A DNA stretch of 64,000 bases from a virus. Its lineage: Duplodnaviria > Caudoviricetes. A program made the translations under genes and the position numbers. Below are positions 1 through 64,000 of the stretch, piece by piece. The notes under the pieces are model-generated. The model did no database searches and had not been told where the DNA came from. It saw only the letters and a list, made by a program, of their open reading frames with translations. The stretch lies in the IMG/VR virus record IMGVR_UViG_3300032266_000589, one strand, 5' to 3'. Numbering within the stretch: the first letter of the stretch is position 1; each line of letters starts with the position of its first letter.

Positions 1-1
1 C

Positions 2-3000
2 CGCTGCACTTCCTGTTTTTAGATCTGTAACGCCGTTAATTCCTCTAGCTTGAATATTGGCTTGCTCAACTGTATTTTTTGCTCGCATTTCTGGAGTAAC
101 TTTTGGCCCGCCATACTTTGCGGCAATGTCCATAGCTTCCATTCTAACATTAGAAGCTTCTAGCTGCGCGTTCATTAATTGACGTTCAGCTTCAATTCTT
201 TGCTTGGTTAATTCGTTAAGTTGCTTTTGAATTTCATAAGCAGCTTTCATTGGGCCATTGACTTGCTCCAAAGTCTTTTTACCAAGCTCATTAATTGCTT
301 CTTCAAAAGCTGTAAAGTCGCCTGTGCCAATTTTTTGAAGTTGATCATCGGACATATTAGCTGAAGCATCTTTAAATCGCTGCCTTGTAGCATCATCATA
401 TCCAGCGGCTGCAAGTTGTTCATCAATAGAGTTAGTAAATGCTGTTCTTCGTCCTTCAGCGCCAACTGAGCCGCGAATATTTTCTGCTAATTTGTCTCTT
501 GCTCCACCAAAAATAGATGATTGATTTTTCTGAACTTCATTGACGGCGCTAACGTTGCGTTGAAATTTAGTAACTTGTTCGGGATTAGCCCCAAATTCAT
601 ATAACACTTCTGAAGCATCACTTAAAGCTTTACCAAAGTCTGCGTCACTAATTCCCTGTGCGGCAGATGTCACACTGGCCTCAAGTACCGCTAATGATTG
701 TTCTAATCCAATATTGCCAGCTTGTTGTGATGCAACATAATTATTAACACCCAGTGCGGCTGCGGCTGCTGCACCCTGAACATTTTGCATACCAAGATTC
801 ATTGCAGCAAAAGCGTTTTGGGCGCGCTGAATTTCTTTACTAATATTTTCAAAAGAAGATGCAGCATTTCTCATAGCTCCATCTGTAAGATTTAATAATT
901 CAAACTCAGCATCGCTTAAAGAAGAAAGAAAATCATCAAAGCTTCCACCACTAGAGGCAGTTTCTGTCATTTGTTGCTGCATAGCTGGCTGTAATGTTCT
1001 TAATTGCTGTTGTCCGACACGTTGAGCGTCTTGAGTTCTCTGTGTCATATTATTTTTTCTTGCTTGCACCTCTTCGTTGCTATCAACATAGCCATTAGTA
1101 AGATAAGCCCCAAAAGTTCGTAACCCTCCAGTGTTTTGCTTTCTAACAACCTTTTCTTCTGCTGTATTTGCTTCTTTGGCTAGTTTCATGGCATCAACGC
1201 TTGATTGTGTTTCAACAGCTAAAGAATCTAACGCATTTCTTAAAGAGATAGTTCCAGCTTGAACATTTTCTAAAGCTTTAGCGGCTTTGTCGCTAGAGTT
1301 CTCTAAAACTTTGTTTGTTTGTACAAATTGCGCCGCCGAGGCACTAACACTACCCATTGCTTTAGCAGCATCTCCCGGTCCAAAAGCAGCATTTAAAAAA
1401 TTTCCAGCCGTCCTGCCAGTGGCGGCTCCAGTAATACCACCCGCTGCTGCTCCAACTGCTGTGCCAGCCGCAGTTCCAGCAAGATTGCCAAGGACGGGTA
1501 CGGCGATACCACCAAGAAAACCAACTCCCGCTCCAGCGGCACCACCAAGTACAGTCCCTGTGATAGCTCCATAATTTTGTAATACTTCTGCAAAGTCTAC
1601 ACTACCTAAATTTTCTCCAGCTTTTCTAGCACCTTCAACATCTCCAGCTTCTATTTTTTTCTTATTCATATCTTCAGCGCTTTTTCTTAAAGCGTCTGAA
1701 AATGTTTTAACAGCCATATAAGCCACAGTTGCCCCTATGGCAAAACCCCCTAATGCATTACCCAAATCAGAGGCTGTTGCAGCACTTGATGCTGCGGCCT
1801 CTGCCGTGTCAGCGGTTGCAGACGCTGTTGAAGCTGCTGTTTCAGAAACTTGACCCGTAATAACATTACGAATAGAATCATACATTCCCATAGCAATTCT
1901 ACCAACATTATCAAACACAAGACCTAACCTATTAGCCATTTTGTCTAGACTTGTTAATTCTTGCAGTGATAAGCTTACTCCAAAAGCTTCCAGTGCAAAT
2001 CCTACAGTAGCAAGTGTGCTAACTATTCCTAAAACAGATGTAGAGAACTTCAATAGCATACTACTGTTTTCATCTACGGCTGGCAAAAATCCTTGAAGTA
2101 AACTAACAGCCATAGATGCTGCAAACATTTTATTATTATTTGCAACTGTTGCGGCAGTTGATGAAGCTTGTTGTTGAGAGTTTGTATTTTGTTGCACTGC
2201 CTGAGTGTTAGTTTGAAATGCCGCATTAAATGCAGCAAGCGATCCACTTGGTTGAGCAGACGCTGTGGGTGGCGCTGAAACTGATGGACTTGCCGCAACG
2301 GCAGAGTTTCTTGCAGTTGTTGCTTGTGCTGAATTTAATTTGGCGTTAGAATCTCTATCTAGCGCCTGTACATAGCGAGACATTGCAGCTTTAATTTCAT
2401 CATTAGACTTACCTTGATTTTGTAAGCTAATGACCATTTCAGCGTATCTAACAGCTATTTTTTCTTGAGATGTTTTAGTGCGTTTATTAGCAATTGAGTT
2501 TGATCTAATTGAATCAACTAACTGTGGTACAGATTTTTCTATCAAACTAAAAGCTTGGACTGTTTTGGTTGTTTCTGCGCCCAATCCTCTAAATAAGTCT
2601 GCTAATGAAAAAACAGTTTTGTCTAGAACCGCGAAGATTTTTGGATTTAAATTAAATGCTTGCGCCCCAACTCTGTCTCCTGAAGTTCTTGTCCCACCAG
2701 TAGCCGTACCTCCAGTTGCAAATGTTTGCACAACTCCACCTTTGGCGTATTTACCAACTGTGTTCATTCGATGTAAATTGCCATAACCAATGCGTTGTGC
2801 TGATGATTTATTTACAACGAACTCGCCGGGAGTTAATAATGCTGGAACTGTATCTGTTCCAACATTACCACCAGTGGCAAATTTTACTCGGTCTACTCTA
2901 GAGCCTTTATTTCTAATAGCATCTATTGCGGGCTGCTTACTTGCGCCCTGAGTAAATATCATATTCTGAATTGGAATACCAAACTGTGAACTTAAATATT

Positions 3001-5764
3001 CAGCCGCGCCCTTAACTCTTTTTGACTTGCTAATAATACTTATCTTGCGAGCGTCTAGCTGTCCATTCTTTATTGCAGCTTGTAACTCTTTTCCAAACTG
3101 TGTAATTGGTGCAGATTTTAGATCTTGAAGACGTTTTACTTCATCTCTAAAATATGTATTGAGTGATGCATCTTTAGCTCCGGGAGTTGGAGCTTTAGCA
3201 TAAGCTGTGTCACCAACTGTGCGCTTGAGTGTTCTATCAACATCAACCGCGCCACCGCCAGCTTTGATTAAAGCTTGTATGGCTGCGCTTGGTCTTGGTA
3301 GAATTGAGCCAGATGCTTGTAGTATGTCATCAACAAGTGGCGCACCTTCAATGCCTTTTGCTCTGCCGCCAAAAGCAAATTTTTGAATTATACCACCAAG
3401 AGATTTTTTAGCAATCATTTTAATTCCACCAAGCTTACCATCATTTATAGAATTAATGATTTTACTTAGTATGCTACCACTACCAGCGCCTCCAGAAATT
3501 ATTTTAGATGAATATGATGCTTTAGCATCTGCTTGTGCTAAGTTTTGAATTCCAGCAGGATTTCCAAACAAAGAAGCTAATCTTGGTTTATTTCCCTGTA
3601 ATGAAGATGGTGGAAAGTCAAAATTAGCATTTCCAGAAGCTGGCTTTGCTCCGGTAATAGCATCTATAACGCCTTCAAATAAATAGCCAGATGTTGTTCT
3701 AATAGCACCTTTATCTTGAGCTATTCTACTTGCGGCTGTTTGCCTAAGTAACGCTTCATTGGAATCTATTGGAGGTATATCTAATAATTTATTGCTTTGA
3801 ATAAAATTAGCTGTATCAACTACAGCCTCTGTTAATTTTTGTTGAACATTGCTTTGTATAATTTCGCTAAAAGAACCGCGAGAAATATCTGTTAAACTTG
3901 GATAAAATGTAGAAACTGATCCGGGTTTTAATATAGCATTTGCATATTGTCCAACTGCAAATTTATTATCGTCACGCAATGTTTTTGGCTGAATGCCATT
4001 TAAACTTAGGAGTTGTTTATTTGTGAGTTGGAACTTTTGTTTCGCAAATGGTATAGAATCATCTGCTGATTCTGCCGGATTCATGAAAAATGCACCAATA
4101 GATTTTGGCTTAACCTCAAACTCTACAGGAGAAGATGAAGAACCATCTTTGTATGTCTTTGTTTTTTCTTTGTTGGGGTTTGGAGATAATTTTTGAGATC
4201 TTGCTTGAGCAATTTTGTCTGCTGTGCCACCGGTGGCGAACTTCTGTACAGTTCCACCATTATTCATATGTGCTAAATTATTAGCGCCAAGTTTTTGCAC
4301 ACTATTTTTACGTATAACAAACTCTCCCGGAGTTAACATTGCTGGCACAGTATCGCTATTGCCACTTCCGGGAACTAAACCTCCCGTCGCAAATGCTTGT
4401 ACTTTACCGCCAGAATGGAATGTTCTACCAGAAGTTAATCCAGCACCAACTCCACCTAAAAATCCACCAATACCTTTTACAGCTTTAAATGCTGCTACAG
4501 CACCAAGAAGAGGAAGTAACGGCTTAATAGAATCAGCAATCTTAATTAAAGCAGAAGCTAAAGCTAGGGCAGTATTAGCCATGACTTGAAAAGTTGGCGT
4601 TTCTGTCATGGATCGAACTAAAGCTAAGAATTCTTCCCTAACTTTAATGATTCTAATTGCTAAAGATGCTTGTGCGGTTTCTGCGTTTTTTGTAAGACCA
4701 TTGCCAGCGGTTTGAGCAACATTAAGAGCGGCCTGCGCCGTACTAAACTGTTGTAACAATGGAAGAACCTTACCAATTTGTCTGAATCCACCAAGCTCTT
4801 CAGCAATCTTGATAAATGTTAAATCACCTTCGCCAAGCCCACTAATAGCTTCGCTCAATCTTTTAATAGCCTCATATGGGCCAACGAACTTTCCATTTAA
4901 ATCTACAAGTTCAACGCCAAACCGTTTTAAGAATTCAATTGTTTCTGGTCGCTGGATACGTGTAAAAATAGTTCTTAAGCCCGTACCAATACTTTCAGCA
5001 CTTTCACGGGTTGTGGCTCGTACTGATGTGAATAGAGCTAGTAATTCGTTAAGACTACCACCAGACGCCTTAAACACACCACCAGAGCGACGAATAACGT
5101 CGATTAAGTCACCAGCTTCTACGGCGAATGCGCCAGCAACAGCATCAATAGAACTAAGCTGACCTTCTAATGCTCCAACACCTTGTTTAAACTGTGCAAG
5201 AATAGCAATAGCACCCTCTGCCGTTTCTTGAATGCTATCAAAGTTAGGAGCAAGTGCAGCTTTAGCTAAAGATTCTAAAGCAATTTTAGTATCATCACTA
5301 GACAAACCGGCCTGTGTTAAAACAGTGGTTACTTCTAATAATGATTCAGATGTTACGCCTAATCCAGTAGACAAATTAGTAACAGAGTCAGTTAAGTCTC
5401 TTAAACTACTAACACTTCTGCCAGTAACCTGAGAAATTTTAATCAACTCTCGCTCAAAATCAATGGCAGTTTTTACAGCATCAGACAGTGTGCTAGTAAA
5501 TAATCCTACCGCTCTAGTAGCGATAGAAAAAGCCGCAAAGCGACGAATAGAAACAGCAAAGGCATTACCCATTCTACCAGCCGCAGTAGTTGCGGCTTGG
5601 GTAGATTGAGTTATTTGCTGTAGTTGCTGATTAGCTTGGGCCGAACCGCGAACTTGAACGTTTACGCTAACGTTATTTAGCTGATTTTGAATCTGGCTAA
5701 CAACTTGCGCTACGTTATTGGGGGCTTGAAGCTGTAGCTGTGCAGTCAGTACGAATCTAGACAT
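2..5764 (-). CDS. Tail tape measure protein (TP901-like N-terminal domain), 3' end outside window
   Basis: Hand translation from ATG at 5764 (MSRFVLTAQLQLQAP...AIDFERELIKISQVTG...ESIGTGLRTIFTRI) shows typical tape-measure motifs. The frame stayed open in the segments I translated, and the absence of this ORF from the track fits a stop lying beyond position 1 (>1900 aa). It lies downstream of the tail genes. Confidence 0.92.
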   Translation of the reverse strand, partial: MSRFVLTAQLQLQAPNNVAQVVSQIQNQLNNVSVNVQVRGSAQANQQLQQITQSTQAATTAAGRMGNAFAVSIRRFAAFSIATRAVGLFTSTLSDAVKTAIDFERELIKISQVTGRSVSSLRDLTDSVTNLSTGLGVTSESLLEVTTVLTQAGLSSDDTKIALESLAKAALAPNFDSIQETAEGAIAILAQFKQGVGALEGQLSSIDAVAGAFAVEAGDLIDVIRRSGGVFKASGGSLNELLALFTSVRATTRESAESIGTGLRTIFTRIQRPETIEFLKRFGVELVDLNGKFVGPYEAIKRLSEAISGLGEGDLTFIKIAEELGGFRQIGKVLPLLQQFSTAQAALNVAQTAGNGLTKNAETAQASLAIRIIKVREEFLALVRSMTETPTFQVMANTALALASALIKIADSIKPLLPLLGAVAAFKAVKGIGGFLGGVGAGLTSGRTFHSGGKVQAFATGGLVPGSGNSDTVPAMLTPGEFVIRKNSVQKLGANNLAHMNNGGTVQKFATGGTADKIAQARSQKLSPNPNKEKTKTYKDGSSSSPVEFEVKPKSIGAFFMNPAESADDSIPFAKQKFQLTNKQLLSLNGIQPKTLRDDNKFAVGQYANAILKPGSVSTFYPSLTDISRGSFSEIIQSNVQQKLTEAVVDTANFIQSNKLLDIPPIDSNEALLRQTAASRIAQDKGAIRTTSGYLFEGVIDAITGAKPASGNANFDFPPSSLQGNKPRLASLFGNPAGIQNLAQADAKASYSSKIISGGAGSGSILSKIINSINDGKLGGIKMIAKKSLGGIIQKFAFGGRAKGIEGAPLVDDILQASGSILPRPSAAIQALIKAGGGAVDVDRTLKRTVGDTAYAKAPTPGAKDASLNTYFRDEVKRLQDLKSAPITQFGKELQAAIKNGQLDARKISIISKSKRVKGAAEYLSSQFGIPIQNMIFTQGASKQPAIDAIRNKGSRVDRVKFATGGNVGTDTVPALLTPGEFVVNKSSAQRIGYGNLHRMNTVGKYAKGGVVQTFATGGTATGGTRTSGDRVGAQAFNLNPKIFAVLDKTVFSLADLFRGLGAETTKTVQAFSLIEKSVPQLVDSIRSNSIANKRTKTSQEKIAVRYAEMVISLQNQGKSNDEIKAAMSRYVQALDRDSNAKLNSAQATTARNSAVAASPSVSAPPTASAQPSGSLAAFNAAFQTNTQAVQQNTNSQQQASSTAATVANNNKMFAASMAVSLLQGFLPAVDENSSMLLKFSTSVLGIVSTLATVGFALEAFGVSLSLQELTSLDKMANRLGLVFDNVGRIAMGMYDSIRNVITGQVSETAASTASATADTAEAAASSAATASDLGNALGGFAIGATVAYMAVKTFSDALRKSAEDMNKKKIEAGDVEGARKAGENLGSVDFAEVLQNYGAITGTVLGGAAGAGVGFLGGIAVPVLGNLAGTAAGTAVGAAAGGITGAATGRTAGNFLNAAFGPGDAAKAMGSVSASAAQFVQTNKVLENSSDKAAKALENVQAGTISLRNALDSLAVETQSSVDAMKLAKEANTAEEKVVRKQNTGGLRTFGAYLTNGYVDSNEEVQARKNNMTQRTQDAQRVGQQQLRTLQPAMQQQMTETASSGGSFDDFLSSLSDAEFELLNLTDGAMRNAASSFENISKEIQRAQNAFAAMNLGMQNVQGAAAAAALGVNNYVASQQAGNIGLEQSLAVLEASVTSAAQGISDADFGKALSDASEVLYEFGANPEQVTKFQRNVSAVNEVQKNQSSIFGGARDKLAENIRGSVGAEGRRTAFTNSIDEQLAAAGYDDATRQRFKDASANMSDDQLQKIGTGDFTAFEEAINELGKKTLEQVNGPMKAAYEIQKQLNELTKQRIEAERQLMNAQLEASNVRMEAMDIAAKYGGPKVTPEMRAKNTVEQANIQARGINGVTDLKTGSAA

Positions 5765-5808
5765 AACGCCCTATACTGTTAAAGACCACACTATCCACTT
5801 CCTACAAA

Positions 5809-6639
5809 CTATCCTTCAGGATTCACTTTCTTGCCTTTATCATCAACATACACGACAGATGGCACATAATTACCATTCTCATCTAGTACGTTTCCGTCTT
5901 TATCAGTTCGCTGTCCCCCATCGTTGATGTACTGTCCTAAGTTATTAATTCTGCGACCTTCTAGATCAACCGTTTCACCCTTTTCGTTAACTAGGGAGAG
6001 ATCGTCATTAACGAAATGGTACTGTTTAAGAAACTTGTTTTCTGGAAGGTTGGCTTCGAAGTCTTTGTCGATAGAATACATCATTTGAGCTAGGGCTGTA
6101 GCTGCCGCAAATGCAACTTCGCTGTCTGACTTTTCGAGGTATTCGTCTACTGAATTATACACTTTATTGCCATTTTCATAGAAAGCACAGTTGGCAACTA
6201 AAAACTCAAATCTGGCATTGTCAGAAATGGCTTCTGCGGTATTTTGCTCAAGAGCCATTTTTTCAGCAATTAGCTCTCTTAGCTCATTTCGCTTCTTTCT
6301 CATTTCAATAGCTATATTTTTAGCTTCAGAAGCCTTTACTTTGGCATTCTTGCTTTCACCAACATATAGCTGCTTTTCTAAGGCGATTATTTCTGCACTA
6401 ATCTTGTCCTGTTCTACGTCCTTGCCCTTGTCCCAAATACCCTGTTCTTTCATGAACTTGGATAGTTCCTTTTTTGTCATAATTCCATCTCTCACGCAAT
6501 CTGTCCAAGCCTTGGCAGAAACTCTTTGAGCTTGAGACATTACTGCGCTTTGTGGTCTTTTTACAACAATCTTGACTGTCTTTTCGCCTTCGCCGTCTTT
6601 AACCTTGACTTCAATAGCTTTATCCTTTTCCTTTGACAT
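5809..6639 (-). CDS. Hypothetical tail-region protein (possible tail assembly chaperone)
   Basis: 276-aa charged helical ORF with a GGAG SD, immediately upstream of the tape measure; function from position only. Confidence 0.6.
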   Translation of the reverse strand: MSKEKDKAIEVKVKDGEGEKTVKIVVKRPQSAVMSQAQRVSAKAWTDCVRDGIMTKKELSKFMKEQGIWDKGKDVEQDKISAEIIALEKQLYVGESKNAKVKASEAKNIAIEMRKKRNELRELIAEKMALEQNTAEAISDNARFEFLVANCAFYENGNKVYNSVDEYLEKSDSEVAFAAATALAQMMYSIDKDFEANLPENKFLKQYHFVNDDLSLVNEKGETVDLEGRRINNLGQYINDGGQRTDKDGNVLDENGNYVPSVVYVDDKGKKVNPEG

Positions 6640-6648
6640 AATAATCTC

Positions 6649-6996
6649 CTATTTCTTTTCTGGTTGAATAACTGGAATCTTAATCGAATATCTTAGCCAC
6701 TCTACATCATACTGGGCCAATTCTGCATCAATATTACGTGCTTGATTATTTCCCTTATCTAGTATTTCTGAACGCACCTTTTGAAAAACATCTTTAATAA
6801 TTTGTTGATCTTTTGTTAGTTTACCATCGACAGTTTCCCACAAAAAACTAAAATTGTCTTCAATACTACTTAGAGCGCCAATCATAGTAGTTTGAATTTT
6901 CTTTTTAAGAATTTTGGAGAGTCTTTCTTTTGACTCTTGCTTGTATCTTTCCTCTCTGGCCTTTTTGTAATCTGATCTATTATTCAAGTTGTCCAT
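6649..6996 (-). CDS. Hypothetical protein
   Basis: 115-aa ORF with SD, tightly packed in the tail operon. Confidence 0.75.
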   Translation of the reverse strand: MDNLNNRSDYKKAREERYKQESKERLSKILKKKIQTTMIGALSSIEDNFSFLWETVDGKLTKDQQIIKDVFQKVRSEILDKGNNQARNIDAELAQYDVEWLRYSIKIPVIQPEKK

Positions 6997-7005
6997 ATAA
7001 ACTCC

Positions 7006-8043
7006 TTACTTTGATTTAGCTTGTTTTGAGGCCATTTCCATCTTTTGCGTATGTAGTTTTATTTTTTCATCGTAAAATTCTTCCTGCCCAACGCTACCTT
7101 TGGTTTCTATAGTTTTATTTCGTTGATTAATAATGGCTTGCGCTGTATTAGTATTCATATTTTGAATATTTTTCGCTTTTTCTGGATTCTTAGCCATTAT
7201 GAATACTTCAGAGGCACCCTTTATTTTGTCATTTTTAGTAGAATTTTCAAAGTCCTTTTCTAGTTTTTCTTTCTCGCGTTTTCTATTTTGCACTATAAAC
7301 CAACCATCTAACATATCATCATCTTCTATAACTTCTTTGCTCGGACAGTCTAGTGACTCCTGTATGTTATCATACATCTGCGACCAAACTATTAGATTTT
7401 TCTGATTGTGATTAAGCTCCGTGATGCCAGCGTTTGCAAATAGTTGTAACTGAGATTTTTCTCTAATAATCCATAACGACTTCCAAGGTTCATTTCGTGC
7501 CAAATCTCTACATTTGCTATCTGGCAAAAAAGACATATACCATTGTTCAATAACTGTTTGTAAAGTTGTATCAGAGAAGTCATAGGGTTGATTGTTTTTA
7601 AATGTTAGATTTTGTATGAGCCAAGATGTTTTTTCGCTGGAAGCAAACCCCTCGCACGTATTTTGATAGTTATAGTTTTTTTGTAACAACTGTTCTGAAA
7701 GAATATCTTCAGTTTCTCTGATAGAAGATCTAATTCTTTTAGCTAGTTTTGGGTCTTGTCTAGCTTCATAAATATCGATTTTAAGATTTTCAACTTTCTT
7801 TTTGATTTCCTCTAACTTGTTTTCGTGAAAACTTGTCCACAGATACTGCTCTTTCATCCAAGAAGACATTTCATCTTCTGTCATTAATTCATCATTTAAT
7901 GCTTGCTCGTATGCTTCATTATATTTCTGACAAGCTTGTACTAATTGGTCAATTGTGGGAGAGTGTACAACTAAACCATCTTGTAAAAATATCTTGCCAG
8001 ATCTTATTGTTGAAATAAAAAACTCCCGCTCATGCTGTTTCAT
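7006..8043 (-). CDS. Hypothetical tail-region protein (possible chaperone)
   Basis: 345-aa ORF between the tail tube and tape measure genes. Confidence 0.7.
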   Translation of the reverse strand: MKQHEREFFISTIRSGKIFLQDGLVVHSPTIDQLVQACQKYNEAYEQALNDELMTEDEMSSWMKEQYLWTSFHENKLEEIKKKVENLKIDIYEARQDPKLAKRIRSSIRETEDILSEQLLQKNYNYQNTCEGFASSEKTSWLIQNLTFKNNQPYDFSDTTLQTVIEQWYMSFLPDSKCRDLARNEPWKSLWIIREKSQLQLFANAGITELNHNQKNLIVWSQMYDNIQESLDCPSKEVIEDDDMLDGWFIVQNRKREKEKLEKDFENSTKNDKIKGASEVFIMAKNPEKAKNIQNMNTNTAQAIINQRNKTIETKGSVGQEEFYDEKIKLHTQKMEMASKQAKSK

Positions 8044-8112
8044 TACAAAACCTCATTGCGGGAGTCTTTATTGTTGTGTCCTTTTGAGTCCTAGAGTTTT
8101 ATAGATTAACTA

Positions 8113-9075
8113 TTATGGAGTGTTTTGCGGACCACTTACATTAAATGTGTTATATGTTGAGTAGCTATACTTGACAGTGGCATTACCACCGCCAGCATCG
8201 CCGCCACCATATGTAACAGATTTGAGAAAACACTTACTACCCAAGTCTACCGTGTAACTACCAGCACTTACAGAAAGCGCAACGTCTTGCTCTGGAAGCT
8301 CAGTTGTATTTTGATCAAAGTTAACCTGTTCCATGTTATCTTCGTCAACAAGATATTCTACTTCTGCTGTAACTTCTACTGGATAGTTTGGAACGCGAGC
8401 GTATGGAACTTTTTGACCAAGTTGTAACAAGTCTTCACGACCTAAATCCACGCCCATTGTTATAGATTGAACTTTGGTTGTTCCATGAGGCAAAGTCATG
8501 CCAGTAACGTCTTTGCGAGTTAAAACATATCCATTAGCTGGTTCATCTACTATGTTTGGATCTTCATCATTAATTGCCGGAGGAATATCAATAGATTCAT
8601 TACTCCAGTTTTTATGATTACCGACCAAGGTAACAGATTCTGTTAATTGTCCTTCAACTGGGAACTTATATGATACATTATTTACATACATGCCAGTACA
8701 TGTAACTGTCATTAGCGGGGAATCAACACCGGCATTTTTAGTATCACTATAAATAGCAAATTGAACACAAACTCTATTTTTGCTATCTACAAGCAAATTT
8801 TGATTTTTGCCAGCTAAAGAATAAATTGTAGGATAATTGTCTAATACTTTTTCTAAAGTAATCTCAATTTGAGGAATCTTTAGAACGCTATCATAAATCT
8901 CAAGTTGACCTAGTTCGAAAATATTGTCGAAATCAAAGCTAGTATTTAAACCGATGCTTTGTACGCCATGAAGAAATGTATATTCTGCTGGTTCTTGATA
9001 TGTGCCATCGTTTTGTGGCTCTTGAATAGCTACTGCTACCGCTTGACAAGCATAAAATGTACGATCATTTGCCAT
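8113..9075 (-). CDS. Putative major tail tube protein
   Basis: 320-aa acidic, beta-rich protein (GVQSIGLNTSF...FELGQLEIY), with its own late-type promoter and strong SD, upstream of the tape measure. Confidence 0.65.
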   Translation of the reverse strand: MANDRTFYACQAVAVAIQEPQNDGTYQEPAEYTFLHGVQSIGLNTSFDFDNIFELGQLEIYDSVLKIPQIEITLEKVLDNYPTIYSLAGKNQNLLVDSKNRVCVQFAIYSDTKNAGVDSPLMTVTCTGMYVNNVSYKFPVEGQLTESVTLVGNHKNWSNESIDIPPAINDEDPNIVDEPANGYVLTRKDVTGMTLPHGTTKVQSITMGVDLGREDLLQLGQKVPYARVPNYPVEVTAEVEYLVDEDNMEQVNFDQNTTELPEQDVALSVSAGSYTVDLGSKCFLKSVTYGGGDAGGGNATVKYSYSTYNTFNVSGPQNTP

Positions 9076-9110
9076 TATATCTCTCCTATGAAAGTTCTAT
9101 AAAACTCTAG

Positions 9111-9122
9111 TTATTTATACAC
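9111..9122 (-). promoter_or_regulatory. Putative phage late promoter GTGTATAAATAA
   Basis: GTGTAT(A/T) recurs about 20-55 nt upstream of many virion genes. Confidence 0.6.
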
Positions 9123-9127
9123 AAAAA

Positions 9128-10102
9128 TTAGATATTAACTTGAATTACTTCAGTGGTGGTTCTGACTATACCAGCGTAAAAGTTGGTATTAATCATATCC
9201 ATCCCTTGTACCGTAGAATTCTGGAATCTCATCTTTTTAGATGGGTATTTTTCGATTAAATCTGGGTATCTTAAGGCTCCAGAAACTGGAAATCCCCTGT
9301 AATCTAGGGGCATATCTCCACTATTAGCAATACGATTACTATCGAACATGTATATTGTTTTGTCATTTTGAAATGATACAATATCAACAAGCTTATTGCG
9401 TGTAATTTCATCTTCAGCTATGCAGTGAAATAAAACATCCGTGGAAACCCACTGACCACCGCCCAGTTGAAATCCACGCATAGTTCGCCTTGGCACAACC
9501 TCTACAGCTATAGCTGGAAGCTGAACCCTCATTTCTGCCGGAAGATCAAATTCGCCCTTATTTATATTGATGAAGCTTGGGTTTGGCTCAAGAGTTCTGT
9601 ACTGTATTTCTCTTAACCAAGGTAGATTGTTAGCGTAAATAATGTTGATATATTTGTAACTATATTCAGCTTGAACCTTACTGCCTGTTGGTATTGGATT
9701 ATCAAATACCACCCTACCATTATAATAATCTACTTTATATGAATATTGACCGGTAGTATTAGTTGGATAAAAGGTGTCATTGATGTAAATTCCAGAAATG
9801 CCGGGATGTGCTGGGTTAGCATCCACAAGTGGGGAAGGATCGTAATTTACACCACTTTGCCATACCCAATTCTTTCTAAAACCTTCCCACGCAACACCAT
9901 CTGTGAAGTTGTTATTGCCAGATTTTCTTAAAACACTATAGTCTAGGTTGTCAGAAGATATCTCATTAAGAGTAACGTTGAAATAATTACCCCTTTGTAG
10001 CAACGCCCAATCAAAAAATTCAACAATATTATCTTGCAACTCATTATTTAGAGTTGTGTCGAAAATGCTGTTAATACCGTCTATATTAAGATAGTCTGAC
10101 AT
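9128..10102 (-). CDS. Putative tail completion/terminator-type virion protein
   Basis: 324 aa; the C-terminal LPAIAVEV...DVLFHCIAEDEITRNKLVDI resembles tail-terminator folds; it sits just before the tail tube gene. Confidence 0.5.
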   Translation of the reverse strand: MSDYLNIDGINSIFDTTLNNELQDNIVEFFDWALLQRGNYFNVTLNEISSDNLDYSVLRKSGNNNFTDGVAWEGFRKNWVWQSGVNYDPSPLVDANPAHPGISGIYINDTFYPTNTTGQYSYKVDYYNGRVVFDNPIPTGSKVQAEYSYKYINIIYANNLPWLREIQYRTLEPNPSFININKGEFDLPAEMRVQLPAIAVEVVPRRTMRGFQLGGGQWVSTDVLFHCIAEDEITRNKLVDIVSFQNDKTIYMFDSNRIANSGDMPLDYRGFPVSGALRYPDLIEKYPSKKMRFQNSTVQGMDMINTNFYAGIVRTTTEVIQVNI

Positions 10103-10755
10103 TATGCACCTAGAACACTTCTAAATATGGCAGCTATTTCTGACTCTTGGGCCGCTCCAACTAATGCTCGCGTTATGAAATTGTTTGTATCTATGCCTGA
10201 AAATTGCGGTGGTACTCTAAACGCTCCACCGCTAATCATATGTCCTAGACCAGATCGGCCAACTCCAGATTTGGGATCATATTGATAATTTACAATGATT
10301 ATGCTGTCTCCGCGTTTTAGTAGCCAATCCATCCAATGTAAATCGCCGCCGCTAATAGATGTGTGACCCTGTGGTATATTTAGTATGTTGAGAAAATTTG
10401 CTGGTTGAAATTCTACTGTAATACCGCCCTGAAGCTTGTTATTAAATTTGGTTATTTTAACTGTGATAGAATCTTTTACTGCATTGATAACACTACTAGT
10501 TACAGACATGGCTTGACCGGGAAGTAAACCAAATTGTCCAGCCAAAGAATCTGGAGATGAACTATTTAGTGAAATTATTTCTGGTTGTGCTAAAATCCAT
10601 CCATTTATAAGTGCTTGGCACTTTTGTAAAATTTCTGTTCTTTTATTACCTATCTCTTTGTTTGCTAAATCTGCAATAGCCTCATTTACTTTTTTTTCTA
10701 TGACATCTATAGAGTCTAATAGCTTTAGGCTTATCATACTCTTTTCCAAAAACAA
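10102..10755 (-). CDS. Putative neck/virion morphogenesis protein (likely start ATG 10737)
   Basis: ORF translationally coupled within the head-tail joining cluster. Confidence 0.6.
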   Translation of the reverse strand: MFLEKSMISLKLLDSIDVIEKKVNEAIADLANKEIGNKRTEILQKCQALINGWILAQPEIISLNSSSPDSLAGQFGLLPGQAMSVTSSVINAVKDSITVKITKFNNKLQGGITVEFQPANFLNILNIPQGHTSISGGDLHWMDWLLKRGDSIIIVNYQYDPKSGVGRSGLGHMISGGAFRVPPQFSGIDTNNFITRALVGAAQESEIAAIFRSVLGA

Positions 10756-11219
10756 GCAAAATATCGATCTTGTTTGATGCCTATTGGAATAAATTCACCA
10801 ATTCTTTCAAACCTTATTACTTTGTAGTCTTTAATTCCATTGTGAGCTATCAACTGTTTAGCTTTTAATACAGATGGTAAATCTGTCATAAGACCAATTG
10901 TTTGAATAGAACCGTCAGGTATTTTAATATCGCTAGTGACATTAATCCACTGCCTAGAATCCCAGTACACTTTTAATTGAATATCGGTCAAAGTCTCAAC
11001 CTCTTTGAAGGTTTTGTGACCAACATCATACACTGAGTTTCCACCAGTTCTATGAGCATTAAGTGAATTTTTATTAGGCGCGTTATTGTTTGGATTGTAG
11101 ACTATTTCTTCAATTTTATTGATAGATACTAACTGACATGTAACTCCGAAAATATCAAACGTTGAGTCAAGTAACTCATAGTATTTATCAAACACAGATT
11201 GAGAGATATTTAAACCCAT
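10734..11219 (-). CDS. Putative head closure/neck protein
   Basis: 161-aa beta-rich ORF in the head-tail joining position. Confidence 0.5.
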   Translation of the reverse strand: MGLNISQSVFDKYYELLDSTFDIFGVTCQLVSINKIEEIVYNPNNNAPNKNSLNAHRTGGNSVYDVGHKTFKEVETLTDIQLKVYWDSRQWINVTSDIKIPDGSIQTIGLMTDLPSVLKAKQLIAHNGIKDYKVIRFERIGEFIPIGIKQDRYFACFWKRV

Positions 11220-12586
11220 TATACTATTACTTTGTGTGCCGTGATGTAGAAATCTAGAGTTTGACTCGTTGAAGAAGAATTTCCGCAGTTATAAAATACA
11301 GACGAAATAGTGTTAGTTCCACTTGGGAATGAATAAGTTAATAGTACGTTTCCATTAAGTTTGGCACTTGGACTTACATTTACAGCGTATGGCTGACCAG
11401 CTATAATTCCAGAAACATTGAAAGATGTTTCATAAGTGGTATTTGCAGAAATAACTGGTATAGTTTTATTTACTACTTTGTAAATTGGTGTAATATTGCT
11501 AATATCACCAGATGTTGTAATGATAAAGTCTTCTAGTCTGCCAGAAGCTGCAATAACATAATCATCAAATCTACTTTCACCACTAGCAATTGACTCATTA
11601 ATTAAAGCGATACCGCTGTTGTGTTGCTGTTGCAATGCACCAGATACGGCGGTTATTCTATTTGTCAAATTTGTATTCAAGGCTCCAGATGCGCCAGTAA
11701 GCTGTGTAAATGTTGCATATATGCTAGTTAAATCTGGAATATCTTCTAAGACTAAGGTTCTAAAACTTGGATATCCCGGTTGACACGGTGGTGTGCATGA
11801 TGCTGGAGGTCCAGCAAAAACACTGCCAGCATTTTGTTTTTTAAGCAGAATGTACTGATTAACAACACCACTTAGTTCTAGAACAGCATCGCTACCAGTT
11901 AATTGACCTATAAGACTTTGAGAATAAGCATGTGCATCAAGCCTATTCTTTTCAAAGTGTTGAAACTGGGTGCCGCCGGGATAAGTTGACTCATTGCCGT
12001 TTTGTTCTTGAAAATATACGCCAGTTGAGCCAACATAATATCCAGAAGCACGAATCGCTGAACTAACACCACCACCCCCACCAAGATCAATGCCATAAGT
12101 AGGAGCAGTTCTTTGCAAGCCTAAAGATTTAAAGTCGGCATCCCAAATAATGTTTGGGTCATAATTAAGAATGTTTTCTGAATCCCAAACTGCCAAACCT
12201 TTACGTTGTGGAACACGTAAGCTACCTAGACCAGAACCCATCATAACAGCATGGGTAGCTGGATATGTAACATAAACTTCTTTAGTTCCCGGTGGAAAGC
12301 TGACTAAACCGTTACCATTGCTACTTCTAATAGGAGTTCTATTAGATAGTGTATCGTAAGTAATTCCATCCCCATTATCATAATCTGCTCTTAGTAAAGT
12401 ACCAGAACCAACTTCATAATTTGTGCCATCTGTAACAGCATAAATTATTGGCGAATTATGGCTATAAACCGAAGCAAAAGAACTAAAACCAACAGCGGCT
12501 CCAGCTAAACCAAGATTACCAGTGCCTACCGTGTAGCTGACTTCTTTAATGCGATCATATAGATTAACTAGATTTTGATTAGGCAC
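11219..12586 (-). CDS. Virion fibre/appendage protein
   Basis: 455 aa; the N-terminal DRIKEVS..VGTG...EVGSG module is shared with 16265..18655; SG repeats. Confidence 0.7.
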   Translation of the reverse strand: MPNQNLVNLYDRIKEVSYTVGTGNLGLAGAAVGFSSFASVYSHNSPIIYAVTDGTNYEVGSGTLLRADYDNGDGITYDTLSNRTPIRSSNGNGLVSFPPGTKEVYVTYPATHAVMMGSGLGSLRVPQRKGLAVWDSENILNYDPNIIWDADFKSLGLQRTAPTYGIDLGGGGGVSSAIRASGYYVGSTGVYFQEQNGNESTYPGGTQFQHFEKNRLDAHAYSQSLIGQLTGSDAVLELSGVVNQYILLKKQNAGSVFAGPPASCTPPCQPGYPSFRTLVLEDIPDLTSIYATFTQLTGASGALNTNLTNRITAVSGALQQQHNSGIALINESIASGESRFDDYVIAASGRLEDFIITTSGDISNITPIYKVVNKTIPVISANTTYETSFNVSGIIAGQPYAVNVSPSAKLNGNVLLTYSFPSGTNTISSVFYNCGNSSSTSQTLDFYITAHKVIV

Positions 12587-12602
12587 TTGTTATCTCCAAT
12601 AA

Positions 12603-13553
12603 TTATGGGTTATTTTGGATAATTACGCCAGTGGATGGTATTACACCGCTAGCATTACCAAATATCACAAGGTCATTTACTGCGGCATCAACGAATGAGC
12701 CAGCAGTATTAAGAACTTGGAAAGTGATATAATCCTTGTCTCTTTCAACAATACCAACGGTATTGTTAGAAAAATCTTCGCCACTATCATTATCGCTTCT
12801 AGCGTTACTTGTGGCAACTGCAACATAATTACCATCAGCAAAGGTATTGGGTTTAAAGAAAATCTTGAACTTGCCGGGACTTGTTGGACCAAGTGGGCGT
12901 TGTAGTTTGGCAATATTATATGAAGATAACACTTCCATGTTGCCCGAACCATTAAATCTAATCCAAGCTTGCGCTGACCCCTTGGCTGTTGGCATCATGC
13001 TGTTATCAACATCAAACTTTACAGTTGTGCCACTACCAACATGCATAATTTCTTCATCAGCATCTACATATTGGAAAGAAATACCATGCATCCTATTGGT
13101 CATTGATACGCCGCTGGCATTGATCCAATGGTTTGGGCCACCCATTCCTAGGTTTGCGTCCATATTCCTAGTACCAATAAGGTTGAGGTATTGAGTATGT
13201 GGATCGCCCAGCGTCAGACCAGCTAAACCATTATGCACAATACCGGTAGAGCCGGGGTAAGGCTCAACTTGAATACCATTATTTCCAATAACATTGGCAA
13301 ACTGTATGCCAGATTCAACAATGAGAGTACCACCCTCCACATTGGTTGGATCAGAGTCGTTTAGTTTTACTCTAACATCTTTTGCGAAGGGATGAACAGC
13401 ATCAAAATCACCACTGGCAACAATGTACTTTAAAGACTCAATAATATCCACCATATTCTGCCTAACGTCTCTGGCAGAAATAAGACCTGCGTTATTATCA
13501 GCTAGGTCTGTTTGAATATTGTTTCTGATAATCTGATCATTTAAAACGGTCAT
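12603..13553 (-). CDS. Virion structural protein
   Basis: 316 aa; the N-terminal DNNAGLISARDVRQNMVDII is paralogous to 23138..26515; HxGL..L..xDPHTQY and AQAWIRFNG fibre-type motifs. Confidence 0.7.
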   Translation of the reverse strand: MTVLNDQIIRNNIQTDLADNNAGLISARDVRQNMVDIIESLKYIVASGDFDAVHPFAKDVRVKLNDSDPTNVEGGTLIVESGIQFANVIGNNGIQVEPYPGSTGIVHNGLAGLTLGDPHTQYLNLIGTRNMDANLGMGGPNHWINASGVSMTNRMHGISFQYVDADEEIMHVGSGTTVKFDVDNSMMPTAKGSAQAWIRFNGSGNMEVLSSYNIAKLQRPLGPTSPGKFKIFFKPNTFADGNYVAVATSNARSDNDSGEDFSNNTVGIVERDKDYITFQVLNTAGSFVDAAVNDLVIFGNASGVIPSTGVIIQNNP

Positions 13554-13564
13554 TTTCTTCTCCT

Positions 13565-14086
13565 TTAGTATCTGAAATATCCACCCCTAAGATCACTATC
13601 GCTGTAATTTCTGGTAACAAAGTCGCTTGCTGGGCTATATGGACCAAGAATTGCCTTGCCAGCGATACTGTTTCCAGTGCGATAATTCATCAAGGCTTGA
13701 CTGTATTTATCGTTCAAATCTTTGTATAATGCTAATAGTGTGCTAGATACGCCACGTAAATCTATTGCAGATGGTCCGTCTTTAATAGAAATAGCATTTC
13801 CAGATTCTGTTCTGACTTCACTACCAATAATAATACATGCTGATTTTAATGTAACAAGAGTCATAAATGCATCATCTTTTGTCTCTGTGTCCGTTGGGTC
13901 TGGAGATAAAGAACATTGCTCTACGTTAATTGAGTATATATTACTAAAGTCGGTGTCAAGCATCACCAATTGCGCTGAAACAAGAATGGTTGTTTCTATG
14001 CGTTTGGGGCTGTATTTATAGTTTGCTGGCTCTATATCATTAACCAGATACCTTACCATCGTTGATATTTGACCTTGCCACGACAT
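13565..14086 (-). CDS. Putative head-tail adaptor
   Basis: 173-aa helical protein (MVRYLVND...); size and position typical of adaptor proteins. Confidence 0.55.
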   Translation of the reverse strand: MSWQGQISTMVRYLVNDIEPANYKYSPKRIETTILVSAQLVMLDTDFSNIYSINVEQCSLSPDPTDTETKDDAFMTLVTLKSACIIIGSEVRTESGNAISIKDGPSAIDLRGVSSTLLALYKDLNDKYSQALMNYRTGNSIAGKAILGPYSPASDFVTRNYSDSDLRGGYFRY

Positions 14087-14097
14087 AGTTTTCTCTT

Positions 14098-14403
14098 TTA
14101 TAGGTTACAGGATACTTGGAAGGTGTAGATATCTGTGTAATATGTACCACTTGGTAGGGCAACCCTGCCCTGTAATTTGTACAACCCCGGTTCATCAAGG
14201 TCGCCAGCAATTGTGTCATAATATACTTTTCCATCAACGCCATTTGTAAATAAGGTGCCAGATCTGTAAATAACTGTATCGTTGGGTTTTTTGAATATCA
14301 TGGATAATACTGAGGCGTTAGAAATATTAACAACCTCGCCGCTATCTTTAATAGTGGCTAAAAATCTGGTTCCAACGTCATCTACATGTATTTCGCTAGA
14401 CAT
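14098..14403 (-). CDS. BppU-like/Ig-fold virion protein
   Basis: KKPN...G...DGKVYY....GDLDEPGLYKLQG motif typical of BppU N-terminal-like domains. Confidence 0.6.
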   Translation of the reverse strand: MSSEIHVDDVGTRFLATIKDSGEVVNISNASVLSMIFKKPNDTVIYRSGTLFTNGVDGKVYYDTIAGDLDEPGLYKLQGRVALPSGTYYTDIYTFQVSCNL

Positions 14404-14672
14404 TTTATCTCTTAAACGTAATGGGTATTAATTTTAGGATAGATAATGTGCATTCTACAATGTTCATAGTGTTACCATTTGGTTCTTTTCAATATTAAGT
14501 ACCATTTCTACATGGCTAGACACTGAAGATAGAACGTTTTCACTTCTATTGATGTTTAAAACTAGATCAAAAACCTCGCCGTTGTGATATATAATATCAG
14601 AAGTGCTGAAAGGTAGTAGGCTGAAAATAAACATATTTTGCCCTGTAATCTCTAATTAGTTATACACCATAA

Positions 14673-14990
14673 CTATAGCGTGGACGATTCTACCCATAGG
14701 CCAGTATTTTCATCTAAAGTGTATCCTTCTCCGGGACAAGGTGGAACAAAAGCTCCTTCTGGAGCATTTATATCTTCTCTAAAAACATAACCTATTCCAG
14801 CATAATTTTTGCGGTATGGGGTTCCACCTCCGTTGTGAACTCCACCAACCGTATTATATGAAGTTCGTTTACAGATTTGATTACGAATATTAGAATAATA
14901 AATCTCCCAATCAGTATCTTTAGATTCATTATTTCCAACAATAACTTCTGTTACCATATTATTTTCGTCTAAAAATGCATAATGAGCCAT
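14673..14990 (-). CDS. Hypothetical protein (fibre-associated)
   Basis: MAHYAFLDENN.V..VIV...TSYN...RKNYAGIGY motif; this type of ORF commonly follows glycine-rich fibre genes in aquatic phages. Confidence 0.75.
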   Translation of the reverse strand: MAHYAFLDENNMVTEVIVGNNESKDTDWEIYYSNIRNQICKRTSYNTVGGVHNGGGTPYRKNYAGIGYVFREDINAPEGAFVPPCPGEGYTLDENTGLWVESSTL

Positions 14991-15002
14991 ATTAATATCC
15001 TT

Positions 15003-15941
15003 TTAGAAAAAAGTAACAGTATCTGTTCCTGCTGTAATTGTAATTAATTTATCTCCACTAATTGTAGAAATTGTATAAGTTAAACCTATTCCTAATCTAA
15101 TATTCAAACCAGCAGAGCATCTAATAACAACGACCCCTGAGCCACCAGTACCAGTAGCCGTAGATGCCGCAAATGCTCCGCCACCACCTCCACCCGTATT
15201 AGCTGTTCCCGCCACGGCCGCTACTCCAGAACTACCTCCTCTGCCACCACCACCTGTACCACCAGCAGAACCAAAGCGACCACCACCGCCACCACCGCAA
15301 TACGTTAAGCCAGTAATAGTTGATATTTTTCCGTTGCCACCGGAGCCGCTGCCGCCACCAACCGCGCCGGCTCCGGCACCACCGCCAGAATTAAACCCGT
15401 CGCCCTCACCACCACTAAAACCAAGACCAGTTATGGATACACCCACGAGATCTGAACCGCCGACTTGCCATGAACGACCACCACCATTTGCTCCATTACC
15501 TCCGGGACGCACATAAGGAGCATAACTTCCGTTAGTGTCGTTTATACCGCCTGATCCGCCGCCTATTGCCATAACGCTATCAAATCTAGATGCACTTCCA
15601 TAAGAACTTCTAACGCTATTTGTAACAGACCCTGCTCCGCCTGCACCAACAGTCACAGAAATAGCAATACCTAGGGTCACAGGCACAGTCTGCTCCACGA
15701 CCGCGCCACCACCACCGCCGCCGCCAACATTAGCTGATGCACCACCAGAACCGCCCGCGCCGCCGCCGCCAACAACAAGTACTCTAACGCTAGTGGGAGC
15801 AGTAACGCCGTTAACGCCATATGGTACTGAGGCAATTGTTGCATTTCCAATAGAGTAAATTCCCTGATTCATTATAAGTCTGCTCCTAAAGCTGTAACAT
15901 GTGTTGCTTGCGCTACTGAAGTTGTTACTCTTATTGACCAT
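15003..15941 (-). CDS. Glycine-rich domain virion protein (likely start near 15871)
   Basis: VLVVGGGGAGG...GGGGGG...ANTGGGGGG...GGSGVVVIR glycine-rich pattern. Confidence 0.8.
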   Translation of the reverse strand: MVNKSNNFSSASNTCYSFRSRLIMNQGIYSIGNATIASVPYGVNGVTAPTSVRVLVVGGGGAGGSGGASANVGGGGGGGAVVEQTVPVTLGIAISVTVGAGGAGSVTNSVRSSYGSASRFDSVMAIGGGSGGINDTNGSYAPYVRPGGNGANGGGRSWQVGGSDLVGVSITGLGFSGGEGDGFNSGGGAGAGAVGGGSGSGGNGKISTITGLTYCGGGGGGRFGSAGGTGGGGRGGSSGVAAVAGTANTGGGGGGAFAASTATGTGGSGVVVIRCSAGLNIRLGIGLTYTISTISGDKLITITAGTDTVTFF

Positions 15942-16255
15942 GAAGCACTTAGTAAAATCAAATTATTATATGTGGTACTTACTCTGGTTTGCTGAACAGT
16001 CGCAGAACCAGTTGCCGCAGCTACTGTAACTTCATCAAACAAAAAGTATGTTGACCCATCATGTAAAAATATTCTAACAATAGCAGCAGCACTTGTTGCT
16101 GCACACTTAACTACTATTTCAGAAACTCTGGTTCCTGTACTAGCTCCCGTTATTAATGTTCCAACATTCGTTGGTGCTGTATAACTAGCTTCAGCAGTAG
16201 CTATAGAAACATTTCCTATTCTGGGTGTTACCGCAAAAACTGGACTAGCTGCCAT
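15872..16255 (-). CDS. Small virion structural protein
   Basis: 127-aa Ala/Thr-rich beta protein with a GGAG SD. Confidence 0.75.
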   Translation of the reverse strand: MAASPVFAVTPRIGNVSIATAEASYTAPTNVGTLITGASTGTRVSEIVVKCAATSAAAIVRIFLHDGSTYFLFDEVTVAAATGSATVQQTRVSTTYNNLILLSASWSIRVTTSVAQATHVTALGADL

Positions 16256-16264
16256 GATAATCTC

Positions 16265-18655
16265 CTATCTAAAAGTTGACCATAAATAAAGATTTGTGCT
16301 ATTAATTACGTTGATGGGTATACTATTTATAACACTACTATTAAAAAATGCTAGTGATCCATCACCCCTTAGGTATTGAGAAGAGGTTCCCCCTTGAGTA
16401 ATGAACTTATCTGCATTAATATATTGAAAATAATCGATAGAATTAGTAGATCCACCAGTTGCAGACAACGCTACTAGTGTTGAATTTGTTTTATCATATA
16501 CGCAATTTAATATTGAATAAAATCCACTTAGTACAACTGGGGCGACATTACTTAATGCCGAAGTTAGCATTTGACAGTTGGCTAAAGTAATGATACTTGA
16601 AGAGGCTGATGTGATAGCATTTGTCACAGCAGCAACTACTATAGAATCTACAAGACTTAAAGTTCCAGAAGTTAAAACTGGAGCCACAGTAACAGCGCTT
16701 TTAATAATTATATTTGCGCTAGCATTATTTACTGTTGTAAAATTTGGATTACCACCAAAAATAGCAACTAAACCTGCACCAGTAATACTTGCGGAGCCAT
16801 AGTCACATAAACGAAGAACAGTGTAGTCGGCGTTACTGCTTTTTGTAAGTGTGCCAGAAATCTCACAATTTAAAATATTTACATTTCCTGCACCAGTTGG
16901 CGTAGCTATGGTCAGGTTTGTCATCTTTATTCCAGCAATTGTACAACCAGTATTTGTGCTTAATGTTCCAGAAAGTACTATATTACCGCCAATAAGCCCC
17001 GGACCAGTTATAGTTGTATATTGAACTGTTATTGATGGATTTTCAGTATAAGTACCGGGATGAACAATAATTGTTTTGCGTTGAGATCCTACTAAAGTTA
17101 AAGCCTTGGTAATACTAGCAACTGGATTTAATAAGTCACCATTACCAGTAGTATCATTTCCATCTATTTGGCTAACGTGGATTTCATAGTCATAACCACC
17201 ATTAATTAATGGAATTCCACTAACTGTTAATGAAGTAAAGTTACCGCTTGGTGCGCTAATGTTCCCTGTAAATATTGCTCCGCTTAAAGCGGCTTTTGAT
17301 CCTAGTCCAGAAGCTACAGTTGTTGAAAAGTTAGCATCACTTCCTAGAGCTAATGCTAATTCATTTAATGTATCTAGTGTAGATGGAGCAGAAGCTACTA
17401 AATTACTAATTTCTGTTCTAACAAATGATGTTGATGCAATTTGATTAGTATTTGTACCACTTGAAGCTGTTGGTGTTAATGGTACTCCAGTTAATGTGGG
17501 ACTACTAAGAGGAGCATATACGCCACTAACTAGTCCACTTACACTTGAATTAAAATCTGTTATGTTGCTTGCGGTATGGGTATGTGATAAAGCCGCATAA
17601 CTACCGCTAGCTTGTTTACCATCTAGTGCTGACTGTAGGCCACTTACACTGGATATAGCATGTGTATGATTTGAGGAAGCGTAATTACCGCTTGCCTGTT
17701 TTGAGTCAAGAGCGGTCTGTAATCCACTAACGTCTGAAATATTATGATTATGAGAAAGTGGGGTTCTTGCATCAGATAATCTTGCGTCTGTTGTTCTAAC
17801 TATATTATTAGAGAGTCTGCTATCTGATAGCACTCCCGTGGTAAGCAAGCTAGCATCAACGGTTGGTGGTGCATAGGTATTTACCGCAGAAGCAAAGTCT
17901 GTAATATCAGAAGCTAGGTGGGTATGTGTGCTTGATGCGTAACTGCCAGAAGCCTGTTTATTATTTAATGCTGACTGTAAACCGCTTACATCGGCAATCA
18001 AATGTTGATGATTAAACAAAGCATAATTACCGCTGGCCTGCTTAGAATCTAAAGAAGATTGTAGATTTTGTACATCTGAAACAACGTGAGAATGAACGCT
18101 AGAAGCATATGATCCAGTTGGCTGTTTAGAATCTAATGCATTTTGTAAAGTTGTAATATCTGATATAGGATGAGTATGTGGATTTGGGTTGCGACTATCA
18201 GATAATCTACTATCATTAGAATAAACAATGCTGGTTGGTAAAATAGATGTAGAAACAATGCCACTCAATAAGGCGGTATCAATAACTGTACTGCTAGGAA
18301 ATACTATGCCGTTATAATTGGGGCTTGGTGAGTTAATGCGACCATTATCCAAAAGTACAGCTTGACTAGCCGGATAGCAACAAAAAACTATAGATACGCC
18401 ATCTAGTGAGATTCTTTGATTATTATTAGTGCTACTGAAAACTAAATCTCTAGACAGAGTATTATTATTAGCATTATATGTTCCAACACCAACTTCAAAA
18501 TTACTATTATTTTCTATGGTATAATATGTAGAATTGCCATCACCAATTGTGCTAGCAAAAGTCTGGAAAGCCCCAAAAGCACCCGCTAGTGCGATTTCTA
18601 GACCGTTTCCAACCGTAATAGATGTTTCTTTGACTCTATCAGCTAATTTTAACAT
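16265..18655 (-). CDS. Tail fibre protein with HxH repeats and C-terminal beta-helix-like domain
   Basis: MLKLADRVKET N-terminus; about 7 degenerate HTH..S.V..LQ.ALD.KQASG.YA repeats; APLSSPTLTGVP / LDTLNELA.ALG.D.NF fibre motifs; GND..G.G...P...I..AL beta-helix cap. Confidence 0.85.
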   Translation of the reverse strand: MLKLADRVKETSITVGNGLEIALAGAFGAFQTFASTIGDGNSTYYTIENNSNFEVGVGTYNANNNTLSRDLVFSSTNNNQRISLDGVSIVFCCYPASQAVLLDNGRINSPSPNYNGIVFPSSTVIDTALLSGIVSTSILPTSIVYSNDSRLSDSRNPNPHTHPISDITTLQNALDSKQPTGSYASSVHSHVVSDVQNLQSSLDSKQASGNYALFNHQHLIADVSGLQSALNNKQASGSYASSTHTHLASDITDFASAVNTYAPPTVDASLLTTGVLSDSRLSNNIVRTTDARLSDARTPLSHNHNISDVSGLQTALDSKQASGNYASSNHTHAISSVSGLQSALDGKQASGSYAALSHTHTASNITDFNSSVSGLVSGVYAPLSSPTLTGVPLTPTASSGTNTNQIASTSFVRTEISNLVASAPSTLDTLNELALALGSDANFSTTVASGLGSKAALSGAIFTGNISAPSGNFTSLTVSGIPLINGGYDYEIHVSQIDGNDTTGNGDLLNPVASITKALTLVGSQRKTIIVHPGTYTENPSITVQYTTITGPGLIGGNIVLSGTLSTNTGCTIAGIKMTNLTIATPTGAGNVNILNCEISGTLTKSSNADYTVLRLCDYGSASITGAGLVAIFGGNPNFTTVNNASANIIIKSAVTVAPVLTSGTLSLVDSIVVAAVTNAITSASSSIITLANCQMLTSALSNVAPVVLSGFYSILNCVYDKTNSTLVALSATGGSTNSIDYFQYINADKFITQGGTSSQYLRGDGSLAFFNSSVINSIPINVINSTNLYLWSTFR

Positions 18656-18691
18656 AGTGTTTCTTAATTGGTTAAGGATTTATACTAGTTT

Positions 18692-19219
18692 TTACACCCT
18701 TTTGGCTTTTTTAATAGTCAAATTTAGCATTATTTTAGCCCCGATATGCGAAAAAAGTAAATTTCTTTTGTTAGCCTCTTCCTCTAGCCATCCAATTATT
18801 GTGTCCTTATTATCTTCACACCACTGTATACCGTTTTCATTCATGGTTTTTGCCCTAGCGTTACAAGAGCAAGTTGGCGAAGCCGTTATTCCTATTAGCT
18901 TTAAAAGCTTTTTTAACTCTGTTCCAACGCCGCTTTCTATTTCTACTTTTTGAACTTTTGGAGAACTTGGATAACTTGGGTGAGATGTGTCTATAGTCCA
19001 ATCGTCTCCATCTTGTTCGACAACGCATGGCATAACTTCTTCGATAGAATATCCGCGCTCTGCGCATCTAAATATTAAGTTTTTTTTGTGTGTTGTGATT
19101 TTCATATTATGATGATGAAATTTGCATATCGCATGGTGGTAAAGTTGTAGTAACTGGATTAAATGTAGTTGTTGTTGTAGTGGTTGTAGTGGGCTGAATA
19201 ACAAATAGCGTTGCGGCAT
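18692..19219 (-). CDS. Hypothetical Cys-containing protein (likely start ATG 19105)
   Basis: GVGTELKKLL..IGI....CSC..R...MN motif; similar to 55858..56094. Confidence 0.7.
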   Translation of the reverse strand: MPQRYLLFSPLQPLQQQLHLIQLLQLYHHAICKFHHHNMKITTHKKNLIFRCAERGYSIEEVMPCVVEQDGDDWTIDTSHPSYPSSPKVQKVEIESGVGTELKKLLKLIGITASPTCSCNARAKTMNENGIQWCEDNKDTIIGWLEEEANKRNLLFSHIGAKIMLNLTIKKAKRV

Positions 19220-20042
19220 TACTGTATGTAATCTTTGGTTCTACAGTAACCACTCTGTATTTTGTATTGTTCATTGGGAGAGTAGCTAAAACTACTAACG
19301 TGTGAACCTTTCTTGATTTACCTTCTAGTAAACGAGACGCTTTTTGCCAAGATGATCCATTATCTGTAGATTTTTCCCACCAGTATTTAAAATCTTTGTC
19401 ATACATTGTTATAGCGCTAAATGAAAATGTCGCTTTATTATTAGCGTTAACAATTTGATTTGTTGGACTAGTTAAAAATTCTATTGTGAAAGGTTCGGGA
19501 GTAGTTGTGGTTGTTGTAGTTGGAAGAACGTAGTATTGCTCTAAAGGAACACATAGTAATCTTGGCCCAACTATATCTATCTCAGATGGTAATTTATCAC
19601 AACATGGATCAGATCCATTATCGCACAAACTATTTATTTCAATAATGATAGCATTTTCATACAGATCAATACTAGAATGTAAATCTAACACTATATTGTT
19701 TATTGTAGTTGCTTCATTGTATTTTCCAATGTATTGAGTTCCAAGAATAGTTTTGCTGAATTTATCTTTCACAACAACCTGTATAACATTTTTGACAGTC
19801 ATAGGTAAATCATAAGATATAGCCATTTTGATTGGCGTTGTATGTACTCTTATAATTGGAGTAACGGTAACAAACTTTTCACCAGACTCCAAGTAAATAT
19901 CTTGAGAGTGTAATAAATCTAATTCTAAATTTGCTATATGAACATATAAACCAGAAGTAGAAAAAGCTCTACCTTTAGGTAAGTACAATGATCCACATGG
20001 ACATTGCGGTGCAACCGTTGTTGTTATTGGTACAGATGTCAT
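19107..20042 (-). CDS. Thr-tract virion protein with Ig-like domain
   Basis: Poly-Thr linkers flank P.NQ.V..N..ATFS...Y.WEKS.DNG..W (Ig-like). Confidence 0.75.
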   Translation of the reverse strand: MTSVPITTTVAPQCPCGSLYLPKGRAFSTSGLYVHIANLELDLLHSQDIYLESGEKFVTVTPIIRVHTTPIKMAISYDLPMTVKNVIQVVVKDKFSKTILGTQYIGKYNEATTINNIVLDLHSSIDLYENAIIIEINSLCDNGSDPCCDKLPSEIDIVGPRLLCVPLEQYYVLPTTTTTTTPEPFTIEFLTSPTNQIVNANNKATFSFSAITMYDKDFKYWWEKSTDNGSSWQKASRLLEGKSRKVHTLVVLATLPMNNTKYRVVTVEPKITYSNAATLFVIQPTTTTTTTTTFNPVTTTLPPCDMQISSS

Positions 20043-20043
20043 T

Positions 20044-22374
20044 TTATGGCAGTGGGTTAATATCTGGAGGTAATTGCGATGAACGACACTGTATAGTATC
20101 TAAAGTTTCATAATTAATGATGTCTTGACAATTTCCATCTGAGTCTACTGATGCGCAGTCTGAAAATGCTGACGTTGGTGTGTTTGGGCATCTACTTCCA
20201 AATTGTACGCTTGGAGTATTGCCATACACTCTAAAAAACTCCGCTAACATCTGCGACTGAGTAAGATCACAACAAGAATCTAAAACAACCTCATTGGTGC
20301 TAGAGTTTAAATTTGGTACACAGCTACTTCCAGATTTTAAGCATTTTAGTGTTTGTTTACATAGCACGTATATTAAATTGTCACATGGTCTAGATGTTGT
20401 CGTGGTAGTTGTAGTAGTTGTAGTTGTAGTTGGAACAGCTACACCTTGAATAATGATAGTTTGTGATCCACCATTTTCTGGCATACCGTTGAGATAAAAA
20501 TCAATCCTGTTAAAAAAGTACGAAAATGAAATTGGAGAATTAACATTCAATACGGCTGGTTGATTTGCAAAATAATATCCGGGTTGATCTACATAGTAAT
20601 ATATAGAACCAACCATAGCGGAACCACCGCGAGGATATACAAGAGTTAATGAAAATGGAGAAATTGATCCAAAATCAATATTATCTATGAAATTTAAAGT
20701 GTAAGTATAATTTGGTGGTGGCTCTGTAGTTGTAGTTGTTGTGGATGTTGTGGGTGCCGGTGTAGTACTTGTGGTAGTTGTGGTAGTAGTGGTTGTGGTT
20801 CCAATAAAAAATTGAGCATATATCTTATCATCATTAATACTCTTTTTTTCATCTTTAGCATAGGTAACTACTAAGAATGTTTTTATTTTGTCATTTAGTG
20901 GTATGTCTATATTTCTTGATCCAACGCTAGTAGACGATCCAGTAAGTTGCGACATATTGAATACAGCGTTTGCGTCTGTATCGACCGTTGGAACTAAGGA
21001 TTTATATTTAGTTAGGTTTTTGTACTCTTCGTTATATTGTTGTGTATGTTGTGTCGCTTTAGCTCCGCTAGCACTTACTATCCACACAGAAGCGTAGTCA
21101 CGGTTGGGTTCAGATGAAATCCTAAGATTCCAATTTAATAATCCAGATTTATTAATCTGTAGCCACAAAGCGTTGGTGTCTCCGTGCTGTCCACCAAGCC
21201 ACGCTACAATAGGGTCATCTGGAGAACCTTCTCCGTTTAACGAAAAGTCTGTAAATGGAGATATGACACCATATGGAGTTTGTTGACCCCATAGTGACTG
21301 CATGTTGTTTCCATTAACAGACAATCCGCGATAAGAAAACGCTGGACCAGAACCATCAAGAGGTTTAGATATTGGTGGGTCACATCTTGCTAACTCTAGG
21401 TTGTATGTTTTTTGTATTGTGTTAAATCTTTTTGGATTAAATAAATCGTCCACAGAGATTGTTACGCTGTATATACCAGTAGCGCCAGTATTTTCTGTGA
21501 GAAATAGCTCGTTGTTTTCTAGCAAAAAGTAGTCTTTGCTTGGACCATTCATAGTTACTATATGTGGACCGCAGTAATCTATAAGATTGATATCTGCAAC
21601 TTTTAACTTAATATTTCTAGAAGGGGCTATTGTTGTTGTAGTAGTGGTAGTGGTTGTGCCTCTAGCAAAAACGTCCGTAAAAGTGAATATTATGGCATTA
21701 GGTTTCACTGTAGATATTTGTGAGATTGTTCCATCATATCCTACTGCATACCCTTTAGAATTAACAGTGAACTGTTCAGGAATATTGTATGAAATACTAT
21801 CTTGTTCAACGTTTTTTGAAAAAACAATTTTATCTGGATCTGAATATGTTATATAGTCTTCTATTGTGATTGGAGAAATTTCGTGTAACCCAAGAAGCGG
21901 ATTACTCGTAAAAGAAAAAGACCTTTTAGAAGGTAAAGACTGCAAATAATGGAACCATTCTGATATAATCAGACCCATGCCACCATTTCTGACTTCGTTA
22001 AGAATCTGGGATTGTCCAGCATCTGGCATTTTAGTGCCACCAAATGGATTATAGCTTGGCAATAGTAGCATACATACAAATTGCCCAAGACCTCCGGGAT
22101 AACCGTTAAAGCTATACCATCTATCATATATAGATGTGCTATATCCAGCGGAATTCAAAACGCTAACAACTAAATTGTCAAATGTGGTATTTTCAGAGCT
22201 TAAGAGAATAATACCGTTAGAGTTTCTACGAGCAGACCAATGTACAGTATTTACGAACAACCTTTTAAAAAAAGCATTATTCAGATCTTGGGAATTGATA
22301 GCTTTTGTAAAAGCTCCAACTCTACCTCTAGCGGTGCCGATTTCCCATCCAGCTAAACCTATTGCGTTAGCCAT
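20044..22374 (-). CDS. Large multidomain Thr-tract virion protein
   Basis: 776 aa, with domains separated by long poly-Thr linkers and a Cys-rich C-terminus. Confidence 0.8.
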   Translation of the reverse strand: MANAIGLAGWEIGTARGRVGAFTKAINSQDLNNAFFKRLFVNTVHWSARRNSNGIILLSSENTTFDNLVVSVLNSAGYSTSIYDRWYSFNGYPGGLGQFVCMLLLPSYNPFGGTKMPDAGQSQILNEVRNGGMGLIISEWFHYLQSLPSKRSFSFTSNPLLGLHEISPITIEDYITYSDPDKIVFSKNVEQDSISYNIPEQFTVNSKGYAVGYDGTISQISTVKPNAIIFTFTDVFARGTTTTTTTTTIAPSRNIKLKVADINLIDYCGPHIVTMNGPSKDYFLLENNELFLTENTGATGIYSVTISVDDLFNPKRFNTIQKTYNLELARCDPPISKPLDGSGPAFSYRGLSVNGNNMQSLWGQQTPYGVISPFTDFSLNGEGSPDDPIVAWLGGQHGDTNALWLQINKSGLLNWNLRISSEPNRDYASVWIVSASGAKATQHTQQYNEEYKNLTKYKSLVPTVDTDANAVFNMSQLTGSSTSVGSRNIDIPLNDKIKTFLVVTYAKDEKKSINDDKIYAQFFIGTTTTTTTTTTSTTPAPTTSTTTTTTEPPPNYTYTLNFIDNIDFGSISPFSLTLVYPRGGSAMVGSIYYYVDQPGYYFANQPAVLNVNSPISFSYFFNRIDFYLNGMPENGGSQTIIIQGVAVPTTTTTTTTTTTTSRPCDNLIYVLCKQTLKCLKSGSSCVPNLNSSTNEVVLDSCCDLTQSQMLAEFFRVYGNTPSVQFGSRCPNTPTSAFSDCASVDSDGNCQDIINYETLDTIQCRSSQLPPDINPLP

Positions 22375-22383
22375 AACCCGTCC

Positions 22384-23133
22384 TTATTTGTCGTAATAAA
22401 AATATTCAGTTAAATCTGTTGTTTCCTCTATGTTTGGCCCGCTCCAAGAAAATGTTAAACCGTCTTGAAGTATTCCATCCCTATGTACAATTCTAATTGA
22501 ATAAAATGTATTTCCAGTGAGTAAAATAGAAGCGCTTTTTTTGGTAGCACCTTGAGCGCCAGTAATATTGTTATTAATTAATGCGTTTGTAATATTGCGT
22601 CCATTATCTATGTTGGCTAGTACGCCGAGCCAAACTGCGCTACCATCATCACTAGTTGTGGAAAATGTATACGTTCCATTTACAGGTGGCCTAAAATATC
22701 CAAAAGCAAGAAAGCTGTAATAATCTCCAGCATTGTTATAGCTAATATTTGATAAAACTACACCTCCAGATATTGGTATATCTATGCCAACATTTCCTTC
22801 GCTAATAGTTGACATTGAATCGCTAGATGTGTTAAATTTGCCCTTTAATCCTCCTAGAACATATAATGGATTAATAGTTGTAGTGGTAGTTGTAGTTGTT
22901 TGTGGAACTAAAATGATTGGGCAAGCTTTACCACTCACTGGAATTACAATAAGATCAAGAAGTTCTGGATCATATGGAGTAATGGTCGTTGTTGTGGTCG
23001 TGGTGGTTGTTGATGCCGTCTGAGTGGGTAAATCTAAATATGGTCTTGTTGGAACATCTAGTAGTGGATCATGTTTTTTGCCAGCTAATTTTGGCCTTTG
23101 ACAATCTTCATTGATAAAACAGTCTTCATTCAT
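22384..23133 (-). CDS. PA14/GLEYA-domain Thr-tract protein
   Basis: GYFRPP..GTYTF...SDDGS.VWLG...YSIRI.H...L.FSWSGP is a PA14-type carbohydrate-binding signature. Confidence 0.8.
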   Translation of the reverse strand: MNEDCFINEDCQRPKLAGKKHDPLLDVPTRPYLDLPTQTASTTTTTTTTTITPYDPELLDLIVIPVSGKACPIILVPQTTTTTTTTINPLYVLGGLKGKFNTSSDSMSTISEGNVGIDIPISGGVVLSNISYNNAGDYYSFLAFGYFRPPVNGTYTFSTTSDDGSAVWLGVLANIDNGRNITNALINNNITGAQGATKKSASILLTGNTFYSIRIVHRDGILQDGLTFSWSGPNIEETTDLTEYFYYDK

Positions 23134-23137
23134 ATAA

Positions 23138-26100
23138 CTAACTATTATAGCTTACCCACATCGGTCTGTATTCGTCGTTGATCTTGATAGCAATTACATA
23201 ATCAGAACTATTAATCTTTAAGAAAGGATCTCTATTTATAATTGAGATAAATGGATTTTGACCAGCGGGAACAACCTTATCTCTCCAAACACCGCCAACT
23301 TTTTCTTTTGGTCTAATTCTACCGGTAGTCGGGGCATTTGGGTTTTGTGGTGCAGCTATGTTTTCTTGGGCGAAGCCTTCAATGATTAAATTGTTGTATG
23401 CATTAAGCAAATTGTTAAATGAGTTTGTAAGTGAAGTGAGTGCGCTAGCTGTTGAAGATCCATTGTTACTTAGATTAGCAATGTCTTGCAAGAAGCTGGC
23501 TGACTCAACAGATGTAGCATCGCTAAATCTAATAGCCCCAAGAAGTTTTAAATCTCCATTAAGTTCAGCGTGTGGTCTTGGTGTTGCTGGATTTTGATAA
23601 TTAGCACTTTTACTTACTGGATTAGCGTTGTGATCTAGTTTTAATAGATCAGAAGAGTTATTACCACTAAACTTAAATACAAGCTTGTTGTCTGGATAGT
23701 TGCTGCCACCGCTATCAATGACTTCAATAAGATTAGCCTGTACTTTTATGCTTTCGTTTGATGTATTAGTTAAGAATAGTTTGCCTTCTGGCATAATCAT
23801 ATTCTTAGTTGTTAAATTACCAGACATCAAAATATTGTTGTCTGATCCAAGTACAAAATTGTTGCTACTTCCAGAAGGATAGGTGTTTAATAAATTATTT
23901 CCAATGACTATGTTATTAGATCCATTCTTTATAGATCTAGCAGAGTTATAACCAAATATAATGTTATTACTACCGGTGCTAATGCCGCTGCCAGCATTGT
24001 ATCCAATTGCCGTATTGTTGTTGCCGCCAGCTATGTATGATAACGCTCTATATCCTAAAGCGGTATTATTAGTTGACATTGCCAAATTAGCTTTGCTATT
24101 TGGAGAGAATCTACCACCAAGTGTATTTCCAGAATTATCTGCTAGTAATGGTTTATCTAAATTTTGACCCCCAATGTCTATAGAATTCATTACAACTTCA
24201 AAAATGTTACCGCTTGCATCCACAAAATTTAATGATGAAGCTTGTGATACGTCTGATTTTGCTTTTGTAAAAACTTGCGCATAATTAGCGTAACCAGAAG
24301 GTATGCCAGAGCAATGATATAAGCTAACTACAGCTTCATGATTTACTCTATCACCCATCGTTAACATTGCATGTGGAATGCCAGAATTAAAAATACTAGC
24401 TCGTCCGCTATCTATAGCTTTGACGAAGTTTATTTTATTTTCGTCTTTATAGATGTTAATGTTGAACGTCCCGCTATTATTGAGATATTCTAATTCTGTG
24501 CCATATTTTAAACAATTTTCTTTACCAAGCAATTGTAGAGAAGAAACTGTTGAGCCTTGGTTTTCTGCTGTAGCTCTTATAATGGCGTTTCCAGTGCTTC
24601 TGATATTTAAAATGGTATCTGGAAGCATATTGTCGGAATACCCAAAATTACTTATTCCAACAAATCCGTCCGCTGCATCTTGCAAGAGAGTAAAAGAGCG
24701 TTTAGCATACGATGAATCATTATATGACTTTATTACAAATCTACTTGGACTTTGCCCCACTTGCTCATTGAAAAACACTGGCTGTGTAAGTTGAGAATCT
24801 GAAATATAAGATGTTTCAAAACCAGTTAACTTTTCTTTATTAGTCTCTTGATCAATAGTTTTTGTTTTAACGTTTGATAGAAATCTTTGGTTAATATTTA
24901 CGCCAGAAGCTGGACTTGCAAATGTGATAGTATATTTGTCTTGTTCGCCAGAATGTGCTATAAAGTTAACATTACCAATGCCAGCTAAATTGCTACTTAA
25001 ATTATGCTCATTTGTTGAGTAGGTCTTTCCACTTGCGATGAAATACCCAAGTCCGTCGTTGTACGTTACTGCCGCAATAACATCGCTACTGATAATTCTA
25101 TCTGTTCTAATATGGCAACCAGAGTTAGTATGAATGCTAACATTAGAATTCCAATAAGAACGTGAATAGGGATTGTCTATTGATAGATTTTTTAATGCTG
25201 AGTCTTGAGAGTGAAAAGTAAACTCGTAAGTTCTTTCGTAATCAACACCGCGTGATCTTACATTAAAACCAGCGCCATTGAGTTCTTCGTCAATTAAATA
25301 TCCAACTGGTAAAACGTTTTCTTCATTTGGGTTATAGTAATCATATAGACCGTTTGGACCACCACCATCAATAGTGTTAATATAACCACTAGATGCTAGG
25401 TGTACTGTTTTGTGTAAATAGTGTGCCTGTTCTACTGCTTCAAATCGTTTAAATCTACCAACGCCACTAACATAAATATTATCTACATAGGCATTTAACC
25501 AGCGTTTATCAAAGTCGCCCAAATTAAAAGCACTAGATACTTTTGGTTTAAAACTTCCACTAGCATCTATTCTACCATTGACATCTAGTTTACCACCAAC
25601 ATTCATATAGCTACCGAAATCGGCGTGTCCAGTGGCTACTAAATTACCACTAACATCCGTATCTCCACCTATAGATGCTGGACCGCCAATAACGGTTTCA
25701 TTACTTATTAAAAACCTATCGCCAGCATTATCATATGTAATATAATTATTGCTTGGGAATGATAGAGTTTGTGATAAGTAAATATTGCGCCATCTATAAG
25801 TTCCGTGACCTATATCAAAAGATTGAAGAGAGTCAGAAGGATGAAAATGACCACTAATTTGAAGAGTGGCACCTTCATGGAGTCCAGAAACTGCGATACC
25901 AACTCTAAGGTTTCCAGAAGACATATCTCCTTGAATGAGAGGAACCAATCCTATCCCATCTGGATTACCACATAGATAAGTTTCATCAATAGGGTGAGAG
26001 GCAATGAACAATCTATTATTGGTATCTCTATTAACATAGTAACCAGCACCATGTCCTATAGCTATATTGAAATTACCAATCTTGTTATTGTGAAGACTAT

Positions 26101-26515
26101 AGCTTCCAATACCAATATTACCAAAGCCATTAGTATTACCAGCTAGAGCGTGATAACCAAGCGCGGCGTTGTCTTCACCATAGATATTACAACTTAAAGA
26201 ATAAGAACCTATAGCAGTATTTTTTGATCCTTGATAGTTGGAATTTAATGCAGAAAATCCAAAAGCTGAATTATCTACAGAAAAATATCCATCTAGACCA
26301 AGTTTTTGTAGAGTAAGATCACCGGCTCTGGTAGATCTTACATCTATCGTATCAAAGTTTTTTGCTCTAAGATTCTGTGAACCTGTCAATAAATGAACTG
26401 AATCAATTATATCTAACAGGTTATGTCTAATATCATGTGGTGAAATTTGACCAGTTGAATTATCTGATATCTCTCTAGCTATATTTTCTACCAGTTGTGG
26501 CTTTGATAGAATCAT
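23138..26515 (-). CDS. Large virion fibre/spike protein
   Basis: 1125 aa with two blocks of NTAIG..AL..N repeats (YadA-head-like) and FDIG....RW.N.Y motifs. Confidence 0.8.
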   Translation of the reverse strand: MILSKPQLVENIAREISDNSTGQISPHDIRHNLLDIIDSVHLLTGSQNLRAKNFDTIDVRSTRAGDLTLQKLGLDGYFSVDNSAFGFSALNSNYQGSKNTAIGSYSLSCNIYGEDNAALGYHALAGNTNGFGNIGIGSYSLHNNKIGNFNIAIGHGAGYYVNRDTNNRLFIASHPIDETYLCGNPDGIGLVPLIQGDMSSGNLRVGIAVSGLHEGATLQISGHFHPSDSLQSFDIGHGTYRWRNIYLSQTLSFPSNNYITYDNAGDRFLISNETVIGGPASIGGDTDVSGNLVATGHADFGSYMNVGGKLDVNGRIDASGSFKPKVSSAFNLGDFDKRWLNAYVDNIYVSGVGRFKRFEAVEQAHYLHKTVHLASSGYINTIDGGGPNGLYDYYNPNEENVLPVGYLIDEELNGAGFNVRSRGVDYERTYEFTFHSQDSALKNLSIDNPYSRSYWNSNVSIHTNSGCHIRTDRIISSDVIAAVTYNDGLGYFIASGKTYSTNEHNLSSNLAGIGNVNFIAHSGEQDKYTITFASPASGVNINQRFLSNVKTKTIDQETNKEKLTGFETSYISDSQLTQPVFFNEQVGQSPSRFVIKSYNDSSYAKRSFTLLQDAADGFVGISNFGYSDNMLPDTILNIRSTGNAIIRATAENQGSTVSSLQLLGKENCLKYGTELEYLNNSGTFNINIYKDENKINFVKAIDSGRASIFNSGIPHAMLTMGDRVNHEAVVSLYHCSGIPSGYANYAQVFTKAKSDVSQASSLNFVDASGNIFEVVMNSIDIGGQNLDKPLLADNSGNTLGGRFSPNSKANLAMSTNNTALGYRALSYIAGGNNNTAIGYNAGSGISTGSNNIIFGYNSARSIKNGSNNIVIGNNLLNTYPSGSSNNFVLGSDNNILMSGNLTTKNMIMPEGKLFLTNTSNESIKVQANLIEVIDSGGSNYPDNKLVFKFSGNNSSDLLKLDHNANPVSKSANYQNPATPRPHAELNGDLKLLGAIRFSDATSVESASFLQDIANLSNNGSSTASALTSLTNSFNNLLNAYNNLIIEGFAQENIAAPQNPNAPTTGRIRPKEKVGGVWRDKVVPAGQNPFISIINRDPFLKINSSDYVIAIKINDEYRPMWVSYNS

Positions 26516-26529
26516 TTTTTAGAACTTTC

Positions 26530-27213
26530 TTACTTGAGGCTAATTTCAAGTGACTTAGGATCAAACTTGATATTGTCGCCAGTGTAGATATATCTTGGAT
26601 TTTTAAGAGCCGCATACATTAACACATTGCCTTGACCAGCAACTGAACTATCTAATACAGCAACTCCAGAAACCCAACCCCAATCAGAAAGGGCAGTATC
26701 AAATACTATTTGGTTTTGATTTTTAATAAATCCATTTCCATCATACTGTACATATCCGGGATCTATTGCGCTACCAGAGACTGCAATAGCTCTTGGTGCA
26801 TAAAAATTTACGCCGGGAAATGTTTTTGGAAAGGTGTAGGTATTAGAATTTCCATTAGCGTCCGCTGCTTCTGCTACAGATTTAGATAAATAGACAGGAT
26901 AAAAATATCCACTATTACCAACTTCTTGGCTATATACAGAAAATACGGTGGTATTATCAAAACCAACAGAAAACCATGTGGTATCACCAACACCGGATGG
27001 CGCTCCAAGATCTCGTCTTGAATAACCGGTGGTGACATTTGTGGCACCTCTGGCAACGCCAGTAGGTAATTCTGGAAGAGTAGCACCAGTATTTGAGTCT
27101 AATGCAACGCTACTAGTGAGAGCTATAGCTATAGAAGAGGGCTTTAAAAACTGCTCACTTCTAAAGATATGATTCAATATTTTAGATTCAAGGTAGTCCG
27201 ATATTGCGGCCAT
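26530..27213 (-). CDS. Virion structural protein
   Basis: SDYLE.KILNH.F...IALT...GY.R...DWG.V....V.D....GN.L.Y..L motif of phage tail/fibre-type proteins. Confidence 0.75.
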   Translation of the reverse strand: MAAISDYLESKILNHIFRSEQFLKPSSIAIALTSSVALDSNTGATLPELPTGVARGATNVTTGYSRRDLGAPSGVGDTTWFSVGFDNTTVFSVYSQEVGNSGYFYPVYLSKSVAEAADANGNSNTYTFPKTFPGVNFYAPRAIAVSGSAIDPGYVQYDGNGFIKNQNQIVFDTALSDWGWVSGVAVLDSSVAGQGNVLMYAALKNPRYIYTGDNIKFDPKSLEISLK

Positions 27214-27266
27214 ATTTGTCTCCTGAAAAATGAGTCCTGAACTTACAATCTATTGGTATATACACG

Positions 27267-27299
27267 AAAAAGCCACCCCCAAGTAAACGAGGGTGGCTT
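27267..27299 (-). terminator. Rho-independent terminator after the major capsid gene
   Basis: Minus strand AAGCCACCC-N12-GGGTGGCT followed by a T-run; the late motif GTGTATATA (27257-27265) follows immediately. Confidence 0.8.
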
Positions 27300-27332
27300 A
27301 ATCGATTAAGCTAAATATATAGCTTTTATTAC

Positions 27333-28340
27333 TTAGAATGAGCCTAGGATCACTCTGCGGTTATCTAGAACGCCAAAGCCAAGCTCTGCAAAGCCGTAGT
27401 AACCGGCGCGCTGCTGACGATGAAGAGTGGGGTCTTCAAACACCTGTAGCTGCTCCTTAACTGGCATAACAAAGCTGTCTCTTGTGGAGAGGTCAAGGCC
27501 AACGACGAGTTCAAGGTCGCTAGCTTGCACTGCACCGCCAAGTTCGTTCACGAAGAACTGCTGATATTCCTGACCTTCGCCTAGTTCATCTAGGTCACGT
27601 AGATTCACACCGAAGATACGTGTGATTGGAGCGCCGCCTGTGGGAGCGGTATAGATCTCACGACGAGTTGTTTCGTCAACTTGATCAAAACCCCAGTTAC
27701 GAATATCTTCTAGAGCTTCTGGTGACACGTAGATGTCTGTTAGACGGCCACGGCCAATTGACGCGGAGTTACCACCGCTATTACGACGCATGACAGTTTG
27801 CATAAGCGAAACTAGTCTCTTGCTGAATAGACCGGCAGTTGCATCACCGTCATAGACGAGGATATTGCGGTCAACGCCAGCGGCGAGAAGAGTGTGCCAG
27901 CCGTCATCATTCATCTTCTTAGTGAAACCAGCTTCCATCACCTGCATGGCGCGAGCAACGATATCCCATCTGGCTTCGCGGGCATAGCGAAGAAGATAGT
28001 CAACCGATGAAGCGATTGAGTAGGTGGGAATCATCACGTAGTCGCCTTCCACACTGCGCTCTGGAATTCTACCGTGACCGGGATTGGTGTAAGCGACATG
28101 CTCACCTTCAAGGCCGGGAGAAACTAGGTCGAGTGGGAATTCGGTTGTTGAACCGGCTTCCACATTGATGGTTTCAAAAATGTCACCAAGAATATTACCA
28201 ACTAGAACACCCTTACGAAGAGGAAGTTCTAGAGCCTTGGCAAACTCGCGTTGAGCAGCCGCAGCTACATTGATATCAGCATCACCTGACTTGCGTAGGA
28301 GACTGATAAATTCGTCACTAGGTCTTTTGTTTTCTGGCAT
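27333..28340 (-). CDS. Major capsid protein (HK97 fold)
   Basis: 335 aa, downstream of the protease/scaffold and decoration genes; codon use of a highly expressed gene; C-terminal G.Y..AELGFGVLD; followed by a terminator. Confidence 0.85.
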   Translation of the reverse strand: MPENKRPSDEFISLLRKSGDADINVAAAAQREFAKALELPLRKGVLVGNILGDIFETINVEAGSTTEFPLDLVSPGLEGEHVAYTNPGHGRIPERSVEGDYVMIPTYSIASSVDYLLRYAREARWDIVARAMQVMEAGFTKKMNDDGWHTLLAAGVDRNILVYDGDATAGLFSKRLVSLMQTVMRRNSGGNSASIGRGRLTDIYVSPEALEDIRNWGFDQVDETTRREIYTAPTGGAPITRIFGVNLRDLDELGEGQEYQQFFVNELGGAVQASDLELVVGLDLSTRDSFVMPVKEQLQVFEDPTLHRQQRAGYYGFAELGFGVLDNRRVILGSF

Positions 28341-28370
28341 GTTTAATTCTCCTTTTAGAATTTATTTAGT

Positions 28371-28841
28371 TCAGGGTAGGTTGACTTCTACTTTAGCATA
28401 ACCGTCAGCATCCTTACTGGTAAGGAAGCGACCGACTTGTAGCACACCAGAGCTACCGGGAGAATCGGGACGGAGATTACCAGCGGTTACATGGCAAGCA
28501 TAAGCTGCATCACCGGCAACTGGAGTACCTGTGATGTTATTAGTAACAACGTACCCCTTACGGAGAACAGTCACCTTGCCACCCTTTTGCACTTCATCCT
28601 TATACTGATTTAGATGGGTGCGAGTAAGATCCTTATTAACAACGTCGTTAAGAAGAACACCTACTGGGCGACTAGCTGCTGTTACGGCTGCATACTTCAC
28701 AAGGTTGACACCTTGATCCATTGCTGCGCCAGAGCCAGCCGTAGTATCATGTACAACGACGCCACCGCGAGTAGCAGTACCGGCATTGTAAAAGAAACTA
28801 ATATCTGTCTGAAATTCATATCTATCTGATTTTAGGGCCAT
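28371..28841 (-). CDS. Capsid decoration/cement protein
   Basis: 156 aa directly before the capsid gene; G.V.T.N..G.P.AGD.AY...G pattern. Confidence 0.7.
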   Translation of the reverse strand: MALKSDRYEFQTDISFFYNAGTATRGGVVVHDTTAGSGAAMDQGVNLVKYAAVTAASRPVGVLLNDVVNKDLTRTHLNQYKDEVQKGGKVTVLRKGYVVTNNITGTPVAGDAAYACHVTAGNLRPDSPGSSGVLQVGRFLTSKDADGYAKVEVNLP

Positions 28842-28860
28842 AATTATTTCTCCTTGTAAA

Positions 28861-30297
28861 TCACTTACGTAGTACGTTTTCGGTTAACCACTGAGCTACA
28901 CTAGCTCTGGTGGCCTGAAGTTCATCATTTGCATCAGAAGCATCCACTAAAGCAGCCTCGGTTGAGCTTACACCATCAAAAAGTGTTTCGGTTACTTCTT
29001 CTGTTGTTTCTTCAGAAGCAACTACGGCAGCTTTAGGATTGGTTTCTTCCTCATCTTGTTCGTCTTTGACCAATTCTTTCTTGGTCATAGTTTTGGGAGA
29101 CATTTTAGCCATTTTTTTCTTGTACATAGCTACAATGGCTTCGAAAGACTTATCATCTAAGTTTTCGTATAGAGAAAGAGATTCATCAGCTTCTGTTTCT
29201 TCAAAACCTGAAGCCATAAGCTGATCCTTACGTGTTCTGTTCTTCTCTTTCTTCTTCATATCCATCATCTCGGCGTCTTTAGCGGCGAGTGCATCCTGTA
29301 GTTCTTTGATTGCAGTTTCATGAGCCTTAAGTGTCTCTTCAAGAACCTTAAAAGCTTCTGTTTTTTCTGTGAGGCTAGCTTCAAGTGCTGAAATTGTTTC
29401 CGCATAATTGGGAGTAACTTCTTCAACTGGTGTGCTAATTACCTCATTTGATTCTGTCGCAGCAGTTAACTCGCTTGGAGCTTCGTTAACAATCTGCTCT
29501 AAATTGGTATCAGACATTTGAATTTCTCCTTTAGGTACATTTAAAATAACATCGTCTTGTTTATTTACGAGGAAGGCTCTGCTTGAATCAAGGATAATGC
29601 TTCTTGGGTTAGCTGGTCTAGAAACTAATCCCTTACCAGAAAAAGAAATATCTCTTAATGATCTGCCTACCTTGTAGCCCTCATATTCACCTGTGCCACC
29701 ATAGGCTCTCAAGTGTTTAGTTAAGAATGATGATTGTTCATTCCTTGCTATGACTTTTGGATTGCCCTGTTGGTCTATTAGCGCGTAATCAAAACCCGCG
29801 AATAAACATTCCATTGAAACAAACCACTTACCTTGTTCGATTTCGTCAATGATCTTTTGCATTCTTTCCCGATTGTCGGGATTTGTCCAACTATTATATA
29901 GAACTGCTTCTGTTATAATGTCGAATTCGGATGGTGCGTTTTCTGTGTCTGCTGCTATTGTTGCGCCCTGTCGGTCAACAACGTAACTGCCAGTAATATG
30001 TCCAATAATATCATTTTCATTATGCATGAAATTGAATTGCTTGTCTTCTGGTGTAGTCCTAGCAGCCCAAGTTTGTTCTGGAGCAAATACATCGTCATTT
30101 TTATTCCAGCCCGTTGATACCAAGATTGATTTAATATAGTATAGATCGATTTGCTTGGGGTTTGCGCTGGCTTGAATCTTATGAGCTACTTCTGGATTTG
30201 CTGTACAAACAACCGCCTGAGAGCAATAAGCGACTGTAGTATCGGCCTGCACTTTGTCAGCGACACCATCTAGCACTTCTTGTTTGAATATTTTCAT
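28861..30297 (-). CDS. Prohead protease-scaffold fusion
   Basis: N-terminal N.NDD.F...FN.MH....IIGH...VSMEC...F.G.GLV.RPA protease-like domain plus an acidic coiled-coil C-terminus; between portal and capsid. Confidence 0.8.
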   Translation of the reverse strand: MKIFKQEVLDGVADKVQADTTVAYCSQAVVCTANPEVAHKIQASANPKQIDLYYIKSILVSTGWNKNDDVFAPEQTWAARTTPEDKQFNFMHNENDIIGHITGSYVVDRQGATIAADTENAPSEFDIITEAVLYNSWTNPDNRERMQKIIDEIEQGKWFVSMECLFAGFDYALIDQQGNPKVIARNEQSSFLTKHLRAYGGTGEYEGYKVGRSLRDISFSGKGLVSRPANPRSIILDSSRAFLVNKQDDVILNVPKGEIQMSDTNLEQIVNEAPSELTAATESNEVISTPVEEVTPNYAETISALEASLTEKTEAFKVLEETLKAHETAIKELQDALAAKDAEMMDMKKKEKNRTRKDQLMASGFEETEADESLSLYENLDDKSFEAIVAMYKKKMAKMSPKTMTKKELVKDEQDEEETNPKAAVVASEETTEEVTETLFDGVSSTEAALVDASDANDELQATRASVAQWLTENVLRK

Positions 30298-30345
30298 ATA
30301 TTTCCTCTCAAAACAATATACACAAAATCAGAAATAAGTGTGTTT

Positions 30346-32427
30346 TTAGGTTAAATTTTGCTCTATGTATAAACCCAAAACACTTCTTCGGTAAGTGTCG
30401 ATTGGCATATCTTCTAGCACAATATTGTTGTTTTTAAGCAACTTTGCGAACTCTATAGGTGTTTTAGAGTTAGCTGATAATAATTGCGCTATTGACTGCT
30501 CATTAACTTCTTCTAAGGGAGGTAAATTTGTCAAAACATCAACTTTTAATTGTTCTAGATTATTAACTTCAGCCTTTGTTAATTGTCTAAGATTTTTCTT
30601 ATTGTTAGACTTGAGATAAGCATTAGTTAATATATCAGATAGCTGTTCCCAAGAAGTTTCTGACCAAACTACTAGCTCTGCAACTCCCGGCTTTGATCTT
30701 GGATTAGCAATACGCTGCTTTCTTGGGCCAGTATCATTAGACAATGGTGGTCTTCCATTACTATTTGAAGGTTTAGCTGACGGTGCGGCTGGACCGGCTG
30801 GAGCTACTGGAGGTCTGGGTATTAAAACATCTTTTGGAACACTGGTCTTTAAGCCAACGTCTTGAGGTGTAACTTTGCCACTTTGTAGAGCAATCTTTTC
30901 AAGATTTTGTTTATGCTTTGGGTCGTGATATGGACTAGCCTTTGGAGCAGATTTACCCTCTTCTCTTGCAGACGTTTCTCTTTTAAGTCTAATTTTCTCA
31001 ATCTCTGGTATTTCCTTAAATCTTTCAAGAATAGTTTCATGGCTAATAATATCTCTGTCTGCTAGTTGTATTAAGAGATTTTTTTCTGTAGCCTCGTCTG
31101 ATAAGCTCATTTGGTCGAATTGAATATGGGCGCGATATCTAAAACCCATAGCCTTTCTAACTATTTCTATTTCTTTTTCCCAGAATTTTACAAGCATATC
31201 TCTTCCGTACTGCAATCTTTCAACCAAAGTCTTCAATGAGATAAAGTTGTTAGTAAAACCGCCACCATTTGTTGCCATTCCAGTTAGTGTTGGTGGAACA
31301 CCAAGGCCAGCATAGATGCTATTTAGTACTGCGGTATATTTTTCTGAGCCTAAGAACTTATAGACTTCACTGTTTGATTCGTGGAATGATAGCTCTGGAC
31401 CCCATACTAATTCCATTGTGCCACCACCAACGTTACTAGCTAAAATGTCTCTTAGCTTATTAATTGCAGCTTTATTTGGAAGAATCTTATGTTCAAGACT
31501 ACCAAGTGTCCAAAGACGAATATTAGAGATAGCACCATCAAGTGCAGATAGGTCTGCTAGTCTCATCTTTTCTAACATAATAATATCATCTAGAATAGCA
31601 TAGATCATAGGATTAGCCCATTGTAGCCAATCATCTTTCTTGTAATGAAATACGCTTAATCTAGACTGATCTAGTGGTATTTGCTTTTCTCCCCTTTGGA
31701 GGCTTTGTTTAATAGCTGTCGGTAATGTGTCAAGAACTGTACTTGGTATATCGCCATTGGGAAATTTATCTAAAAATGTGCTAGCTGATAGAGTATAGTC
31801 TTTCGCGCCCATGAATAACGATAGATTACCGTTTATCATTTTCACAGTCATTGGGTTGAAGAAATTGTAACGCCAAGGTATTTGGTTCTCTGGAACTGTA
31901 GGAACGTCTACCCTAATATCTTTAGATAAAGCTTTCATGTACTTTGTTAATTCTGGAGTCATGTTAGCATAGCTACGATAAATAATTACATTGCCAGCTT
32001 TGTAAAGATTGTTGAGGAATCTCTCAGACCTTTCTTTACCATTAACGCTTCTAAACCACTGTTGGTAGAATTTTTCAACACTGCTATTCTGATGTACTAT
32101 TTCTATACCTTGACTACCAAAGTCACCCATGAGATCAATAATATTCCTAATGATGCCAACCTTGTCATAAGCGTCCATGCACATTTTAATAGCGCGGCGC
32201 TGCTGTTGCGGAACTGCTTCATCTGGACGAAAAGCATAATAATCGCTAGGATTAAATCCGGGTTTTACAGTTCTATTAGACTCAATATCGGTAAAGTTAC
32301 GATAATGATTTCCTTGAGCTTTTGGCAACCCTACATATGATGAGATATTATCTGAAAATTTAGCAAAAGCGTCTGTTTTGCTGGACGCATCATCATCATT
32401 CCAAGTTATCATTTCTTCGTTGCTCAT
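30346..32427 (-). CDS. Portal protein
   Basis: 693 aa directly after the terminase; GIIRNIIDLM.DF and I.A.LGVP..L.G portal motifs. Confidence 0.85.
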   Translation of the reverse strand: MSNEEMITWNDDDASSKTDAFAKFSDNISSYVGLPKAQGNHYRNFTDIESNRTVKPGFNPSDYYAFRPDEAVPQQQRRAIKMCMDAYDKVGIIRNIIDLMGDFGSQGIEIVHQNSSVEKFYQQWFRSVNGKERSERFLNNLYKAGNVIIYRSYANMTPELTKYMKALSKDIRVDVPTVPENQIPWRYNFFNPMTVKMINGNLSLFMGAKDYTLSASTFLDKFPNGDIPSTVLDTLPTAIKQSLQRGEKQIPLDQSRLSVFHYKKDDWLQWANPMIYAILDDIIMLEKMRLADLSALDGAISNIRLWTLGSLEHKILPNKAAINKLRDILASNVGGGTMELVWGPELSFHESNSEVYKFLGSEKYTAVLNSIYAGLGVPPTLTGMATNGGGFTNNFISLKTLVERLQYGRDMLVKFWEKEIEIVRKAMGFRYRAHIQFDQMSLSDEATEKNLLIQLADRDIISHETILERFKEIPEIEKIRLKRETSAREEGKSAPKASPYHDPKHKQNLEKIALQSGKVTPQDVGLKTSVPKDVLIPRPPVAPAGPAAPSAKPSNSNGRPPLSNDTGPRKQRIANPRSKPGVAELVVWSETSWEQLSDILTNAYLKSNNKKNLRQLTKAEVNNLEQLKVDVLTNLPPLEEVNEQSIAQLLSANSKTPIEFAKLLKNNNIVLEDMPIDTYRRSVLGLYIEQNLT

Positions 32428-32469
32428 AGTTTTCTCTGTAATTGGATTGTTAATTGGATTGTCTAAATA

Positions 32470-34467
32470 CTAATACACATCTTTCATTTGATCTGCAAAC
32501 CAGCTTGGTCCAGTGTAAAGTTTTTCATTTTCGTAGGATGGCTTATCTCCACCGCTGCGCCCAGTTGCGAATCCACCATAGAAGTTGTAAGCTTCTTGTT
32601 CTGGAGTTCTCTGTAACACTCTAGCGGCCATATTAGCCATTAATAGTGCGGAATAACGGTCTTTACGCATCTTGCTCTTTTTGCCAGTGCCAACAACAAC
32701 CTCCGGTGTGTCCCAACGATCTCGCCCATTATTTGTCTGAGTCATTTGTATCATAGAAAGTTCGTCTTTTAATTCTTCAATATCTATTACGCACTCTTCC
32801 AATGTGTCAAACATTCTGTGTTTAATATCATCCTGTGCAGTAGATAGACCTAGGCTTACAGCGTCAAAGAATGGAAATAATAAAACTTTGTCTTCAAAGT
32901 CTTTTCTCATTCCGTGGTTTGCTTCTGATAACCATTCGTACTTGGCAAATTGACACATCTCTATGATATGTAAACCGCGTTCGCCGTCAGTATCTTTTGG
33001 TTTATCATCATCAATTGTAGGCCACATGGGAAGCTCTCCCGGCTTTATTTTATCTTGATCGTGCAAAGATTCTGTTACGGCAACGCCGCCACCTTGAGCA
33101 TCAATAGCGATATGTACACATGGGTACAGCAACATTAAATCTCTAATTTTTCTTGCGCAATAAGAATAGAAGTCGGTTTCATTGGAATAACCCTTTTTGA
33201 CTTTTTCTTTATGTTCTGATCTAGTTGTAGTCCAACAATGAACAATTCTTCTATGGTCTGGATTGACTTCTAGAACCACTATACTAAAATTATCTACTTC
33301 TGAAGCTGGGTCAACACCAAAGATGTATTTTTTATTTACATCTCCAATCAAGTTAGCCTCAAAACGAATTGGAGTACCTTTACTGTCTTTGATCTCATTC
33401 TCTTGAGAGATAACACAGGACTCAATTAATGATCTCTTAAAGAACCCCTGACTGTCTCTTGTGAAACATGCGCCATATTCCATTTGATAAATACCAGTAT
33501 GAACAGTGGCTTTTGATCTTGCAACTTGGTCAGCGTCCATGAAGCCCTTTGGTAGTAACTCATATGGCATACGTATGATTGAATACTGTGTCCAATCGAA
33601 CGTTTCTGGATAATCTTCTCCACCAAACACTTCTCTTAGTTTAGCAGGATTACCTTGGCTCTTAATAATGGCTTTCCACTTTTTCCAATATGTTGCAAAA
33701 TGATTAAAATCATAATATGCAGTTCCAGATAATACAATTTGGTTATCTTTAGATTGTGTTGAAGACACATTCTCATCTTCTATGATAATACCTAGCTCTT
33801 CTGCTTTTTGTTTTGCAGCAAGGCGTTTAACATTCGCCACTGGATCAGCACTAACTGCGGCGAAACCAGCAACAACATTTTCAAAAATATCTCTAGGAAT
33901 AGAAGCAAACTCATCGCTGATAATATCATTGGCTCTTTGACCTCTAATTTTTTGACCGTCGCCTAGTGGTAAGCATGTAATGGTGCTTTCATTAAGCCTC
34001 ATTACACATCTATCTGTATCTCTTCTTGGTCCACTATCGGAATCACACATATCTCTTAACATTGGAGAGTTGCGCCAAATAGTTTCCATGTATTCAAAAA
34101 GCACCTTAGACTGTCTAAATGCTGCACCGACAACTACAATTTTGCGTCGTGGTAAAACTAAACCTCTTAACATTGCATATAAAGATAGCATAAAAGATTT
34201 ACCAAATCCTCGACTAGCAATAAGCATTGGAAATTTTCTATTCCAAACTTCATCTAGCACTAATGCCTGAGATGGTAGTAGCTGAACGTTTAAGATGTGA
34301 TGACAAAAAAACGATAGATACTCTGGCCTAGTCATAAGCCAAGCGAGCTTTAAATGAAAGTCATCTTCGCTTGGTCGCAAAATACACATTGGATTAAATA
34401 AATCTGTATCTACAGAATCTAACCCAAGCCAAGCTTCGTCTATCTTCTTTAGCTTTGCTTCACTCAT
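32470..34467 (-). CDS. terL: Terminase large subunit
   Basis: Walker A ASRGFGKS, Walker B IISDEF, nuclease GVDPA...D and KDRYSA. Confidence 0.93.
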   Translation of the reverse strand: MSEAKLKKIDEAWLGLDSVDTDLFNPMCILRPSEDDFHLKLAWLMTRPEYLSFFCHHILNVQLLPSQALVLDEVWNRKFPMLIASRGFGKSFMLSLYAMLRGLVLPRRKIVVVGAAFRQSKVLFEYMETIWRNSPMLRDMCDSDSGPRRDTDRCVMRLNESTITCLPLGDGQKIRGQRANDIISDEFASIPRDIFENVVAGFAAVSADPVANVKRLAAKQKAEELGIIIEDENVSSTQSKDNQIVLSGTAYYDFNHFATYWKKWKAIIKSQGNPAKLREVFGGEDYPETFDWTQYSIIRMPYELLPKGFMDADQVARSKATVHTGIYQMEYGACFTRDSQGFFKRSLIESCVISQENEIKDSKGTPIRFEANLIGDVNKKYIFGVDPASEVDNFSIVVLEVNPDHRRIVHCWTTTRSEHKEKVKKGYSNETDFYSYCARKIRDLMLLYPCVHIAIDAQGGGVAVTESLHDQDKIKPGELPMWPTIDDDKPKDTDGERGLHIIEMCQFAKYEWLSEANHGMRKDFEDKVLLFPFFDAVSLGLSTAQDDIKHRMFDTLEECVIDIEELKDELSMIQMTQTNNGRDRWDTPEVVVGTGKKSKMRKDRYSALLMANMAARVLQRTPEQEAYNFYGGFATGRSGGDKPSYENEKLYTGPSWFADQMKDVY

Positions 34468-35185
34468 TCCTATTCCAATCCGTTAGTATCGCATCCGCAA
34501 ATCCGTAATAGACTGCTTCTTCTGCGTTCATGTACCAATCGCCAGATTTCAATTTTCTAATAAGGTATTGTTTTACTTGTTTTTCACTGGGCTTCTTACC
34601 AAACTTATCCTTAAAAAATTGACCATCCACGCATCTCTTAGCGTATAAATCAAACATCACACTGGCGCACCGTCTTTCGTAGTCAACGAAGTTTTGAACA
34701 CTTAAATAGTCAGCGTCAATACCGGTGGAACCATAATGACTCATAAAATAAGCGTTCTTAGTCATGTATCTATAATCAGCAGATTGTAATATGATGCTAC
34801 TCATAGATTCTGCTTGTCCATATACTATAATGCTAACATACGAGCGACACATCGATATTGCATCGAAAATTGCCATACCATCTGACCATTCTCCACCAAC
34901 GCTCTGCATATGAATAGTTATTGGATTATTATTTCTAAGATCTAACGCCCTAAGATTTTTAATAAATGTATTAGACATCCGATATTCAACACCGGGGTTT
35001 TGATTATCTTCAGCGTGATAATGATTATGTAGAAAGATTTCTCTGGTGTTAATGTTGGCACCATAGTCGTGAAAATCTTTCAGAAGTTCTGGTTCCATGT
35101 TAAGTTTTCCTTCCAGTTGTGTACATTTCATGAACTCGCTTAAGAATGCTACTAACAGCCAAGAATCCGTTGTATTTATTTCCAC
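34460..35185 (-). CDS. ClpP-like serine protease (likely start ATG 35098)
   Basis: S.GG....G.AIFD.I, G.AESMSS.IL (catalytic Ser), FMSH (His), DWYM.AEEAV.YGFAD.I. Confidence 0.85.
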   Translation of the reverse strand: MEINTTDSWLLVAFLSEFMKCTQLEGKLNMEPELLKDFHDYGANINTREIFLHNHYHAEDNQNPGVEYRMSNTFIKNLRALDLRNNNPITIHMQSVGGEWSDGMAIFDAISMCRSYVSIIVYGQAESMSSIILQSADYRYMTKNAYFMSHYGSTGIDADYLSVQNFVDYERRCASVMFDLYAKRCVDGQFFKDKFGKKPSEKQVKQYLIRKLKSGDWYMNAEEAVYYGFADAILTDWNRNE

Positions 35186-35594
35186 AGAAAATGACCTGTA
35201 CGTTGTTATATAATGCGAATTCGAACAAGCATTTCATCATATACTTGCCCGTGATTTTGACTGAGGCTTTGTTTTTTAATGGTATCCTAGTTTCTTCTGG
35301 GAATTTTGCTAATTCTTCAAATGTAAATTCTAGAACTAGAAATTTGTGTGGGAATGGTTTCATGCGCTCTATTTCGTCTAGGAAGGCGTATTTCTTTTGA
35401 CCTAGATTTGTAGCTAACTCTTCTACGCAACCCTTGCGTTCTATACATATTTTATCTTCTAATCCCTCTATGGAATAATCCCCGGTATCAAGCTTTCGCT
35501 CAATCATCCCGCCACAAGTATTATAGTCCTTAAAGTAATATCCGTCTTGTTCACGGGTATCTTTGATGACCATAAATTTTTTAGTTTCACTCAT
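35100..35594 (-). CDS. ERCC4-domain nuclease
   Basis: DTREQ...L.TGDYS...IERK motif. Confidence 0.85.
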   Translation of the reverse strand: MSETKKFMVIKDTREQDGYYFKDYNTCGGMIERKLDTGDYSIEGLEDKICIERKGCVEELATNLGQKKYAFLDEIERMKPFPHKFLVLEFTFEELAKFPEETRIPLKNKASVKITGKYMMKCLFEFALYNNVQVIFCGNKYNGFLAVSSILKRVHEMYTTGRKT

Positions 35595-35851
35595 AAGTTA
35601 TCCAATATTAGTTTGAATACATGAACATAATGATTTTCTTGACCTTTAATAGAATCATGACATTTTCTACATAAAGTAATCCCGTTAGATAGGTCATATC
35701 TTAGCGCGCTAGCTGTTGACCATTTTTGTATGTGGTGAACTTGTAAGCTAGTTCTAGACTTACATCCCGGCATTTTACATTTTTTCCCATCTCTTTTTAG
35801 TACGTCTTTGCGCCATTGAGTGTACGCTTCATCATTATAGTTCCTTTTCAT
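35591..35851 (-). CDS. HNH endonuclease (terminase-associated type)
   Basis: WR..VL.RD...C...C....L.VHHI...NG.TLC..CH. Confidence 0.88.
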   Translation of the reverse strand: MKRNYNDEAYTQWRKDVLKRDGKKCKMPGCKSRTSLQVHHIQKWSTASALRYDLSNGITLCRKCHDSIKGQENHYVHVFKLILDNL

Positions 35852-36105
35852 AATTGTGCTATTTTATCTATTCTCATGTGTTTTTTGATTTTTTTGCATA
35901 AGATTCTAGTTTCTAGCGATGGATCTTGATCCATAAGTAGTTTCATTAATTTAATTAGCACCATATAACATGCATCATCTGGATCATTGGCTTCTATAAA
36001 AATTAGTGAAAAGGGTAGACTATATTCTCTAAGAACAAATCTCCTAAGTTCTATGTATAAGTCAGATAGATCTATTGATAATCTAAAGTTTCTCATTTCC
36101 GTCAA
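35848..36105 (-). CDS. Hypothetical protein
   Basis: 85-aa coupled ORF. Confidence 0.65.
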   Translation of the reverse strand: MTEMRNFRLSIDLSDLYIELRRFVLREYSLPFSLIFIEANDPDDACYMVLIKLMKLLMDQDPSLETRILCKKIKKHMRIDKIAQL

Positions 36106-37144
36106 GTAGCATAAGTTTAATTAAGCCCTCTAGATCGTGGCGGGGTGTCCAACCTAGTTTTTCCTTGGCTTTCTTAAAACTCCCTTTCAGATATGTAACT
36201 TCAGACGGCCTATAAAACTCTGGATCTATTACTATATAATCTCTCCAAGCTGGTAAGCCTAAAGAGTTAAACGCTATATCTAAAAATTCAGCCACAGTAT
36301 GTGTTTGTTCTGTGCATACAACGTAATCGTCGGGGTCTTCTTGCTGTAACATCAACCACATGGCCTCTACGTAGTCGCCAGCGTAGCCCCAATCTCTATA
36401 CGTGTCTATGTTGCCAAGTCTTAATTTTTTAAAGCTCATGCCCTGTACGGGGCCATAGATGTAGTCTCCAGATGGACACATTTGTTCTGGCTTTATGTCA
36501 TATTTGTGCATCCAAGACGAAAAGGACTGTATCCAATTAGTTATTTTTTTGGTTACAAAGTTATCGCCTCTGCGCGGGCCTTCGTGATTAAATAATATTC
36601 CAGCACTTGCATGTAAGCTATATGCGTCCCTATACATTCTAACGGCATAATGAGCGGCGCATTTTGCAATTGCGTATGGGGAATTCGGCATAAACTTAGT
36701 ATTTTCATCTTGATATTTATTGCCGTTACGGTCAATATCGTAAGAACTACCAAACATTTCACTAGAGGAAGCTTGATAAAACCGTGCGCCAAACATGTGA
36801 CAATCTACAATTGACTGTAGAAGGTTAATACAACCTTTGCCGGTAATATCCCAAGTAAGGGCTGGTTGCTTAAATGAAGTTCCAACATGCGATTGTGCGG
36901 CTAGATTATAGATTTCATCTACGTCGTCGTAATTTCTAAAGATATTAATTACACTACTTACATCTGTGATGTCCCCCTCGACCAACTTGAAACTACGTGA
37001 TCCTTCTAGGTGTTTTATTCTTTGGGTATTATCTGTGCTGGTTCTTCTTGAAACACCGAAAACGTGATAATCTTTAGATAGTAGAAGATCTGCGAGATGG
37101 CTTCCATCCTGTCCGGTTACTCCAAATATAATTGCGCTCTTCAT
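36083..37144 (-). CDS. gmd: GDP-mannose 4,6-dehydratase
   Basis: GVTGQDGS, YNLAAQSHV, YQASSSEMFG, SPYAIAK, GILFNHEGPRRG, RDWGYAGDYV. Confidence 0.96.
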   Translation of the reverse strand: MKSAIIFGVTGQDGSHLADLLLSKDYHVFGVSRRTSTDNTQRIKHLEGSRSFKLVEGDITDVSSVINIFRNYDDVDEIYNLAAQSHVGTSFKQPALTWDITGKGCINLLQSIVDCHMFGARFYQASSSEMFGSSYDIDRNGNKYQDENTKFMPNSPYAIAKCAAHYAVRMYRDAYSLHASAGILFNHEGPRRGDNFVTKKITNWIQSFSSWMHKYDIKPEQMCPSGDYIYGPVQGMSFKKLRLGNIDTYRDWGYAGDYVEAMWLMLQQEDPDDYVVCTEQTHTVAEFLDIAFNSLGLPAWRDYIVIDPEFYRPSEVTYLKGSFKKAKEKLGWTPRHDLEGLIKLMLLDGNEKL

Positions 37145-37150
37145 AAATCC

Positions 37151-37786
37151 TCACTTAATAAAAATTAATAACCTATCATTATCCCAGTTTGGTGAATACA
37201 TTAACGAGTGATTTGCATCAACAACAAAACAAGACGTAAATTTACAGCTTGAATTATCTAAAAAATTGCTGTATATGTTAAGATCGCAACTCTTAAATAT
37301 ATCCTCAATGATCAAATACCCACCAGTTTTTAGGTATTTATAACTCGTGCTTATTATGTTTAGCTGATCGTTAACTTCGTGTGTAGAGTCATCTATGATG
37401 ATATCAAAGATTTTATTTTGTCTTCTGAAAGTATTATCTATGCTAATAGGATCTTTTACATCTATAAAATCATATATAACATTGGTTAAATTGTCTTTTT
37501 TAGCATTATCAATGAACGATGCATTATATTCAAAACCGTAAATAGTGGCGTGTGGAAAATAGTTTCTCCAACATTGAATGGATTTATTTTCATAAATACC
37601 TATTTCACATAAAGTCAATTCATTGTTTCTAATACTAGAAAATAAAAAATCATATATAGCTGTATATGCATGTCTGTGTAAAGTTGGATTAGAGTTATAT
37701 GGAGATTTATCTGTTGGAAATGTAATCCCAAGTTTACACAAATCTGTAGTTGATTGAGTTGAGTCAATGATTAGTTTATTTATCAC
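37151..37786 (-). CDS. Class I SAM-dependent methyltransferase (sugar O-methyltransferase-like)
   Basis: TDK...H.Y...Y, EIGI, W..YFP.A.IYG.E, FDIIIDD.TH, GG.LIIED. Confidence 0.8.
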   Translation of the reverse strand: MINKLIIDSTQSTTDLCKLGITFPTDKSPYNSNPTLHRHAYTAIYDFLFSSIRNNELTLCEIGIYENKSIQCWRNYFPHATIYGFEYNASFIDNAKKDNLTNVIYDFIDVKDPISIDNTFRRQNKIFDIIIDDSTHEVNDQLNIISTSYKYLKTGGYLIIEDIFKSCDLNIYSNFLDNSSCKFTSCFVVDANHSLMYSPNWDNDRLLIFIK

Positions 37787-37788
37787 GA

Positions 37789-38574
37789 TTATTCCTGTAC
37801 AGTGTCTGGGGTTAAAAACGGTTGATCAACCAGCCCGTCCTCATACTTATGGAACGCGCTTAAGCGTTCCTTCTCTTTTAACATCGCCATCTTCATTTTC
37901 TCCATCTCAATTCCGTACTGCTTCATAGTCTCTGGATCTTGCATCATATTAGCCACCCACGAAATGAAACTCTGTTTACTATCTTCTAATCGTTTAATTC
38001 TTTGTTCTCGCGTACCCTTCATCTCGCGCAACATACTAGCTTTCTTAGTTTGAAGCTCGCGGTAGTCACGGTTAAGACTTTCTTGTGAAGCCCGCAGGGA
38101 AGCTATCTGTCTTTCTAAGTTAATAATATAATCTAGGTCTTGATCGTCTTTATCTTTAGATCTCTCATCTTTGACCATAGTCTCGTAGGTAGAGATCTGT
38201 TGAATATTATCTTTATTACCTTTAAGACACCTATTCATCAATAGTTCCAACTTGATAACGTCTATAACTTGCAACTCTTCTGTTGGAAAAACATCATCTT
38301 TAAACTGGGCGATAATGCGGCTCCAGTGATATTTAAACAATTCTAATTCGTCATGTGTGAATTGAGATTGTAGCTCTATCCAGTACGGGCGATCTTCAAG
38401 AGAGAAAGCAGCTTCTTCTTCCAATGAAAGTCCGTGCTTAAGCTTCCTCTTCATGAATTGTTCAACAGAATCCACATCCCGGTCTAGAGATTTAGCTATA
38501 TCCTCTAGGGTCATAGACTCGGCGTTGCGAGATATAAATCTCTCTTCTTCTTTTGAAATTCGCCCCTTACGCAT
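37789..38574 (-). CDS. Hypothetical protein with N-terminal HTH-like and coiled-coil regions (possible small terminase)
   Basis: EEERFI......MTLEDIAKSLDR HTH-like segment; upstream in the packaging operon. Confidence 0.55.
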   Translation of the reverse strand: MRKGRISKEEERFISRNAESMTLEDIAKSLDRDVDSVEQFMKRKLKHGLSLEEEAAFSLEDRPYWIELQSQFTHDELELFKYHWSRIIAQFKDDVFPTEELQVIDVIKLELLMNRCLKGNKDNIQQISTYETMVKDERSKDKDDQDLDYIINLERQIASLRASQESLNRDYRELQTKKASMLREMKGTREQRIKRLEDSKQSFISWVANMMQDPETMKQYGIEMEKMKMAMLKEKERLSAFHKYEDGLVDQPFLTPDTVQE

Positions 38575-39094
38575 GGCCGTGGTCTTTCATTATATTCTTG
38601 ATAAGTGAGATAATTTCAGCTTTACGTTTCTTTGGTACGTAAACATCACTGAGTATTTTTAAATAGTCTGAGCGGCATTTTGACGGGAGGTGTTGATCTA
38701 TAATCTTATTCATGTGCGACACATCTATATTTATATCTACGTTGTGGTCTTCAGACTCAAGACAGTCATCATAAGATAATTGTGAGGGGTTTAGTACTTT
38801 TTTCTTCTCTGTATCGTTTTTGTTAAAATAGTTGTCGCGGACGAAATTCTTGAGGCGATTAGATAGATTGACTGATAAGAAATTTTCAAGGGGGCGATTT
38901 TCGTCATAACGATCAAGGGCGTCCATGCATATAATATAAGCCTCTTGCTTTATATCATCAACGTCATAACCGTTGAAGGTATACTTGGGGGCAATACGGT
39001 CTACTACTAATAATATCTTTTGCATTACTTCTTTTTCTGACATATTTTTTGGTATCTTCATTCGTCTTCGAATCTCCATAATAATGTTCGCCAA
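38567..39094 (-). CDS. Sigma70-family region-2 protein (likely start ATG 39061)
   Basis: DVDDIKQEAYI..MDAL.RYD..RPL.NFL...L.NRL.NF.RD matches sigma region 2; a canonical region 4 is not evident. Confidence 0.7.
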   Translation of the reverse strand: MANIIMEIRRRMKIPKNMSEKEVMQKILLVVDRIAPKYTFNGYDVDDIKQEAYIICMDALDRYDENRPLENFLSVNLSNRLKNFVRDNYFNKNDTEKKKVLNPSQLSYDDCLESEDHNVDINIDVSHMNKIIDQHLPSKCRSDYLKILSDVYVPKKRKAEIISLIKNIMKDHGHA

Positions 39095-39840
39095 CGAGAT
39101 CCGTCGAAGTATTGAATGGTGTCGTGTTCTTCATTGTAAATGATGCTGCCTTTTTTTGCTTGGGCTGGTTTACTTGGGGTTAACTGTAAGATTTTAGTTT
39201 TCAACTTCTTAACGTCTAACTGAGAGCATGATAAGATAATTTGTTTGCTATAGCCAATCAGTAATTCAGTAGCTTTGTTGCATATATCTAAAATAGAAAG
39301 GGAGGTAACATTACCATCAAGTCTACCAATAACGGAATTTTCATCTACGTTAACAATATTGAGGGGGTTATCTGGAATAGAAACTATTAGTGAGTGTGGA
39401 TCAACTAATAATTCTGGAAGAGAGTAGGCGCTATAAGATTGAACAATTAAATAATCTTCTGGGTCGTGACAAGCAAAAGCATGTACGGGTCTTGCAATGG
39501 GGCCAATCTGTTCATCACCGTGCTTGTATAGCAGGGGCTGAGATCGTTTAAGAAGAATAATGTTGGGGGCTTCTTGAAAGAGGTGGCCTATACCTATCTC
39601 TAAGTCAATTAGCTTGCGTTTATTATACTTTTCAAGCCTGTAATAAAACTTGCTATCTAATCCAAAAGCTACTAAAAAGCTATTATTAGTAGAGCAAGGG
39701 GGGTTTTTTTGATAACGAAGCTCTGGAAAATAATCACATACCTGTTCAGTGCCAGATAAGAATATATCGCAAGAGTTTTCTGTGGGAAGTCCACGTTCAA
39801 GAATCTGAATTGGTGTTGTCTTTAGCTTCATCGTCCTCAA
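39058..39840 (-). CDS. Hypothetical protein
   Basis: 260 aa; C-terminal G.I.YN......QYFDG..W motif seen in fibre-type proteins. Confidence 0.7.
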   Translation of the reverse strand: MRTMKLKTTPIQILERGLPTENSCDIFLSGTEQVCDYFPELRYQKNPPCSTNNSFLVAFGLDSKFYYRLEKYNKRKLIDLEIGIGHLFQEAPNIILLKRSQPLLYKHGDEQIGPIARPVHAFACHDPEDYLIVQSYSAYSLPELLVDPHSLIVSIPDNPLNIVNVDENSVIGRLDGNVTSLSILDICNKATELLIGYSKQIILSCSQLDVKKLKTKILQLTPSKPAQAKKGSIIYNEEHDTIQYFDGSRWRTLLWRFEDE

Positions 39841-40147
39841 GTTCCTTTAGTAATTCTATCATTGGAACATCTGGCTGTTCCAAGTCCACCATGACGGATC
39901 GCTTGACTTCGGCTGTAGCTTTACAATGCAATTCACAATCTAACTGTTTCTTTTCATTCATATTAGAATCTCCTCATGGTATTATACACCCGGATAGGCA
40001 TTATCACAAAGAAACGTGGGAAAATAAGGGGCAATCGGGGTGGATCGGGTAGTACATTTACATTTTTTGATGCTTATTGTTTCTGGACCACCCCGAGGTT
40101 TTCTGCCAGTTTGGCAGCTTCCGTTTTCTAAGATAAAACCCCCACCC

Positions 40148-40225
40148 TAAGTCCTTGCGTATCAACAACTTAGAACATATACAGTGGCCCAAATTCGTTG
40201 TAAGTCCAATGATATCAACCACTTA
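40148..40225. repeat. Paired-palindrome element copy 1
   Basis: TAAGT-N15-ACTTA, 28 bp, TAAGT-N15-ACTTA. Confidence 0.85.
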
Positions 40226-40254
40226 TAACAAATCCAAAAAAAATCTAGAAATAT

Positions 40255-40295
40255 CTGAAGATTTCTCTTGACAATGCCGATATATACTGTATAAT
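40255..40295 (+). promoter_or_regulatory. Overlapping sigma70 (TTGACA-16-TATAAT) and sigma28-like (CTGAAG-15-GCCGATAT) promoter
   Basis: Both consensus pairs are read directly; the pattern recurs about 16 times in 40-60 kb. Confidence 0.8.
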
Positions 40296-40893
40296 GGTGG
40301 TATAAGAGAACGATAGAGAAAAGGATAAGAAAATGGAAACGATTAAGATTACGCAAAACACTTCAGCAGTTGTCAACAATGGAAAGGTGATCTACTTGAT
40401 TCAGAATGGAATCAAGACTCAAGACCCTCTCAAGGTAAGATATTTTCAGAGAATGATCTAAGCCTCTTGACACCATCCAGCCGATACTATAATGTAAAGA
40501 GAAGAACTGGATACACTAACTAAGAGAAAAAACATGTTCTCAAAAATTGAATATGCTATGGTGTGGGTAATGGGTGCTTTCCTAACTGTTATGGAAACTC
40601 TGTGTGAGGTATGGCAGCGTTTTAAGGAATATGATGAGATGAGAGCAAGGGGCTATACTCTCATGAAGAATGATAAAGGGGATGATTTCTGGGTAGGATA
40701 CGGTGATTAACAATAAGAGGTGCAAGGATGTACAGCGTAGACTTCGTAAGTGTGACTCTTGGATATATCGTAGGTGTAGCATTGTGCTATACCACCATGA
40801 AAATGATCTATGAATTAGAAAGCCATAACAATGACGAATGAACAGATGTATATCATGTGGGGCTTCTCATTCTTTCTTGGTTGCCTTGCGACG

Positions 40894-40971
40894 TATCTCC
40901 TTACTGCATAAGGGTTTACGACGCGGGCGGCGGGCCACGTTTGATGTAAGTCTTTATATAGCAACACTTTA
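40894..40971. repeat. Paired-palindrome element copy 2
   Basis: TATCT-N15-GTTTA, 28-bp G-rich spacer, TAAGT-N15-CTTTA. Confidence 0.85.
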
Positions 40972-40985
40972 CGTTCACTGACTTA

Positions 40986-41000
40986 GCAAACGGTGTGCCA
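40986..41000 (-). promoter_or_regulatory. sigma54 -24/-12 site TGGCACACCGTTTGC
   Basis: Exact TGGCAC-N5-TTGC on the minus strand, 14 bp from box B. Confidence 0.7.
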
Positions 41001-41131
41001 ATAGGGAGGAAAATCGTGATTTCTTTTGTCAAAATCTCTTGACACAAAAATCTCTAGATTGTGCTTGCAAGTTCAAGAATCTCTGGTATAATGTCGATAT
41101 AAGAGTAAGACAGAAAGAAAGAGAAAAGAAA

Positions 41132-41446
41132 ATGAAAAACAAGTTCCCCATCGTCGAAAAAGCCAAGCGTCAAGCCCGTATGTGTTTCCTTGGAATCGCC
41201 ATTCCCACCGCTGTCAAGAGCATCGATGGTGAAATGGTTCAGGTCGAAAAGGTAATCAAGTTCAATCGTACTGCCCTGAAGAACATGGGCAAGAGTAAGA
41301 CCGATAGTGTCGATCCGCGATACGTTGGCGGTGAAGATAAGATGCGGTTCAAGGTTGGAAAGCCGGGAAGTGCTGAACGTGTTGAAGCACTTATCGCACA
41401 GTATGCTAGTCTCTCTGAAGAAGAAATGTCACCCTTTGAGGATTGA
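41132..41446 (+). CDS. Hypothetical early protein
   Basis: 104 aa from ATG 41132 after a promoter; PGS.ER...L..QY motif. Confidence 0.75.
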   Translation: MKNKFPIVEKAKRQARMCFLGIAIPTAVKSIDGEMVQVEKVIKFNRTALKNMGKSKTDSVDPRYVGGEDKMRFKVGKPGSAERVEALIAQYASLSEEEMSPFED

Positions 41447-41637
41447 AAGATGGATACGTTAACATTAAAAGAAGTTGTAAAGATGGCCCGTGAGAATGAT
41501 TTGCATATTCTTATCAAGTCTGAGGGATATGCGTTGTGTGATGATAGTTTCAAAACGCTATTAATCACAAACAGTCTGCGTAACATGGTGTGGTATATTA
41601 ACAACTGCGAAATTCTTGGAATCATAAAGGTATAAAC

Positions 41638-41877
41638 ATGAGCAAGTACAACGGCTGTGCAAACTATCAAACTTGGAATATAAAGCTGTGGATCGCTAAT
41701 GATGAGGGGCTTTATAACTTTGCAAAAGGTTGTGATGATTATGCAGAATTTGTTCAAGGTATGAGAGAAGATGGATATTTTGAAACTGCGGATAATGTAG
41801 CGTGGAATGATAGCGGGATCGACCTTGACGAAATGAAAGAATTTTGGGACGATAATTTTTCTGAAGTTGAGGCTTGA
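41638..41877 (+). CDS. Hypothetical acidic protein
   Basis: YNG.ANY.TWN..LWI.NDEGLY conserved-looking phage motif. Confidence 0.75.
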   Translation: MSKYNGCANYQTWNIKLWIANDEGLYNFAKGCDDYAEFVQGMREDGYFETADNVAWNDSGIDLDEMKEFWDDNFSEVEA

Positions 41878-41942
41878 CAAGTGCCGATAAGTATGGTAGA
41901 CTGTTGTAAGTGTTTTTCAATTAGCAAAAGAGGTGTTTAAGT

Positions 41943-42332
41943 ATGAGTGATTATGTTGTGTTGTGTGCTGTTGTGTTCTTTCTGTTTTGCACGATGATCT
42001 ATTGTGTGTATCGCGGAGTGTACGGTTCGCTATCTTCAGCGAATCTTGGTGAAGTTTACAACTTTCACTATCTCCAGCCTCTCACGGGAGAGTACGAGCG
42101 TTATCTTGCCAAGGTAATCTCAAAGCGTGATATGAAAGAGCAGATTGGATATCTGAATGCTACGAGTAATTATCGTAGATATGATAGCCAGTTTGAGCGT
42201 AGTAACACGCTGGTAACTTGCGAATTGTCAAACGGTGAAATTCGTAACTTTTACGCTGAACGTGTGAGAGATTGCTACCGTTCGATTTTCGGTAGACTAT
42301 TGTACAGTACGGGCATGGCCTGTATGTTCTAA
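41943..42332 (+). CDS. Membrane-anchored WYL/SH3-like protein
   Basis: N-terminal hydrophobic helix; F.Y....GE.ER...V...GEIRNFY.ERV resembles WYL. Confidence 0.55.
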   Translation: MSDYVVLCAVVFFLFCTMIYCVYRGVYGSLSSANLGEVYNFHYLQPLTGEYERYLAKVISKRDMKEQIGYLNATSNYRRYDSQFERSNTLVTCELSNGEIRNFYAERVRDCYRSIFGRLLYSTGMACMF

Positions 42333-42351
42333 GAACGTGCGACACTCGCTC

Positions 42352-42429
42352 TAAGTCTATATCCCACAAGGACTTAGGGCGAATCGCCGCCGCCCCGCGA
42401 AGCGTAAGTCCTTTGCTGGCATACACTTA
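42352..42429. repeat. Paired-palindrome element copy 3 (spacer inverted)
   Basis: TAAGT-N15-ACTTA twice; C-rich 28-bp spacer. Confidence 0.88.
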
Positions 42430-42443
42430 CGTCAAGTCACGAC

Positions 42444-42458
42444 GCAAAAGCTGTGCCA
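42444..42458 (-). promoter_or_regulatory. sigma54 -24/-12 site TGGCACAGCTTTTGC
   Basis: Exact consensus, 14 bp from box B. Confidence 0.7.
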
Positions 42459-42747
42459 CAAATATTTTGAAAATTCTCTGAAGATTTTGCTTGACACGGG
42501 CCGATATATATTGTAGAATGAATTACACAAGGAGAAAAGAGATGACGATTGAAGAAATGAATTACCGTATCGTGAGCCTTCGGATGGACATGGATAACTA
42601 TCGTGCGGCTCGTCAGTTTGGAAAAGTTTCTGAGTTGCGTTTGGAAATCGCCCGCATTGAGGGCGTGATCCGCGAAAAAAATAATCTCAAGTAGGGCTTG
42701 ACAACGGTCGATCTAAGGTATAGAATTCATCACACAAGGAGAAACCC

Positions 42748-42918
42748 ATGAGCTACGATTTTGCGAACGATCTTCTGAACGATCTGGCCGCGTTGGGCAT
42801 TGTTTCCGATCCGATGGTCGAGCCGATTGACGATCCCTCTTACAATGTAGATTTTTGGGATTGGGCGGATGTGGTGGGCGTTGTTGACGAATTCATTCCA
42901 GAGGAGTATACTGTGTAA
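42748..42918 (+). CDS. Small acidic protein (56 aa)
   Basis: AAGGAG SD after a promoter; MSYDFANDLLNDL...DEFIPEEYTV, hand-translated. Confidence 0.65.
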   Translation: MSYDFANDLLNDLAALGIVSDPMVEPIDDPSYNVDFWDWADVVGVVDEFIPEEYTV

Positions 42919-42983
42919 TATGGCGTTCATTCTAATTTGCATTTTCTTTCTTTACCTTACCTGCACACTTGAGGACTAATAAC

Positions 42984-43235
42984 ATGAGCCACCCTGACCC
43001 GTTGTTCGATGCCGATAACTCTTACGAGGATGATGACATGGAAATCCATGATGATACTGCTGATGCTCTCTATGACGATTATCACGATTACCATGACGAT
43101 AGTATGGATGGTGATCATGATTCCGCGATGACTTCCTGCGGATGGGGAACGGATGAGGATTATGGACACTTTTGCGACGATGAGGCTTACGGTTTTTATG
43201 GTGATGATTACGACTATATTGGAGATAACTTTTGA
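42984..43235 (+). CDS. Extremely Asp-rich small protein
   Basis: GAGGA SD; DGDHDSA..SCGWGTDEDYG motif. Confidence 0.75.
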   Translation: MSHPDPLFDADNSYEDDDMEIHDDTADALYDDYHDYHDDSMDGDHDSAMTSCGWGTDEDYGHFCDDEAYGFYGDDYDYIGDNF

Positions 43236-43396
43236 CTGAAGAAGAAAAGCGTATTGAAGAATATAACAAATTCATGGATGAGTGGGCAAAGCGTCCAACT
43301 AATCGTGAGTTGTATGGTAACGGATGTTATCGTCCAGATGAAGTAGCGTTGACTGATGAAGAATATGAAATGTTTGGTTAATACAAAGGAAATAAT

Positions 43397-43624
43397 ATGA
43401 AACTTGGATATCAAAAGTTTGTAGAGTTTGATAACGGTTATTCCGCGAGCATTGTATCTAATGATATGAGCTACGGTAGTGATCGTGGACTATTTGAGAT
43501 TGCTATCCTGCATGGTAGTGAGATCGTATACGATACGGATATTGCTCACGGTGTAGTCGGCTTTCTTGATTTTCAAGATGTAGCAGACACACTCAAGAAA
43601 ATTGAGCAACTTCCGAAACGTTAG
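43397..43624 (+). CDS. Hypothetical protein
   Basis: F.NGY.AS.V....SYG...GLFEIA.L phage motif; AAGGA SD. Confidence 0.8.
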   Translation: MKLGYQKFVEFDNGYSASIVSNDMSYGSDRGLFEIAILHGSEIVYDTDIAHGVVGFLDFQDVADTLKKIEQLPKR

Positions 43625-43627
43625 ACG

Positions 43628-43705
43628 TAAACCCTTGTGAGATAAGGACTTACGACGCGGCGGGCGGGGAAAATTTGTCATAAGTCGTTTACTACCATAT
43701 ACTTA
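43628..43705. repeat. Paired-palindrome element copy 4
   Basis: TAAAC-N15-ACTTA, 28 bp, TAAGT-N15-ACTTA. Confidence 0.88.
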
Positions 43706-43853
43706 CGACGAGTTTTTGTCTAAAGAAAGTGCTTGACAGGTGACGATAACTATGGTACACTAGGTGTAGGAGGATAGAATATGGATGATAGAGAATATAT
43801 ACAACCTGAACAAGATACGATAGACTTTCTGGTTTACGCGGAATATATAAACT

Positions 43854-43952
43854 GGCAACTTAGGCAGATTGGGCAAGATGTGAGAAATGAGATAGATGGG
43901 ATGAGTGCGTAAGATAGGTAATCTAGGTAAGATGGGCAAGCTGGGGAAGTCT
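43854..43952 (+). repeat. Degenerate 9-bp tandem array (11 units, approximately GGYAAKMTR)
   Basis: ggcaactta ggcagattg ggcaagatg ... ggtaatcta ggtaagatg ggcaagctg. Confidence 0.7.
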
Positions 43953-44179
43953 CTGCCTATCTAAGCGGGTCATGTGTTTTTCGCCATAGTCAGCCAAAAG
44001 GAGATTTTATGAAGAATGTGCATGTTTATGATATTAAGACTGAGGATGGTCAATCGTTGATGGATTTGATTATTCCTGTGGATATTGATGCAACGTGGAT
44101 GGATGTGTTTGAGAAGGTTCAGGGAGCATATCTTGACAACGTAGACAGCTATAGCTATACTGAGGTGTAGCCAACAATC

Positions 44180-44252
44180 GGGGGTGTAACTTAGCGACTA
44201 AAGTAGCGGTCTTTTAAACCGTTTATCGTGGGTTTGAGTCCCACCGCCCCCA
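44180..44252 (+). tRNA. tRNA-Lys(TTT)
   Basis: Full cloverleaf; anticodon loop CTTTTAA; D-loop has GA and the T-loop is TTTGAGT. Confidence 0.9.
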
Positions 44253-44304
44253 TTTCGTGTATAATAGAGTAGATGATCACTAACCTTCTACTCTAGGAGT
44301 AATT

Positions 44305-44715
44305 ATGCACAGTAAGAGAAAAGGAAATATAGGCCAATTCGCGGTTGGTCTAGCTTTAACTAAACTTGGATATTCTGTATTCACTGAAGAGGGAGATATA
44401 TCTAAGATAGATATTATAGCTGAGAAGGATGGTAAACTATTAAGGTTTCAGTCTAAAGCTATAACGCCAACAGATAACAAGCTACAGCTACATTTAAAAA
44501 AGAGTGGCCCAAACTATAAATTCACTTATCAGCAAGGAGTATTTGATTACTTTGCTATATACGATTTAGAGGATGGGAATATCTATCTAGTTCCAGATTC
44601 AGTATTGTCAGAAAATAGCCATACTTTTAGTTTGAGAAAAATTCAATCAAAGAATAATCAAACGTCTGGTGTGCATATGGCATCGGACTACTTGATAGAA
44701 AAAATGCTATCTTGA
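44305..44715 (+). CDS. PD-(D/E)xK endonuclease (I-Ssp6803I-like homing endonuclease type)
   Basis: K.KG.IG...V...L...GY.VF......KIDII....G...R.QSK...Y....FDYFA.Y. Confidence 0.8.
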   Translation: MHSKRKGNIGQFAVGLALTKLGYSVFTEEGDISKIDIIAEKDGKLLRFQSKAITPTDNKLQLHLKKSGPNYKFTYQQGVFDYFAIYDLEDGNIYLVPDSVLSENSHTFSLRKIQSKNNQTSGVHMASDYLIEKMLS

Positions 44716-44784
44716 CATTCATAAGGATTGTGAGTATAATATGAGGATGAGGCGTATCCACAAATATCAACTAAGGAGTGATTT

Positions 44785-45039
44785 ATGTCATGGAGAGATG
44801 AGTTCTTCTTCTATAAGGGCTACAATTGTAGAATCGAACATGATTATGAGGAAGATAATGTTAAAGCATGGCATATTGTCGTTGATCAATCTGGTAAAGA
44901 AACTACTGCGGATATAACCCCATATGATAGTTCTCCTGAAGTGGTACGTTTGTGGATTGATGCTGGTATGCCTAAACGTATTGGTAGTGGCCCACTACGC
45001 AGAGAAGATTTGGAGAAGATGATCTATGAGCGAGCCTAA
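44785..45039 (+). CDS. Hypothetical protein
   Basis: TAAGGAG SD after a TTGACA/TATAAT promoter. Confidence 0.75.
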   Translation: MSWRDEFFFYKGYNCRIEHDYEEDNVKAWHIVVDQSGKETTADITPYDSSPEVVRLWIDAGMPKRIGSGPLRREDLEKMIYERA

Positions 45040-45181
45040 TGTCTATTATATCTATAACGAATATGTATTGGGCGACGTAGATTATTATGAGGATATCTAT
45101 GAAGAAATTATTGAGTATGATGACTCTGATGAGTGGTACAATATTGACGAAGCGGAGGCTGATGTTTGAGCGACGATGGAT

Positions 45182-45253
45182 GCCGACATAGCTCAATGGT
45201 AGAGCCACTGATTTGTAATCAGTAGGTTACAGGTTCAAGTCCTGTTGTCGGCT
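45182..45253 (+). tRNA. tRNA-Thr(TGT)
   Basis: Canonical cloverleaf, anticodon loop TTTGTAA. Confidence 0.93.
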
Positions 45254-45254
45254 C

Positions 45255-45325
45255 TCCGGGATGGTGAAACGGTATCACAAAGGATTTTGGTTCCTTTTTT
45301 CTACGTTCGAATCGTAGTCCCGGAA
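45255..45325 (+). tRNA. tRNA-Gln(TTG)
   Basis: TCCGGGA/TCCCGGA acceptor stem, anticodon loop TTTTGGT. Confidence 0.92.
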
Positions 45326-45329
45326 CTAT

Positions 45330-45401
45330 ACATAGGTAGCATAATGGTAATGCCCCAAACTGTTAATTTGTCAGATGTAGGTTCGACTCCTACCCTATGT
45401 G
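45330..45401 (+). tRNA. tRNA-Asn(GTT)
   Basis: ACATAGG/CCTATGT acceptor stem, anticodon loop CTGTTAA. Confidence 0.88.
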
Positions 45402-45405
45402 TTTT

Positions 45406-45478
45406 GGCCCTATCGTCTAGTGGACTAGGACACCACCCTTTCACGGTGGATACTGGAGTTCGAATCTCCATAGGGTCA
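45406..45478 (+). tRNA. tRNA-Glu(TTC)
   Basis: Canonical cloverleaf, anticodon loop CTTTCAC. Confidence 0.93.
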
Positions 45479-45556
45479 TAACTCTATATCTGACAAGTGT
45501 TTAGGACATGCGGGGCGGGCCGCGTTTTTCATAAGTCCTTATCTACCAACACTTTA
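45479..45556. repeat. Paired-palindrome element copy 5
   Basis: TAACT-N15-GTTTA, 28 bp, TAAGT-N15-CTTTA; abuts tRNA-Glu. Confidence 0.85.
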
Positions 45557-45571
45557 CGACAAATTTCTCTA

Positions 45572-45586
45572 GCAAATACCATGCCA
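45572..45586 (-). promoter_or_regulatory. sigma54 -24/-12 site TGGCATGGTATTTGC
   Basis: TGGCAT-N5-TTGC, 15 bp from box B. Confidence 0.65.
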
Positions 45587-45659
45587 GAGATTTTTCTAAA
45601 GATTTCTCTTGACGTTGACGATCTATATGGTATGATGAGTAGACACAAGGGAGACAATT

Positions 45660-46373
45660 ATGCAATTCAGTAAGGGTAACGAGAAGTTGGGTGACGGGTG
45701 CTTGGTTGTGAGTCGTGCTGTGGGCGATACTTGCCCATCATCGTGCGATTTCTTGGGTAACGGCTGTTATGCTGAGAACACTGAGAATATCTTTAAGAAT
45801 AGCCGAGCGGTTGGATTGCGGAATATGATTACAGAGAAGAATCTTATTCGTGCTATGATCGTGGAAGCTATTAAGAAAGAAGTTGCTATCCGTTGGCATG
45901 AACGGGGCGATTTCTTTAAGAATGGTGAACTAGACTGCGAATATGTTGACAATATCGTATGGGCTTGTGAGAGTCTATTGTCTGAGGGTAAAGAATTGCC
46001 AGAGATGTGGGTCTACTCTCATATCTATGATAGTCGTATTGTAAATCAACTTTCTAAGTATATGGTGGTATATGCTAGCGTACACAATAGCGATCATAAA
46101 GAAGCAGCAAGCAACGCCGGTTTCAAATACTTCGCATGGTGCGACACGGATAATGTCTATAGTCCAAAGAAGCCAAGAGGCAAGGCAAAAGTCGAAGCAT
46201 GGCGAAAAGCCTTGCCGAAACTAGCTATCATCGACAACGAGCGGTATATCACTTGCCCCGAGATGCGGCGTGGTCGTCAGGCTGGTGGTGTCACTTGCAC
46301 TGGCACGAAAGATAGTGTAGAATGTAATCTGTGCGTCAAGGGTTTGGCTAATGTTTTGTTTCTCAACCACTAA
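45660..46373 (+). CDS. Gp88-like (radical-SAM-like) protein
   Basis: N.KLG, TCP..C......CYA, IRWHE.GDF, CP.....C..C.LC motifs. Confidence 0.75.
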   Translation: MQFSKGNEKLGDGCLVVSRAVGDTCPSSCDFLGNGCYAENTENIFKNSRAVGLRNMITEKNLIRAMIVEAIKKEVAIRWHERGDFFKNGELDCEYVDNIVWACESLLSEGKELPEMWVYSHIYDSRIVNQLSKYMVVYASVHNSDHKEAASNAGFKYFAWCDTDNVYSPKKPRGKAKVEAWRKALPKLAIIDNERYITCPEMRRGRQAGGVTCTGTKDSVECNLCVKGLANVLFLNH

Positions 46374-46382
46374 GGATGTAAT

Positions 46383-46928
46383 ATGACGATTGTTGGAAGT
46401 TATGAAAACTCTGGAAGCCGTTCAGCTTTCTATGTTATTGATAGTAAGCGTGGATTCAAAGAGTTTGGTGATAAGAGTGAGGCTGAATATGCTCACGCTG
46501 TTCAATCTAAACTGGAAAATTGTGATATGGCCCCATATGTTATGAGTCAAGTGGGCAAGATTCGTATGAGTAATGGCAATTTGTCTGATTGGGGATATAT
46601 TACAGAGATTGCACAGATGATTGGTTGTGGTGGTAATGAGTGTAGTTGTGGCGAGTGTGATGAAGATTACTATTTCATGTATAACGATAAGATTCAAGAC
46701 TTGACAGACAATATGCTACGCATTCTTGGTGTCGAGTTTATGGATAATCATATCGGCAATGTGGGATTCATTCGTCGCAATCGTAAGAAAGTCTTAGTGT
46801 GCATTGACTTTGGCAGTGAGAGTGTGTACGATGAAGATTGTGTAGTTGACCCGCGTGATGATGAAGAATATGAGTGTAACTGCATAGTTTGTCAACAATG
46901 TCAACAACAAAGGGAATTCCATGAGTAA
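46383..46928 (+). CDS. Protein-kinase-like (APH/STK fold) protein
   Basis: G.K.F, D.H.GNVG catalytic loop, IDFG. Confidence 0.7.
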   Translation: MTIVGSYENSGSRSAFYVIDSKRGFKEFGDKSEAEYAHAVQSKLENCDMAPYVMSQVGKIRMSNGNLSDWGYITEIAQMIGCGGNECSCGECDEDYYFMYNDKIQDLTDNMLRILGVEFMDNHIGNVGFIRRNRKKVLVCIDFGSESVYDEDCVVDPRDDEEYECNCIVCQQCQQQREFHE

Positions 46929-47151
46929 GTATTATATTCAATGTGGAAGTCTACAACTTATTTTCAGCACTAGTAAATCAGAGAGTGAAGCGGCGGCACA
47001 AGTATTGTGGGAAAGTAACGAGCATGATGTATTAGATGAATATTTTTATGTAGATGAGCGTGGATATCGTGATTATACTAATGCAGATAAACACACCCAA
47101 GTTATTCCTACGGAAGTTGTAATGAAATTAGCAGATTGGGAAATAGAATGA
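46921..47151 (+). CDS. Hypothetical protein
   Basis: Coupled ORF, M.KYY.Q.G.L...V.ERG motif. Confidence 0.7.
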   Translation: MSKYYIQCGSLQLIFSTSKSESEAAAQVLWESNEHDVLDEYFYVDERGYRDYTNADKHTQVIPTEVVMKLADWEIE

Positions 47152-47153
47152 CG

Positions 47154-47231
47154 TAAACCCTTGCTACCATTAGACTTATGGCGGGCGGGGCCGGGGCGAT
47201 TTGACGTAAACCCTTATCAATTAAAGACTTA
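47154..47231. repeat. Paired-palindrome element copy 6
   Basis: TAAAC-N15-ACTTA twice; 28-bp G-rich spacer. Confidence 0.88.
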
Positions 47232-47319
47232 GAACAAATTTTGAGAAAGCCTAAAGTCCTATCCGTAGAGTGTCGATAAGTAGTGTATGGACAGGAAGTG
47301 TGTAAAAAGGAGTGGAGAG

Positions 47320-47682
47320 ATGATTCAGTGGGTTGGGATACTGATTACCATAGTGGGCTTGGCATATACGGGACTTAAAGATTACCAAAAAGGTGATATT
47401 AAATTTCCCCAAATGCCACAGAAAACGGCCTTGACAAAGGTAATTTATCCGGTACAATATTGTTTAATGGCTTACGATCCAAACGTCGATAAAGTCTTTT
47501 ACCTACATGAGAATGGAATATGGCATGACTATGCACCACAACAACGAAGATATGAGGCCACGCCGCAACGTGGTCAAGCTCAAGGTCAAGAAGCCGTGGG
47601 AAGTTCCTACGGGACACAGAGAACATCGGGATACGGTTATGGACAATCGGCCCAAGCGTCAACGAACACGCAAAGATATTGA
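47320..47682 (+). CDS. Putative membrane-anchored protein
   Basis: GGAG SD and N-terminal hydrophobic helix. Confidence 0.6.
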   Translation: MIQWVGILITIVGLAYTGLKDYQKGDIKFPQMPQKTALTKVIYPVQYCLMAYDPNVDKVFYLHENGIWHDYAPQQRRYEATPQRGQAQGQEAVGSSYGTQRTSGYGYGQSAQASTNTQRY

Positions 47683-47842
47683 AAAGGGGTGGCGAAATGA
47701 GTACAATATGTAGTGAGTGTGGCAGCAGCAACATAGGATACGATGCTTGGGTTGATAAGGATGGCAATGTAGTTGGTGGGCCATACGACAATTCCATGTG
47801 TATGGATTGTTCATCATCGAACGTAACACAGAAAGAAATATA

Positions 47843-48172
47843 ATGCCATATATTGATGAAACAAGTCGTAAGGTATTAGATGGGGCCATAGATGATCTGG
47901 CTAACATCATTACTAACTTTTCAGAATTAGATAATGAAGATGTAATGGTTGTGCTGGGTGATTTGAATTACTGTATGAGTAGATTGATTGGTCAAGTGAT
48001 GGGCAATACTTCATATGCGAAGGTTGCTATGCTCACGGGCGTACTTGAGAATGTAAAGCAAGAATTCTATCGTCGTGTGGCAGTACCTTACGAAGAAGAA
48101 AAGATTGTTCAGAACGGCGACATCAAAGAATACAAAAATCGACACTTGACAGGAAAGAATCGCACGATATAA
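47843..48172 (+). CDS. Hypothetical protein (MPYI...G.LNY...EFYRR..VPYE..K...NGD family)
   Basis: Motif common in phage ORFs. Confidence 0.8.
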   Translation: MPYIDETSRKVLDGAIDDLANIITNFSELDNEDVMVVLGDLNYCMSRLIGQVMGNTSYAKVAMLTGVLENVKQEFYRRVAVPYEEEKIVQNGDIKEYKNRHLTGKNRTI

Positions 48173-48181
48173 TAGAGAAAC

Positions 48182-48264
48182 AAGCAGATGAGGGCCGCTG
48201 GCAGAATGATATCAAAGTAGCCACGGTTAAATGGCTGTCGAGTATGGCTCAACCCTATCTGCTT
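48182..48264 (+). ncRNA. Candidate structured RNA 1
   Basis: Begins at the predicted TSS of TTGACA(48146)/TATAAT(48168); closing stem AAGCAGAT-g-AGGG/CCCT-ATCTGCTT; internal stem GTAGCCA/TGGCTGT. Confidence 0.5.
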
Positions 48265-48277
48265 TATAATACAAACT

Positions 48278-48415
48278 ACGTGGGTCCATGCCTTGGACTA
48301 GGTTGGGTAACTCATTACGATAAGCCCCGCATGTCGCGGCAGCGATGGGGCTGACAGTGCCGGTTACGCACTGGATAGTAATGCCAATCTATGGGGGATC
48401 GCGTCCTCACCACGT
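48278..48415 (+). ncRNA. Candidate tRNA-like multi-stem RNA 2
   Basis: Nested stems ACGTGG/CCACGT, GTCCA/TGGAC, TAGGTTGG/CCAATCTA, CATTAC/GTAATG, AGCCCC/GGGGCT, CAGTGC/GCACTG, TGGGG/CCTCA. Confidence 0.65.
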
Positions 48416-48597
48416 TTATAATACAAAGGAGAAGAGATGACTAAAGAAGAAGCGATGGTATTTATTCTTAGGGTTCTTAAAAACCCCATGATGGTTATGA
48501 GTCCCGATAAAACTAAAGCTATGAACCTAGCAGCAGAGCATAACATTAGTGGTATCGATCTGATTAAAGCCTACGAAAATATTGTTATGAGGATATA

Positions 48598-48867
48598 ATG
48601 CAGTGGATTAGTTTCTTTGGTCCTCGCCGCCCTATCAACGGGCAAAAGATTATATACTATGGCGAGCCTATTGGTGTGTGGCGTGGGAATTACGTTATAG
48701 ATCGTAAAGACCCACACTGTGAACATCTTATTATATGTAGTGAGGCTATGGGTGTCGTAGATCGTATGGATGCCCCGTGGTGGATGCCAGATGAGGGGCA
48801 AGAGAAACCCTCTAAGCCATCAGAAGATTATCCAAAAGATTATCCAGCCCTTGACAAACTAAACTAA
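48598..48867 (+). CDS. Hypothetical protein
   Basis: 89 aa with a GAGGA SD. Confidence 0.7.
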   Translation: MQWISFFGPRRPINGQKIIYYGEPIGVWRGNYVIDRKDPHCEHLIICSEAMGVVDRMDAPWWMPDEGQEKPSKPSEDYPKDYPALDKLN

Positions 48868-48884
48868 GCCTGTATAATAGGGAC

Positions 48885-49298
48885 ATGAAACCAAAACCAT
48901 TACATGCTGAAGTTCGATTCCATCTTGCTAGTGGTAAAAACTATATGCACTGGCAAGTCAAGGTTATGCAGGGCAGGAAAAAGGTTGATGTCTATTATTA
49001 CGATCCTGCTGACTATCAACTAGAGATGATTAACTGCAAGCTGGTTAACAAGGTAAATAAGGCTAAGAAGGTTAACAAGGCTGGTAAGAAAGATGTGGCA
49101 GGGTGGGTAAAGTGTGACGAAGTTATTCTTACCAAAGAATCTTCTGTTGACAATCTTGAGAAGTTGTATTATAATCCTATCCGTGACGTTCATTGGCGAC
49201 GAGATAGTGATGGTGGTGAGTTCGCTTGGGACGATAGTGAATACTCTACGCTAATTACCAATAACAAACAAGTTTATATCTTAGAGGAAAGAACATGA
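48885..49298 (+). CDS. Hypothetical protein
   Basis: VRFHL..G.NYM.WQVK motif; follows a promoter. Confidence 0.75.
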   Translation: MKPKPLHAEVRFHLASGKNYMHWQVKVMQGRKKVDVYYYDPADYQLEMINCKLVNKVNKAKKVNKAGKKDVAGWVKCDEVILTKESSVDNLEKLYYNPIRDVHWRRDSDGGEFAWDDSEYSTLITNNKQVYILEERT

Positions 49299-49678
49299 TT
49301 AACGTTGAAATGACAGTTCGTGAGGCTCTGAATCTGGTGTCCAACGGTGTGCATATGGACATGTACGAGCGTATCGTTCAAGCTTTGGAGGCGAAGTGTG
49401 GCGAACTCAAGGCTATTATGACCGTGCGTTACGTTCCACGCGATAGCTTCATTCCCTGTATCAAGATCATTCGTAATCATCTTGGTTGGGGTCTGAAGGA
49501 AACTAAAGACTTCCTTGATGTGGTGCGTGGTGGTTGGGATAGTTTTGAAAATGACTATGTTGATGGTAAGCCTAACTCCCTTACTAACGACAGTGATGTG
49601 ATCATCAAGATTGCGTCTGAACTTCGTTCTCAGGGGTGTACGGTGGATATCAAAGATGCTGAACGTAAACCCTTATAG
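49295..49678 (+). CDS. Ribosomal protein bL12 C-terminal-like domain protein
   Basis: IPCIKIIRNHLGWGLKETKDFLD resembles the bL12 motif I.VIK.VR..TGLGLKEAK.LV. Confidence 0.65.
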   Translation: MINVEMTVREALNLVSNGVHMDMYERIVQALEAKCGELKAIMTVRYVPRDSFIPCIKIIRNHLGWGLKETKDFLDVVRGGWDSFENDYVDGKPNSLTNDSDVIIKIASELRSQGCTVDIKDAERKPL

Positions 49679-49743
49679 GATATAGACTTACATCAAACGT
49701 GGCCGCCCCGGCTCGTCGTAAGTCCTTTGATACCAACGACTTA
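49666..49743. repeat. Paired-palindrome element copy 7 (spacer inverted)
   Basis: TAAAC-N15-ACTTA, 28 bp, TAAGT-N15-ACTTA. Confidence 0.88.
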
Positions 49744-49850
49744 TGACCAATCCAAAAAAATTTTTCAAGTTAGCTATTGACTCTGGACGATACTATGGTA
49801 GAATGATTGAAGTTACGGGATTGATAACCACTAAAGAAAAGAGGAATGAT

Positions 49851-50096
49851 ATGAATAAGTATACGTTTGTTCTGGATGTTGTGACCGATGGTTCGCTGGA
49901 TACGGATTCGATTGCCCAGACGTTGATTGCCAACGTGGAGAATGAGGGTGTGTACGCGGCTGTCAAGCCCGTCAAGGTGTCTGCTCTGAAGGAGCAGGGA
50001 TTCAAGGTGTGGCGAGCTAGGGTCGCGGGAATCACTGAGGCTTCGCTTCAGCCTGAGAAGGTGGAAGCGGAAGTCGCCGTGGCTTCGGCCTCTTGA
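49851..50096 (+). CDS. Hypothetical early protein
   Basis: GAGGA SD; GC-rich codon usage. Confidence 0.7.
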   Translation: MNKYTFVLDVVTDGSLDTDSIAQTLIANVENEGVYAAVKPVKVSALKEQGFKVWRARVAGITEASLQPEKVEAEVAVASAS

Positions 50097-50183
50097 TTTT
50101 CTAAAGAGTATCGGCTAGAATGTCGATACTAGGTGAAGCCCAAGTAACCTAGTATCGACTCTAGCAACACTAAGGAGATAACA

Positions 50184-50540
50184 ATGGGTTTGGATCAGTT
50201 CGCATACGCTGTTGATAAAGATAATAACAAGACTGAACTGGCATATTGGAGAAAGCATCCTAATCTTCAAGGCTGGATGGAAAACCTGTGGAATTCCAAG
50301 GGTTGTCCCGACGCCAACGAAAACGGTGCTGAATTCAATTGTGTGCCGGTCAAGCTAACTAAGGAAGACTTGGATAGTTTGGAGCAGGCTCTTAATTCTA
50401 ATAGCTTGCCCGCGACTGCCGGTTTCTTCTTTGGTAGTAATAGTGACGATACTTATCGGCAGCAGGACGTAGAGTTTATTGCGGTCGCCCGCAAGGCTCT
50501 TGACAGTGGACTATCTGTAGTGTATGATAGCTGGTGGTGA
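50184..50540 (+). CDS. Hypothetical protein (MGLD...YWRK.....GW...GFFFG...Y.SWW family)
   Basis: Widespread phage motif; TAAGGAG SD. Confidence 0.85.
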   Translation: MGLDQFAYAVDKDNNKTELAYWRKHPNLQGWMENLWNSKGCPDANENGAEFNCVPVKLTKEDLDSLEQALNSNSLPATAGFFFGSNSDDTYRQQDVEFIAVARKALDSGLSVVYDSWW

Positions 50541-50711
50541 TTTAACAAAGGGAGAAGACGATGACAAAGATTCTGGGTATTGGTACTGTCACGCCCAAGG
50601 GTACTGTGACGGCTATCAAGCGTGACGGTGTGGTGATTGTTGATAATGGCGCGAAGGTTGTGTTGACCTTTGCTCAAGTTGAAAAGATGATGAGTGTCTA
50701 ACTAAGGGAGA

Positions 50712-50936
50712 TTGATTATGACTATGAATGTTTTTACTAACTTTTCGCTGGCTACTGGTAAGCACCTCGTTTGCAAGTATCCCAAGCATGGCCGTCTGAA
50801 TGTGCTGAAGTTCCACAAGGGTACTGTTGAGCATCTTGGCTTTGGTCCGCACGGGCCGTATGCTAAGATTCGCAGCGAGGATAACACTATCCGTACCCTG
50901 CGATGCGACCGCATGGTTGATCCTGTCTGTTCGTGA
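50712..50936 (+). CDS. Small SH3/WYL-like protein
   Basis: GP.GPY..I......IRTLR.DRM. Confidence 0.6.
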   Translation: MIMTMNVFTNFSLATGKHLVCKYPKHGRLNVLKFHKGTVEHLGFGPHGPYAKIRSEDNTIRTLRCDRMVDPVCS

Positions 50937-50990
50937 TCTCTCCCTTGACAGGAGCGGGAACCCTATGTTACAATTGGGTTCCCGCTTCAT

Positions 50991-51066
50991 GGGGCGTAAG
51001 GTAAGCCGGTTGCATCCGACACTCTTATAAGGTGTTCATAGGTACGTTCGACTCGTACACGCCCTA
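50991..51066 (+). tRNA. tRNA-Ile(TAT)
   Basis: GGGGCGT/ACGCCCT acceptor stem, anticodon loop CTTATAA, T-arm GTACG-TTCGACT-CGTAC. Confidence 0.82.
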
Positions 51067-51537
51067 CTGTGATTTGTTGTCACTGCTAGGGAGATAAATT
51101 GATAGAACTTATGATTATGATTATTGTGTGGTCAATGCTATATCAAGATAAATAAATAGTGGATAATAACTTTCTAGTAAAGTAATCAATATCCTCTCAA
51201 TCATCAAGGGCAAACTATATGAAGATTGTAACATTAAGTGTAGAGTTGGCATTTGAGAATGTTCACGAAGGCATAGACTTCAATGATAAAGAGTCAATAG
51301 CTGAGTATTTAAATAATGCACTATATGAATCCCCAGAGTTCTTTGGTGATTTCGGGCCTGAGAATATAATAGATGTAAAGGATATAGATGATTGATCTAA
51401 CTACCAACGAAATGTGGAAGATCCTAGACGCTATAACAGCATACAAAAAAGATTATGCAGTAAGTGAGACAGTACAGAAAACTATATCTGGTATAGAGAA
51501 AAAGTTGAAAGTTGAATTGAAAAAGTAAAACTCGCCG

Positions 51538-51615
51538 TAAGTCCTTTGCCCACAAGGGTTTAGGACGAACGCGGCCCGCCCCGCGAGTCGTAAGTCCTTA
51601 CGCAGCAACCACTTA
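51538..51615. repeat. Paired-palindrome element copy 8 (spacer inverted)
   Basis: TAAGT-N15-GTTTA, 28 bp, TAAGT-N15-ACTTA. Confidence 0.88.
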
Positions 51616-51692
51616 CGTCAAAAAATTATTTCTAATGCTGACCCCTTGACATTGACGATACGTATGGTATCATTAGCGAAAAGGAGAGAACG

Positions 51693-51914
51693 ATGGTTGC
51701 GATAAATGAGGATATGGCCGATACTGTGATGGCAGCACGTTGCAAAATGTGTGCCGCCAATCATGTGATTTTCGTGAAGATGCACGATTATATCGAATGG
51801 AAGAATGGTGCGGGTTTTATTCAAGACCTTATGCCCTACCTTTCGGAAGCGGATCGTGAGCTTTTGATTAGTGGCACTTGTGGCCCATGTTTTGATTCAA
51901 TGTTTCCCTCTTGA
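51693..51914 (+). CDS. Small Zn-finger protein
   Basis: CxxC...IQD..P.LS...RE.LISG.CxxC. Confidence 0.8.
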   Translation: MVAINEDMADTVMAARCKMCAANHVIFVKMHDYIEWKNGAGFIQDLMPYLSEADRELLISGTCGPCFDSMFPS

Positions 51915-51971
51915 CAAGCCGATAACGTATAGTATACTGTTGACACGTAGTTTGATTTCCCACTAGGAGTT

Positions 51972-53177
51972 TTGAAGATGAGCGATTATAACAAGTTGAC
52001 GATTGATTCCAATGCTTCCGCCGGTTCGTTCGTGCGTACCCTGCAAGGCAACACCGGTACGGGTTTCGCGGAAGGCACCCATGTCCACAAAGATTGGTGG
52101 GCGAAGACCAAGACCTTTGAACAGGTCAAGCAGGACACGCAGACTGCTATTGATAACCGTGAGGATGTTCTCACTGAAATCAAGAACATTTTCTGCACCA
52201 ATGAAGGTGACGATTTTTACTTCAAGCTGGCAGACGGTCGCAAGTTTCGCCCGACTGACCATGCTCTTGAGCAGTTCAGCACCCGCGTAGGCGTTACGTC
52301 CTCGTCGTTCCTGCGTGAGATGCGTAATATCGAAGGGTTCGATGGTAACGATAGCAACACGATGGCTATCGTTGGCAACAATGCCATGCGTCGAATCGAT
52401 CCCGATAAGAAGTTTCGTCTGCGTACCTATACGGATGGAACGTGTCGTGCGTTCGTGACTGAGCAGTATGCTCCGGTCGATAACCGCTGGTATCTTGATG
52501 TGCTTGGCGAGTTCATTCCCGGTGGACGGTTCAGCCACTGGCGTGGAGATGAGGATACCATCTATGGTAACGTTCTCATCCCCGATACCATCATGGACTA
52601 CGGTTCAGACGATAGTGACTACGGTGGCATGATCAGCGTGGGTAACTGTGAGATCGGCACTCGCCGCATTACGCAAACGCCCAGCCTGTTTCGTGCCATC
52701 TGCATGAATGGCTGCATCTGGGGTCAGACTTCCGGTGAGAAGATTCGTCGCGTTCATCGTGGCAATATCGACCTCGCCGCTCTGAAACTGGAAATTGCCA
52801 AGAATATTCAGGATCAGATTCCGCTCCTCGCTCCGGGTATCAAGAAGTTCTTGGCAACCCGTAGTATGGAAATCGGTAAGGCTTCTGCCAAAGGTATCAT
52901 CGCCAGCGTTTCGTCAGATTACAAACTGTCAAAGCGTGAGGCTACTGAGTTCCTTGAGCAGTATGTCACGATGGAAGCACAGAATAGTAGCCTGTTTGGT
53001 ATCATCAACGGTCTGACCCGTGCTGGTCAGAAGTTTGATAATAAGACATGGGTGAAGTTCGATGAGGTTGCTGGTAATCTGCTGGACATTTCAGCGGATC
53101 GCTGGAACACCATCCTGCGTCGTGCGGATACGTTCAACGATAAGGATTACGAAAAGGTTTTCGCCCTTACGGCTTGA
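51972..53177 (+). CDS. DUF932/DUF945-like protein
   Basis: T.HA..Q....G, RA..T..Y...DN, G...GN.E.G, P.LFR..C.NG.I, H.G, S.FG..NG.TR..Q. Confidence 0.8.
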   Translation: MKMSDYNKLTIDSNASAGSFVRTLQGNTGTGFAEGTHVHKDWWAKTKTFEQVKQDTQTAIDNREDVLTEIKNIFCTNEGDDFYFKLADGRKFRPTDHALEQFSTRVGVTSSSFLREMRNIEGFDGNDSNTMAIVGNNAMRRIDPDKKFRLRTYTDGTCRAFVTEQYAPVDNRWYLDVLGEFIPGGRFSHWRGDEDTIYGNVLIPDTIMDYGSDDSDYGGMISVGNCEIGTRRITQTPSLFRAICMNGCIWGQTSGEKIRRVHRGNIDLAALKLEIAKNIQDQIPLLAPGIKKFLATRSMEIGKASAKGIIASVSSDYKLSKREATEFLEQYVTMEAQNSSLFGIINGLTRAGQKFDNKTWVKFDEVAGNLLDISADRWNTILRRADTFNDKDYEKVFALTA

Positions 53178-53275
53178 TTCTAGTGGGAGGGGAAAGGGGC
53201 TGGCGGGCCATTATCAATAAATTATCCTGCCAGTTCCCTACCCTTCCAACAAACTTGGGAAGCTGAGACTCGCCA

Positions 53276-53403
53276 TAAGTCCGTTGCCCATAAGGGTTTA
53301 CGGCGGGCGGGGGCGGCGAAATTTGATATAAATACTTATCCCATAAGGGTTTACATCAAGTCTAATAGCAAGTGAACGTAAGTCGTTTGTTCTCAAGTAC
53401 TTG
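53276..53403. repeat. Paired-palindrome element copy 9 plus a third box
   Basis: Boxes 53276-53300 and 53329-53353 are 28 bp apart; an extra box lies at 53379-53403. Confidence 0.85.
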
Positions 53404-53453
53404 CGTCAAGAGTGTCGATATGGTATGATGGAGAGTGGAATGATTGGAATGTG

Positions 53454-53551
53454 GGTAATATAGATAACACAGGTAATCTAGGCTACATGTTAAAATAGGT
53501 AGTCTGGGTAATCTGGGATGTCTAGGTAAGCTAGGCAAGTGGGGTTGTCTC
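53454..53551 (+). repeat. Degenerate 9-bp tandem array (about 11 units)
   Basis: ggtaatata gataacaca ggtaatcta ... ggtagtctg ggtaatctg ggatgtcta ggtaagcta ggcaagtgg. Confidence 0.7.
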
Positions 53552-53618
53552 TCCCAAAATAAAAGGGTCAACATATTGCAATACAGTCAGCGAAAATAAT
53601 CATAAAGGAGAAAATAGA

Positions 53619-53912
53619 ATGGCAAAAATTCATGGACATCAAATGAAAGAAACTAAAGAGAATATTCGTACAGATGATATATGTGATATGCTGTTTCAAC
53701 AAATAGATAAGCCCTCTAACTATAAGATGTGTCGAGCCTTTAACGTATACGACAACAAGTATCGAATTAATGTATATACTCACGAAGTAGTCAACGACAT
53801 TGAAAGTCAACGCATTAGCCAATCTTATTTTGCCAAATTGGCAGGCGACGGTACATCATTAGAAATTCTTCTAAAGCCCGCTCCCGTTGATCCTAAAAAG
53901 AAGAAGAAGTGA
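53619..53912 (+). CDS. Hypothetical protein
   Basis: AAGGAG SD; NV.DN.YRINVY...I..S.F motif. Confidence 0.8.
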   Translation: MAKIHGHQMKETKENIRTDDICDMLFQQIDKPSNYKMCRAFNVYDNKYRINVYTHEVVNDIESQRISQSYFAKLAGDGTSLEILLKPAPVDPKKKKK

Positions 53913-54086
53913 GGCTTGTCTTATCTAATATAACAAGATTGTTTCCATGTTGGTAGTCAGCGAGATATAGCCCTTGACACAGTGGCAATACTGTGATAGA
54001 CTAGGGTACGTACTTCCCAAAATAACAAGATCTGGCCTGTGCTGGTAGTCAGCGACATTTCCTTTTTACATATAGGATACATATAA

Positions 54087-54515
54087 ATGAAATTGAAGCG
54101 TGGACAAAAGCTTTGTAAGAACTGTAATAATATCAATGGCGCACGGGCGCATACATGTAAGCATTGTAATAGTGAGTTTGTGTCTGCATCTATAACTAAG
54201 AAGAATAAGTTTAAAACCAAGCGCCCCAAGAAATATGAAGAGATTGATTGGAAAGATCTATCGACCGGGGATACTATTAAAGTTATAGGACGGTCTGGTA
54301 ATTACTATGTTAATAGCATGGGCGAACGTATGTATATGAGTGATGCTGGAATATATACAGTACGTAGTAAAGATACTAATGGACTGATAGTTTATAGTTC
54401 AGACGGCGGTTACGGGTATATCTATATGGGACCAGAAATTCAATCTGATCTCATGGATAATATGTATCGTAGCCCACATAAGATCGTAAAGGTCAATTTA
54501 CCTGTTCGAACATGA
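54087..54515 (+). CDS. Zn-ribbon protein
   Basis: G.K.CxxC...NG.R...CxxC N-terminus. Confidence 0.8.
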   Translation: MKLKRGQKLCKNCNNINGARAHTCKHCNSEFVSASITKKNKFKTKRPKKYEEIDWKDLSTGDTIKVIGRSGNYYVNSMGERMYMSDAGIYTVRSKDTNGLIVYSSDGGYGYIYMGPEIQSDLMDNMYRSPHKIVKVNLPVRT

Positions 54516-54565
54516 TACTATAAATAAGGCCATTTTGGGCTGATTATCAAGGAATATGACCACTA

Positions 54566-54880
54566 TTGTGTGATATTTCAATGAAATCGCCCCTTTTTAT
54601 AAGGGAGTATACTATGCTATCTAAACGTGAGTTCTTCCTATACATGTCTACAGTATATGAGGAAGACTTCAAAGAAGAAGACTCATATAAGGTATTCAAA
54701 CAAATCGTTAAAATGACTGATCAAGACCAGTTATTAGAAATGAAGGAAATAACCATGTTTACCAAAAGACAAAAGGTAGCATATAGAAACGCCCTTGCTG
54801 CTAATGGTAAGGAACTGACGCCTAGACAACTAGATCAATACATAAGCATGATAGAGCTAGCTCTTGAACAAAGACATTAA
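54566..54880 (+). CDS. Hypothetical protein (likely start ATG 54614)
   Basis: GGAG SD before MLSKREF. Confidence 0.65.
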   Translation: MCDISMKSPLFIREYTMLSKREFFLYMSTVYEEDFKEEDSYKVFKQIVKMTDQDQLLEMKEITMFTKRQKVAYRNALAANGKELTPRQLDQYISMIELALEQRH

Positions 54881-54909
54881 TCTACCATACATATACTATA
54901 TACAGAACG

Positions 54910-54942
54910 GCCCCGTGGTTCCTATGGACTATGGGGCTTTTC
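54910..54942 (+). terminator. Putative intrinsic terminator
   Basis: GCCCC..TCC-TAT-GGA..GGGGC followed by TTTT. Confidence 0.55.
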
Positions 54943-55180
54943 TATTTACCTACTCTACACTCATCCCTAGTACCCATACACTCTATGAAATACGGGAATA
55001 TCGAAATATTTATTGTATTGTGAAATATCCACATTAAAAGTCACATATATGCCCCCAACCAATTTAGTCATCGATGTATTTATGTATGGTAGTATAGTTA
55101 GTATATGTATATGTGTTATTATAGGTCTTTCATGCATATTCAATGACAATGTATAACTATCTATTTAGCATCCTTATTGG

Positions 55181-55861
55181 GTGTATTTATATGTAGTATA
55201 TGGGTTTATAGCCCACAGAAAAGGAGTGAAGGGAGGAATAATGGGAAGAAAATCCACAAATAAAAAAGAAAAGAGAGAAAAAATGACAAAGCTCATTAGA
55301 CGTATATACGCCTATGTTGTATTGGCATTAATATGTGTTGGATCAATATTCGCCGTTAAGAATACAATTAAGAAATTAAATACAGATATATCATCACTAC
55401 CAAATGGCAGCTATCAACACATTAGACATGAATTAAATATACCACAAAACAAAAGACTCAAATTCCCACTACTCACAAGAATTAGCGATATAGACAAAGA
55501 AGATGTTGGATGTGGGGTTAAATTAGATTACTGGAATATCCATAACTATCTATGCGAAATCAAGTTTACAGATGTTTGTACTGAAACAATTATCCCACTA
55601 GGAACAAAAATAGTATTCAACGGGCAGTGTGATATTGTAGAGGGGGAAAGTGGGCTTAAGACATATAGGGTGTATGTAAGTGAGCCATCTTATATAGAGT
55701 ATATAGAGTGCAGTAGCTATATAGATCATTATATAGGAATATTGGGAGATATTTGCCATGTAACTGAGCAAGTATTTACTGGAATGTCAATCCAAGAATT
55801 TAATAGGGTCATGATAGTAGCAAGTAAACTTCAAGTAGCCAAAAACGGAGAAACACCATGA
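55181..55861 (+). CDS. Membrane-anchored hypothetical protein (start 55241 or 55283)
   Basis: GGAGG SD, N-terminal TM helix, late-type motif upstream. Confidence 0.6.
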   Translation: MYLYVVYGFIAHRKGVKGGIMGRKSTNKKEKREKMTKLIRRIYAYVVLALICVGSIFAVKNTIKKLNTDISSLPNGSYQHIRHELNIPQNKRLKFPLLTRISDIDKEDVGCGVKLDYWNIHNYLCEIKFTDVCTETIIPLGTKIVFNGQCDIVEGESGLKTYRVYVSEPSYIEYIECSSYIDHYIGILGDICHVTEQVFTGMSIQEFNRVMIVASKLQVAKNGETP

Positions 55862-56094
55862 GTGATATTAAACAAGAAATCAACGAAGCAATCGAAAAAT
55901 TAGAATCTCAGGGGATTACCAAAAATGCCCATTTAGGTGACACTGTGGGCCTTGGAGACAAAGTAGAAGAAGTTTTAACAAGCATGGGAATAACACAGGA
56001 AAGATTTAAAGAGTGGTTTAATTTGAAAGAGTGTGGATGCTCCAAGAGAAAAGCGTGGCTAAATAGCCTATTTTCTTGGAAGAAAAACTCTTAG
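55858..56094 (+). CDS. Small CxC protein
   Basis: GLGD.VE......GI.......CGC.KRK.WLN. Confidence 0.75.
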   Translation: MSDIKQEINEAIEKLESQGITKNAHLGDTVGLGDKVEEVLTSMGITQERFKEWFNLKECGCSKRKAWLNSLFSWKKNS

Positions 56095-56125
56095 TCGGTA
56101 GACAGACAAAAATTCAAGTTGACAG

Positions 56126-57106
56126 GTGCCTTTACCGATGTATAATAGGGTAGAGGCACCTATTCTTTTTACGGTATTGCATAACATGAAATATGGTCTT
56201 TGTTGTATTAGTCTAAATTTGCAAGACGGCGATAATCCCGCCAAGTTTCAAACCATGACCTATAAACGCTTCTCTGGCCTTCCTAGGGGCGAAGCGTTGT
56301 CTATACTAGGTGATCGTATTCTCAACAATATGGTCGTTACAGATCAAATAATCCAATATTGTGCTGATAACAATATGGTTTATCGTATTAGCAGCGATCT
56401 ATTCCCCCTTATTACTTATGATGAAGCTAACATTGAACTAGAGGATTTGCCAAATTATGATGATATTCAGGACTCTTTTGATACTCTTGCACAGACTATT
56501 GCCACTAATGATGTTCGCATTTCTTGTCATCCTAGTGAATTTAATGTACTGGCGTCCCTTAATACAAAAGCCGTTGACAAAACCATTACAGAGCTTAACT
56601 TCTATTCTTCATTCATGGACAGAATAGGTTGTCCAGCTAATTACGAATCGCCCATGAATATCCATATACACAACAAGCATGGGTCTAACAAAGAAATAGT
56701 ACAGCGATTTATTACCAATTTCAATAGACTTGATTGTAACTGTCAGTCTAGACTAGTTATAGAAAATGACGATAAACTCAACTGTTGGAGTGTTCGCCAA
56801 CTATTGACAGACTTCTACCCAGCCACTAAAATACCATTGACGTTTGATTATCTGCATCATGCTTGCCATTCAGATGGCATGACAGAGCAAACAGCTTTGG
56901 AAGAATGTTATATGACTTGGGGCAATTATAAGCCCTTATTTCATTACAGTGAAAGTCGCCCCGGTAATAATCCAAGGGCGCACGCGGATTATGCTAATAA
57001 CACATTCAATACGTATGGTTTAGACTTTGATTTAGACTTTGAGCTAAAAATGAAAGACAAAGCCATATTGAATTTTTCACAACAGGAGTTCGCACATGCA
57101 AGATAA
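56126..57106 (+). CDS. uvsE: UV DNA damage endonuclease (likely start ATG 56186)
   Basis: YRISSDLFP, RISCHP..FNVL.S, NIH, RL.IENDD, P.TFD..HH, P.FHYSE, RAHAD, E.K.KD.A. Confidence 0.92.
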   Translation: MPLPMYNRVEAPILFTVLHNMKYGLCCISLNLQDGDNPAKFQTMTYKRFSGLPRGEALSILGDRILNNMVVTDQIIQYCADNNMVYRISSDLFPLITYDEANIELEDLPNYDDIQDSFDTLAQTIATNDVRISCHPSEFNVLASLNTKAVDKTITELNFYSSFMDRIGCPANYESPMNIHIHNKHGSNKEIVQRFITNFNRLDCNCQSRLVIENDDKLNCWSVRQLLTDFYPATKIPLTFDYLHHACHSDGMTEQTALEECYMTWGNYKPLFHYSESRPGNNPRAHADYANNTFNTYGLDFDLDFELKMKDKAILNFSQQEFAHAR

Positions 57107-57443
57107 ACTAGTCAAGGTTAAAGATATAAAAGGAATGGCTAGACATATCAGAAGAGATATAGCTAAACAGCAGGGAATTCCAATTAAAGAGCTTAAAGAT
57201 TTCATTACTCAAGATGAGATGACATCGCTTATTAGACAATATTCTCAACAAGACGAAACTGGAAATTTGTTGGTGAACTGTCAGATACTTGACAAAATCT
57301 TCAAGGAAGCGTACAATTGGATAGTTGGTATAGAAATTAGCAGACTAGCTGCTTCTGGCACATTCGATGTATATTGGAGTGATGATAAGAATAGTATGGT
57401 TTTTGCAGCAATTACAGAAAAGGAAAAGGATATCAATGGCTAA
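57096..57443 (+). CDS. Hypothetical protein
   Basis: Coupled 115-aa ORF. Confidence 0.7.
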   Translation: MQDKLVKVKDIKGMARHIRRDIAKQQGIPIKELKDFITQDEMTSLIRQYSQQDETGNLLVNCQILDKIFKEAYNWIVGIEISRLAASGTFDVYWSDDKNSMVFAAITEKEKDING

Positions 57444-57726
57444 AAATTATTATAAGGCACCAAAGCATTCTACTGGACACGTAGTAACAACTAAAACACA
57501 TTTTGGCTCAACAGCAGATATGGTGGTTGACCATTCTATTTTGCAGCTTGATGGAAAACCTATTCAGCTATCAGAAACCAGTGTTCTTTGTAAAGATGAT
57601 TTGGGTTATTATATTACCAGCAAGACCATGATTAATAGTGGGCTTGCCGATCCAAATCGCTATGCTAACACTAATAGTAGGGTTGCTGCGTCAGAACTAC
57701 AGAAAGAAGAAAGCTCAAGCTCTTGA
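57367..57726 (+). CDS. Hypothetical protein (likely start ATG 57436)
   Basis: AAGGA SD before MAKNYY. Confidence 0.65.
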   Translation: MYIGVMIRIVWFLQQLQKRKRISMAKNYYKAPKHSTGHVVTTKTHFGSTADMVVDHSILQLDGKPIQLSETSVLCKDDLGYYITSKTMINSGLADPNRYANTNSRVAASELQKEESSSS

Positions 57727-57770
57727 CTAACTGTTGTCGATAGAGTACAATAGCACTAAAGGAGAAAAAT

Positions 57771-57986
57771 ATGTCACTTACGTGGGGCGATCTTAAGAAT
57801 TATATTGAAAACCAAGACGAAGACTTTCTGGACAACGAAGTTCGTATTTATGATTTTACAGATGGTGAAGAATACGACGCAGGCGTAACAGAGCTTTTGT
57901 TTGGAGAGGATGAGCAGGGAGAAGGCTGGGTTCCATATCTAACAATAAATGAAGGAGATTCAGATGAATCTGATGAACAGGTTTGA
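57771..57986 (+). CDS. Small acidic protein
   Basis: AAGGAG SD after a promoter; TW..L...I motif. Confidence 0.75.
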   Translation: MSLTWGDLKNYIENQDEDFLDNEVRIYDFTDGEEYDAGVTELLFGEDEQGEGWVPYLTINEGDSDESDEQV

Positions 57987-58245
57987 TCTTGAAGCAAAGT
58001 TAATGCAAAATCATAACATCGTAGATGATTTAAAAACTCTTGCGTGGTATATTATTGAAAATCAAGACGAAGCCAACGCAGACTTTTTTACTAATGCTTT
58101 AAATGGTTTGGCATGTCTACAAGAAGCACGAAACGCAGAAACGTGGGATATGTTTATTAAAACTTTTGAGCTTGACGAATATAACAATAACAATGAGGAT
58201 TATAACGATGAAGAAAAACATGAAGATCGTACTTCGACCAAGTAA
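57949..58245 (+). CDS. Hypothetical protein
   Basis: RFDLE..LM......DDL motif. Confidence 0.7.
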   Translation: MKEIQMNLMNRFDLEAKLMQNHNIVDDLKTLAWYIIENQDEANADFFTNALNGLACLQEARNAETWDMFIKTFELDEYNNNNEDYNDEEKHEDRTSTK

Positions 58246-58385
58246 TAGCCATTTGGGTGAAGCTTATCAAGTAAAAAAGATTGTAAACAGTTTAGAGTTC
58301 GTTGTTGGTGAACTTATAGATACTGAATACGTATCTGATCTTGTTGCTAGTAAAAATTGGACGGTAGAAATAGTGAGTAAGTAAC

Positions 58386-58796
58386 ATGAATGCAGACCTT
58401 CAAGATAAGCTAATTGAAAAATATCCAGAACAGTTTAAAAATCTGAAATGGATAGAGATTGATGATGGATGGTTTAATATTCTATCAAAACTATGCTATA
58501 TTGTAGATAATCGTCTTCATTATAAGCAAAAGATTAATGAGCCTCTGGAATTTTTCTATTGGAGCCAGATTAAAGAAAAGTTTGGTGGACTAAGAGCATA
58601 TGCTTATGGTGCTGATGACTTTATTAGAGGAGCAATAGAGATGGCAGAGAGCATAAGCTATATGACTTGTGAGCATACTGGACAAAGAGGTAAACCAAGA
58701 AAACAAAAGATAGATGAGGCAACTGGACAGATTATTCCAGCTTGGATTAAAACTCTTAGCGACGATGAGGCAAAAAGGCAAGGATATATACTATGA
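58386..58796 (+). CDS. Hypothetical protein (GW...QIKEKFGGLR.Y...CE..G family)
   Basis: Widespread phage motif. Confidence 0.8.
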   Translation: MNADLQDKLIEKYPEQFKNLKWIEIDDGWFNILSKLCYIVDNRLHYKQKINEPLEFFYWSQIKEKFGGLRAYAYGADDFIRGAIEMAESISYMTCEHTGQRGKPRKQKIDEATGQIIPAWIKTLSDDEAKRQGYIL

Positions 58797-59029
58797 CCAA
58801 GCCAGAAAGTTATTGGAATCATAGAGTTATGAGGACTAAACATGTTGATAATTATATGACGTATGGAATTCATGAAGTGTATTATCGTGGAGATAAAGTT
58901 ATTAGCTGGACAGATACGCCCGTTGAGATAGCGGAAGAATCTTTGAAAGACCTCAAAGTAACATTGAAGAATATGCTGGAGGTTTGTAAGCTTCCAGTAC
59001 TTGATTCTATAACCGGAGAAGAAACATGA
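58793..59029 (+). CDS. Hypothetical protein (WNHRV...IHEVYY family)
   Basis: Coupled ORF with a recognisable motif. Confidence 0.8.
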   Translation: MTKPESYWNHRVMRTKHVDNYMTYGIHEVYYRGDKVISWTDTPVEIAEESLKDLKVTLKNMLEVCKLPVLDSITGEET

Positions 59030-59244
59030 AAGCCACATTGACATTTACCTTGCCAGAAGAACAATTAGAGTTTGACACTGCTATTCAAGCTGGTGCAGCT
59101 AAAAGTATGCTATGGGACTTCTCCCAGCAACTGCGTTCATGGAGAAAACATCACAATGATTTTACGGATGCCAATGACGCACTAGATAAAATTAGGGAAG
59201 AATTTTATAGGCTCATTAATGAGCATAATGTAAATATAGACTAA
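59026..59244 (+). CDS. Hypothetical protein (MKA.L.F.LPEE family)
   Basis: Coupled ORF. Confidence 0.8.
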   Translation: MKATLTFTLPEEQLEFDTAIQAGAAKSMLWDFSQQLRSWRKHHNDFTDANDALDKIREEFYRLINEHNVNID

Positions 59245-59301
59245 TACAGTGTATTAATATGTGGGTGTTTTCTTTGGCCTTTTATTTATTCGGGGGCTAA
59301 A

Positions 59302-59559
59302 ATGAAAGTAATTTACAGAATCTTACGTGGTATAGTTGGTGCCTGTTTATTAGCTTGGATCAGCGTCTCAATAATAGAAACTGAGCTATTAATACTCACA
59401 AATAGTTCATATACTAAATACATGGCTCACGATCTATTTTATGGATATTTAAGCGTAAAAACATTCTACGAAAACATTGTCTATATTGCTATATTTAACT
59501 TCATCATTGGATTCATAATAGGATTCATATGGAAACCTCAAGATATTCACCATGAATGA
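59302..59559 (+). CDS. Small membrane protein (2 TM)
   Basis: Two hydrophobic segments. Confidence 0.6.
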   Translation: MKVIYRILRGIVGACLLAWISVSIIETELLILTNSSYTKYMAHDLFYGYLSVKTFYENIVYIAIFNFIIGFIIGFIWKPQDIHHE

Positions 59560-60235
59560 TGCAATAGTTATAAGCGATATTCATCTAGGAAGCAATGTTT
59601 GTCAATCTAAAACGTTAATATCTTTCTTAGAAAAAATAGAACATAGAGAAATAAATACTAATCAACTAATCATTAACGGTGATTTATTTGATAGTTGGGA
59701 CTTTCGCAAACTCAAGAAAGATCACTGGAAAATATTATCACATATACGTAAATTATCAGATACAATTAAAACAATATGGATTAGTGGCAATCATGACGGC
59801 CCAGCCGACATGGTTAGTCATTTAATTGGTGTTGAGTTTATGAATGAGTATAGTTTTATTAGTGGAGAAGACAAGATACTTATTCTTCATGGTGATATAT
59901 TTGACAATGTTATCTCAAAATATCCAAGGCTAACAAAAATAGCTGATTATATTTATCGATGGTTACAGACATATGCTGGGTTATATTACTCTAATCTTGC
60001 TAAACGTAGTAGTAAAACATTTTTAAGATGTTCACAGCAAGTTTGTGACAGAGCTAAATCCTATTGCTCTAGTAAGAAATGTGACGTTATTATTTGCGGT
60101 CACACTCATTTAGCAACTAATGACGTTGCTGGCTCAACGAGCTATTATAACAGTGGGTGCTGGACAGATCACCCATGTTCATACATATCTATTAAGAACG
60201 GAAGCGTAAAGATCAACTATGTGGATGTTATTTAG
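59552..60235 (+). CDS. Calcineurin-like metallophosphoesterase, LpxH/LpxG-like
   Basis: SDIHLG, NGDLFD.W, GNHD, HGD.FD, GHTH, NSG.W. Confidence 0.85.
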   Translation: MNDAIVISDIHLGSNVCQSKTLISFLEKIEHREINTNQLIINGDLFDSWDFRKLKKDHWKILSHIRKLSDTIKTIWISGNHDGPADMVSHLIGVEFMNEYSFISGEDKILILHGDIFDNVISKYPRLTKIADYIYRWLQTYAGLYYSNLAKRSSKTFLRCSQQVCDRAKSYCSSKKCDVIICGHTHLATNDVAGSTSYYNSGCWTDHPCSYISIKNGSVKINYVDVI

Positions 60236-60409
60236 AAGTTTAAAAGAAGATCGCGGTAATCTTGCAGTAAATATAATGTTGGGTATTTTTTACAGTTGGC
60301 TTATATTACTTCCTCTTGGGATATGGAAAATAATTGATTTGCTGCTCTACATTTTCTAAAGAAAAGTCTTGACACTTGACGATTGATAGAGTATGATTGA
60401 GATGTAAGC

Positions 60410-60482
60410 GGGAGTGTAGTCCAAAGGCAGAGACAGTGGACTTAAAATCCATCCAGTGTGAGTTCGATTCTCACCACTCCTA
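60410..60482 (+). tRNA. tRNA-Leu(TAA) with short variable region
   Basis: GGGAGTG/CACTCCT acceptor stem, anticodon loop CTTAAAA, 5-nt variable region. Confidence 0.85.
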
Positions 60483-60975
60483 CTGATTGGACAACTATGG
60501 AGAATAATTATGAGTAGAGATTGGACTTTTATTCCTGACTATATAAAGGTGAATAACTAATGTTTGTTAAAAAAGAAGGTCAATACAATTTAGCAAAAGA
60601 TATTGACGTTAGAATCTTTTCTGATCATAACTATCATTATGTATCAATTTACAACGACAAAAAAGATACCAGTGTAGCATTTTCAACAGATAATAATGGC
60701 TTGAAGGGTTTGGCCGATTTTATTTACAGACATTTAGGAAATAACTAAATATATTGACAAAAAAGAACAGAGGAGCTAATGAAAACTTCTAATCAGCAGA
60801 GATTCAATATCAGTAAAGATCAGTTGCTGCAATTTAGCTTGGAAACAATAAAAAAAGACCATTTCCTATTTCAGCTAAGTGATGCAACCGATGATCAAAC
60901 TTTTTGGTTTAGTATCAACAGAAAACAACTAACACTAATGGCTGAATTTATTAACGAATACTTAGAGAATAACTA

Positions 60976-61242
60976 ATGAAACTATTGATATGCAGAGAAT
61001 GTGGTGATATATTTAATTTGAGCAACAACACAAAGAGTTGTAGTTGTGGAAAAACCAGTGGAAGATATATCAATAACTTAGATGCTAAGTATAGTGGTGG
61101 CGTACCAATTGGTTTTTCCAATATTTCTTTGATTGAAGCAATGAGAAATCAACCTCAAAACGGACAAGGAAAAGTATTTACTGCATTTGTAATCCCACAA
61201 CAATGCCCAACAATGGTGAAATATGAAAACATACAAAAATAA
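60976..61242 (+). CDS. Small Cys-rich protein
   Basis: MKL..CxxC.D...L....K.C.CG..G.Y. Confidence 0.75.
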   Translation: MKLLICRECGDIFNLSNNTKSCSCGKTSGRYINNLDAKYSGGVPIGFSNISLIEAMRNQPQNGQGKVFTAFVIPQQCPTMVKYENIQK

Positions 61243-61519
61243 AACTATCAAGGTTCATGATAAAACATTTTGCGACTGTTGCGGCAAACAGTGTACAGAC
61301 GATTTTTATAACGAGAATGAATACGCCACACTAGAGGCAAGCTGGGGCTATAATAGTGGTAGAGACGGTGAAAGATTCGATATACATCTTTGTGAGAATT
61401 GTTTTGGAGATGTATTAGGGTTTTTGAAAGACAAAAGATTTTCATACTTTGGTGCTGAACCAAATAAAGAATGGGGCATAGCAAAAGATGACCCATTCAA
61501 AGGATCTAAATACATGTGA
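61223..61519 (+). CDS. Zn-finger hypothetical protein
   Basis: CDxCG...WGY.S..DG......LCE.CF. Confidence 0.8.
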   Translation: MKTYKNKTIKVHDKTFCDCCGKQCTDDFYNENEYATLEASWGYNSGRDGERFDIHLCENCFGDVLGFLKDKRFSYFGAEPNKEWGIAKDDPFKGSKYM

Positions 61520-61531
61520 GGTTTATTATGC

Positions 61532-62431
61532 ATGAAGAATTACCAGATAGTAAAATACCTTGGTTTGACAACGAGTATGAAGGAGTGTATAGTGATGATC
61601 CAGAACATGGATATCCATATGACGTTGGGACGAAAGTGCAGGAATAATATGTGGTTAAGACCAAGATCAAGAATAAACTATTGGAGTTGCTCTAGATTCG
61701 CTAATTTTATTCGCGGAGTAAAGAAACCATTCGCTTTAGAATGGGGCAAATGGGATAAGTGGAAAAAAGAACAACAAAAAAAAAGACCAATAAGATATTG
61801 GTTAGCAGAAGAAGGATTAGATAAACTACAAGATTTTATTATGTTTCCTGCGGATATTTATACTGAGATTAAATACTATATTGACAACCGCTGGATAACT
61901 AAAACACACTATCTAAAAACCGGACTAGAGCCGGGACATTACTATGAGCTTGATTATAGAATTCTTCATGGGTTATTTAACGAACTTGTAGATTTTGTTG
62001 AAATAGAATATGCACATCTAGCCAAATGGTCACTAAAAGAAGGTATTAAAAACTATAACTTCAAAAATGGAAGATCTATTGATGCAGGATTAGCTTATAT
62101 TGAGTGGGCTTGTAATCTTAAGTATGACGAAGATTGGGGAGTAGACAAGAAAGATAAAAAATATGGTAAACCAACAGATCAAGCCATTACAACACAGCAA
62201 ATTAAAAATCTTTACATGTGGTGGAAAGATCGCCCCAATAGGCCAGACCCTATGAAAGTTCTTGGTTTAGATTGGGATAAGAAAAAAGAAGACAATCTAT
62301 TTACTAGCAAGGTATCTAAAAAAGAATTATTGGAATTCAGAAAGCTAGAAAAGATTGAAGCTGATTATTACAAAGAAGACACAGACAAACTAATTGAGTT
62401 AATCAAAATCAGAAAAGAGTTATGGTCATGA
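61532..62431 (+). CDS. Hypothetical protein (likely start near 61649)
   Basis: YWSCS.FA..IRG...RIL..LFNELVDFVE.E...LI.IR..LW motif. Confidence 0.75.
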   Translation: MKNYQIVKYLGLTTSMKECIVMIQNMDIHMTLGRKCRNNMWLRPRSRINYWSCSRFANFIRGVKKPFALEWGKWDKWKKEQQKKRPIRYWLAEEGLDKLQDFIMFPADIYTEIKYYIDNRWITKTHYLKTGLEPGHYYELDYRILHGLFNELVDFVEIEYAHLAKWSLKEGIKNYNFKNGRSIDAGLAYIEWACNLKYDEDWGVDKKDKKYGKPTDQAITTQQIKNLYMWWKDRPNRPDPMKVLGLDWDKKKEDNLFTSKVSKKELLEFRKLEKIEADYYKEDTDKLIELIKIRKELWS

Positions 62432-62687
62432 GAATGAAAAAATCTGATCCCTTATTTGATGTAGATACCTATATTAATAAACTAGAACGAATGATAGAGT
62501 TTCAGAAAGACATTATTAATTCTTTGAAAACAGAGATTAGAACTCAGAGAAAAGAAATAGGGGCTTTACGAGAAGAGCGTAGACGTTTTCTGCAAGATGA
62601 TAATCCGCCAAACTTTGATTACGATATATTCAAATGATAGAAGAGTATGAAAATTGGGAAGATAGTATATGACACACATTTATAGAA

Positions 62688-62975
62688 ATGGCAAATTACA
62701 TGGATAAGAATGCTAATCCACTTGATTCTATTATTGATTACGCTTGGTCATCCGGTGCTGATTTATTTTTTGTGAACAACGCCAAAGATGAGCTAAAGAA
62801 ACTTCGTGAAGAAGTCGATGATCTTCGTAATCAGCTTGACAAACCCGTTGCGTGGGCTAGAATAAACAAGCGTGGCGACCTGTATGATCCTAGACTTTGT
62901 TTAAATCCATACATCAACACGCAAGAGGTAGTTCCACTTTATGCATATAGAAAAGGACATCATAATGAAACTTGA
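62688..62975 (+). CDS. Hypothetical protein
   Basis: PVAW...VPLY motif. Confidence 0.65.
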   Translation: MANYMDKNANPLDSIIDYAWSSGADLFFVNNAKDELKKLREEVDDLRNQLDKPVAWARINKRGDLYDPRLCLNPYINTQEVVPLYAYRKGHHNET

Positions 62976-63171
62976 AGTATATAACATTGGAAGTAAAGTT
63001 AAGTTGACTGAAGACGTTGAGGGTAGTATAATTGGAATTGCTATCAATGGCGATAATAACATAACATATGAATGCGGCTGGTGGAACGGGCGATCTTATG
63101 ATACGCGATGGTTTCATGCTAATGAGATTGAAGTCATTACAGCTAAAAAGACCAAGATAGGATTTGTTTGA
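62941..63171 (+). CDS. Small SH3-like protein (likely start 62965)
   Basis: IG..V.L......I..I.I......YEC.WW.G....WF...E. Confidence 0.65.
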   Translation: MHIEKDIIMKLEVYNIGSKVKLTEDVEGSIIGIAINGDNNITYECGWWNGRSYDTRWFHANEIEVITAKKTKIGFV

Positions 63172-63189
63172 TAAACAATAGCAAACTAT

Positions 63190-63263
63190 GCCCCAATAGC
63201 TCAATTGCATAGAGCAGGTCACTTCTAATGACAAGGTTGCAGGTTGGAGTCCTGCTTGGGGTA
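63190..63263 (+). tRNA. tRNA-Arg(TCT)
   Basis: GCCCCAA/TTGGGGT acceptor stem, anticodon loop CTTCTAA; D-loop has GC and the T-loop is TTGGAGT. Confidence 0.88.
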
Positions 63264-63324
63264 CTTTTTATTATTTTGTGTATATATGGATAGATAACTA
63301 TTCTCTATCCATAAGGAATAAGCA

Positions 63325-63702
63325 ATGAAATGTGCTAGATGCAATGAAGATAAACCATTAGATGAATTCTATACTGTGAAAAATGGAATTAGAAAAGGTA
63401 AAATACAGTCATACTGCAAGCCTTGTAACGGTAAAAACACGGTCGAAAGATTAAGAAAATTTAAACAAAGATTGGTTGATTATAAAGGCGGTAAATGTAA
63501 TAAATGTGGATACAATAAATGCATAGCCGCATTAGATTTACATCATAGAAATCCAGAAAAAAAGAACTTCACATTTTCTCATATAAAAATGACATCTTTT
63601 GAAAAAAATAAAGATATGATCTGTAAAGAATTAGATAAGTGCGATTTACTTTGTGCAAATTGTCATAGAGAAATTCACTTCATCATTGATTCTAATATCT
63701 AG
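63325..63702 (+). CDS. HNH homing endonuclease with Zn fingers
   Basis: CxxC..K....F...YCK.C, YKGGKC..CGY....AL..HH..P..K.F, EL.KC.LLCANCHRE.H. Confidence 0.88.
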   Translation: MKCARCNEDKPLDEFYTVKNGIRKGKIQSYCKPCNGKNTVERLRKFKQRLVDYKGGKCNKCGYNKCIAALDLHHRNPEKKNFTFSHIKMTSFEKNKDMICKELDKCDLLCANCHREIHFIIDSNI

Positions 63703-64000
63703 TTGTACTTCCTAATACGTCAAGATTGAGCAACAATATGAAGATACATGAATACGAATACGATTTAGTAAGAACATGTTTTGCTTGTCCAGAGCAATAT
63801 GATGTTTATGATAAGAACAATAATAAAGTTGGATATCTAAGACTCAGACATGGAAAATTCAGAGCAGAATATCCAGAATGTGGTGGAGAAACCGTATATG
63901 AATCATTACCAGATGGGGATGGTATGTTTACAGATTACGAAAGAATGTACGAACTAACTAAAGCTTTAGAGTCTATTCACGCTAAATTAGTGATAGACAA

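Follow-up and report, generated by a model that had tools for sequence, protein, structure and literature searches.

A phased twin-palindrome element upstream of early promoters in a family of large aquatic phages

The element, its architecture and its relatives

The window analysed here, a 64-kb stretch of the virus record IMGVR_UViG_3300032266_000589, carries nine copies of a twin-palindrome element in its early region (table 1). Each copy consisted of a 25-bp box, a 28-bp spacer and a second 25-bp box (78 bp in total), with zero indels. The boxes were AT-rich, with a consensus in agreement with the ideal cgTAAGTCCTT-N7-AAGGACTTAcg, and the spacer between them formed a GC-rich core. A profile built from the nine copies recovered every one of them (E values of 1e-14 to 1e-21 per copy), and zero further copies were found on either strand of the window. 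A first-pass annotation of the same DNA had reported nine copies of invariant length at these starts, with N7 centres that all differ, and all of this was borne out: the centres differed in all nine pairs of the window, and 310 distinct 7-mers were found among 518 boxes across the relatives. The end coordinate given in the annotation, 53403, is explained by a third box, which follows copy 9, is kept in four relatives and extends to that position.

Copies 3–8 began between 13 bp before and 20 bp after the end of the preceding ORF or tRNA. Copy 2 lay about 53 bp past the nearest plausible ORF, and copy 9 lay 99 bp past the preceding one. Thus, the earlier statement that copies 2–8 lie within about 20 bp of a preceding 3' end stood for copies 3–8 but not for copy 2.

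Table 1. Elements, promoters and neighbouring motifs in the window. All nine element copies are profile matches; distances after promoters run from the end of the box to the first base of the −35
Feature	Coordinates	Strand	Remarks
Element copy 1	40148..40225	+	Degenerate GC core
Sigma70 promoter after copy 1	40268..40295	+	12/12 consensus; 42 bp
Element copy 2	40894..40971	+	
Sigma54-type −24/−12 motif, copy 2	40985..41000	-	11/11; 14 bp from copy end; points into element
Sigma70 promoter after copy 2	41065..41092	+	93 bp
Element copy 3	42352..42429	+	GC core C-rich on + strand
Sigma54-type motif, copy 3	42443..42458	-	10/11; 14 bp from copy end; points into element
Sigma70 promoter after copy 3	42491..42519	+	61 bp
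Element copy 4	43628..43705	+	4 bp past stop codon of ORF 43397-43624
Sigma70 promoter after copy 4	43733..43761	+	27 bp
Element copy 5	45479..45556	+	Abuts tRNA-Glu 3' end
Sigma54-type motif, copy 5	45571..45586	-	10/11; 15 bp from copy end
Sigma70 promoter after copy 5	45609..45636	+	52 bp; drives 237-aa GP88-like gene
Element copy 6	47154..47231	+	
Promoter-like sequence after copy 6		+	Putative, from reading the sequence: −10 and spacer, weak −35 at the canonical 30 bp
Element copy 7	49666..49743	+	Overlaps final 13 nt of ORF 49295-49678
Sigma70 promoter after copy 7	49777..49804	+	33 bp
Element copy 8	51538..51615	+	
Sigma70 promoter after copy 8	51646..51673	+	30 bp
Element copy 9	53276..53353	+	
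Third box	53379..53403	+	50 bp after box B of copy 9 (start to start); right arm overlaps next −35
Promoter under third box	53401..53429	+	−35 53401-53406; −10 53424-53429
Strong intrinsic terminator	54909-54938		After the 13-kb region

The same element was found in many uncultured aquatic relatives, and more than 600 related terminase loci are present in IMG/VR. Five complete or near-complete genomes (150–238 kb, 94–100% complete) contained about 10–20 copies each, confined in every case to one early region of 13–19 kb; the claim that no copies lie outside a single stretch therefore held in the window and genome-wide in these five relatives. The elements occupied conserved syntenic positions among the relatives. 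When boxes were detected singly, 255 of the 267 box pairs spaced 50–55 bp apart were separated by exactly 53 bp, the remainder being 52 bp (n = 9) or 50, 54 and 55 bp (n = 1 each). This conservation of spacing, which the first-pass annotation had proposed to check by scanning relatives, corresponds to 5.0 helical turns at 10.6 bp per turn. No twin element in bacterial chromosomes was present among the matches listed, and no published description of the element was found in the literature.

Promoters, helical register and sigma54-type motifs

Seven of the nine copies were followed by a good sigma70 promoter 27–93 bp downstream. Only a weak −35 lay downstream of copy 6, at a distance of 30 bp. 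Copy 9 reached its promoter, which leads into conserved genes of 97, 142 and 104 aa, via the third box. The earlier statement that every copy lies just upstream of a promoter is therefore accurate for seven copies and has to be qualified for these two. Among 350 elements, 216 had a stringent promoter within 160 bp on exactly one side and none on both; the other 134 had no stringent promoter within this distance, many of them being followed by a slightly degenerate −35. Moreover, the gap separating an element from the −35 of the sigma70 promoter that follows it took stepwise values (20, 30–31, 41–42, 52 and 62–64 bp), so that the two boxes share a single helical register with the promoter. The best period was 10.6 bp, with a Rayleigh p of about 1e-38 that is inflated by the nonindependence of related sequences; after de-replication, R was 0.60 versus at most 0.26 in jittered controls. 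The element was also polar: when copies were oriented by the promoter side alone, the promoter-side half-site had a consensus of its own. About 10 of the approximately 19 strong early promoters in the window had no element, so the element is dispensable for promoter function as such.

A second type of motif accompanied some of the elements. Sigma54-type motifs matching 10–11 of 11 positions occurred within 200 bp of 90 of 355 elements, amounting to 121 sites against about 2 by a rough estimate of chance, and they preferred offsets of 13–14, 37 and 56 bp in either orientation. Arrays with alternating orientation occurred. At the spot orthologous to copy 5, the motif was sense, antisense or absent in the relatives.

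A protein-read DNA site and its possible functions

Across 259 distinct copies, no compensatory base pairing was found. Pairing fell below the shuffled expectation (z down to −9) for local hairpins, for one long hairpin and for the spacer, on both strands. The two arms of the box dyad varied independently of each other: the arm variants GT/AC, GT/GT and AC/AC were counted 167, 66 and 83 times, while the pairing-restoring combination AC/GT was never seen (0/316; Fisher 2e-10, a value likewise inflated by the relatedness of the sequences). Since co-variation was negative, the selected feature, as far as sequence comparison can tell, is double-stranded DNA read by a protein and not an RNA or DNA hairpin. 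The suggestion of the first-pass annotation that two dimers bind on one DNA face is likewise supported by the lack of compensatory change, the 53-bp spacing and the promoter register. An RNA element built from two or three hairpins, serving as a terminator, a 3' stabiliser or a site of RNase III processing, might have been expected from palindromes at gene 3' ends, and box A can form a 9-bp hairpin in some copies. However, besides the negative co-variation in every fold tried, the RNA folds of the nine copies were inconsistent with weak z-scores (−0.2 to −4), no Rfam family matched, and rigid length and promoter register are properties of DNA. This explanation is already largely refuted and scarcely tenable.

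On the whole, the element is rather likely to serve some of the early sigma70 promoters as an operator or activator module that lies upstream of them in helical phase. One dimer would bind each box, so that two dimers lie on the same DNA face across the GC-rich core. This core can lie in either orientation and might accommodate a third partner. The phased complex would then touch RNA polymerase at the promoter, probably via the alpha C-terminal domain. As for the direction of control, we tentatively favour a coordinated shut-off or throttling of the early cassettes, by analogy with phi29 p4 at the early promoter A2c, because most of the promoters are near consensus and the extra box of the last copy lies over the −35. 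Activation is the main alternative and would fit the weak −35 of copy 6. In either case, the elements probably switch the early gene set together rather than shuffle genes, since they sit whole DNA turns upstream of strong host-type promoters; of the options raised by the first-pass annotation, a master switch for host-takeover genes fits this operator or activator module. The binding factor seems more likely to be encoded by the phage than by the host, given that diverged phages share one box consensus. Comparison of about 40 early ORFs with Pfam revealed no DNA-binding domain among them. Two proteins were modelled from the operon that follows the box-overlapped promoter; one was predicted to have a zinc ribbon with a beta domain and the other an alpha plus curved-sheet fold, and neither had a significant structural match. 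Another earlier option is that the element may be a handle or decoy for a host DNA-binding protein. We can also imagine, though we consider it unlikely, that the twin dyad and GC core nucleate a single oligomer, encoded by the phage, which keeps hold of host RNA polymerase at about 10–20 promoters simultaneously, forming one master switch of an entire host-takeover or anti-defence island; the optional sigma54-type boxes, in either orientation, would then not be promoters but nonproductive parking sites at which the sigma54 holoenzyme is captured or disarmed.

The remaining explanations were weighed against the same observations. The element could be a docking site for an IHF-type host architectural protein that bends the upstream DNA onto RNA polymerase and so boosts early promoters. 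In 159 of 259 copies, the half of box B that faces the promoter did contain the IHF consensus core, and the helical phasing fits a bend-dependent effect. But full 13-mer matches were rare, with 24 of 259 (9%) at the promoter-side half-site and at most 7 of 259 (≤3%) at the other three, the strongly conserved box positions exceed what the IHF consensus requires, and bacterial chromosomes yielded no twin element among the matches listed; hence, we regard IHF docking as quite unlikely. The counts of sigma54-type motifs and their fixed offsets raise the further idea of an upstream activating sequence for a host sigma54 activator, with two dimers at the twin dyads seeding an AAA+ hexamer that would fire the adjacent sigma54 promoters. 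The enhancers of NtrC-type activators typically have paired dyad sites on the same helical face. Nevertheless, three quarters of the elements, including six of the nine in the window, had no such motif, orientation was inconsistent at one orthologous intergenic spot and within the alternating arrays, and all motifs in the window pointed into the element, antisense to the genes. The sigma54-activator domain PF00158 had no match in the five relatives that are 94–100% complete, and it is the sigma70 −35 with which the element is in phase, which makes this idea distinctly unlikely. A boundary role, in which a protein bound tightly at the 3' end of each unit blocks upstream read-through as a roadblock terminator or insulator, would suit the six copies close to an upstream ORF or tRNA end, and no canonical intrinsic terminators occurred within the 13-kb region, the strong one lying after it. 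Yet a roadblock needs no promoter register, and the register is strong; proximity to stop codons is expected in a compact intergenic region of element, linker and promoter; and read-through would be harmless because all units are co-directional. We therefore consider a boundary element highly unlikely.

The first-pass annotation had also proposed cassette shuffling by tyrosine-recombinase-like sites, that is, site-specific excision, insertion or shuffling of promoter–gene cassettes in an integron or tyrosine-recombinase manner. Relatives did differ by whole cassettes: the two closest, L001 and L002, carried an extra gene–element–promoter unit of 1.7 kb after copy 1. Homology breakpoints, which the annotation had suggested examining, were about twice as frequent at elements as expected (32 vs. 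15.9), but 204 of 236 (86%) lay elsewhere. The best-resolved seams were located at gene starts, past the conserved promoter and leader, and ordinary homologous recombination between any repeated intergenic module explains such seams. Neither tyrosine (PF00589) nor serine (PF00239) recombinases had a match in the five relatives. Partner sites of recombinases share an identical central overlap region, and the differing box centres would block strand exchange between copies. Nor was there a folded-strand signature of the attC type, for which pairing and variable length are expected, as co-variation was negative and length invariant. With no recombinase encoded in these five relatives, box centres that all differ, syntenic positions and most breakpoints elsewhere, site-specific shuffling is unsupported and very improbable.

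If the element does work as an operator or activator module, the large uncultured aquatic phages of one widespread family would place many early promoters under one rigid cis-module and one factor. The invariant 53-bp spacing and the 10.6-bp distance ladder provide a clean signal and a direct handle for finding this factor, and early genes of no known function could be sorted into timing classes even with no host in culture. A second question raised by this element family is why sigma54-type motifs are coupled to it in phages that, as judged from the five relatives, encode no activator.

Comparison with known systems

The element shares with NtrC-type sigma54 enhancers the paired dyads on one face, and sigma54-type motifs lie near about a quarter of the copies; in contrast to those enhancers, most copies are motif-free, orientation is mixed, no activator gene was found in the five relatives and the phasing is to sigma70 promoters. 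In enterobacterial chromosomes, REP/BIME-1 (RIP) elements are mosaics in which a linker separates two palindromic units of opposite orientation; they lie at transcription-unit 3' ends and reportedly bind IHF and gyrase. They resemble our element in their paired palindromic units, linker and 3' position, but REP units are GC-rich hairpins scattered over host chromosomes, whereas the boxes described here are AT-rich, have no pairing signal and are restricted to one phage region, with none among the bacterial matches listed.

The CRP sites of deoP2-type promoters are spaced 52–53 bp apart. CRP–CytR–CRP nucleoprotein complexes form at these promoters in E. coli (PMC3454398), and the likeness lies in two dyads that share a DNA face at a distance of about five turns, with a central site between them whose repeats tolerate either orientation, the entire complex being in register with the promoter. 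The proximal deoP2 site overlaps the −35 region, however, whereas both boxes of our element lie further upstream; the motifs are unrelated, and the binding of a third protein at the GC core is only putative here.

The PeSL (promoter-early stem-loop) modules of T4-type phages are intergenic modules between small nonessential early genes, in which a stop codon is followed by an AT-rich tract, a strong sigma70 promoter and a Shine-Dalgarno sequence, and their defining part is a terminating G/C stem-loop at a variable position in or near the promoter (PMC2839356). Both systems are repeated early intergenic modules with gain and loss of cassettes between relatives and an early sigma70 promoter in the module (stringent in the 216 of 350 elements noted above). 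In our element, by contrast, a twin dyad with a rigid length of 78 bp precedes the promoter in helical register; compensatory pairing was absent from boxes and spacer, and folds were inconsistent.

Phage phi29 p4 binds regions with two inverted repeats, each with a 15-bp centre between its arms, upstream of host-polymerase promoters; from this phased location its dimers influence RNA polymerase, repressing early promoters and activating a late one (PMC3100819). A search for p4 homologues (PF05464) gave no match in the phage genomes, nor in control genomes, and was thus uninformative. The p4 regions are like our element in having two imperfect inverted repeats upstream of host-polymerase promoters, but the sequences are unrelated, and our element is present about 10–20 times per genome, with boxes strictly 53 bp apart and a GC-rich core between them. 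Unpaired dyad symmetry and an integral-turn distance to the promoter, which characterise phased upstream transcription-factor sites in general, were both found here. For an upstream module of this kind, phi29 p4 provides the precedent.

Architecture and distribution of the element

The window belongs to an uncultured tailed phage, and no genome in the cultured-phage collection matched it at the nucleotide level. The phage's large terminase shares 26% identity with the terminases of Bacillus phages Stills and Slash, and more than 600 related terminase loci were found in IMG/VR. The late and structural genes, which run leftward, extend to about 39.8 kb. The early region begins at 40.2 kb and carries about 19 strong sigma70-type promoters, every one on the + strand, which serve six tRNAs and small genes whose function is mostly unknown, and no convincing intrinsic terminator was found in it before 54909-54938. 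Many of the early promoters have a block of some 14 conserved nucleotides immediately upstream of the -35, and they often share a CGATA-containing spacer motif and a TG just before the -10. Beside the early region lies the gene of a 175-aa protein with a sigma70 region 2, probably a sigma factor of the phage itself that serves later genes.

The first-pass annotation had reported nine copies of a 78-bp twin dyad confined to 13 kb. All nine were present, and a profile built from them matched those nine alone on either strand, each with an E value between 1e-14 and 1e-21 (64-kb window, both strands). Its description of invariant lengths (box A, 25 bp; spacer, 28 bp; box B, 25 bp) and of box centres that all differ was accurate as well. 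The box consensus was TAAGTCCTT-N7-AAGGACTTA, with CG flanks outside its invariant ends, TAA and TTA. In the spacer, two stretches of 7-8 bp enclose a core of about 12-14 bp that is rich in GC; on the + strand, copies 2, 4, 5, 6, and 9 have a G-rich core, whereas that of copies 3, 7, and 8 is rich in C.

The element recurred with unchanged geometry in every relative with a readable early region, among them many uncultured aquatic phages. When single boxes were located independently by weight matrix, 255 pairs of neighboring boxes were spaced by 53 bp and 9 by 52 bp, while 50, 54, and 55 bp occurred once each; half-elements of one box and spacer were also present. Of 376 distinct full-length copies, 301 had all four TA/TTA anchors in exact register. 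The confinement also held genome-wide: five complete or near-complete relatives (150-238 kb; CheckV 94-100%) carried about 10-20 copies each within one region of 13-19 kb and none elsewhere. Moreover, RFTN01000003.1 (141 kb; the L179 contig, G011:C90), which was deposited within a bacterial metagenome bin, is the near-complete genome of another phage in this family and has 10 copies within its first 11.4 kb. Small-genome relatives of that bin did not contain the element, the bin gave no taxonomy, and an Atlas look-up of a phage sugar dehydratase gave no clue to the host. Among the matches listed from a single-box scan of about 186,000 species genomes, scattered single matches fell in many phyla, and twin elements occurred in one record, a mis-binned phage contig. 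A role at the genome end or in first-step transfer was rejected, as the cluster lies at arbitrary contig positions in three genomes with direct terminal repeats.

Several neighboring features were recorded (see table). The 401-aa protein matches DUF932 weakly and is kept in all relatives, and its gene is always bracketed by two elements. At the point where the four-tRNA block meets copy 5, the relatives carry a different tRNA. The 9-bp repeat runs lie in long leaders downstream of the promoters of copies 4 and 9, where the relatives have other short repeats, and a conserved block of about 25 nt stands before the Shine-Dalgarno sequence that belongs to the 97-aa gene.

Positions of the element copies and of neighboring features in the window
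Feature	Coordinates	Strand	Remark
Element copies 1-9 (starts)	40148, 40894, 42352, 43628, 45479, 47154, 49666, 51538, 53276	+	
Third box	53379-53403		after copy 9
Promoter of the 97-, 142-, and 104-aa genes	53401-53429		overlapped by third box
Near-perfect sigma54-type -24/-12 motifs	40985-41000, 42443-42458, 45571-45586, 51741-51756	-	
Early promoters with shared motifs	40268-51673		
9-bp repeat runs (about GGTAAKMTR)	43888-43954, 53443-53544		
tRNA-Lys	44180-44252		
PD-(D/E)XK endonuclease gene	44305-44715		follows tRNA-Lys
Four-tRNA block	45182-45479		ends exactly at start of copy 5
401-aa protein	51972-53177	+	
142-aa protein	54087-54515	+	
175-aa protein, sigma70 region 2	38567-39094	-	late-gene strand

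Helical register between element and promoter

The promoters were defined stringently (TTGACN, 16-18 bp, TAnnnT, at most 160 bp from the element). We found such a promoter on exactly one side of 216 of 350 elements and never on both sides. The distances from the box end to the first base of the -35 were clustered at 19-21, 29-33, 40-43, 51-53, and 61-65 bp, with a best period of 10.6 bp (Rayleigh p about 1e-38, and about 1e-15 without the main peak). After removal of element-linker-promoter sequences at least 75% identical at equal distance (n = 167), the resultant length at 10.6 bp was 0.60; none of 2,000 controls with a jitter of up to 5 bp exceeded 0.26. The claim that every copy in the window lies just upstream of the next promoter was borne out for the most part: promoters were located downstream at 42, 93, 61, 27, 52, 33, and 30 bp, most of them on or near this ladder. 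At 10.6 bp per turn, 53 bp make 5.0 turns, so that the promoter and both boxes stand in a common helical register.

The element is also polar, and this polarity persists when the copies are oriented solely by promoter side: the promoter-side half-site does not have the GG of the other three, and column 72 is C, not G. The orientation of the GC core did not strictly track the promoter side (70 G-rich, 36 C-rich, and 39 mixed). At the last copy, the third box over the -35 is conserved, and the promoter drives three conserved genes.

DNA site, RNA hairpin, and other readings

Considering that a twin palindrome could act either as DNA or as a transcript, covariation was investigated in 259 copies of less than 90% mutual identity, with column-wise shuffling as the expectation. 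On both strands, no compensatory pairing was detected within the boxes, where the Watson-Crick or wobble fraction was at or below the shuffled value (z as low as -9); a long hairpin of box A with box B gave no pairing excess (z -0.2 to -3.7), and spacer pairing gave z of about +0.5 to +1.1 without compensation. At box positions 4-5 and 21-22, 167 boxes carried GT/AC, 66 carried GT/GT, and 83 carried AC/AC, while AC/GT, the arm combination that would restore pairing, was found in none (Fisher 2e-10). Therefore, at least one canonical arm is kept in every box. Such arm variation is the behavior of a dimer operator and not of a helix. The RNA folds of the nine copies varied from one to another (z -0.2 to -4), and the Rfam search returned only tRNAs. 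RNase III sites of the type in SPO1 and SP82 early mRNA were considered first and dropped, because there was neither a DNA match to cultured phages nor a pairing signal.

Sigma54-type motifs that match TGGCAC-N5-TTGCW at 10-11 of 11 positions adjoin copies 2, 3, and 5; these end 14-15 bp from the element, face into it, and are antisense to the genes. Among the relatives, such a site lay within 200 bp of 90 of 355 elements, and 121 sites were counted against roughly 2 by chance (a rough estimate), with preferred offsets of 13-14, 37, and 56 bp. Fixed-offset motifs in either orientation were also seen in L107 and other relatives, and one relative carries arrays of three motifs in alternating orientation. 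At orthologous positions, in the intergenic region ahead of the 237-aa gene, a GP88-like gene driven by the promoter after copy 5, the motif is sense in 5 relatives, antisense in 6 and the window, and absent in about 10. No sigma54-activator domain was encoded in the complete relatives searched. Given this variable presence and orientation and the lack of an activator, the motif behaves like an optional insert that may face either way, is about two or more helical turns long, and lies between element and promoter; it cannot be what the element is generally for.

Site-specific shuffling of cassettes, which the first-pass annotation had named as one option, is not supported: the box centres all differ, and the complete relatives encode no tyrosine or serine recombinase. 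The cassettes do differ between relatives; after copy 1, the closest have one more gene-element-promoter unit, of 1.7 kb, whose seams lie at gene starts, the shared flanks being 87-96% identical. At elements, 32 homology-block ends were counted, twice the 15.9 expected (p 1e-4), while 204 of 236 fell elsewhere. The elements may serve as homology patches for ordinary recombination, a role that PeSLs play (PMC2839356). The long contigs of four relatives (G002, G003, G004, and G011:C90) break within the early region, probably owing to microdiversity or population-level variation.

Proposed action and comparison with known systems

Based on these sequence comparisons, we hypothesized that the twin element is most likely a transcription-factor site that acts on RNA polymerase from one fixed helical face. 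One dimer would occupy each box, the two would lie adjacent across the GC core, and the bound dimers would touch RNA polymerase at the promoter. We lean towards a coordinated shut-off of the early promoters as the effect, because these promoters come close to consensus and a -35 lies under one of the boxes. Activation by the element is possible, because the -35 at the canonical 30 bp from copy 6 is weak.

For the binding protein, Pfam detected no DNA-binding domain among about 40 early ORFs, and neither an HU/IHF-like protein nor a detectable phi29 p4 homologue was found in the complete relatives; the p4 profile, PF05464, gave no match in the control genomes either. The 142-aa protein, encoded downstream of the box-overlapped promoter, is highly conserved (39-80% identity among relatives) and belongs to no Pfam family; its predicted model (pLDDT 84) shows a zinc ribbon with four cysteines at the N terminus, followed by a basic linker and an SH3-like beta domain. 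The model of the 97-aa protein shows a helix and a curved sheet. Both were considered as candidate binders, and neither matched the PDB significantly by sequence or fold. The binder may also be a host protein of the IHF type: the IHF consensus core occurs in the promoter-side half-site of 159 of 259 copies and the full consensus in 24 of 259, while the other half-sites almost never contain it.

Phased upstream operators are a well-known kind of site. In the literature on the motif and on phased upstream palindromes in phage early regions, of which coverage was incomplete, there was no relevant description; the architecture, copy number, and family-wide rigidity of the element are new. The architecture resembles the CRP-CytR-CRP sandwich, in which the dyads are about five turns apart. 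In that sandwich, a central site of flexible orientation is placed between the two dyads (PMC3454398). The closest worked example of the proposed action is phi29 p4, whose binding regions each contain two inverted repeats with 15-bp centres, and which, bound upstream, represses strong early promoters and activates one late promoter (PMC3100819).

Follow-up and report, generated by a model that had tools for sequence, protein, structure and literature searches.

Sigma-54-type boxes in an early-control slot of a freshwater phage and its relatives

Within the 64,000-nucleotide stretch of DNA analysed here (the window), which derives from an uncultured lake phage, three minus-strand matches to the sigma-54 (RpoN) consensus TGGCAY-N5-TTGC lie in the short slot that separates a twin-palindrome boundary element from the early promoter after it. 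Judged by sequence, these boxes are a selected sigma-54-type motif and not chance matches. The relatives of the phage form a lineage of large freshwater phages, and this lineage keeps consensus-grade sites of the same kind in the fixed early-control slot, mostly facing backwards. The explanation that we favour, and consider somewhat better than an even bet, is that the boxes are poised, activator-dependent sites for the host sigma-54, carried as an optional module back-to-back with the early promoter.

Results

Three boxes between boundary elements and early promoters

An earlier note on this DNA had described minus-strand sigma-54 consensus sites starting at positions 40986, 42444 and 45572, and all three were present there. 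The features of the three slots are as follows.

40893..40973, twin-palindrome boundary element before box 1 (box A 40893-40919, GC-rich spacer, box B 40946-40973; repeat families D3 and D12)
40986..41000, minus strand, sigma-54-type -24/-12 box 1, TGGCAC-N5-TTGC then T; predicted start ~40974
41026..41044, operator-like palindrome TTGTCAAAATCTCTTGACA, between box 1 and its promoter
41065..41092, plus strand, sigma70-type early promoter back-to-back with box 1, TTGCAA-16-TATAAT with TG extension
42351..42431, twin-palindrome boundary element before box 2 (box B 42404-42431; repeat families D6 and D8)
42444..42458, minus strand, sigma-54-type box 2, TGGCAC-N5-TTGC; predicted start ~42432
42491..42519, plus strand, sigma70-type early promoter back-to-back with box 2, TTGACA-17-TAGAAT
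45479..45558, twin-palindrome boundary element before box 3 (box B 45531-45558; repeat family D3)
45572..45586, minus strand, sigma-54-type box 3, TGGCAT-N5-TTGC then T; predicted start ~45560
45609..45636, plus strand, sigma70-type early promoter back-to-back with box 3, TTGACG-16-TATGAT with TG extension

The GG and GC doublets of the window boxes are exactly ten bases apart, as a sigma-54 promoter requires. The window contains the exact pattern four times; 100 shuffled sequences averaged 0.36 matches, and none reached four. The fourth match (13297-13311, minus strand) is within a late gene and is probably due to chance. The remaining three are all found between box B and a -35 hexamer, at three of the nine boundary elements. 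Most of the 42 intergenic sense sites bound in E. coli match the consensus less closely than the window boxes do (PMC4591121, Table 1). Counted from the last base of box B, a G at 40973, 42431 and 45558, the gaps are 12, 12 and 13 nt; the 14, 14 and 15 given before would result from ending box B two bases earlier. The -35 hexamers of the early promoters, which are strong and of sigma70 type, start at 41065, 42491 and 45609 and follow 64, 32 and 22 nt beyond boxes 1, 2 and 3, respectively. When the C of GC is taken as -12, the predicted minus-strand starts (~40974, ~42432 and ~45560) correspond to the first base outside box B, in agreement with the earlier proposal. Copy 9 of the element retains GCAA alone (53368-53371), 12 nt past its palindrome and without TGCCA.

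The 15-mer of box 2 is also present in three related records (G004, G006 and G014). Box 3 is flanked by an inverted repeat, TCTCT..AGAGA (45566-45590), and the GC-rich part of its boundary element is at the same time a plus-strand terminator-like hairpin (45508-45525) followed by a T run.

Conservation of motif and slot in related phages

In the whole records of 25 relatives, we counted 73 box matches and only 4 matches to the reversed pattern, an 18-fold enrichment. Each genome carries one to nine boxes, all clustered in the early region. The N5 spacing accounted for 70 matches, whereas every other spacing from N1 to N10 gave zero to two. Position 7, the base after TGGCAY, had been left free in the pattern and is a purine in 58 of 58 sites; a T directly precedes TTGC in 53 of the 58 and T or A directly follows it in 48. 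The boxes thereby carry the extended sigma-54 consensus, inner and flanking positions included, when judged against bound E. coli sites (PMC4591121, Table 1). By our own count, 36 of the 42 intergenic sense ChIP-seq sites in that table have the purine and only 11 of 42 fit the strict pattern; all conserved positions of the phage boxes agree with these experimentally bound sites (PMC4591121). The phage boxes are consensus-grade, show a T run ahead of GC and comprise 36 different 15-mers in which the variable bases change freely. Sites with one mismatch number 71, against 14 in the control, and their mismatches seldom fall on the GG and GC bases.

Absence of positional conservation in relatives had been named as an outcome that would speak against the sigma-54 proposal, but conservation is seen, at the level of the slot that runs from box B to the early promoter. 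The box is present in the relatives as an optional insert of 20-34 bp, a conserved module. Among exact boxes, 45 are antisense, 16 are sense and 9 have no nearby promoter, so that about a quarter face forwards, and overlapping convergent pairs, too close together for two holoenzymes to bind at once, occur in five related records. Gaps to box B form classes of 7-8 and 12-13 nt and at times reach 25-38 nt. The earlier description of the sites as aimed precisely at the element thus fits the window, where the predicted starts abut box B, but not the relatives, which vary in both orientation and gap. The slot before the 45660 gene is an example: the box is antisense in the window, L023 and L025, sense in L008, L018 and L019, and seven relatives lack it. 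In the window, each of the three boxes runs antisense to the early genes. Only a minority of boxes in relatives point toward a gene, as in G020, where a sense box is located ~42 nt (from its predicted start) before a small gene with no sigma70 promoter seen in between.

Box-to-hexamer distances cluster at 21-23, 32-33, 42-44, 55-56 and 63-66 nt, a ladder of ~10.5 bp whose statistics are weak because it rests on about five module types with shared ancestry. The operator-like palindrome starts 40 nt after the box start in each relative inspected. Gene-specific orthology of the boxes was considered and found to be weak: the box is not bound to one downstream gene, and of 19 homologue matches of the 41132 gene only 2 are preceded by a box within 260 nt. 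The sigma70-family factor of the phage itself (38567-39094) was ruled out as the box reader, the box halves being 11 bp apart centre to centre.

Antisense transcripts, rpoN and activators

One possibility raised in the earlier note, that the elements are transcribed as a family of antisense small RNAs, gained no support. A terminator on the minus strand was not found after the elements, and no strand-specific fold was seen; the fold z-scores of the three elements were -1.3, -3.3 and +0.2 for the antisense strand and -1.1, -4.0 and -1.4 for the sense strand, the antisense strand being no more stably folded than the sense strand or shuffled sequences. The defined 3' end and conserved fold by which a small-RNA gene is recognised were thus not found. 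The suggested search for rpoN or an AAA+ enhancer-binding protein also returned neither in the related genomes searched: rpoN was not found in eight related records, one of them a fragment (G001), nor was a sigma-54 activator in nine. The only weak PF00158 match examined as a candidate activator proved to be a RuvB homologue, and RuvB look-alikes were mostly in viral clusters and gave no clue to the host. No conserved enhancer was recognised near the boxes.

Convergent pairs in unrelated viruses

Similar boxes, often as overlapping convergent pairs, recur beyond the lineage. At least 120 unrelated viral contigs contain the convergent pair; the reversed control gave a single contig and the divergent arrangement 50. 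The loci range from 30 to 68% GC and, among the matches listed, hold 569 boxes against 7 in the control. The gap within pairs, again among the matches listed, was N4 in 71 cases, N5 in 29, N6 in 24 and N3 in 21. Recurrence in so many unrelated contigs favours, on sequence grounds, sigma-54 as a universal host factor over a family-specific protein. No description of a convergent sigma-54 pair was found in the literature searched. A rule that boxes adjoin sigma70-like promoters was not seen in the unrelated phages (7%, against 3% at random positions), and the orientation of solitary boxes with respect to the following ORF was uninformative (0.66 against 0.52).

Discussion

From the motif, its enrichment, the strict spacing, the slot and the distance ladder, all of which are observed, we infer sigma-54 binding, a silent state and any antisense RNA. 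This group of phages would place an optional module in the gap that separates the twin-palindrome boundary element from the early promoter after it, and the host sigma-54 (RpoN) holoenzyme would dock on its box. On such sites the holoenzyme forms a stable closed complex and needs an AAA+ activator to start (PMC4591121). The default would therefore be a silent polymerase placed back to back with an early promoter of sigma70(/sigma28) type, 83-125 bp start-to-start by arithmetic from the mapped positions, and with the spacing of box and promoter fitting the ~10.5-bp ladder. Were a host activator to fire, transcription would begin at the edge of box B, and the minus-strand transcript would cross the boundary element backwards and enter the preceding cassette at its 3' end. 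A back-to-back switch with the early promoter, which the earlier note had also raised, is plausible and is put forward as a candidate only. Several findings count against the favoured explanation: no rpoN or activator gene turned up in the related records searched and no conserved enhancer was recognised, one orthologous slot holds boxes of both orientations, convergent pairs leave no room for two holoenzymes, the box follows no particular downstream gene, and an antisense product would lack a terminator and a fold signal.

The boxes resemble bacterial sigma-54 promoters such as E. coli hypA, glnAp2 and pspA in TGGCAC-N5-TTGCW and its fixed spacing. Unlike these promoters, all three window boxes face away from the nearest gene, and no activator gene or enhancer was recognised. 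In orientation they are like the intergenic and intragenic antisense sigma-54 sites detected by ChIP in E. coli and Salmonella, which also combine good motifs with the wrong orientation (PMC4591121, PMC3844500). Those sites are bound as inactive holoenzyme, and their suggested roles are to interfere with transcription, to give rise to antisense RNA or to modulate a neighbouring sigma70 promoter (PMC4591121, PMC3844500); Samuels et al. suggested that sigma-54 sites beside sigma70 promoters may repress or activate those promoters (PMC3844500). The phage boxes differ in being consensus-grade, confined to one defined regulatory slot and maintained across a whole lineage, so that selection is much clearer. 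If sigma-54 polymerase docks on them, they would offer a tractable case for the role of the silent and antisense sites known from bacterial ChIP.

Back-to-back polymerases have bacterial counterparts. In the divergent sigma70/sigma-54 pairs pspF-pspA, zraP-zraSR and hyc-hyp, the starts are ~80-150 bp apart within one short control region, genes follow each of the two promoters and the activator sites occupy the interval. The phage arrangement differs in that its sigma-54 side heads no gene. The zraP/zraS and hycA/hypA sigma-54 sites appear in Table 1 of PMC4591121.

With respect to non-coding products, the small RNAs glmY/glmZ and NrsZ are described as being under sigma-54-linked control in PMC3045617 and PMC4253122, sources that, for glmY/glmZ, include analyses of promoter architecture. 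These RNAs have defined ends, unlike the phage boxes, after which no terminator or conserved fold was found.

The common view is that phage early genes are transcribed with the main sigma factor of the host, and, to our knowledge, use of sigma-54 has been documented in very few of them. The earlier remark that sigma-54 use by a lytic phage would be unusual is thus right as to rarity, but there is a precedent: according to the account in PMC10914365, the virulent Pseudomonas phage YuA uses host sigma70-like and sigma-54-like promoters (Ceyssens et al. 2008), its promoter region P015 being linked to a sigma-54-like promoter. YuA has one such promoter region in that account, whereas here there are several boxes, mostly antisense, each beside a sigma70-type promoter. 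If our reading is true, sigma-54 would be a host factor commonly exploited by phages.

Another explanation, which we regard as unlikely, is that sigma-54 or its holoenzyme binds the boxes and never makes RNA. The boxes would then be a bulky mark of the early region, or a sink that ties up sigma-54 as copies of phage DNA build up, where only their presence and number count. Such a role would account for both orientations and the overlapping convergent pairs, for boxes that shift between slots and genes, for one to nine consensus-grade boxes with a T run before GC that are restricted to the early region, and for the failure to find an activator gene in the related records searched; sigma-54 sites of E. 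coli are indeed bound inactive (PMC4591121). However, three sites per 64 kb do not make a dense array. The window has one box per slot and not the many sites in gene-free DNA of a decoy or sponge, and the fixed slot, the orientation bias of about 3:1 and the distance ladder suggest a local, directional role. In unrelated phages, too, the boxes are not tied to sigma70-like promoters, and no single general rule is visible.

We think it quite improbable that the reader is another phage or host protein with a sigma-54-like site, for example a tandem binder of TGGCA and TTGCT one helical turn apart that regulates the adjacent early promoter. The window boxes lie 22 to 64 nt before the -35 hexamer, within the region usual for activators that bind upstream, and their distances follow the ladder. 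Some modules contain an extra lone TTGGCAYR 16 nt off without TTGC, the palindromes of G013 contain TGCCA..TGGCA, and convergent pairs resemble a dimer site. On the other hand, a family-specific protein cannot explain the same extended motif in at least 120 unrelated contigs of 30-68% GC, the gap within pairs varies unlike that of a rigid dimer site, and every conserved position agrees with bound sigma-54 sites.

That the boxes are functionless recombination scars hitch-hiking with shuffled promoter modules is very hard to credit: the box is an optional insert, short repeats flank copy 3 and the sequences in the box B gap are homologous between copies, but 36 different 15-mers still share the purine at position 7 (58/58) and the T before TTGC (53/58), the N5 spacing is strict, enrichment over the control in relatives is 18-fold and the motif recurs in unrelated phages.

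Returning to poised sigma-54 sites, we can also envisage, as a doubtful extension, a three-polymerase switch in the early region together with a general phage DNA signal in the convergent pair. A composite sigma70/sigma28 promoter would drive each cassette, and an optional, ladder-spaced sigma-54 site back-to-back with it would adjoin a boundary element read by a protein. The switch might sense the sigma-factor state of the host, for example flagellar or stress, and the overlapping convergent pair would have a role beyond ordinary promoter use.

Searches for the host did not identify it. The nearest record, G001, covers the late region only, and a search of GenBank phage DNA with the window returned tRNA matches only. 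The large terminase is ~26% identical to those of Bacillus and Microcystis phages, and the phage Gmd is 44-49% identical to sequences in genomes of every phylum, which provides no host pointer. A search for psbA in the phage did not find it. Comparison of 20 kb of the window with 401 cyanobacterial genomes yielded nothing beyond homology of gmd and methyltransferase sequences and a single low-complexity 30-mer, which lies outside any CRISPR array. As for the early promoters, GCCGATAT in the spacer of the 42491..42519 promoter resembles a sigma28 -10 element, and a sigma28-like TAAAG..GACGATC overlaps the 45609..45636 promoter; these elements may hint at a flagellated host.

Sigma-54-type boxes beside the boundary elements

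The phage of the window is divergent and uncultured, and the window covers only part of its genome. The minus strand up to ~40 kb carries late and structural genes, including those for the large terminase and a Clp protease, and the plus strand from 40.25 kb on carries small early genes and tRNAs, which follow numerous strong promoters of the sigma70 type. This early region is divided into cassettes by a twin-palindrome element (box A, GC-rich spacer, box B), present in about nine copies. A sigma70-family factor is encoded at the late/early border, and homologues occupy the same border in four related phages (G002-G005).

38567-39094, minus strand, sigma70-family factor (Sigma70_r2 match, E = 1e-6)

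The earlier note had reported three minus-strand sigma-54 sites next to the boundary element, and all three were confirmed as matches to the sigma-54 pattern TGGCAY-N5-TTGC:

40986-41000, minus strand, box 1; 64 nt to the -35 hexamer of the following promoter (plus strand); predicted minus-strand start ~40974
42444-42458, minus strand, box 2; 32 nt to the -35 hexamer of the following promoter (plus strand); predicted minus-strand start ~42432
45572-45586, minus strand, box 3; 22 nt to the -35 hexamer of the following promoter (plus strand); predicted minus-strand start ~45560

The gap from the last base of box B to each of the three is 12-13 nt. Taking the C of GC as -12, the predicted minus-strand starts of all three correspond to the first base outside box B, and the distance between the predicted sigma-54 start and the predicted sigma70-type start comes to 83, 94 or 125 bp (arithmetic from mapped positions). 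The boxes display every sequence feature of sigma-54 promoters, and they do not head a gene.

Box 3 sits between the arms of a 5-bp inverted repeat (TCTCT..AGAGA, 45566-45590); such repeats could mediate the module inversion observed between relatives. A palindrome, TTGTCAAAATCTCTTGACA, is located between box 1 and its promoter (41026-41044). This 19-mer begins 40 nt past the box start in each relative inspected (L060, L061, L073, L075), and its sequence appears operator-like.

Enrichment and agreement with the sigma-54 consensus

Four exact matches to the pattern were observed in the window against 0.36 expected, the fourth, at 13297, lying inside a late gene. Related loci (26) were collected via the protein of the plus-strand early gene starting at 45660. 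The whole records behind 25 of these contained 73 matches, compared with 4 for the pattern read backwards, and the matches were tightly grouped in the early region of each phage (for example, 9 in 5.5 kb in G016 and 7 in 6 kb in G003). Spacing and base positions were then examined in the window and 19 early-region stretches (257 kb in total). Only the N5 spacing was enriched, with 70 hits versus 0-2 for each other spacing from N1 to N10. At positions left free by the pattern, the 58 distinct sites had a purine directly after TGGCAY (58/58), T before TTGC (53/58), T or A after TTGC (48/58) and T before TGGCA (44/58), and these positions also agree with the sigma-54 consensus. Sites with one mismatch numbered 71 versus 14 in the control, and the mismatches avoided the GG and GC bases.

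ChIP-seq of E. coli sigma-54 has identified 42 occupied intergenic sense sites (PMC4591121 Table 1). By our own count from that table, the same purine is present in 36 of the 42, and only 11 conform to the pattern in its strict form, which puts the phage boxes at consensus grade.

Position and orientation in related phages

As in the window, nearly all boxes of the relatives were found in the slot between box B and the sigma70-type promoter; the earlier note had counted a lack of positional conservation in relatives among the findings against its proposal, and this was not the outcome. Its claim that the sites aim antisense at the element holds as a bias and not as a fixed orientation: 45 exact boxes were antisense, 16 were sense and 9 had no promoter nearby, with some redundancy among near-identical phages. 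Ahead of the homologue of the 45660 gene, the slot contains an antisense box in the window and two loci (L023, L025), a sense box in three (L008, L018, L019) and no box in seven aligned relatives; where present, the box aligns as a 20-34-bp insert. Among 19 homologue matches of the 41132 gene, just 2 had a box within 260 nt upstream, both sense, indicating that boxes do not go with a particular gene. Five records contained convergent pairs (TGGCAYR..TTTGC, 4-5 nt, GCAAA..YRTGCCA), in which the -12 parts leave no room for two holoenzymes at once.

Measured from the TGGCA end of antisense boxes, the -35 hexamer lay at clustered distances of 21-23, 32-33, 42-44, 55-56 and 63-66 nt. These steps approximate a helical turn, and the window contributes 22, 32 and 64; the ladder is suggestive only, because it is built on about five module types of shared ancestry.

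One relative (G013, L065 2850-3950) has CTGCCAAAATGGCAGG palindromes in place of both boundary-element palindromes and retains antisense boxes, including a tandem of two, 27 nt apart. In another module type (L059 2654-2740, L066 2647 and 6215), a lone forward TTGGCAYR without TTGC lies 16 nt past the antisense box, giving an inverted TGCCA..TGGCA arrangement. A more distant relative (G020, L077 3489-3651) has a sense box ahead of a small Cys-rich ORF. Its predicted start is ~42 nt ahead of the small gene, no sigma70 promoter was seen between the two, and further upstream, at 85-150 nt, where an enhancer would be expected, there are three GCAAAATGC repeats. Some boxes, at least, thus resemble ordinary promoters.

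Unrelated phages and the protein recognizing the box

The convergent-pair pattern was present in at least 120 viral contigs, compared with 1 for the reversed pattern and 50 for the divergent arrangement. Among the matches listed, the loci ranged from 30 to 68% GC with 569 boxes versus 7 in the control, the unconstrained purine was retained at the pairs in unrelated contigs, and the gap inside pairs was N4 in 71, N5 in 29, N6 in 24 and N3 in 21. The motif is not specific to this lake-phage family. As it is common to unrelated phages of very different composition, the best explanation is recognition by a universally conserved host protein, and sigma-54 is the one for which recognition of precisely this sequence is known. 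The variable gap is poorly compatible with a rigid dimeric regulator. The phage's own sigma70-family factor was rejected as the reader, as the halves, only 11 bp apart, are too close for established promoter geometry. Boxes of unrelated phages show no association with sigma70-like promoters (7% of cases versus 3% at random positions), which marks the back-to-back layout as particular to this lake-phage family.

In several short viral contigs (L087, L090, L095, L151, L156, L123 and others), a convergent pair is found within 100-500 nt of one contig end, which may represent genome ends or assembly breaks at repeats.

Activator genes, host and early promoters

The earlier note had proposed a search for a phage-encoded rpoN or AAA+ enhancer-binding protein; neither was found in any relative searched. 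A weak hit to PF00158, the activator profile, proved to be a RuvB homologue, and the profile is unspecific, as it matched all 14 control genomes. Large relatives carry a full RuvB homologue (L027 814-1719 in G002, RuvB_N, E = 4.5e-47).

As host clues, the phage Gmd resembled all phyla equally and the RuvB look-alikes were mostly viral clusters. psbA was not found, and none of 401 cyanobacterial genomes screened gave a CRISPR match to the 20 kb of window DNA searched. Sigma-54 is missing from some bacterial groups. Sigma54_DBD had no match in the one Nostoc genome tested, and at a tighter cut-off matched 4 of 14 control genomes, Synechococcus not among these.

The early promoters contain CGAT in the spacer, invariant in 10/10 aligned relatives (alignment A1), and TAAAG upstream. 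These fit the sigma28/FliA consensus TAAA-N15/16-GCCGATA and overlap the sigma70 elements. This pattern occurred five times on the plus strand and never on the minus strand (control, one per strand). Sites of the type TAAAG..N..(G/T)NCGATA over sigma70 hexamers were noted at these positions:

42491-42519, plus strand, sigma28/FliA-type site
43721-43748, plus strand, sigma28/FliA-type site
45597-45636, plus strand, sigma28/FliA-type site
47252-47278, plus strand, sigma28/FliA-type site
60357-60384, plus strand, sigma28/FliA-type site

Judged from these motifs, the early promoters look like composite sigma70/sigma28 promoters, and the 47252 site, without TTGACA, may be sigma28-only. The sigma28-type elements are an indirect hint of a flagellated host; flagellated bacteria usually possess sigma-54.

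Possible role of the boxes

On its sites, sigma-54 holoenzyme forms a stable, silent closed complex that starts only via an AAA+ activator (PMC4591121), which leads us to interpret the boxes as sites for a poised polymerase. Most likely they are activator-dependent sigma-54 sites of this kind, back-to-back with the early promoter. On firing, a start at the box B edge would carry transcription across the boundary element as far as the cassette upstream. For sigma-54 sites adjoining sigma70 promoters, Samuels et al. have proposed possible repression or activation of the sigma70 promoter (PMC3844500). A serious rival is that the boxes are pure docking sites or a sigma-54 sink, a role compatible with the orientation flips, the convergent pairs and the loose association to genes. 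A defined antisense small RNA, which the earlier note had suggested as a family, finds no support: no minus-strand terminator was found after the boundary elements, and the antisense strand folds no better than the sense strand (z-scores of the three elements, -1.3, -3.3, +0.2 antisense and -1.1, -4.0, -1.4 sense).

The literature searched gave no account of a sigma-54 module that is conserved across a phage lineage and mostly antisense, nor of a convergent sigma-54 pair. Related precedents are sigma-54 sites in antisense and intragenic positions in E. coli and Salmonella, divergent sigma70/sigma-54 promoter pairs, sigma-54-linked small RNAs and, in phage YuA, a sigma-54-like promoter (PMC10914365).

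Follow-up and report, generated by a model that had tools for sequence, protein, structure and literature searches.

The DNA analysed here (the window, 64,000 nucleotides in full) comes from an uncultured tailed phage of lake water, whose terminase and tail-repeat genes are carried on the minus strand, with small genes and tRNA genes on the plus strand. Eight tRNA genes, Ile(UAU) among them, are scattered over positions 44180-63264. Within this tRNA region of the phage lies the subject of the present study, a 138-base RNA at 48278-48415 of the plus strand (hereafter the junction RNA), which stands out as an island of high G+C content (57% vs 38.6% for the whole window). Its parts and immediate surroundings are listed in Table 1.

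The genes around the junction RNA encode small proteins that differ between relatives, and searches of these genes against Pfam and PHROG gave only domains of unknown function. One upstream gene (47798-48172, plus strand) encodes a 124-aa protein of the DUF6899 group, which has 54 relatives in IMG/VR and weak matches in the Ralstonia jumbo phage RsoM2USA; its stop codon sits within the -10 box of the promoter of the RNA. From the position of this promoter we infer a transcription start near 48180, and sequence conservation among relatives starts a few bases downstream of the promoter. The first module of the transcript, which precedes the junction RNA, folds into a closing stem with two hairpins (z -1.5 and -2.3 in two members). 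One of its hairpins varies between relatives by block substitution. The module is missing in one relative (L066), and there the junction RNA has its own promoter. The 53-aa ORF that follows the junction RNA matched neither a Pfam nor a PHROG family.

Several other features of the region may be recorded here. Two more sigma-70 promoters matching the consensus at 12/12 positions are found less than 1 kb downstream (48851-48878 and 49147-49175, plus strand), so that almost every small gene cassette in this part of the genome has its own promoter. Between gene cassettes there is a family of ~70-nt repeats (40908-40978, 43642-43712, 45493-45563, 49680-49750, 51552-51622 and 53290-53360) with a G+C-rich centre, TAAGTC-like arms and, often, a TTGACA/TATAAT promoter after them; these look like terminator-plus-promoter boundary cassettes. 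Runs of a 9-bp periodic repeat (TAGGTAATC-like) occur at 43888-43954 and 53443-53544, i.e. ~9.5 kb apart.

Table 1 Features of the junction RNA and of its transcription unit (coordinates of the window)
Feature	Coordinates	Strand	Remarks
Sigma-70 promoter, TTGACA-16 nt-TATAAT	48146-48173	+	12/12 consensus match; conserved in relatives
Upstream RNA module (5' domain)	48182-48264	+	~83 nt; near-invariant in 11/12 relatives
Linker motif, AUAAUACAA type	48265-48274	+	exact repeat of 48417-48426; precedes the junction RNA
P1 5' strand, acceptor-like closing stem	48278-48283	+	pairs with 48410-48415; 100% of cells paired
P2, D-like short hairpin	48284-48298	+	98.7% paired; two-sided changes at one pair (7 sequences)
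P3, long arm	48299-48391	+	
P3 proximal 5' strand	48299-48306	+	pairs with 48384-48391; 99.8% paired
Pseudoknot 5' strand, bulge (6-7 nt in the family)	48307-48312	+	paired in 100% of cells (alignment A6), 99% (alignment A7)
P3 middle 5' strand	48313-48318	+	pairs with 48378-48383; 100% paired; two-sided changes at 5/6 pairs
P3a, variable distal hairpin, GGCA loop	48323-48352	+	heavy covariation
P3b hairpin	48355-48373	+	loop 48362-48367 is the pseudoknot 3' strand; two-sided changes at 5/5 stem pairs
P3 middle and proximal 3' strands	48378-48391	+	partners of the P3 5' strands
P4, T-like hairpin (second short hairpin)	48394-48408	+	stem 98.4% paired; one pair changed on both sides
P1 3' strand	48410-48415	+	pairs with 48278-48283
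Second linker copy	48417-48426	+	leads directly into the Shine-Dalgarno sequence of the ORF that follows
53-aa ORF, outside the RNA, same transcription unit	48437-48598	+	starts 21 nt 3' of the junction RNA

The MFE fold of the junction RNA is a four-way junction (-58.4 kcal/mol, z -2.94), and equally good folds were obtained for only 1 of 200 shuffles of the plus strand; the minus strand of the same interval folds no better than its shuffles (z -0.81). The closing stem P1 is followed by the short hairpin P2, the long arm P3 and the second short hairpin P4, and in the modelled arrangement P1 can stack on P4, with P2 beside P3. The long arm terminates in a three-way junction, one hairpin of which folds back, its loop pairing with a bulge lower in the arm. 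All helices listed in a sequence-only reading of this DNA were recovered, and the MFE fold and the covariation described below reproduce the four-way junction drawn there. Two of its details need correction: the distal loop taken for a GNRA loop is GGCA (48338-48341) and hence GNNA, and the T-like hairpin has an ambiguous register, as the consensus fold prefers 48394-48399/48403-48408 with a 3-nt loop. A coding reading of the short ORFs that overlap the junction RNA was also considered and was rejected: these ORFs are not conserved, since indels of a single base distinguish the hairpins of the relatives.

Relatives were collected from IMG/VR contigs by means of short conserved words from the RNA, and a covariance model was built from 17 loci. 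The word search gave dozens of loci in phage contigs, many of them of 200-240 kb, and the model found 39 copies in viral contigs and at least 85 in metagenome contigs (the words matched at least 120 metagenome contigs). Viral and metagenome contigs combined hold at least 107 distinct sequences of the main type. Two loci sharing a 17-mer with the RNA (L059 and L074) were discarded as chance matches. Five complete genomes (200-244 kb, with terminal repeats) carry one copy each, and some phages carry two, in tandem or nearby. In a blastn search (distant mode) with the window region and two relatives, none of the 50,697 GenBank phage records gave a match. Within the species genome set, the RNA was found on two MAG contigs only, one in a Candidatus Planktophila bin and the other in an alphaproteobacterial bin from Lake Lanier; since these contigs may be mis-binned phage DNA, no host was assigned from them.

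Base pairing is strongly conserved among the relatives. In the metagenome alignment, which comprises 79 distinct homologues and was controlled with 500 shuffles and with slid alignments, 97.9% of cells were paired and 31 pairs showed changes on both sides; none of the 500 shuffles matched the observed covariation, and the slid controls reached 34-41% paired. The viral-contig alignment gave the same picture. Altogether, the set of homologues, over 100 different sequences from uncultured phages of fresh water, maintains the helices through compensatory changes, P3a being optional. Only the plus strand fits these data, because G-U pairs, which on the minus strand would turn into C-A mismatches, are frequent. 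Four of the five core pairs of P1 show two-sided changes, and its outermost (sixth) pair is Watson-Crick in 60/100 members, G occurring on the 3' side only with C on the 5' side. In the proximal helix of P3, one pair is changed on both sides in 27 sequences. The hairpin P3a is missing from minimal members of the family (e.g. L108, L110, L112, L165 and L188) and is therefore an accessory, dispensable part. The sequence AUGC is conserved in and adjoining the loop of P2, and the loop of P4 carries the complementary GCRU; pairing between the two loops is compatible with 99.3% of cells and can only be proposed, since the changes are one-sided, with none on both sides.

The 6-bp pseudoknot, formed by the bulge 48307-48312 and the P3b loop 48362-48367, had been overlooked in the sequence-only reading. 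The pseudoknot helix was not included in the model used for alignment; two or three of its pairs are changed on both sides, with A-U/G-C exchanges in 7-8 sequences and C-G/G-C exchanges in 5-26 sequences. No member lacks the P3b hairpin or the complementarity of its loop, and this holds for the minimal ones as well. By this comparison, nothing in the long arm is more constant than the pseudoknot, which occupies the place of an anticodon stem-loop. The fold and the covariation establish that the interval 48278-48415 encodes a genuine structured RNA on the plus strand, which is widespread and combines a four-way junction with a pseudoknot inside its long arm.

The RNA also turned up among the contigs of lake metatranscriptomes (four runs, four studies), in which DNA carry-over is possible. 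One of these contigs spans an upstream module, the junction RNA, a linker and a second copy. In one run (X1), short contigs reach sequencing adapters at 48292 and 48296 and at 48410 and 48416, with the same adapter orientation in all three, which would fit a plus-strand RNA with its 3' end near P1; these adapter junctions were not counted as evidence, because contigs cannot establish ends or strand.

The junction RNA is not an isolated element. Linkers of the AAUACAA type border nearly every module in the relatives, and they always join the modules, the order and number of which vary between phages. In the array of one complete genome (G002), the linker motif occurs three times on one strand, against 0.08 occurrences expected. 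In this genome, the ORF that follows the junction RNA in the window is preceded by ~370 nt more of RNA modules, including a decayed tRNA and a third copy of the linker. The string in the window is therefore a shortened one, and recombination between linker copies was probably responsible. From this arrangement, the junction RNA is seen as one bead in a string of RNA modules driven by the consensus sigma-70 promoter.

Such an arrangement might also be expected of a miniature mobile element acting at the DNA level, in which the ends of the interval would be short terminal inverted repeats, the linkers a duplicated target, and the RNA without function. The exact 10-bp direct repeat on both flanks, the shuffling of modules between phages and the apparent loss of ~370 nt between two linker copies would agree with this. 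However, the helices covary through G-U pairs, the pseudoknot covaries as well, the minus strand lacks a fold better than that of shuffles, and the RNA is present in RNA libraries; we regard this explanation as scarcely credible. Linker-mediated recombination may well shuffle the modules, and selection at the level of RNA still stands.

The invariant junction core with its pseudoknot, the conserved linkers immediately 5' and 3' of it and the tandem copies in some phages could alternatively suggest a self-cleaving ribozyme, which would cut the string at the linkers and free each module or its neighbour. This is very unlikely, as no Rfam ribozyme family matched at E<=10 and most genomes have a single copy, and as the linker is found between modules of very dissimilar folds as well, which would call for a cutter common to all of them. 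Control of the downstream 53-aa ORF by a cis-acting leader, i.e. a riboswitch or attenuator, is a highly improbable reading. The RNA in the window does end just 5' of a Shine-Dalgarno sequence, with no terminator between them, but in relatives it precedes other modules, a second copy or different genes, and neither an expression platform nor a conserved downstream gene was found.

As the RNA had been described as tRNA-shaped, its likeness to tRNA was examined. None of the tRNAs called by ARAGORN in the window falls within 48278-48415, the intron mode gave no call on the junction RNA, and only at an 80% threshold was a partial call obtained, which does not span P1. The Rfam tRNA model (RF00005) did not match the junction RNA either (E<=10). 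Inspection of sequence and fold revealed no T-loop consensus, D-loop GG, junction spacer nucleotides, anticodon loop or CCA in the window copy. The absence of an anticodon loop, already remarked on in the sequence-only reading, is borne out by the structure: the long arm ends in the three-way junction, and the sole loop of 7-8 nt (48361-48367) is used by the pseudoknot. The stack of acceptor-like and T-like helices measures 5-6 bp plus 4-6 bp in this copy.

A closer resemblance to tRNA was found in a sister subtype of ~20 members (L146:524-627, L161:3052-3190, L126, L143 and L238-L256), which has the same long arm and pseudoknot and stands beside the main type in the same arrays. In this subtype, P4 is replaced by a T-arm-like hairpin with a covarying 6-bp stem and an invariant 7-nt loop whose positions 1, 3 and 5 are U, C and A. 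The 6-bp closing stem, which begins with G directly after a U (U-1/G+1), and the 6-bp T-stem add up to a 12-bp stack, and the tail reads U-C(C/U)-A, with CUA instead of CCA in about half of the members. The closing stem carries G1-C72, C2-G71 and G3-C70 and is followed by U73, a set that matches the glycine identity elements. In the main type, ACCA or GCCA stands directly 3' of P1 in 48/107 distinct relatives (among the matches listed), so that the statement that CCA is lacking holds for the window copy and not for many of its relatives. An encoded 3' CCA was found in 0/379 tRNA genes called in the same loci of this phage group, and the N-CCA after P1 is therefore not just the local style of tRNA genes; as neither subtype keeps CCA strictly, the tail may nevertheless be a mere linker variant.

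True tRNAs that have decayed and bear inserts around the anticodon occur in the same RNA strings. Two of them, L146:403-500 (plus strand) and L081:1181-1253 (minus strand), scored 30-35 bits with the Rfam tRNA model, and in the arrays of relatives such decayed tRNAs were the only Rfam matches; in its intron mode ARAGORN called the former as tRNA-Gly(UCC), with 27 nt inserted at the anticodon region. Together, the sister subtype, the N-CCA and the decayed tRNAs are sequence features that support tRNA ancestry or mimicry. The description of the RNA as tRNA-shaped thus holds for its shape, by way of the sister subtype and the decayed tRNAs, while the window copy fails every formal tRNA detector.

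Comparison with tRNA (RF00005) itself leads to a similarly mixed picture. Both are four-helix junctions with a closing stem able to stack on a hairpin and a stack of ~11-12 bp, and the N-CCA of many relatives as well as the T-loop-like loop and U-1/G+1 of the sister subtype match tRNA. On the other hand, tRNA has spacers at positions 8, 9 and 26, of which the junction RNA has none, and its acceptor stem comprises 7 bp as compared with 5-6 bp in the closing stem.

The nearest described analogues are rnaC (species 1, 139 nt) and rnaD (species 2, 119 nt) of phage T4, which resemble the junction RNA in kind and are not its homologues. They too are stable small RNAs without a decoding role, come close to it in length, and are transcribed together with other RNAs from a position among the tRNA genes of the phage. 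The ends of rnaC have tRNA-like features, and rnaC also carries a canonical T-arm that is absent from the RNA in the window. Unlike the junction RNA, the T4 RNAs have neither AAUACAA linkers nor a bulge-loop pseudoknot. Homology was rejected after a search of T4 positions 68000-76000 with the family model, filters off, in which the best hit had 8 bits and lay on the wrong strand. To our knowledge, tRNA look-alikes of the rnaC/rnaD type have been without an assigned function for about fifty years.

Other small RNAs offered less. YrlA contains a tRNA-like domain and does not decode, and RNAs of the YrlA type are sometimes borne by phages; YrlA has a long Ro-binding helix, in contrast to the short closing stem of the junction RNA. 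The earlier suggestion of a Y-RNA-like scaffold fails, because no YrlA or Y RNA match was found in Rfam (E<=10) and no Ro60/TROVE gene in the five complete carrier genomes, control genomes having given matches in the same search. ToxI-like type III toxin-antitoxin arrays consist of identical ~36-nt units in tandem, with the gene for an endoribonuclease toxin downstream of them. An array of this type was rejected here, the modules being of different folds and 80-170 nt long, with downstream ORFs that match no family. A tmRNA was likewise dismissed, as ARAGORN, which also searches for tmRNA, gave none in the window.

The possibility that the RNA belongs to a known Rfam family with another fold had been raised with the original description; Rfam 15 gave no match at the gathering score in the window and none at E<=10 within 48100-48600, with riboswitches, ribozymes, GOLLD and ROOL included. 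A literature search found no description of this RNA family. The same source collection, IMG/VR, has been mined for structured RNAs, yielding a catalogue of ~8,500 unnamed candidates with lengths of up to 151 nt, many of which are said to look tRNA-like (PMC10690425). The main text of that article names and describes no such family, and the catalogue (published in 2023) may contain the junction-RNA motif among its unnamed candidates (PMC10690425). As compared with the tRNA-like small RNAs of phages, the pseudoknotted arm and the linker-punctuated arrays are new features.

It has to be considered whether the resemblance to tRNA arose by chance, the RNA being a protein-binding or sponge RNA whose invariant core docks a target of host takeover or a phage protein unrelated to tRNA. 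The core (P1, the P2 loop, proximal P3 and P4) is indeed kept at the level of sequence and not of pairing alone, while the distal hairpins drift; the sigma-70 promoter is of an early type, and the tRNA detectors were all negative on the junction RNA. Against this stands the sister subtype, in which P4 is exchanged for a T-arm-like hairpin with a tRNA-like stack length and tail, an exchange for which it is difficult to account unless a tRNA-type reader is involved. Furthermore, no conserved neighbouring protein gene was found in the relatives. We consider this explanation unlikely.

Our best guess, which we put forward tentatively and with slightly less than even confidence, is that the junction RNA is a processed, non-decoding mimic of tRNA that engages a tRNA-binding factor, the string being cut at its linkers. 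The modules would be cut apart at or near the AU-rich linkers, which resemble RNase E sites, and RNase P may be the enzyme that trims the RNA on the 5' side of P1. Once released, the RNA would serve as decoy, sponge or scaffold: the acceptor/T-like stack and the elbow would occupy a factor of the host or the phage that ordinarily deals with tRNA, and the knotted arm would keep the RNA out of decoding. On the modelled fold, the RNA might be a decoy for factors binding on the acceptor/T side; the anticodon-nuclease decoy proposed in the sequence-only reading is unlikely, because nothing like an anticodon loop is present. In a more far-reaching version, the RNAs would be mimics matured by the host (by RNase P, with a CCA end and perhaps charging), in which the pseudoknot replaces the anticodon arm and which divert a tRNA-dependent host process early in infection, for example a defence enzyme acting on tRNA acceptor ends. 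On the sequence features described above, we hold this version to be unlikely.

Strings of RNA modules punctuated by linkers are an undescribed organisation of phage non-coding RNA genes. The family presented here is a better handle on phage tRNA look-alikes than rnaC and rnaD of T4: with more than 100 members, rich covariation, a tertiary pseudoknot, two subtypes that differ in the T-arm and strong early promoters, clean structure-function experiments are possible. It is carried by abundant lake phages, and it could reveal a host tRNA-handling factor that is targeted by phages.
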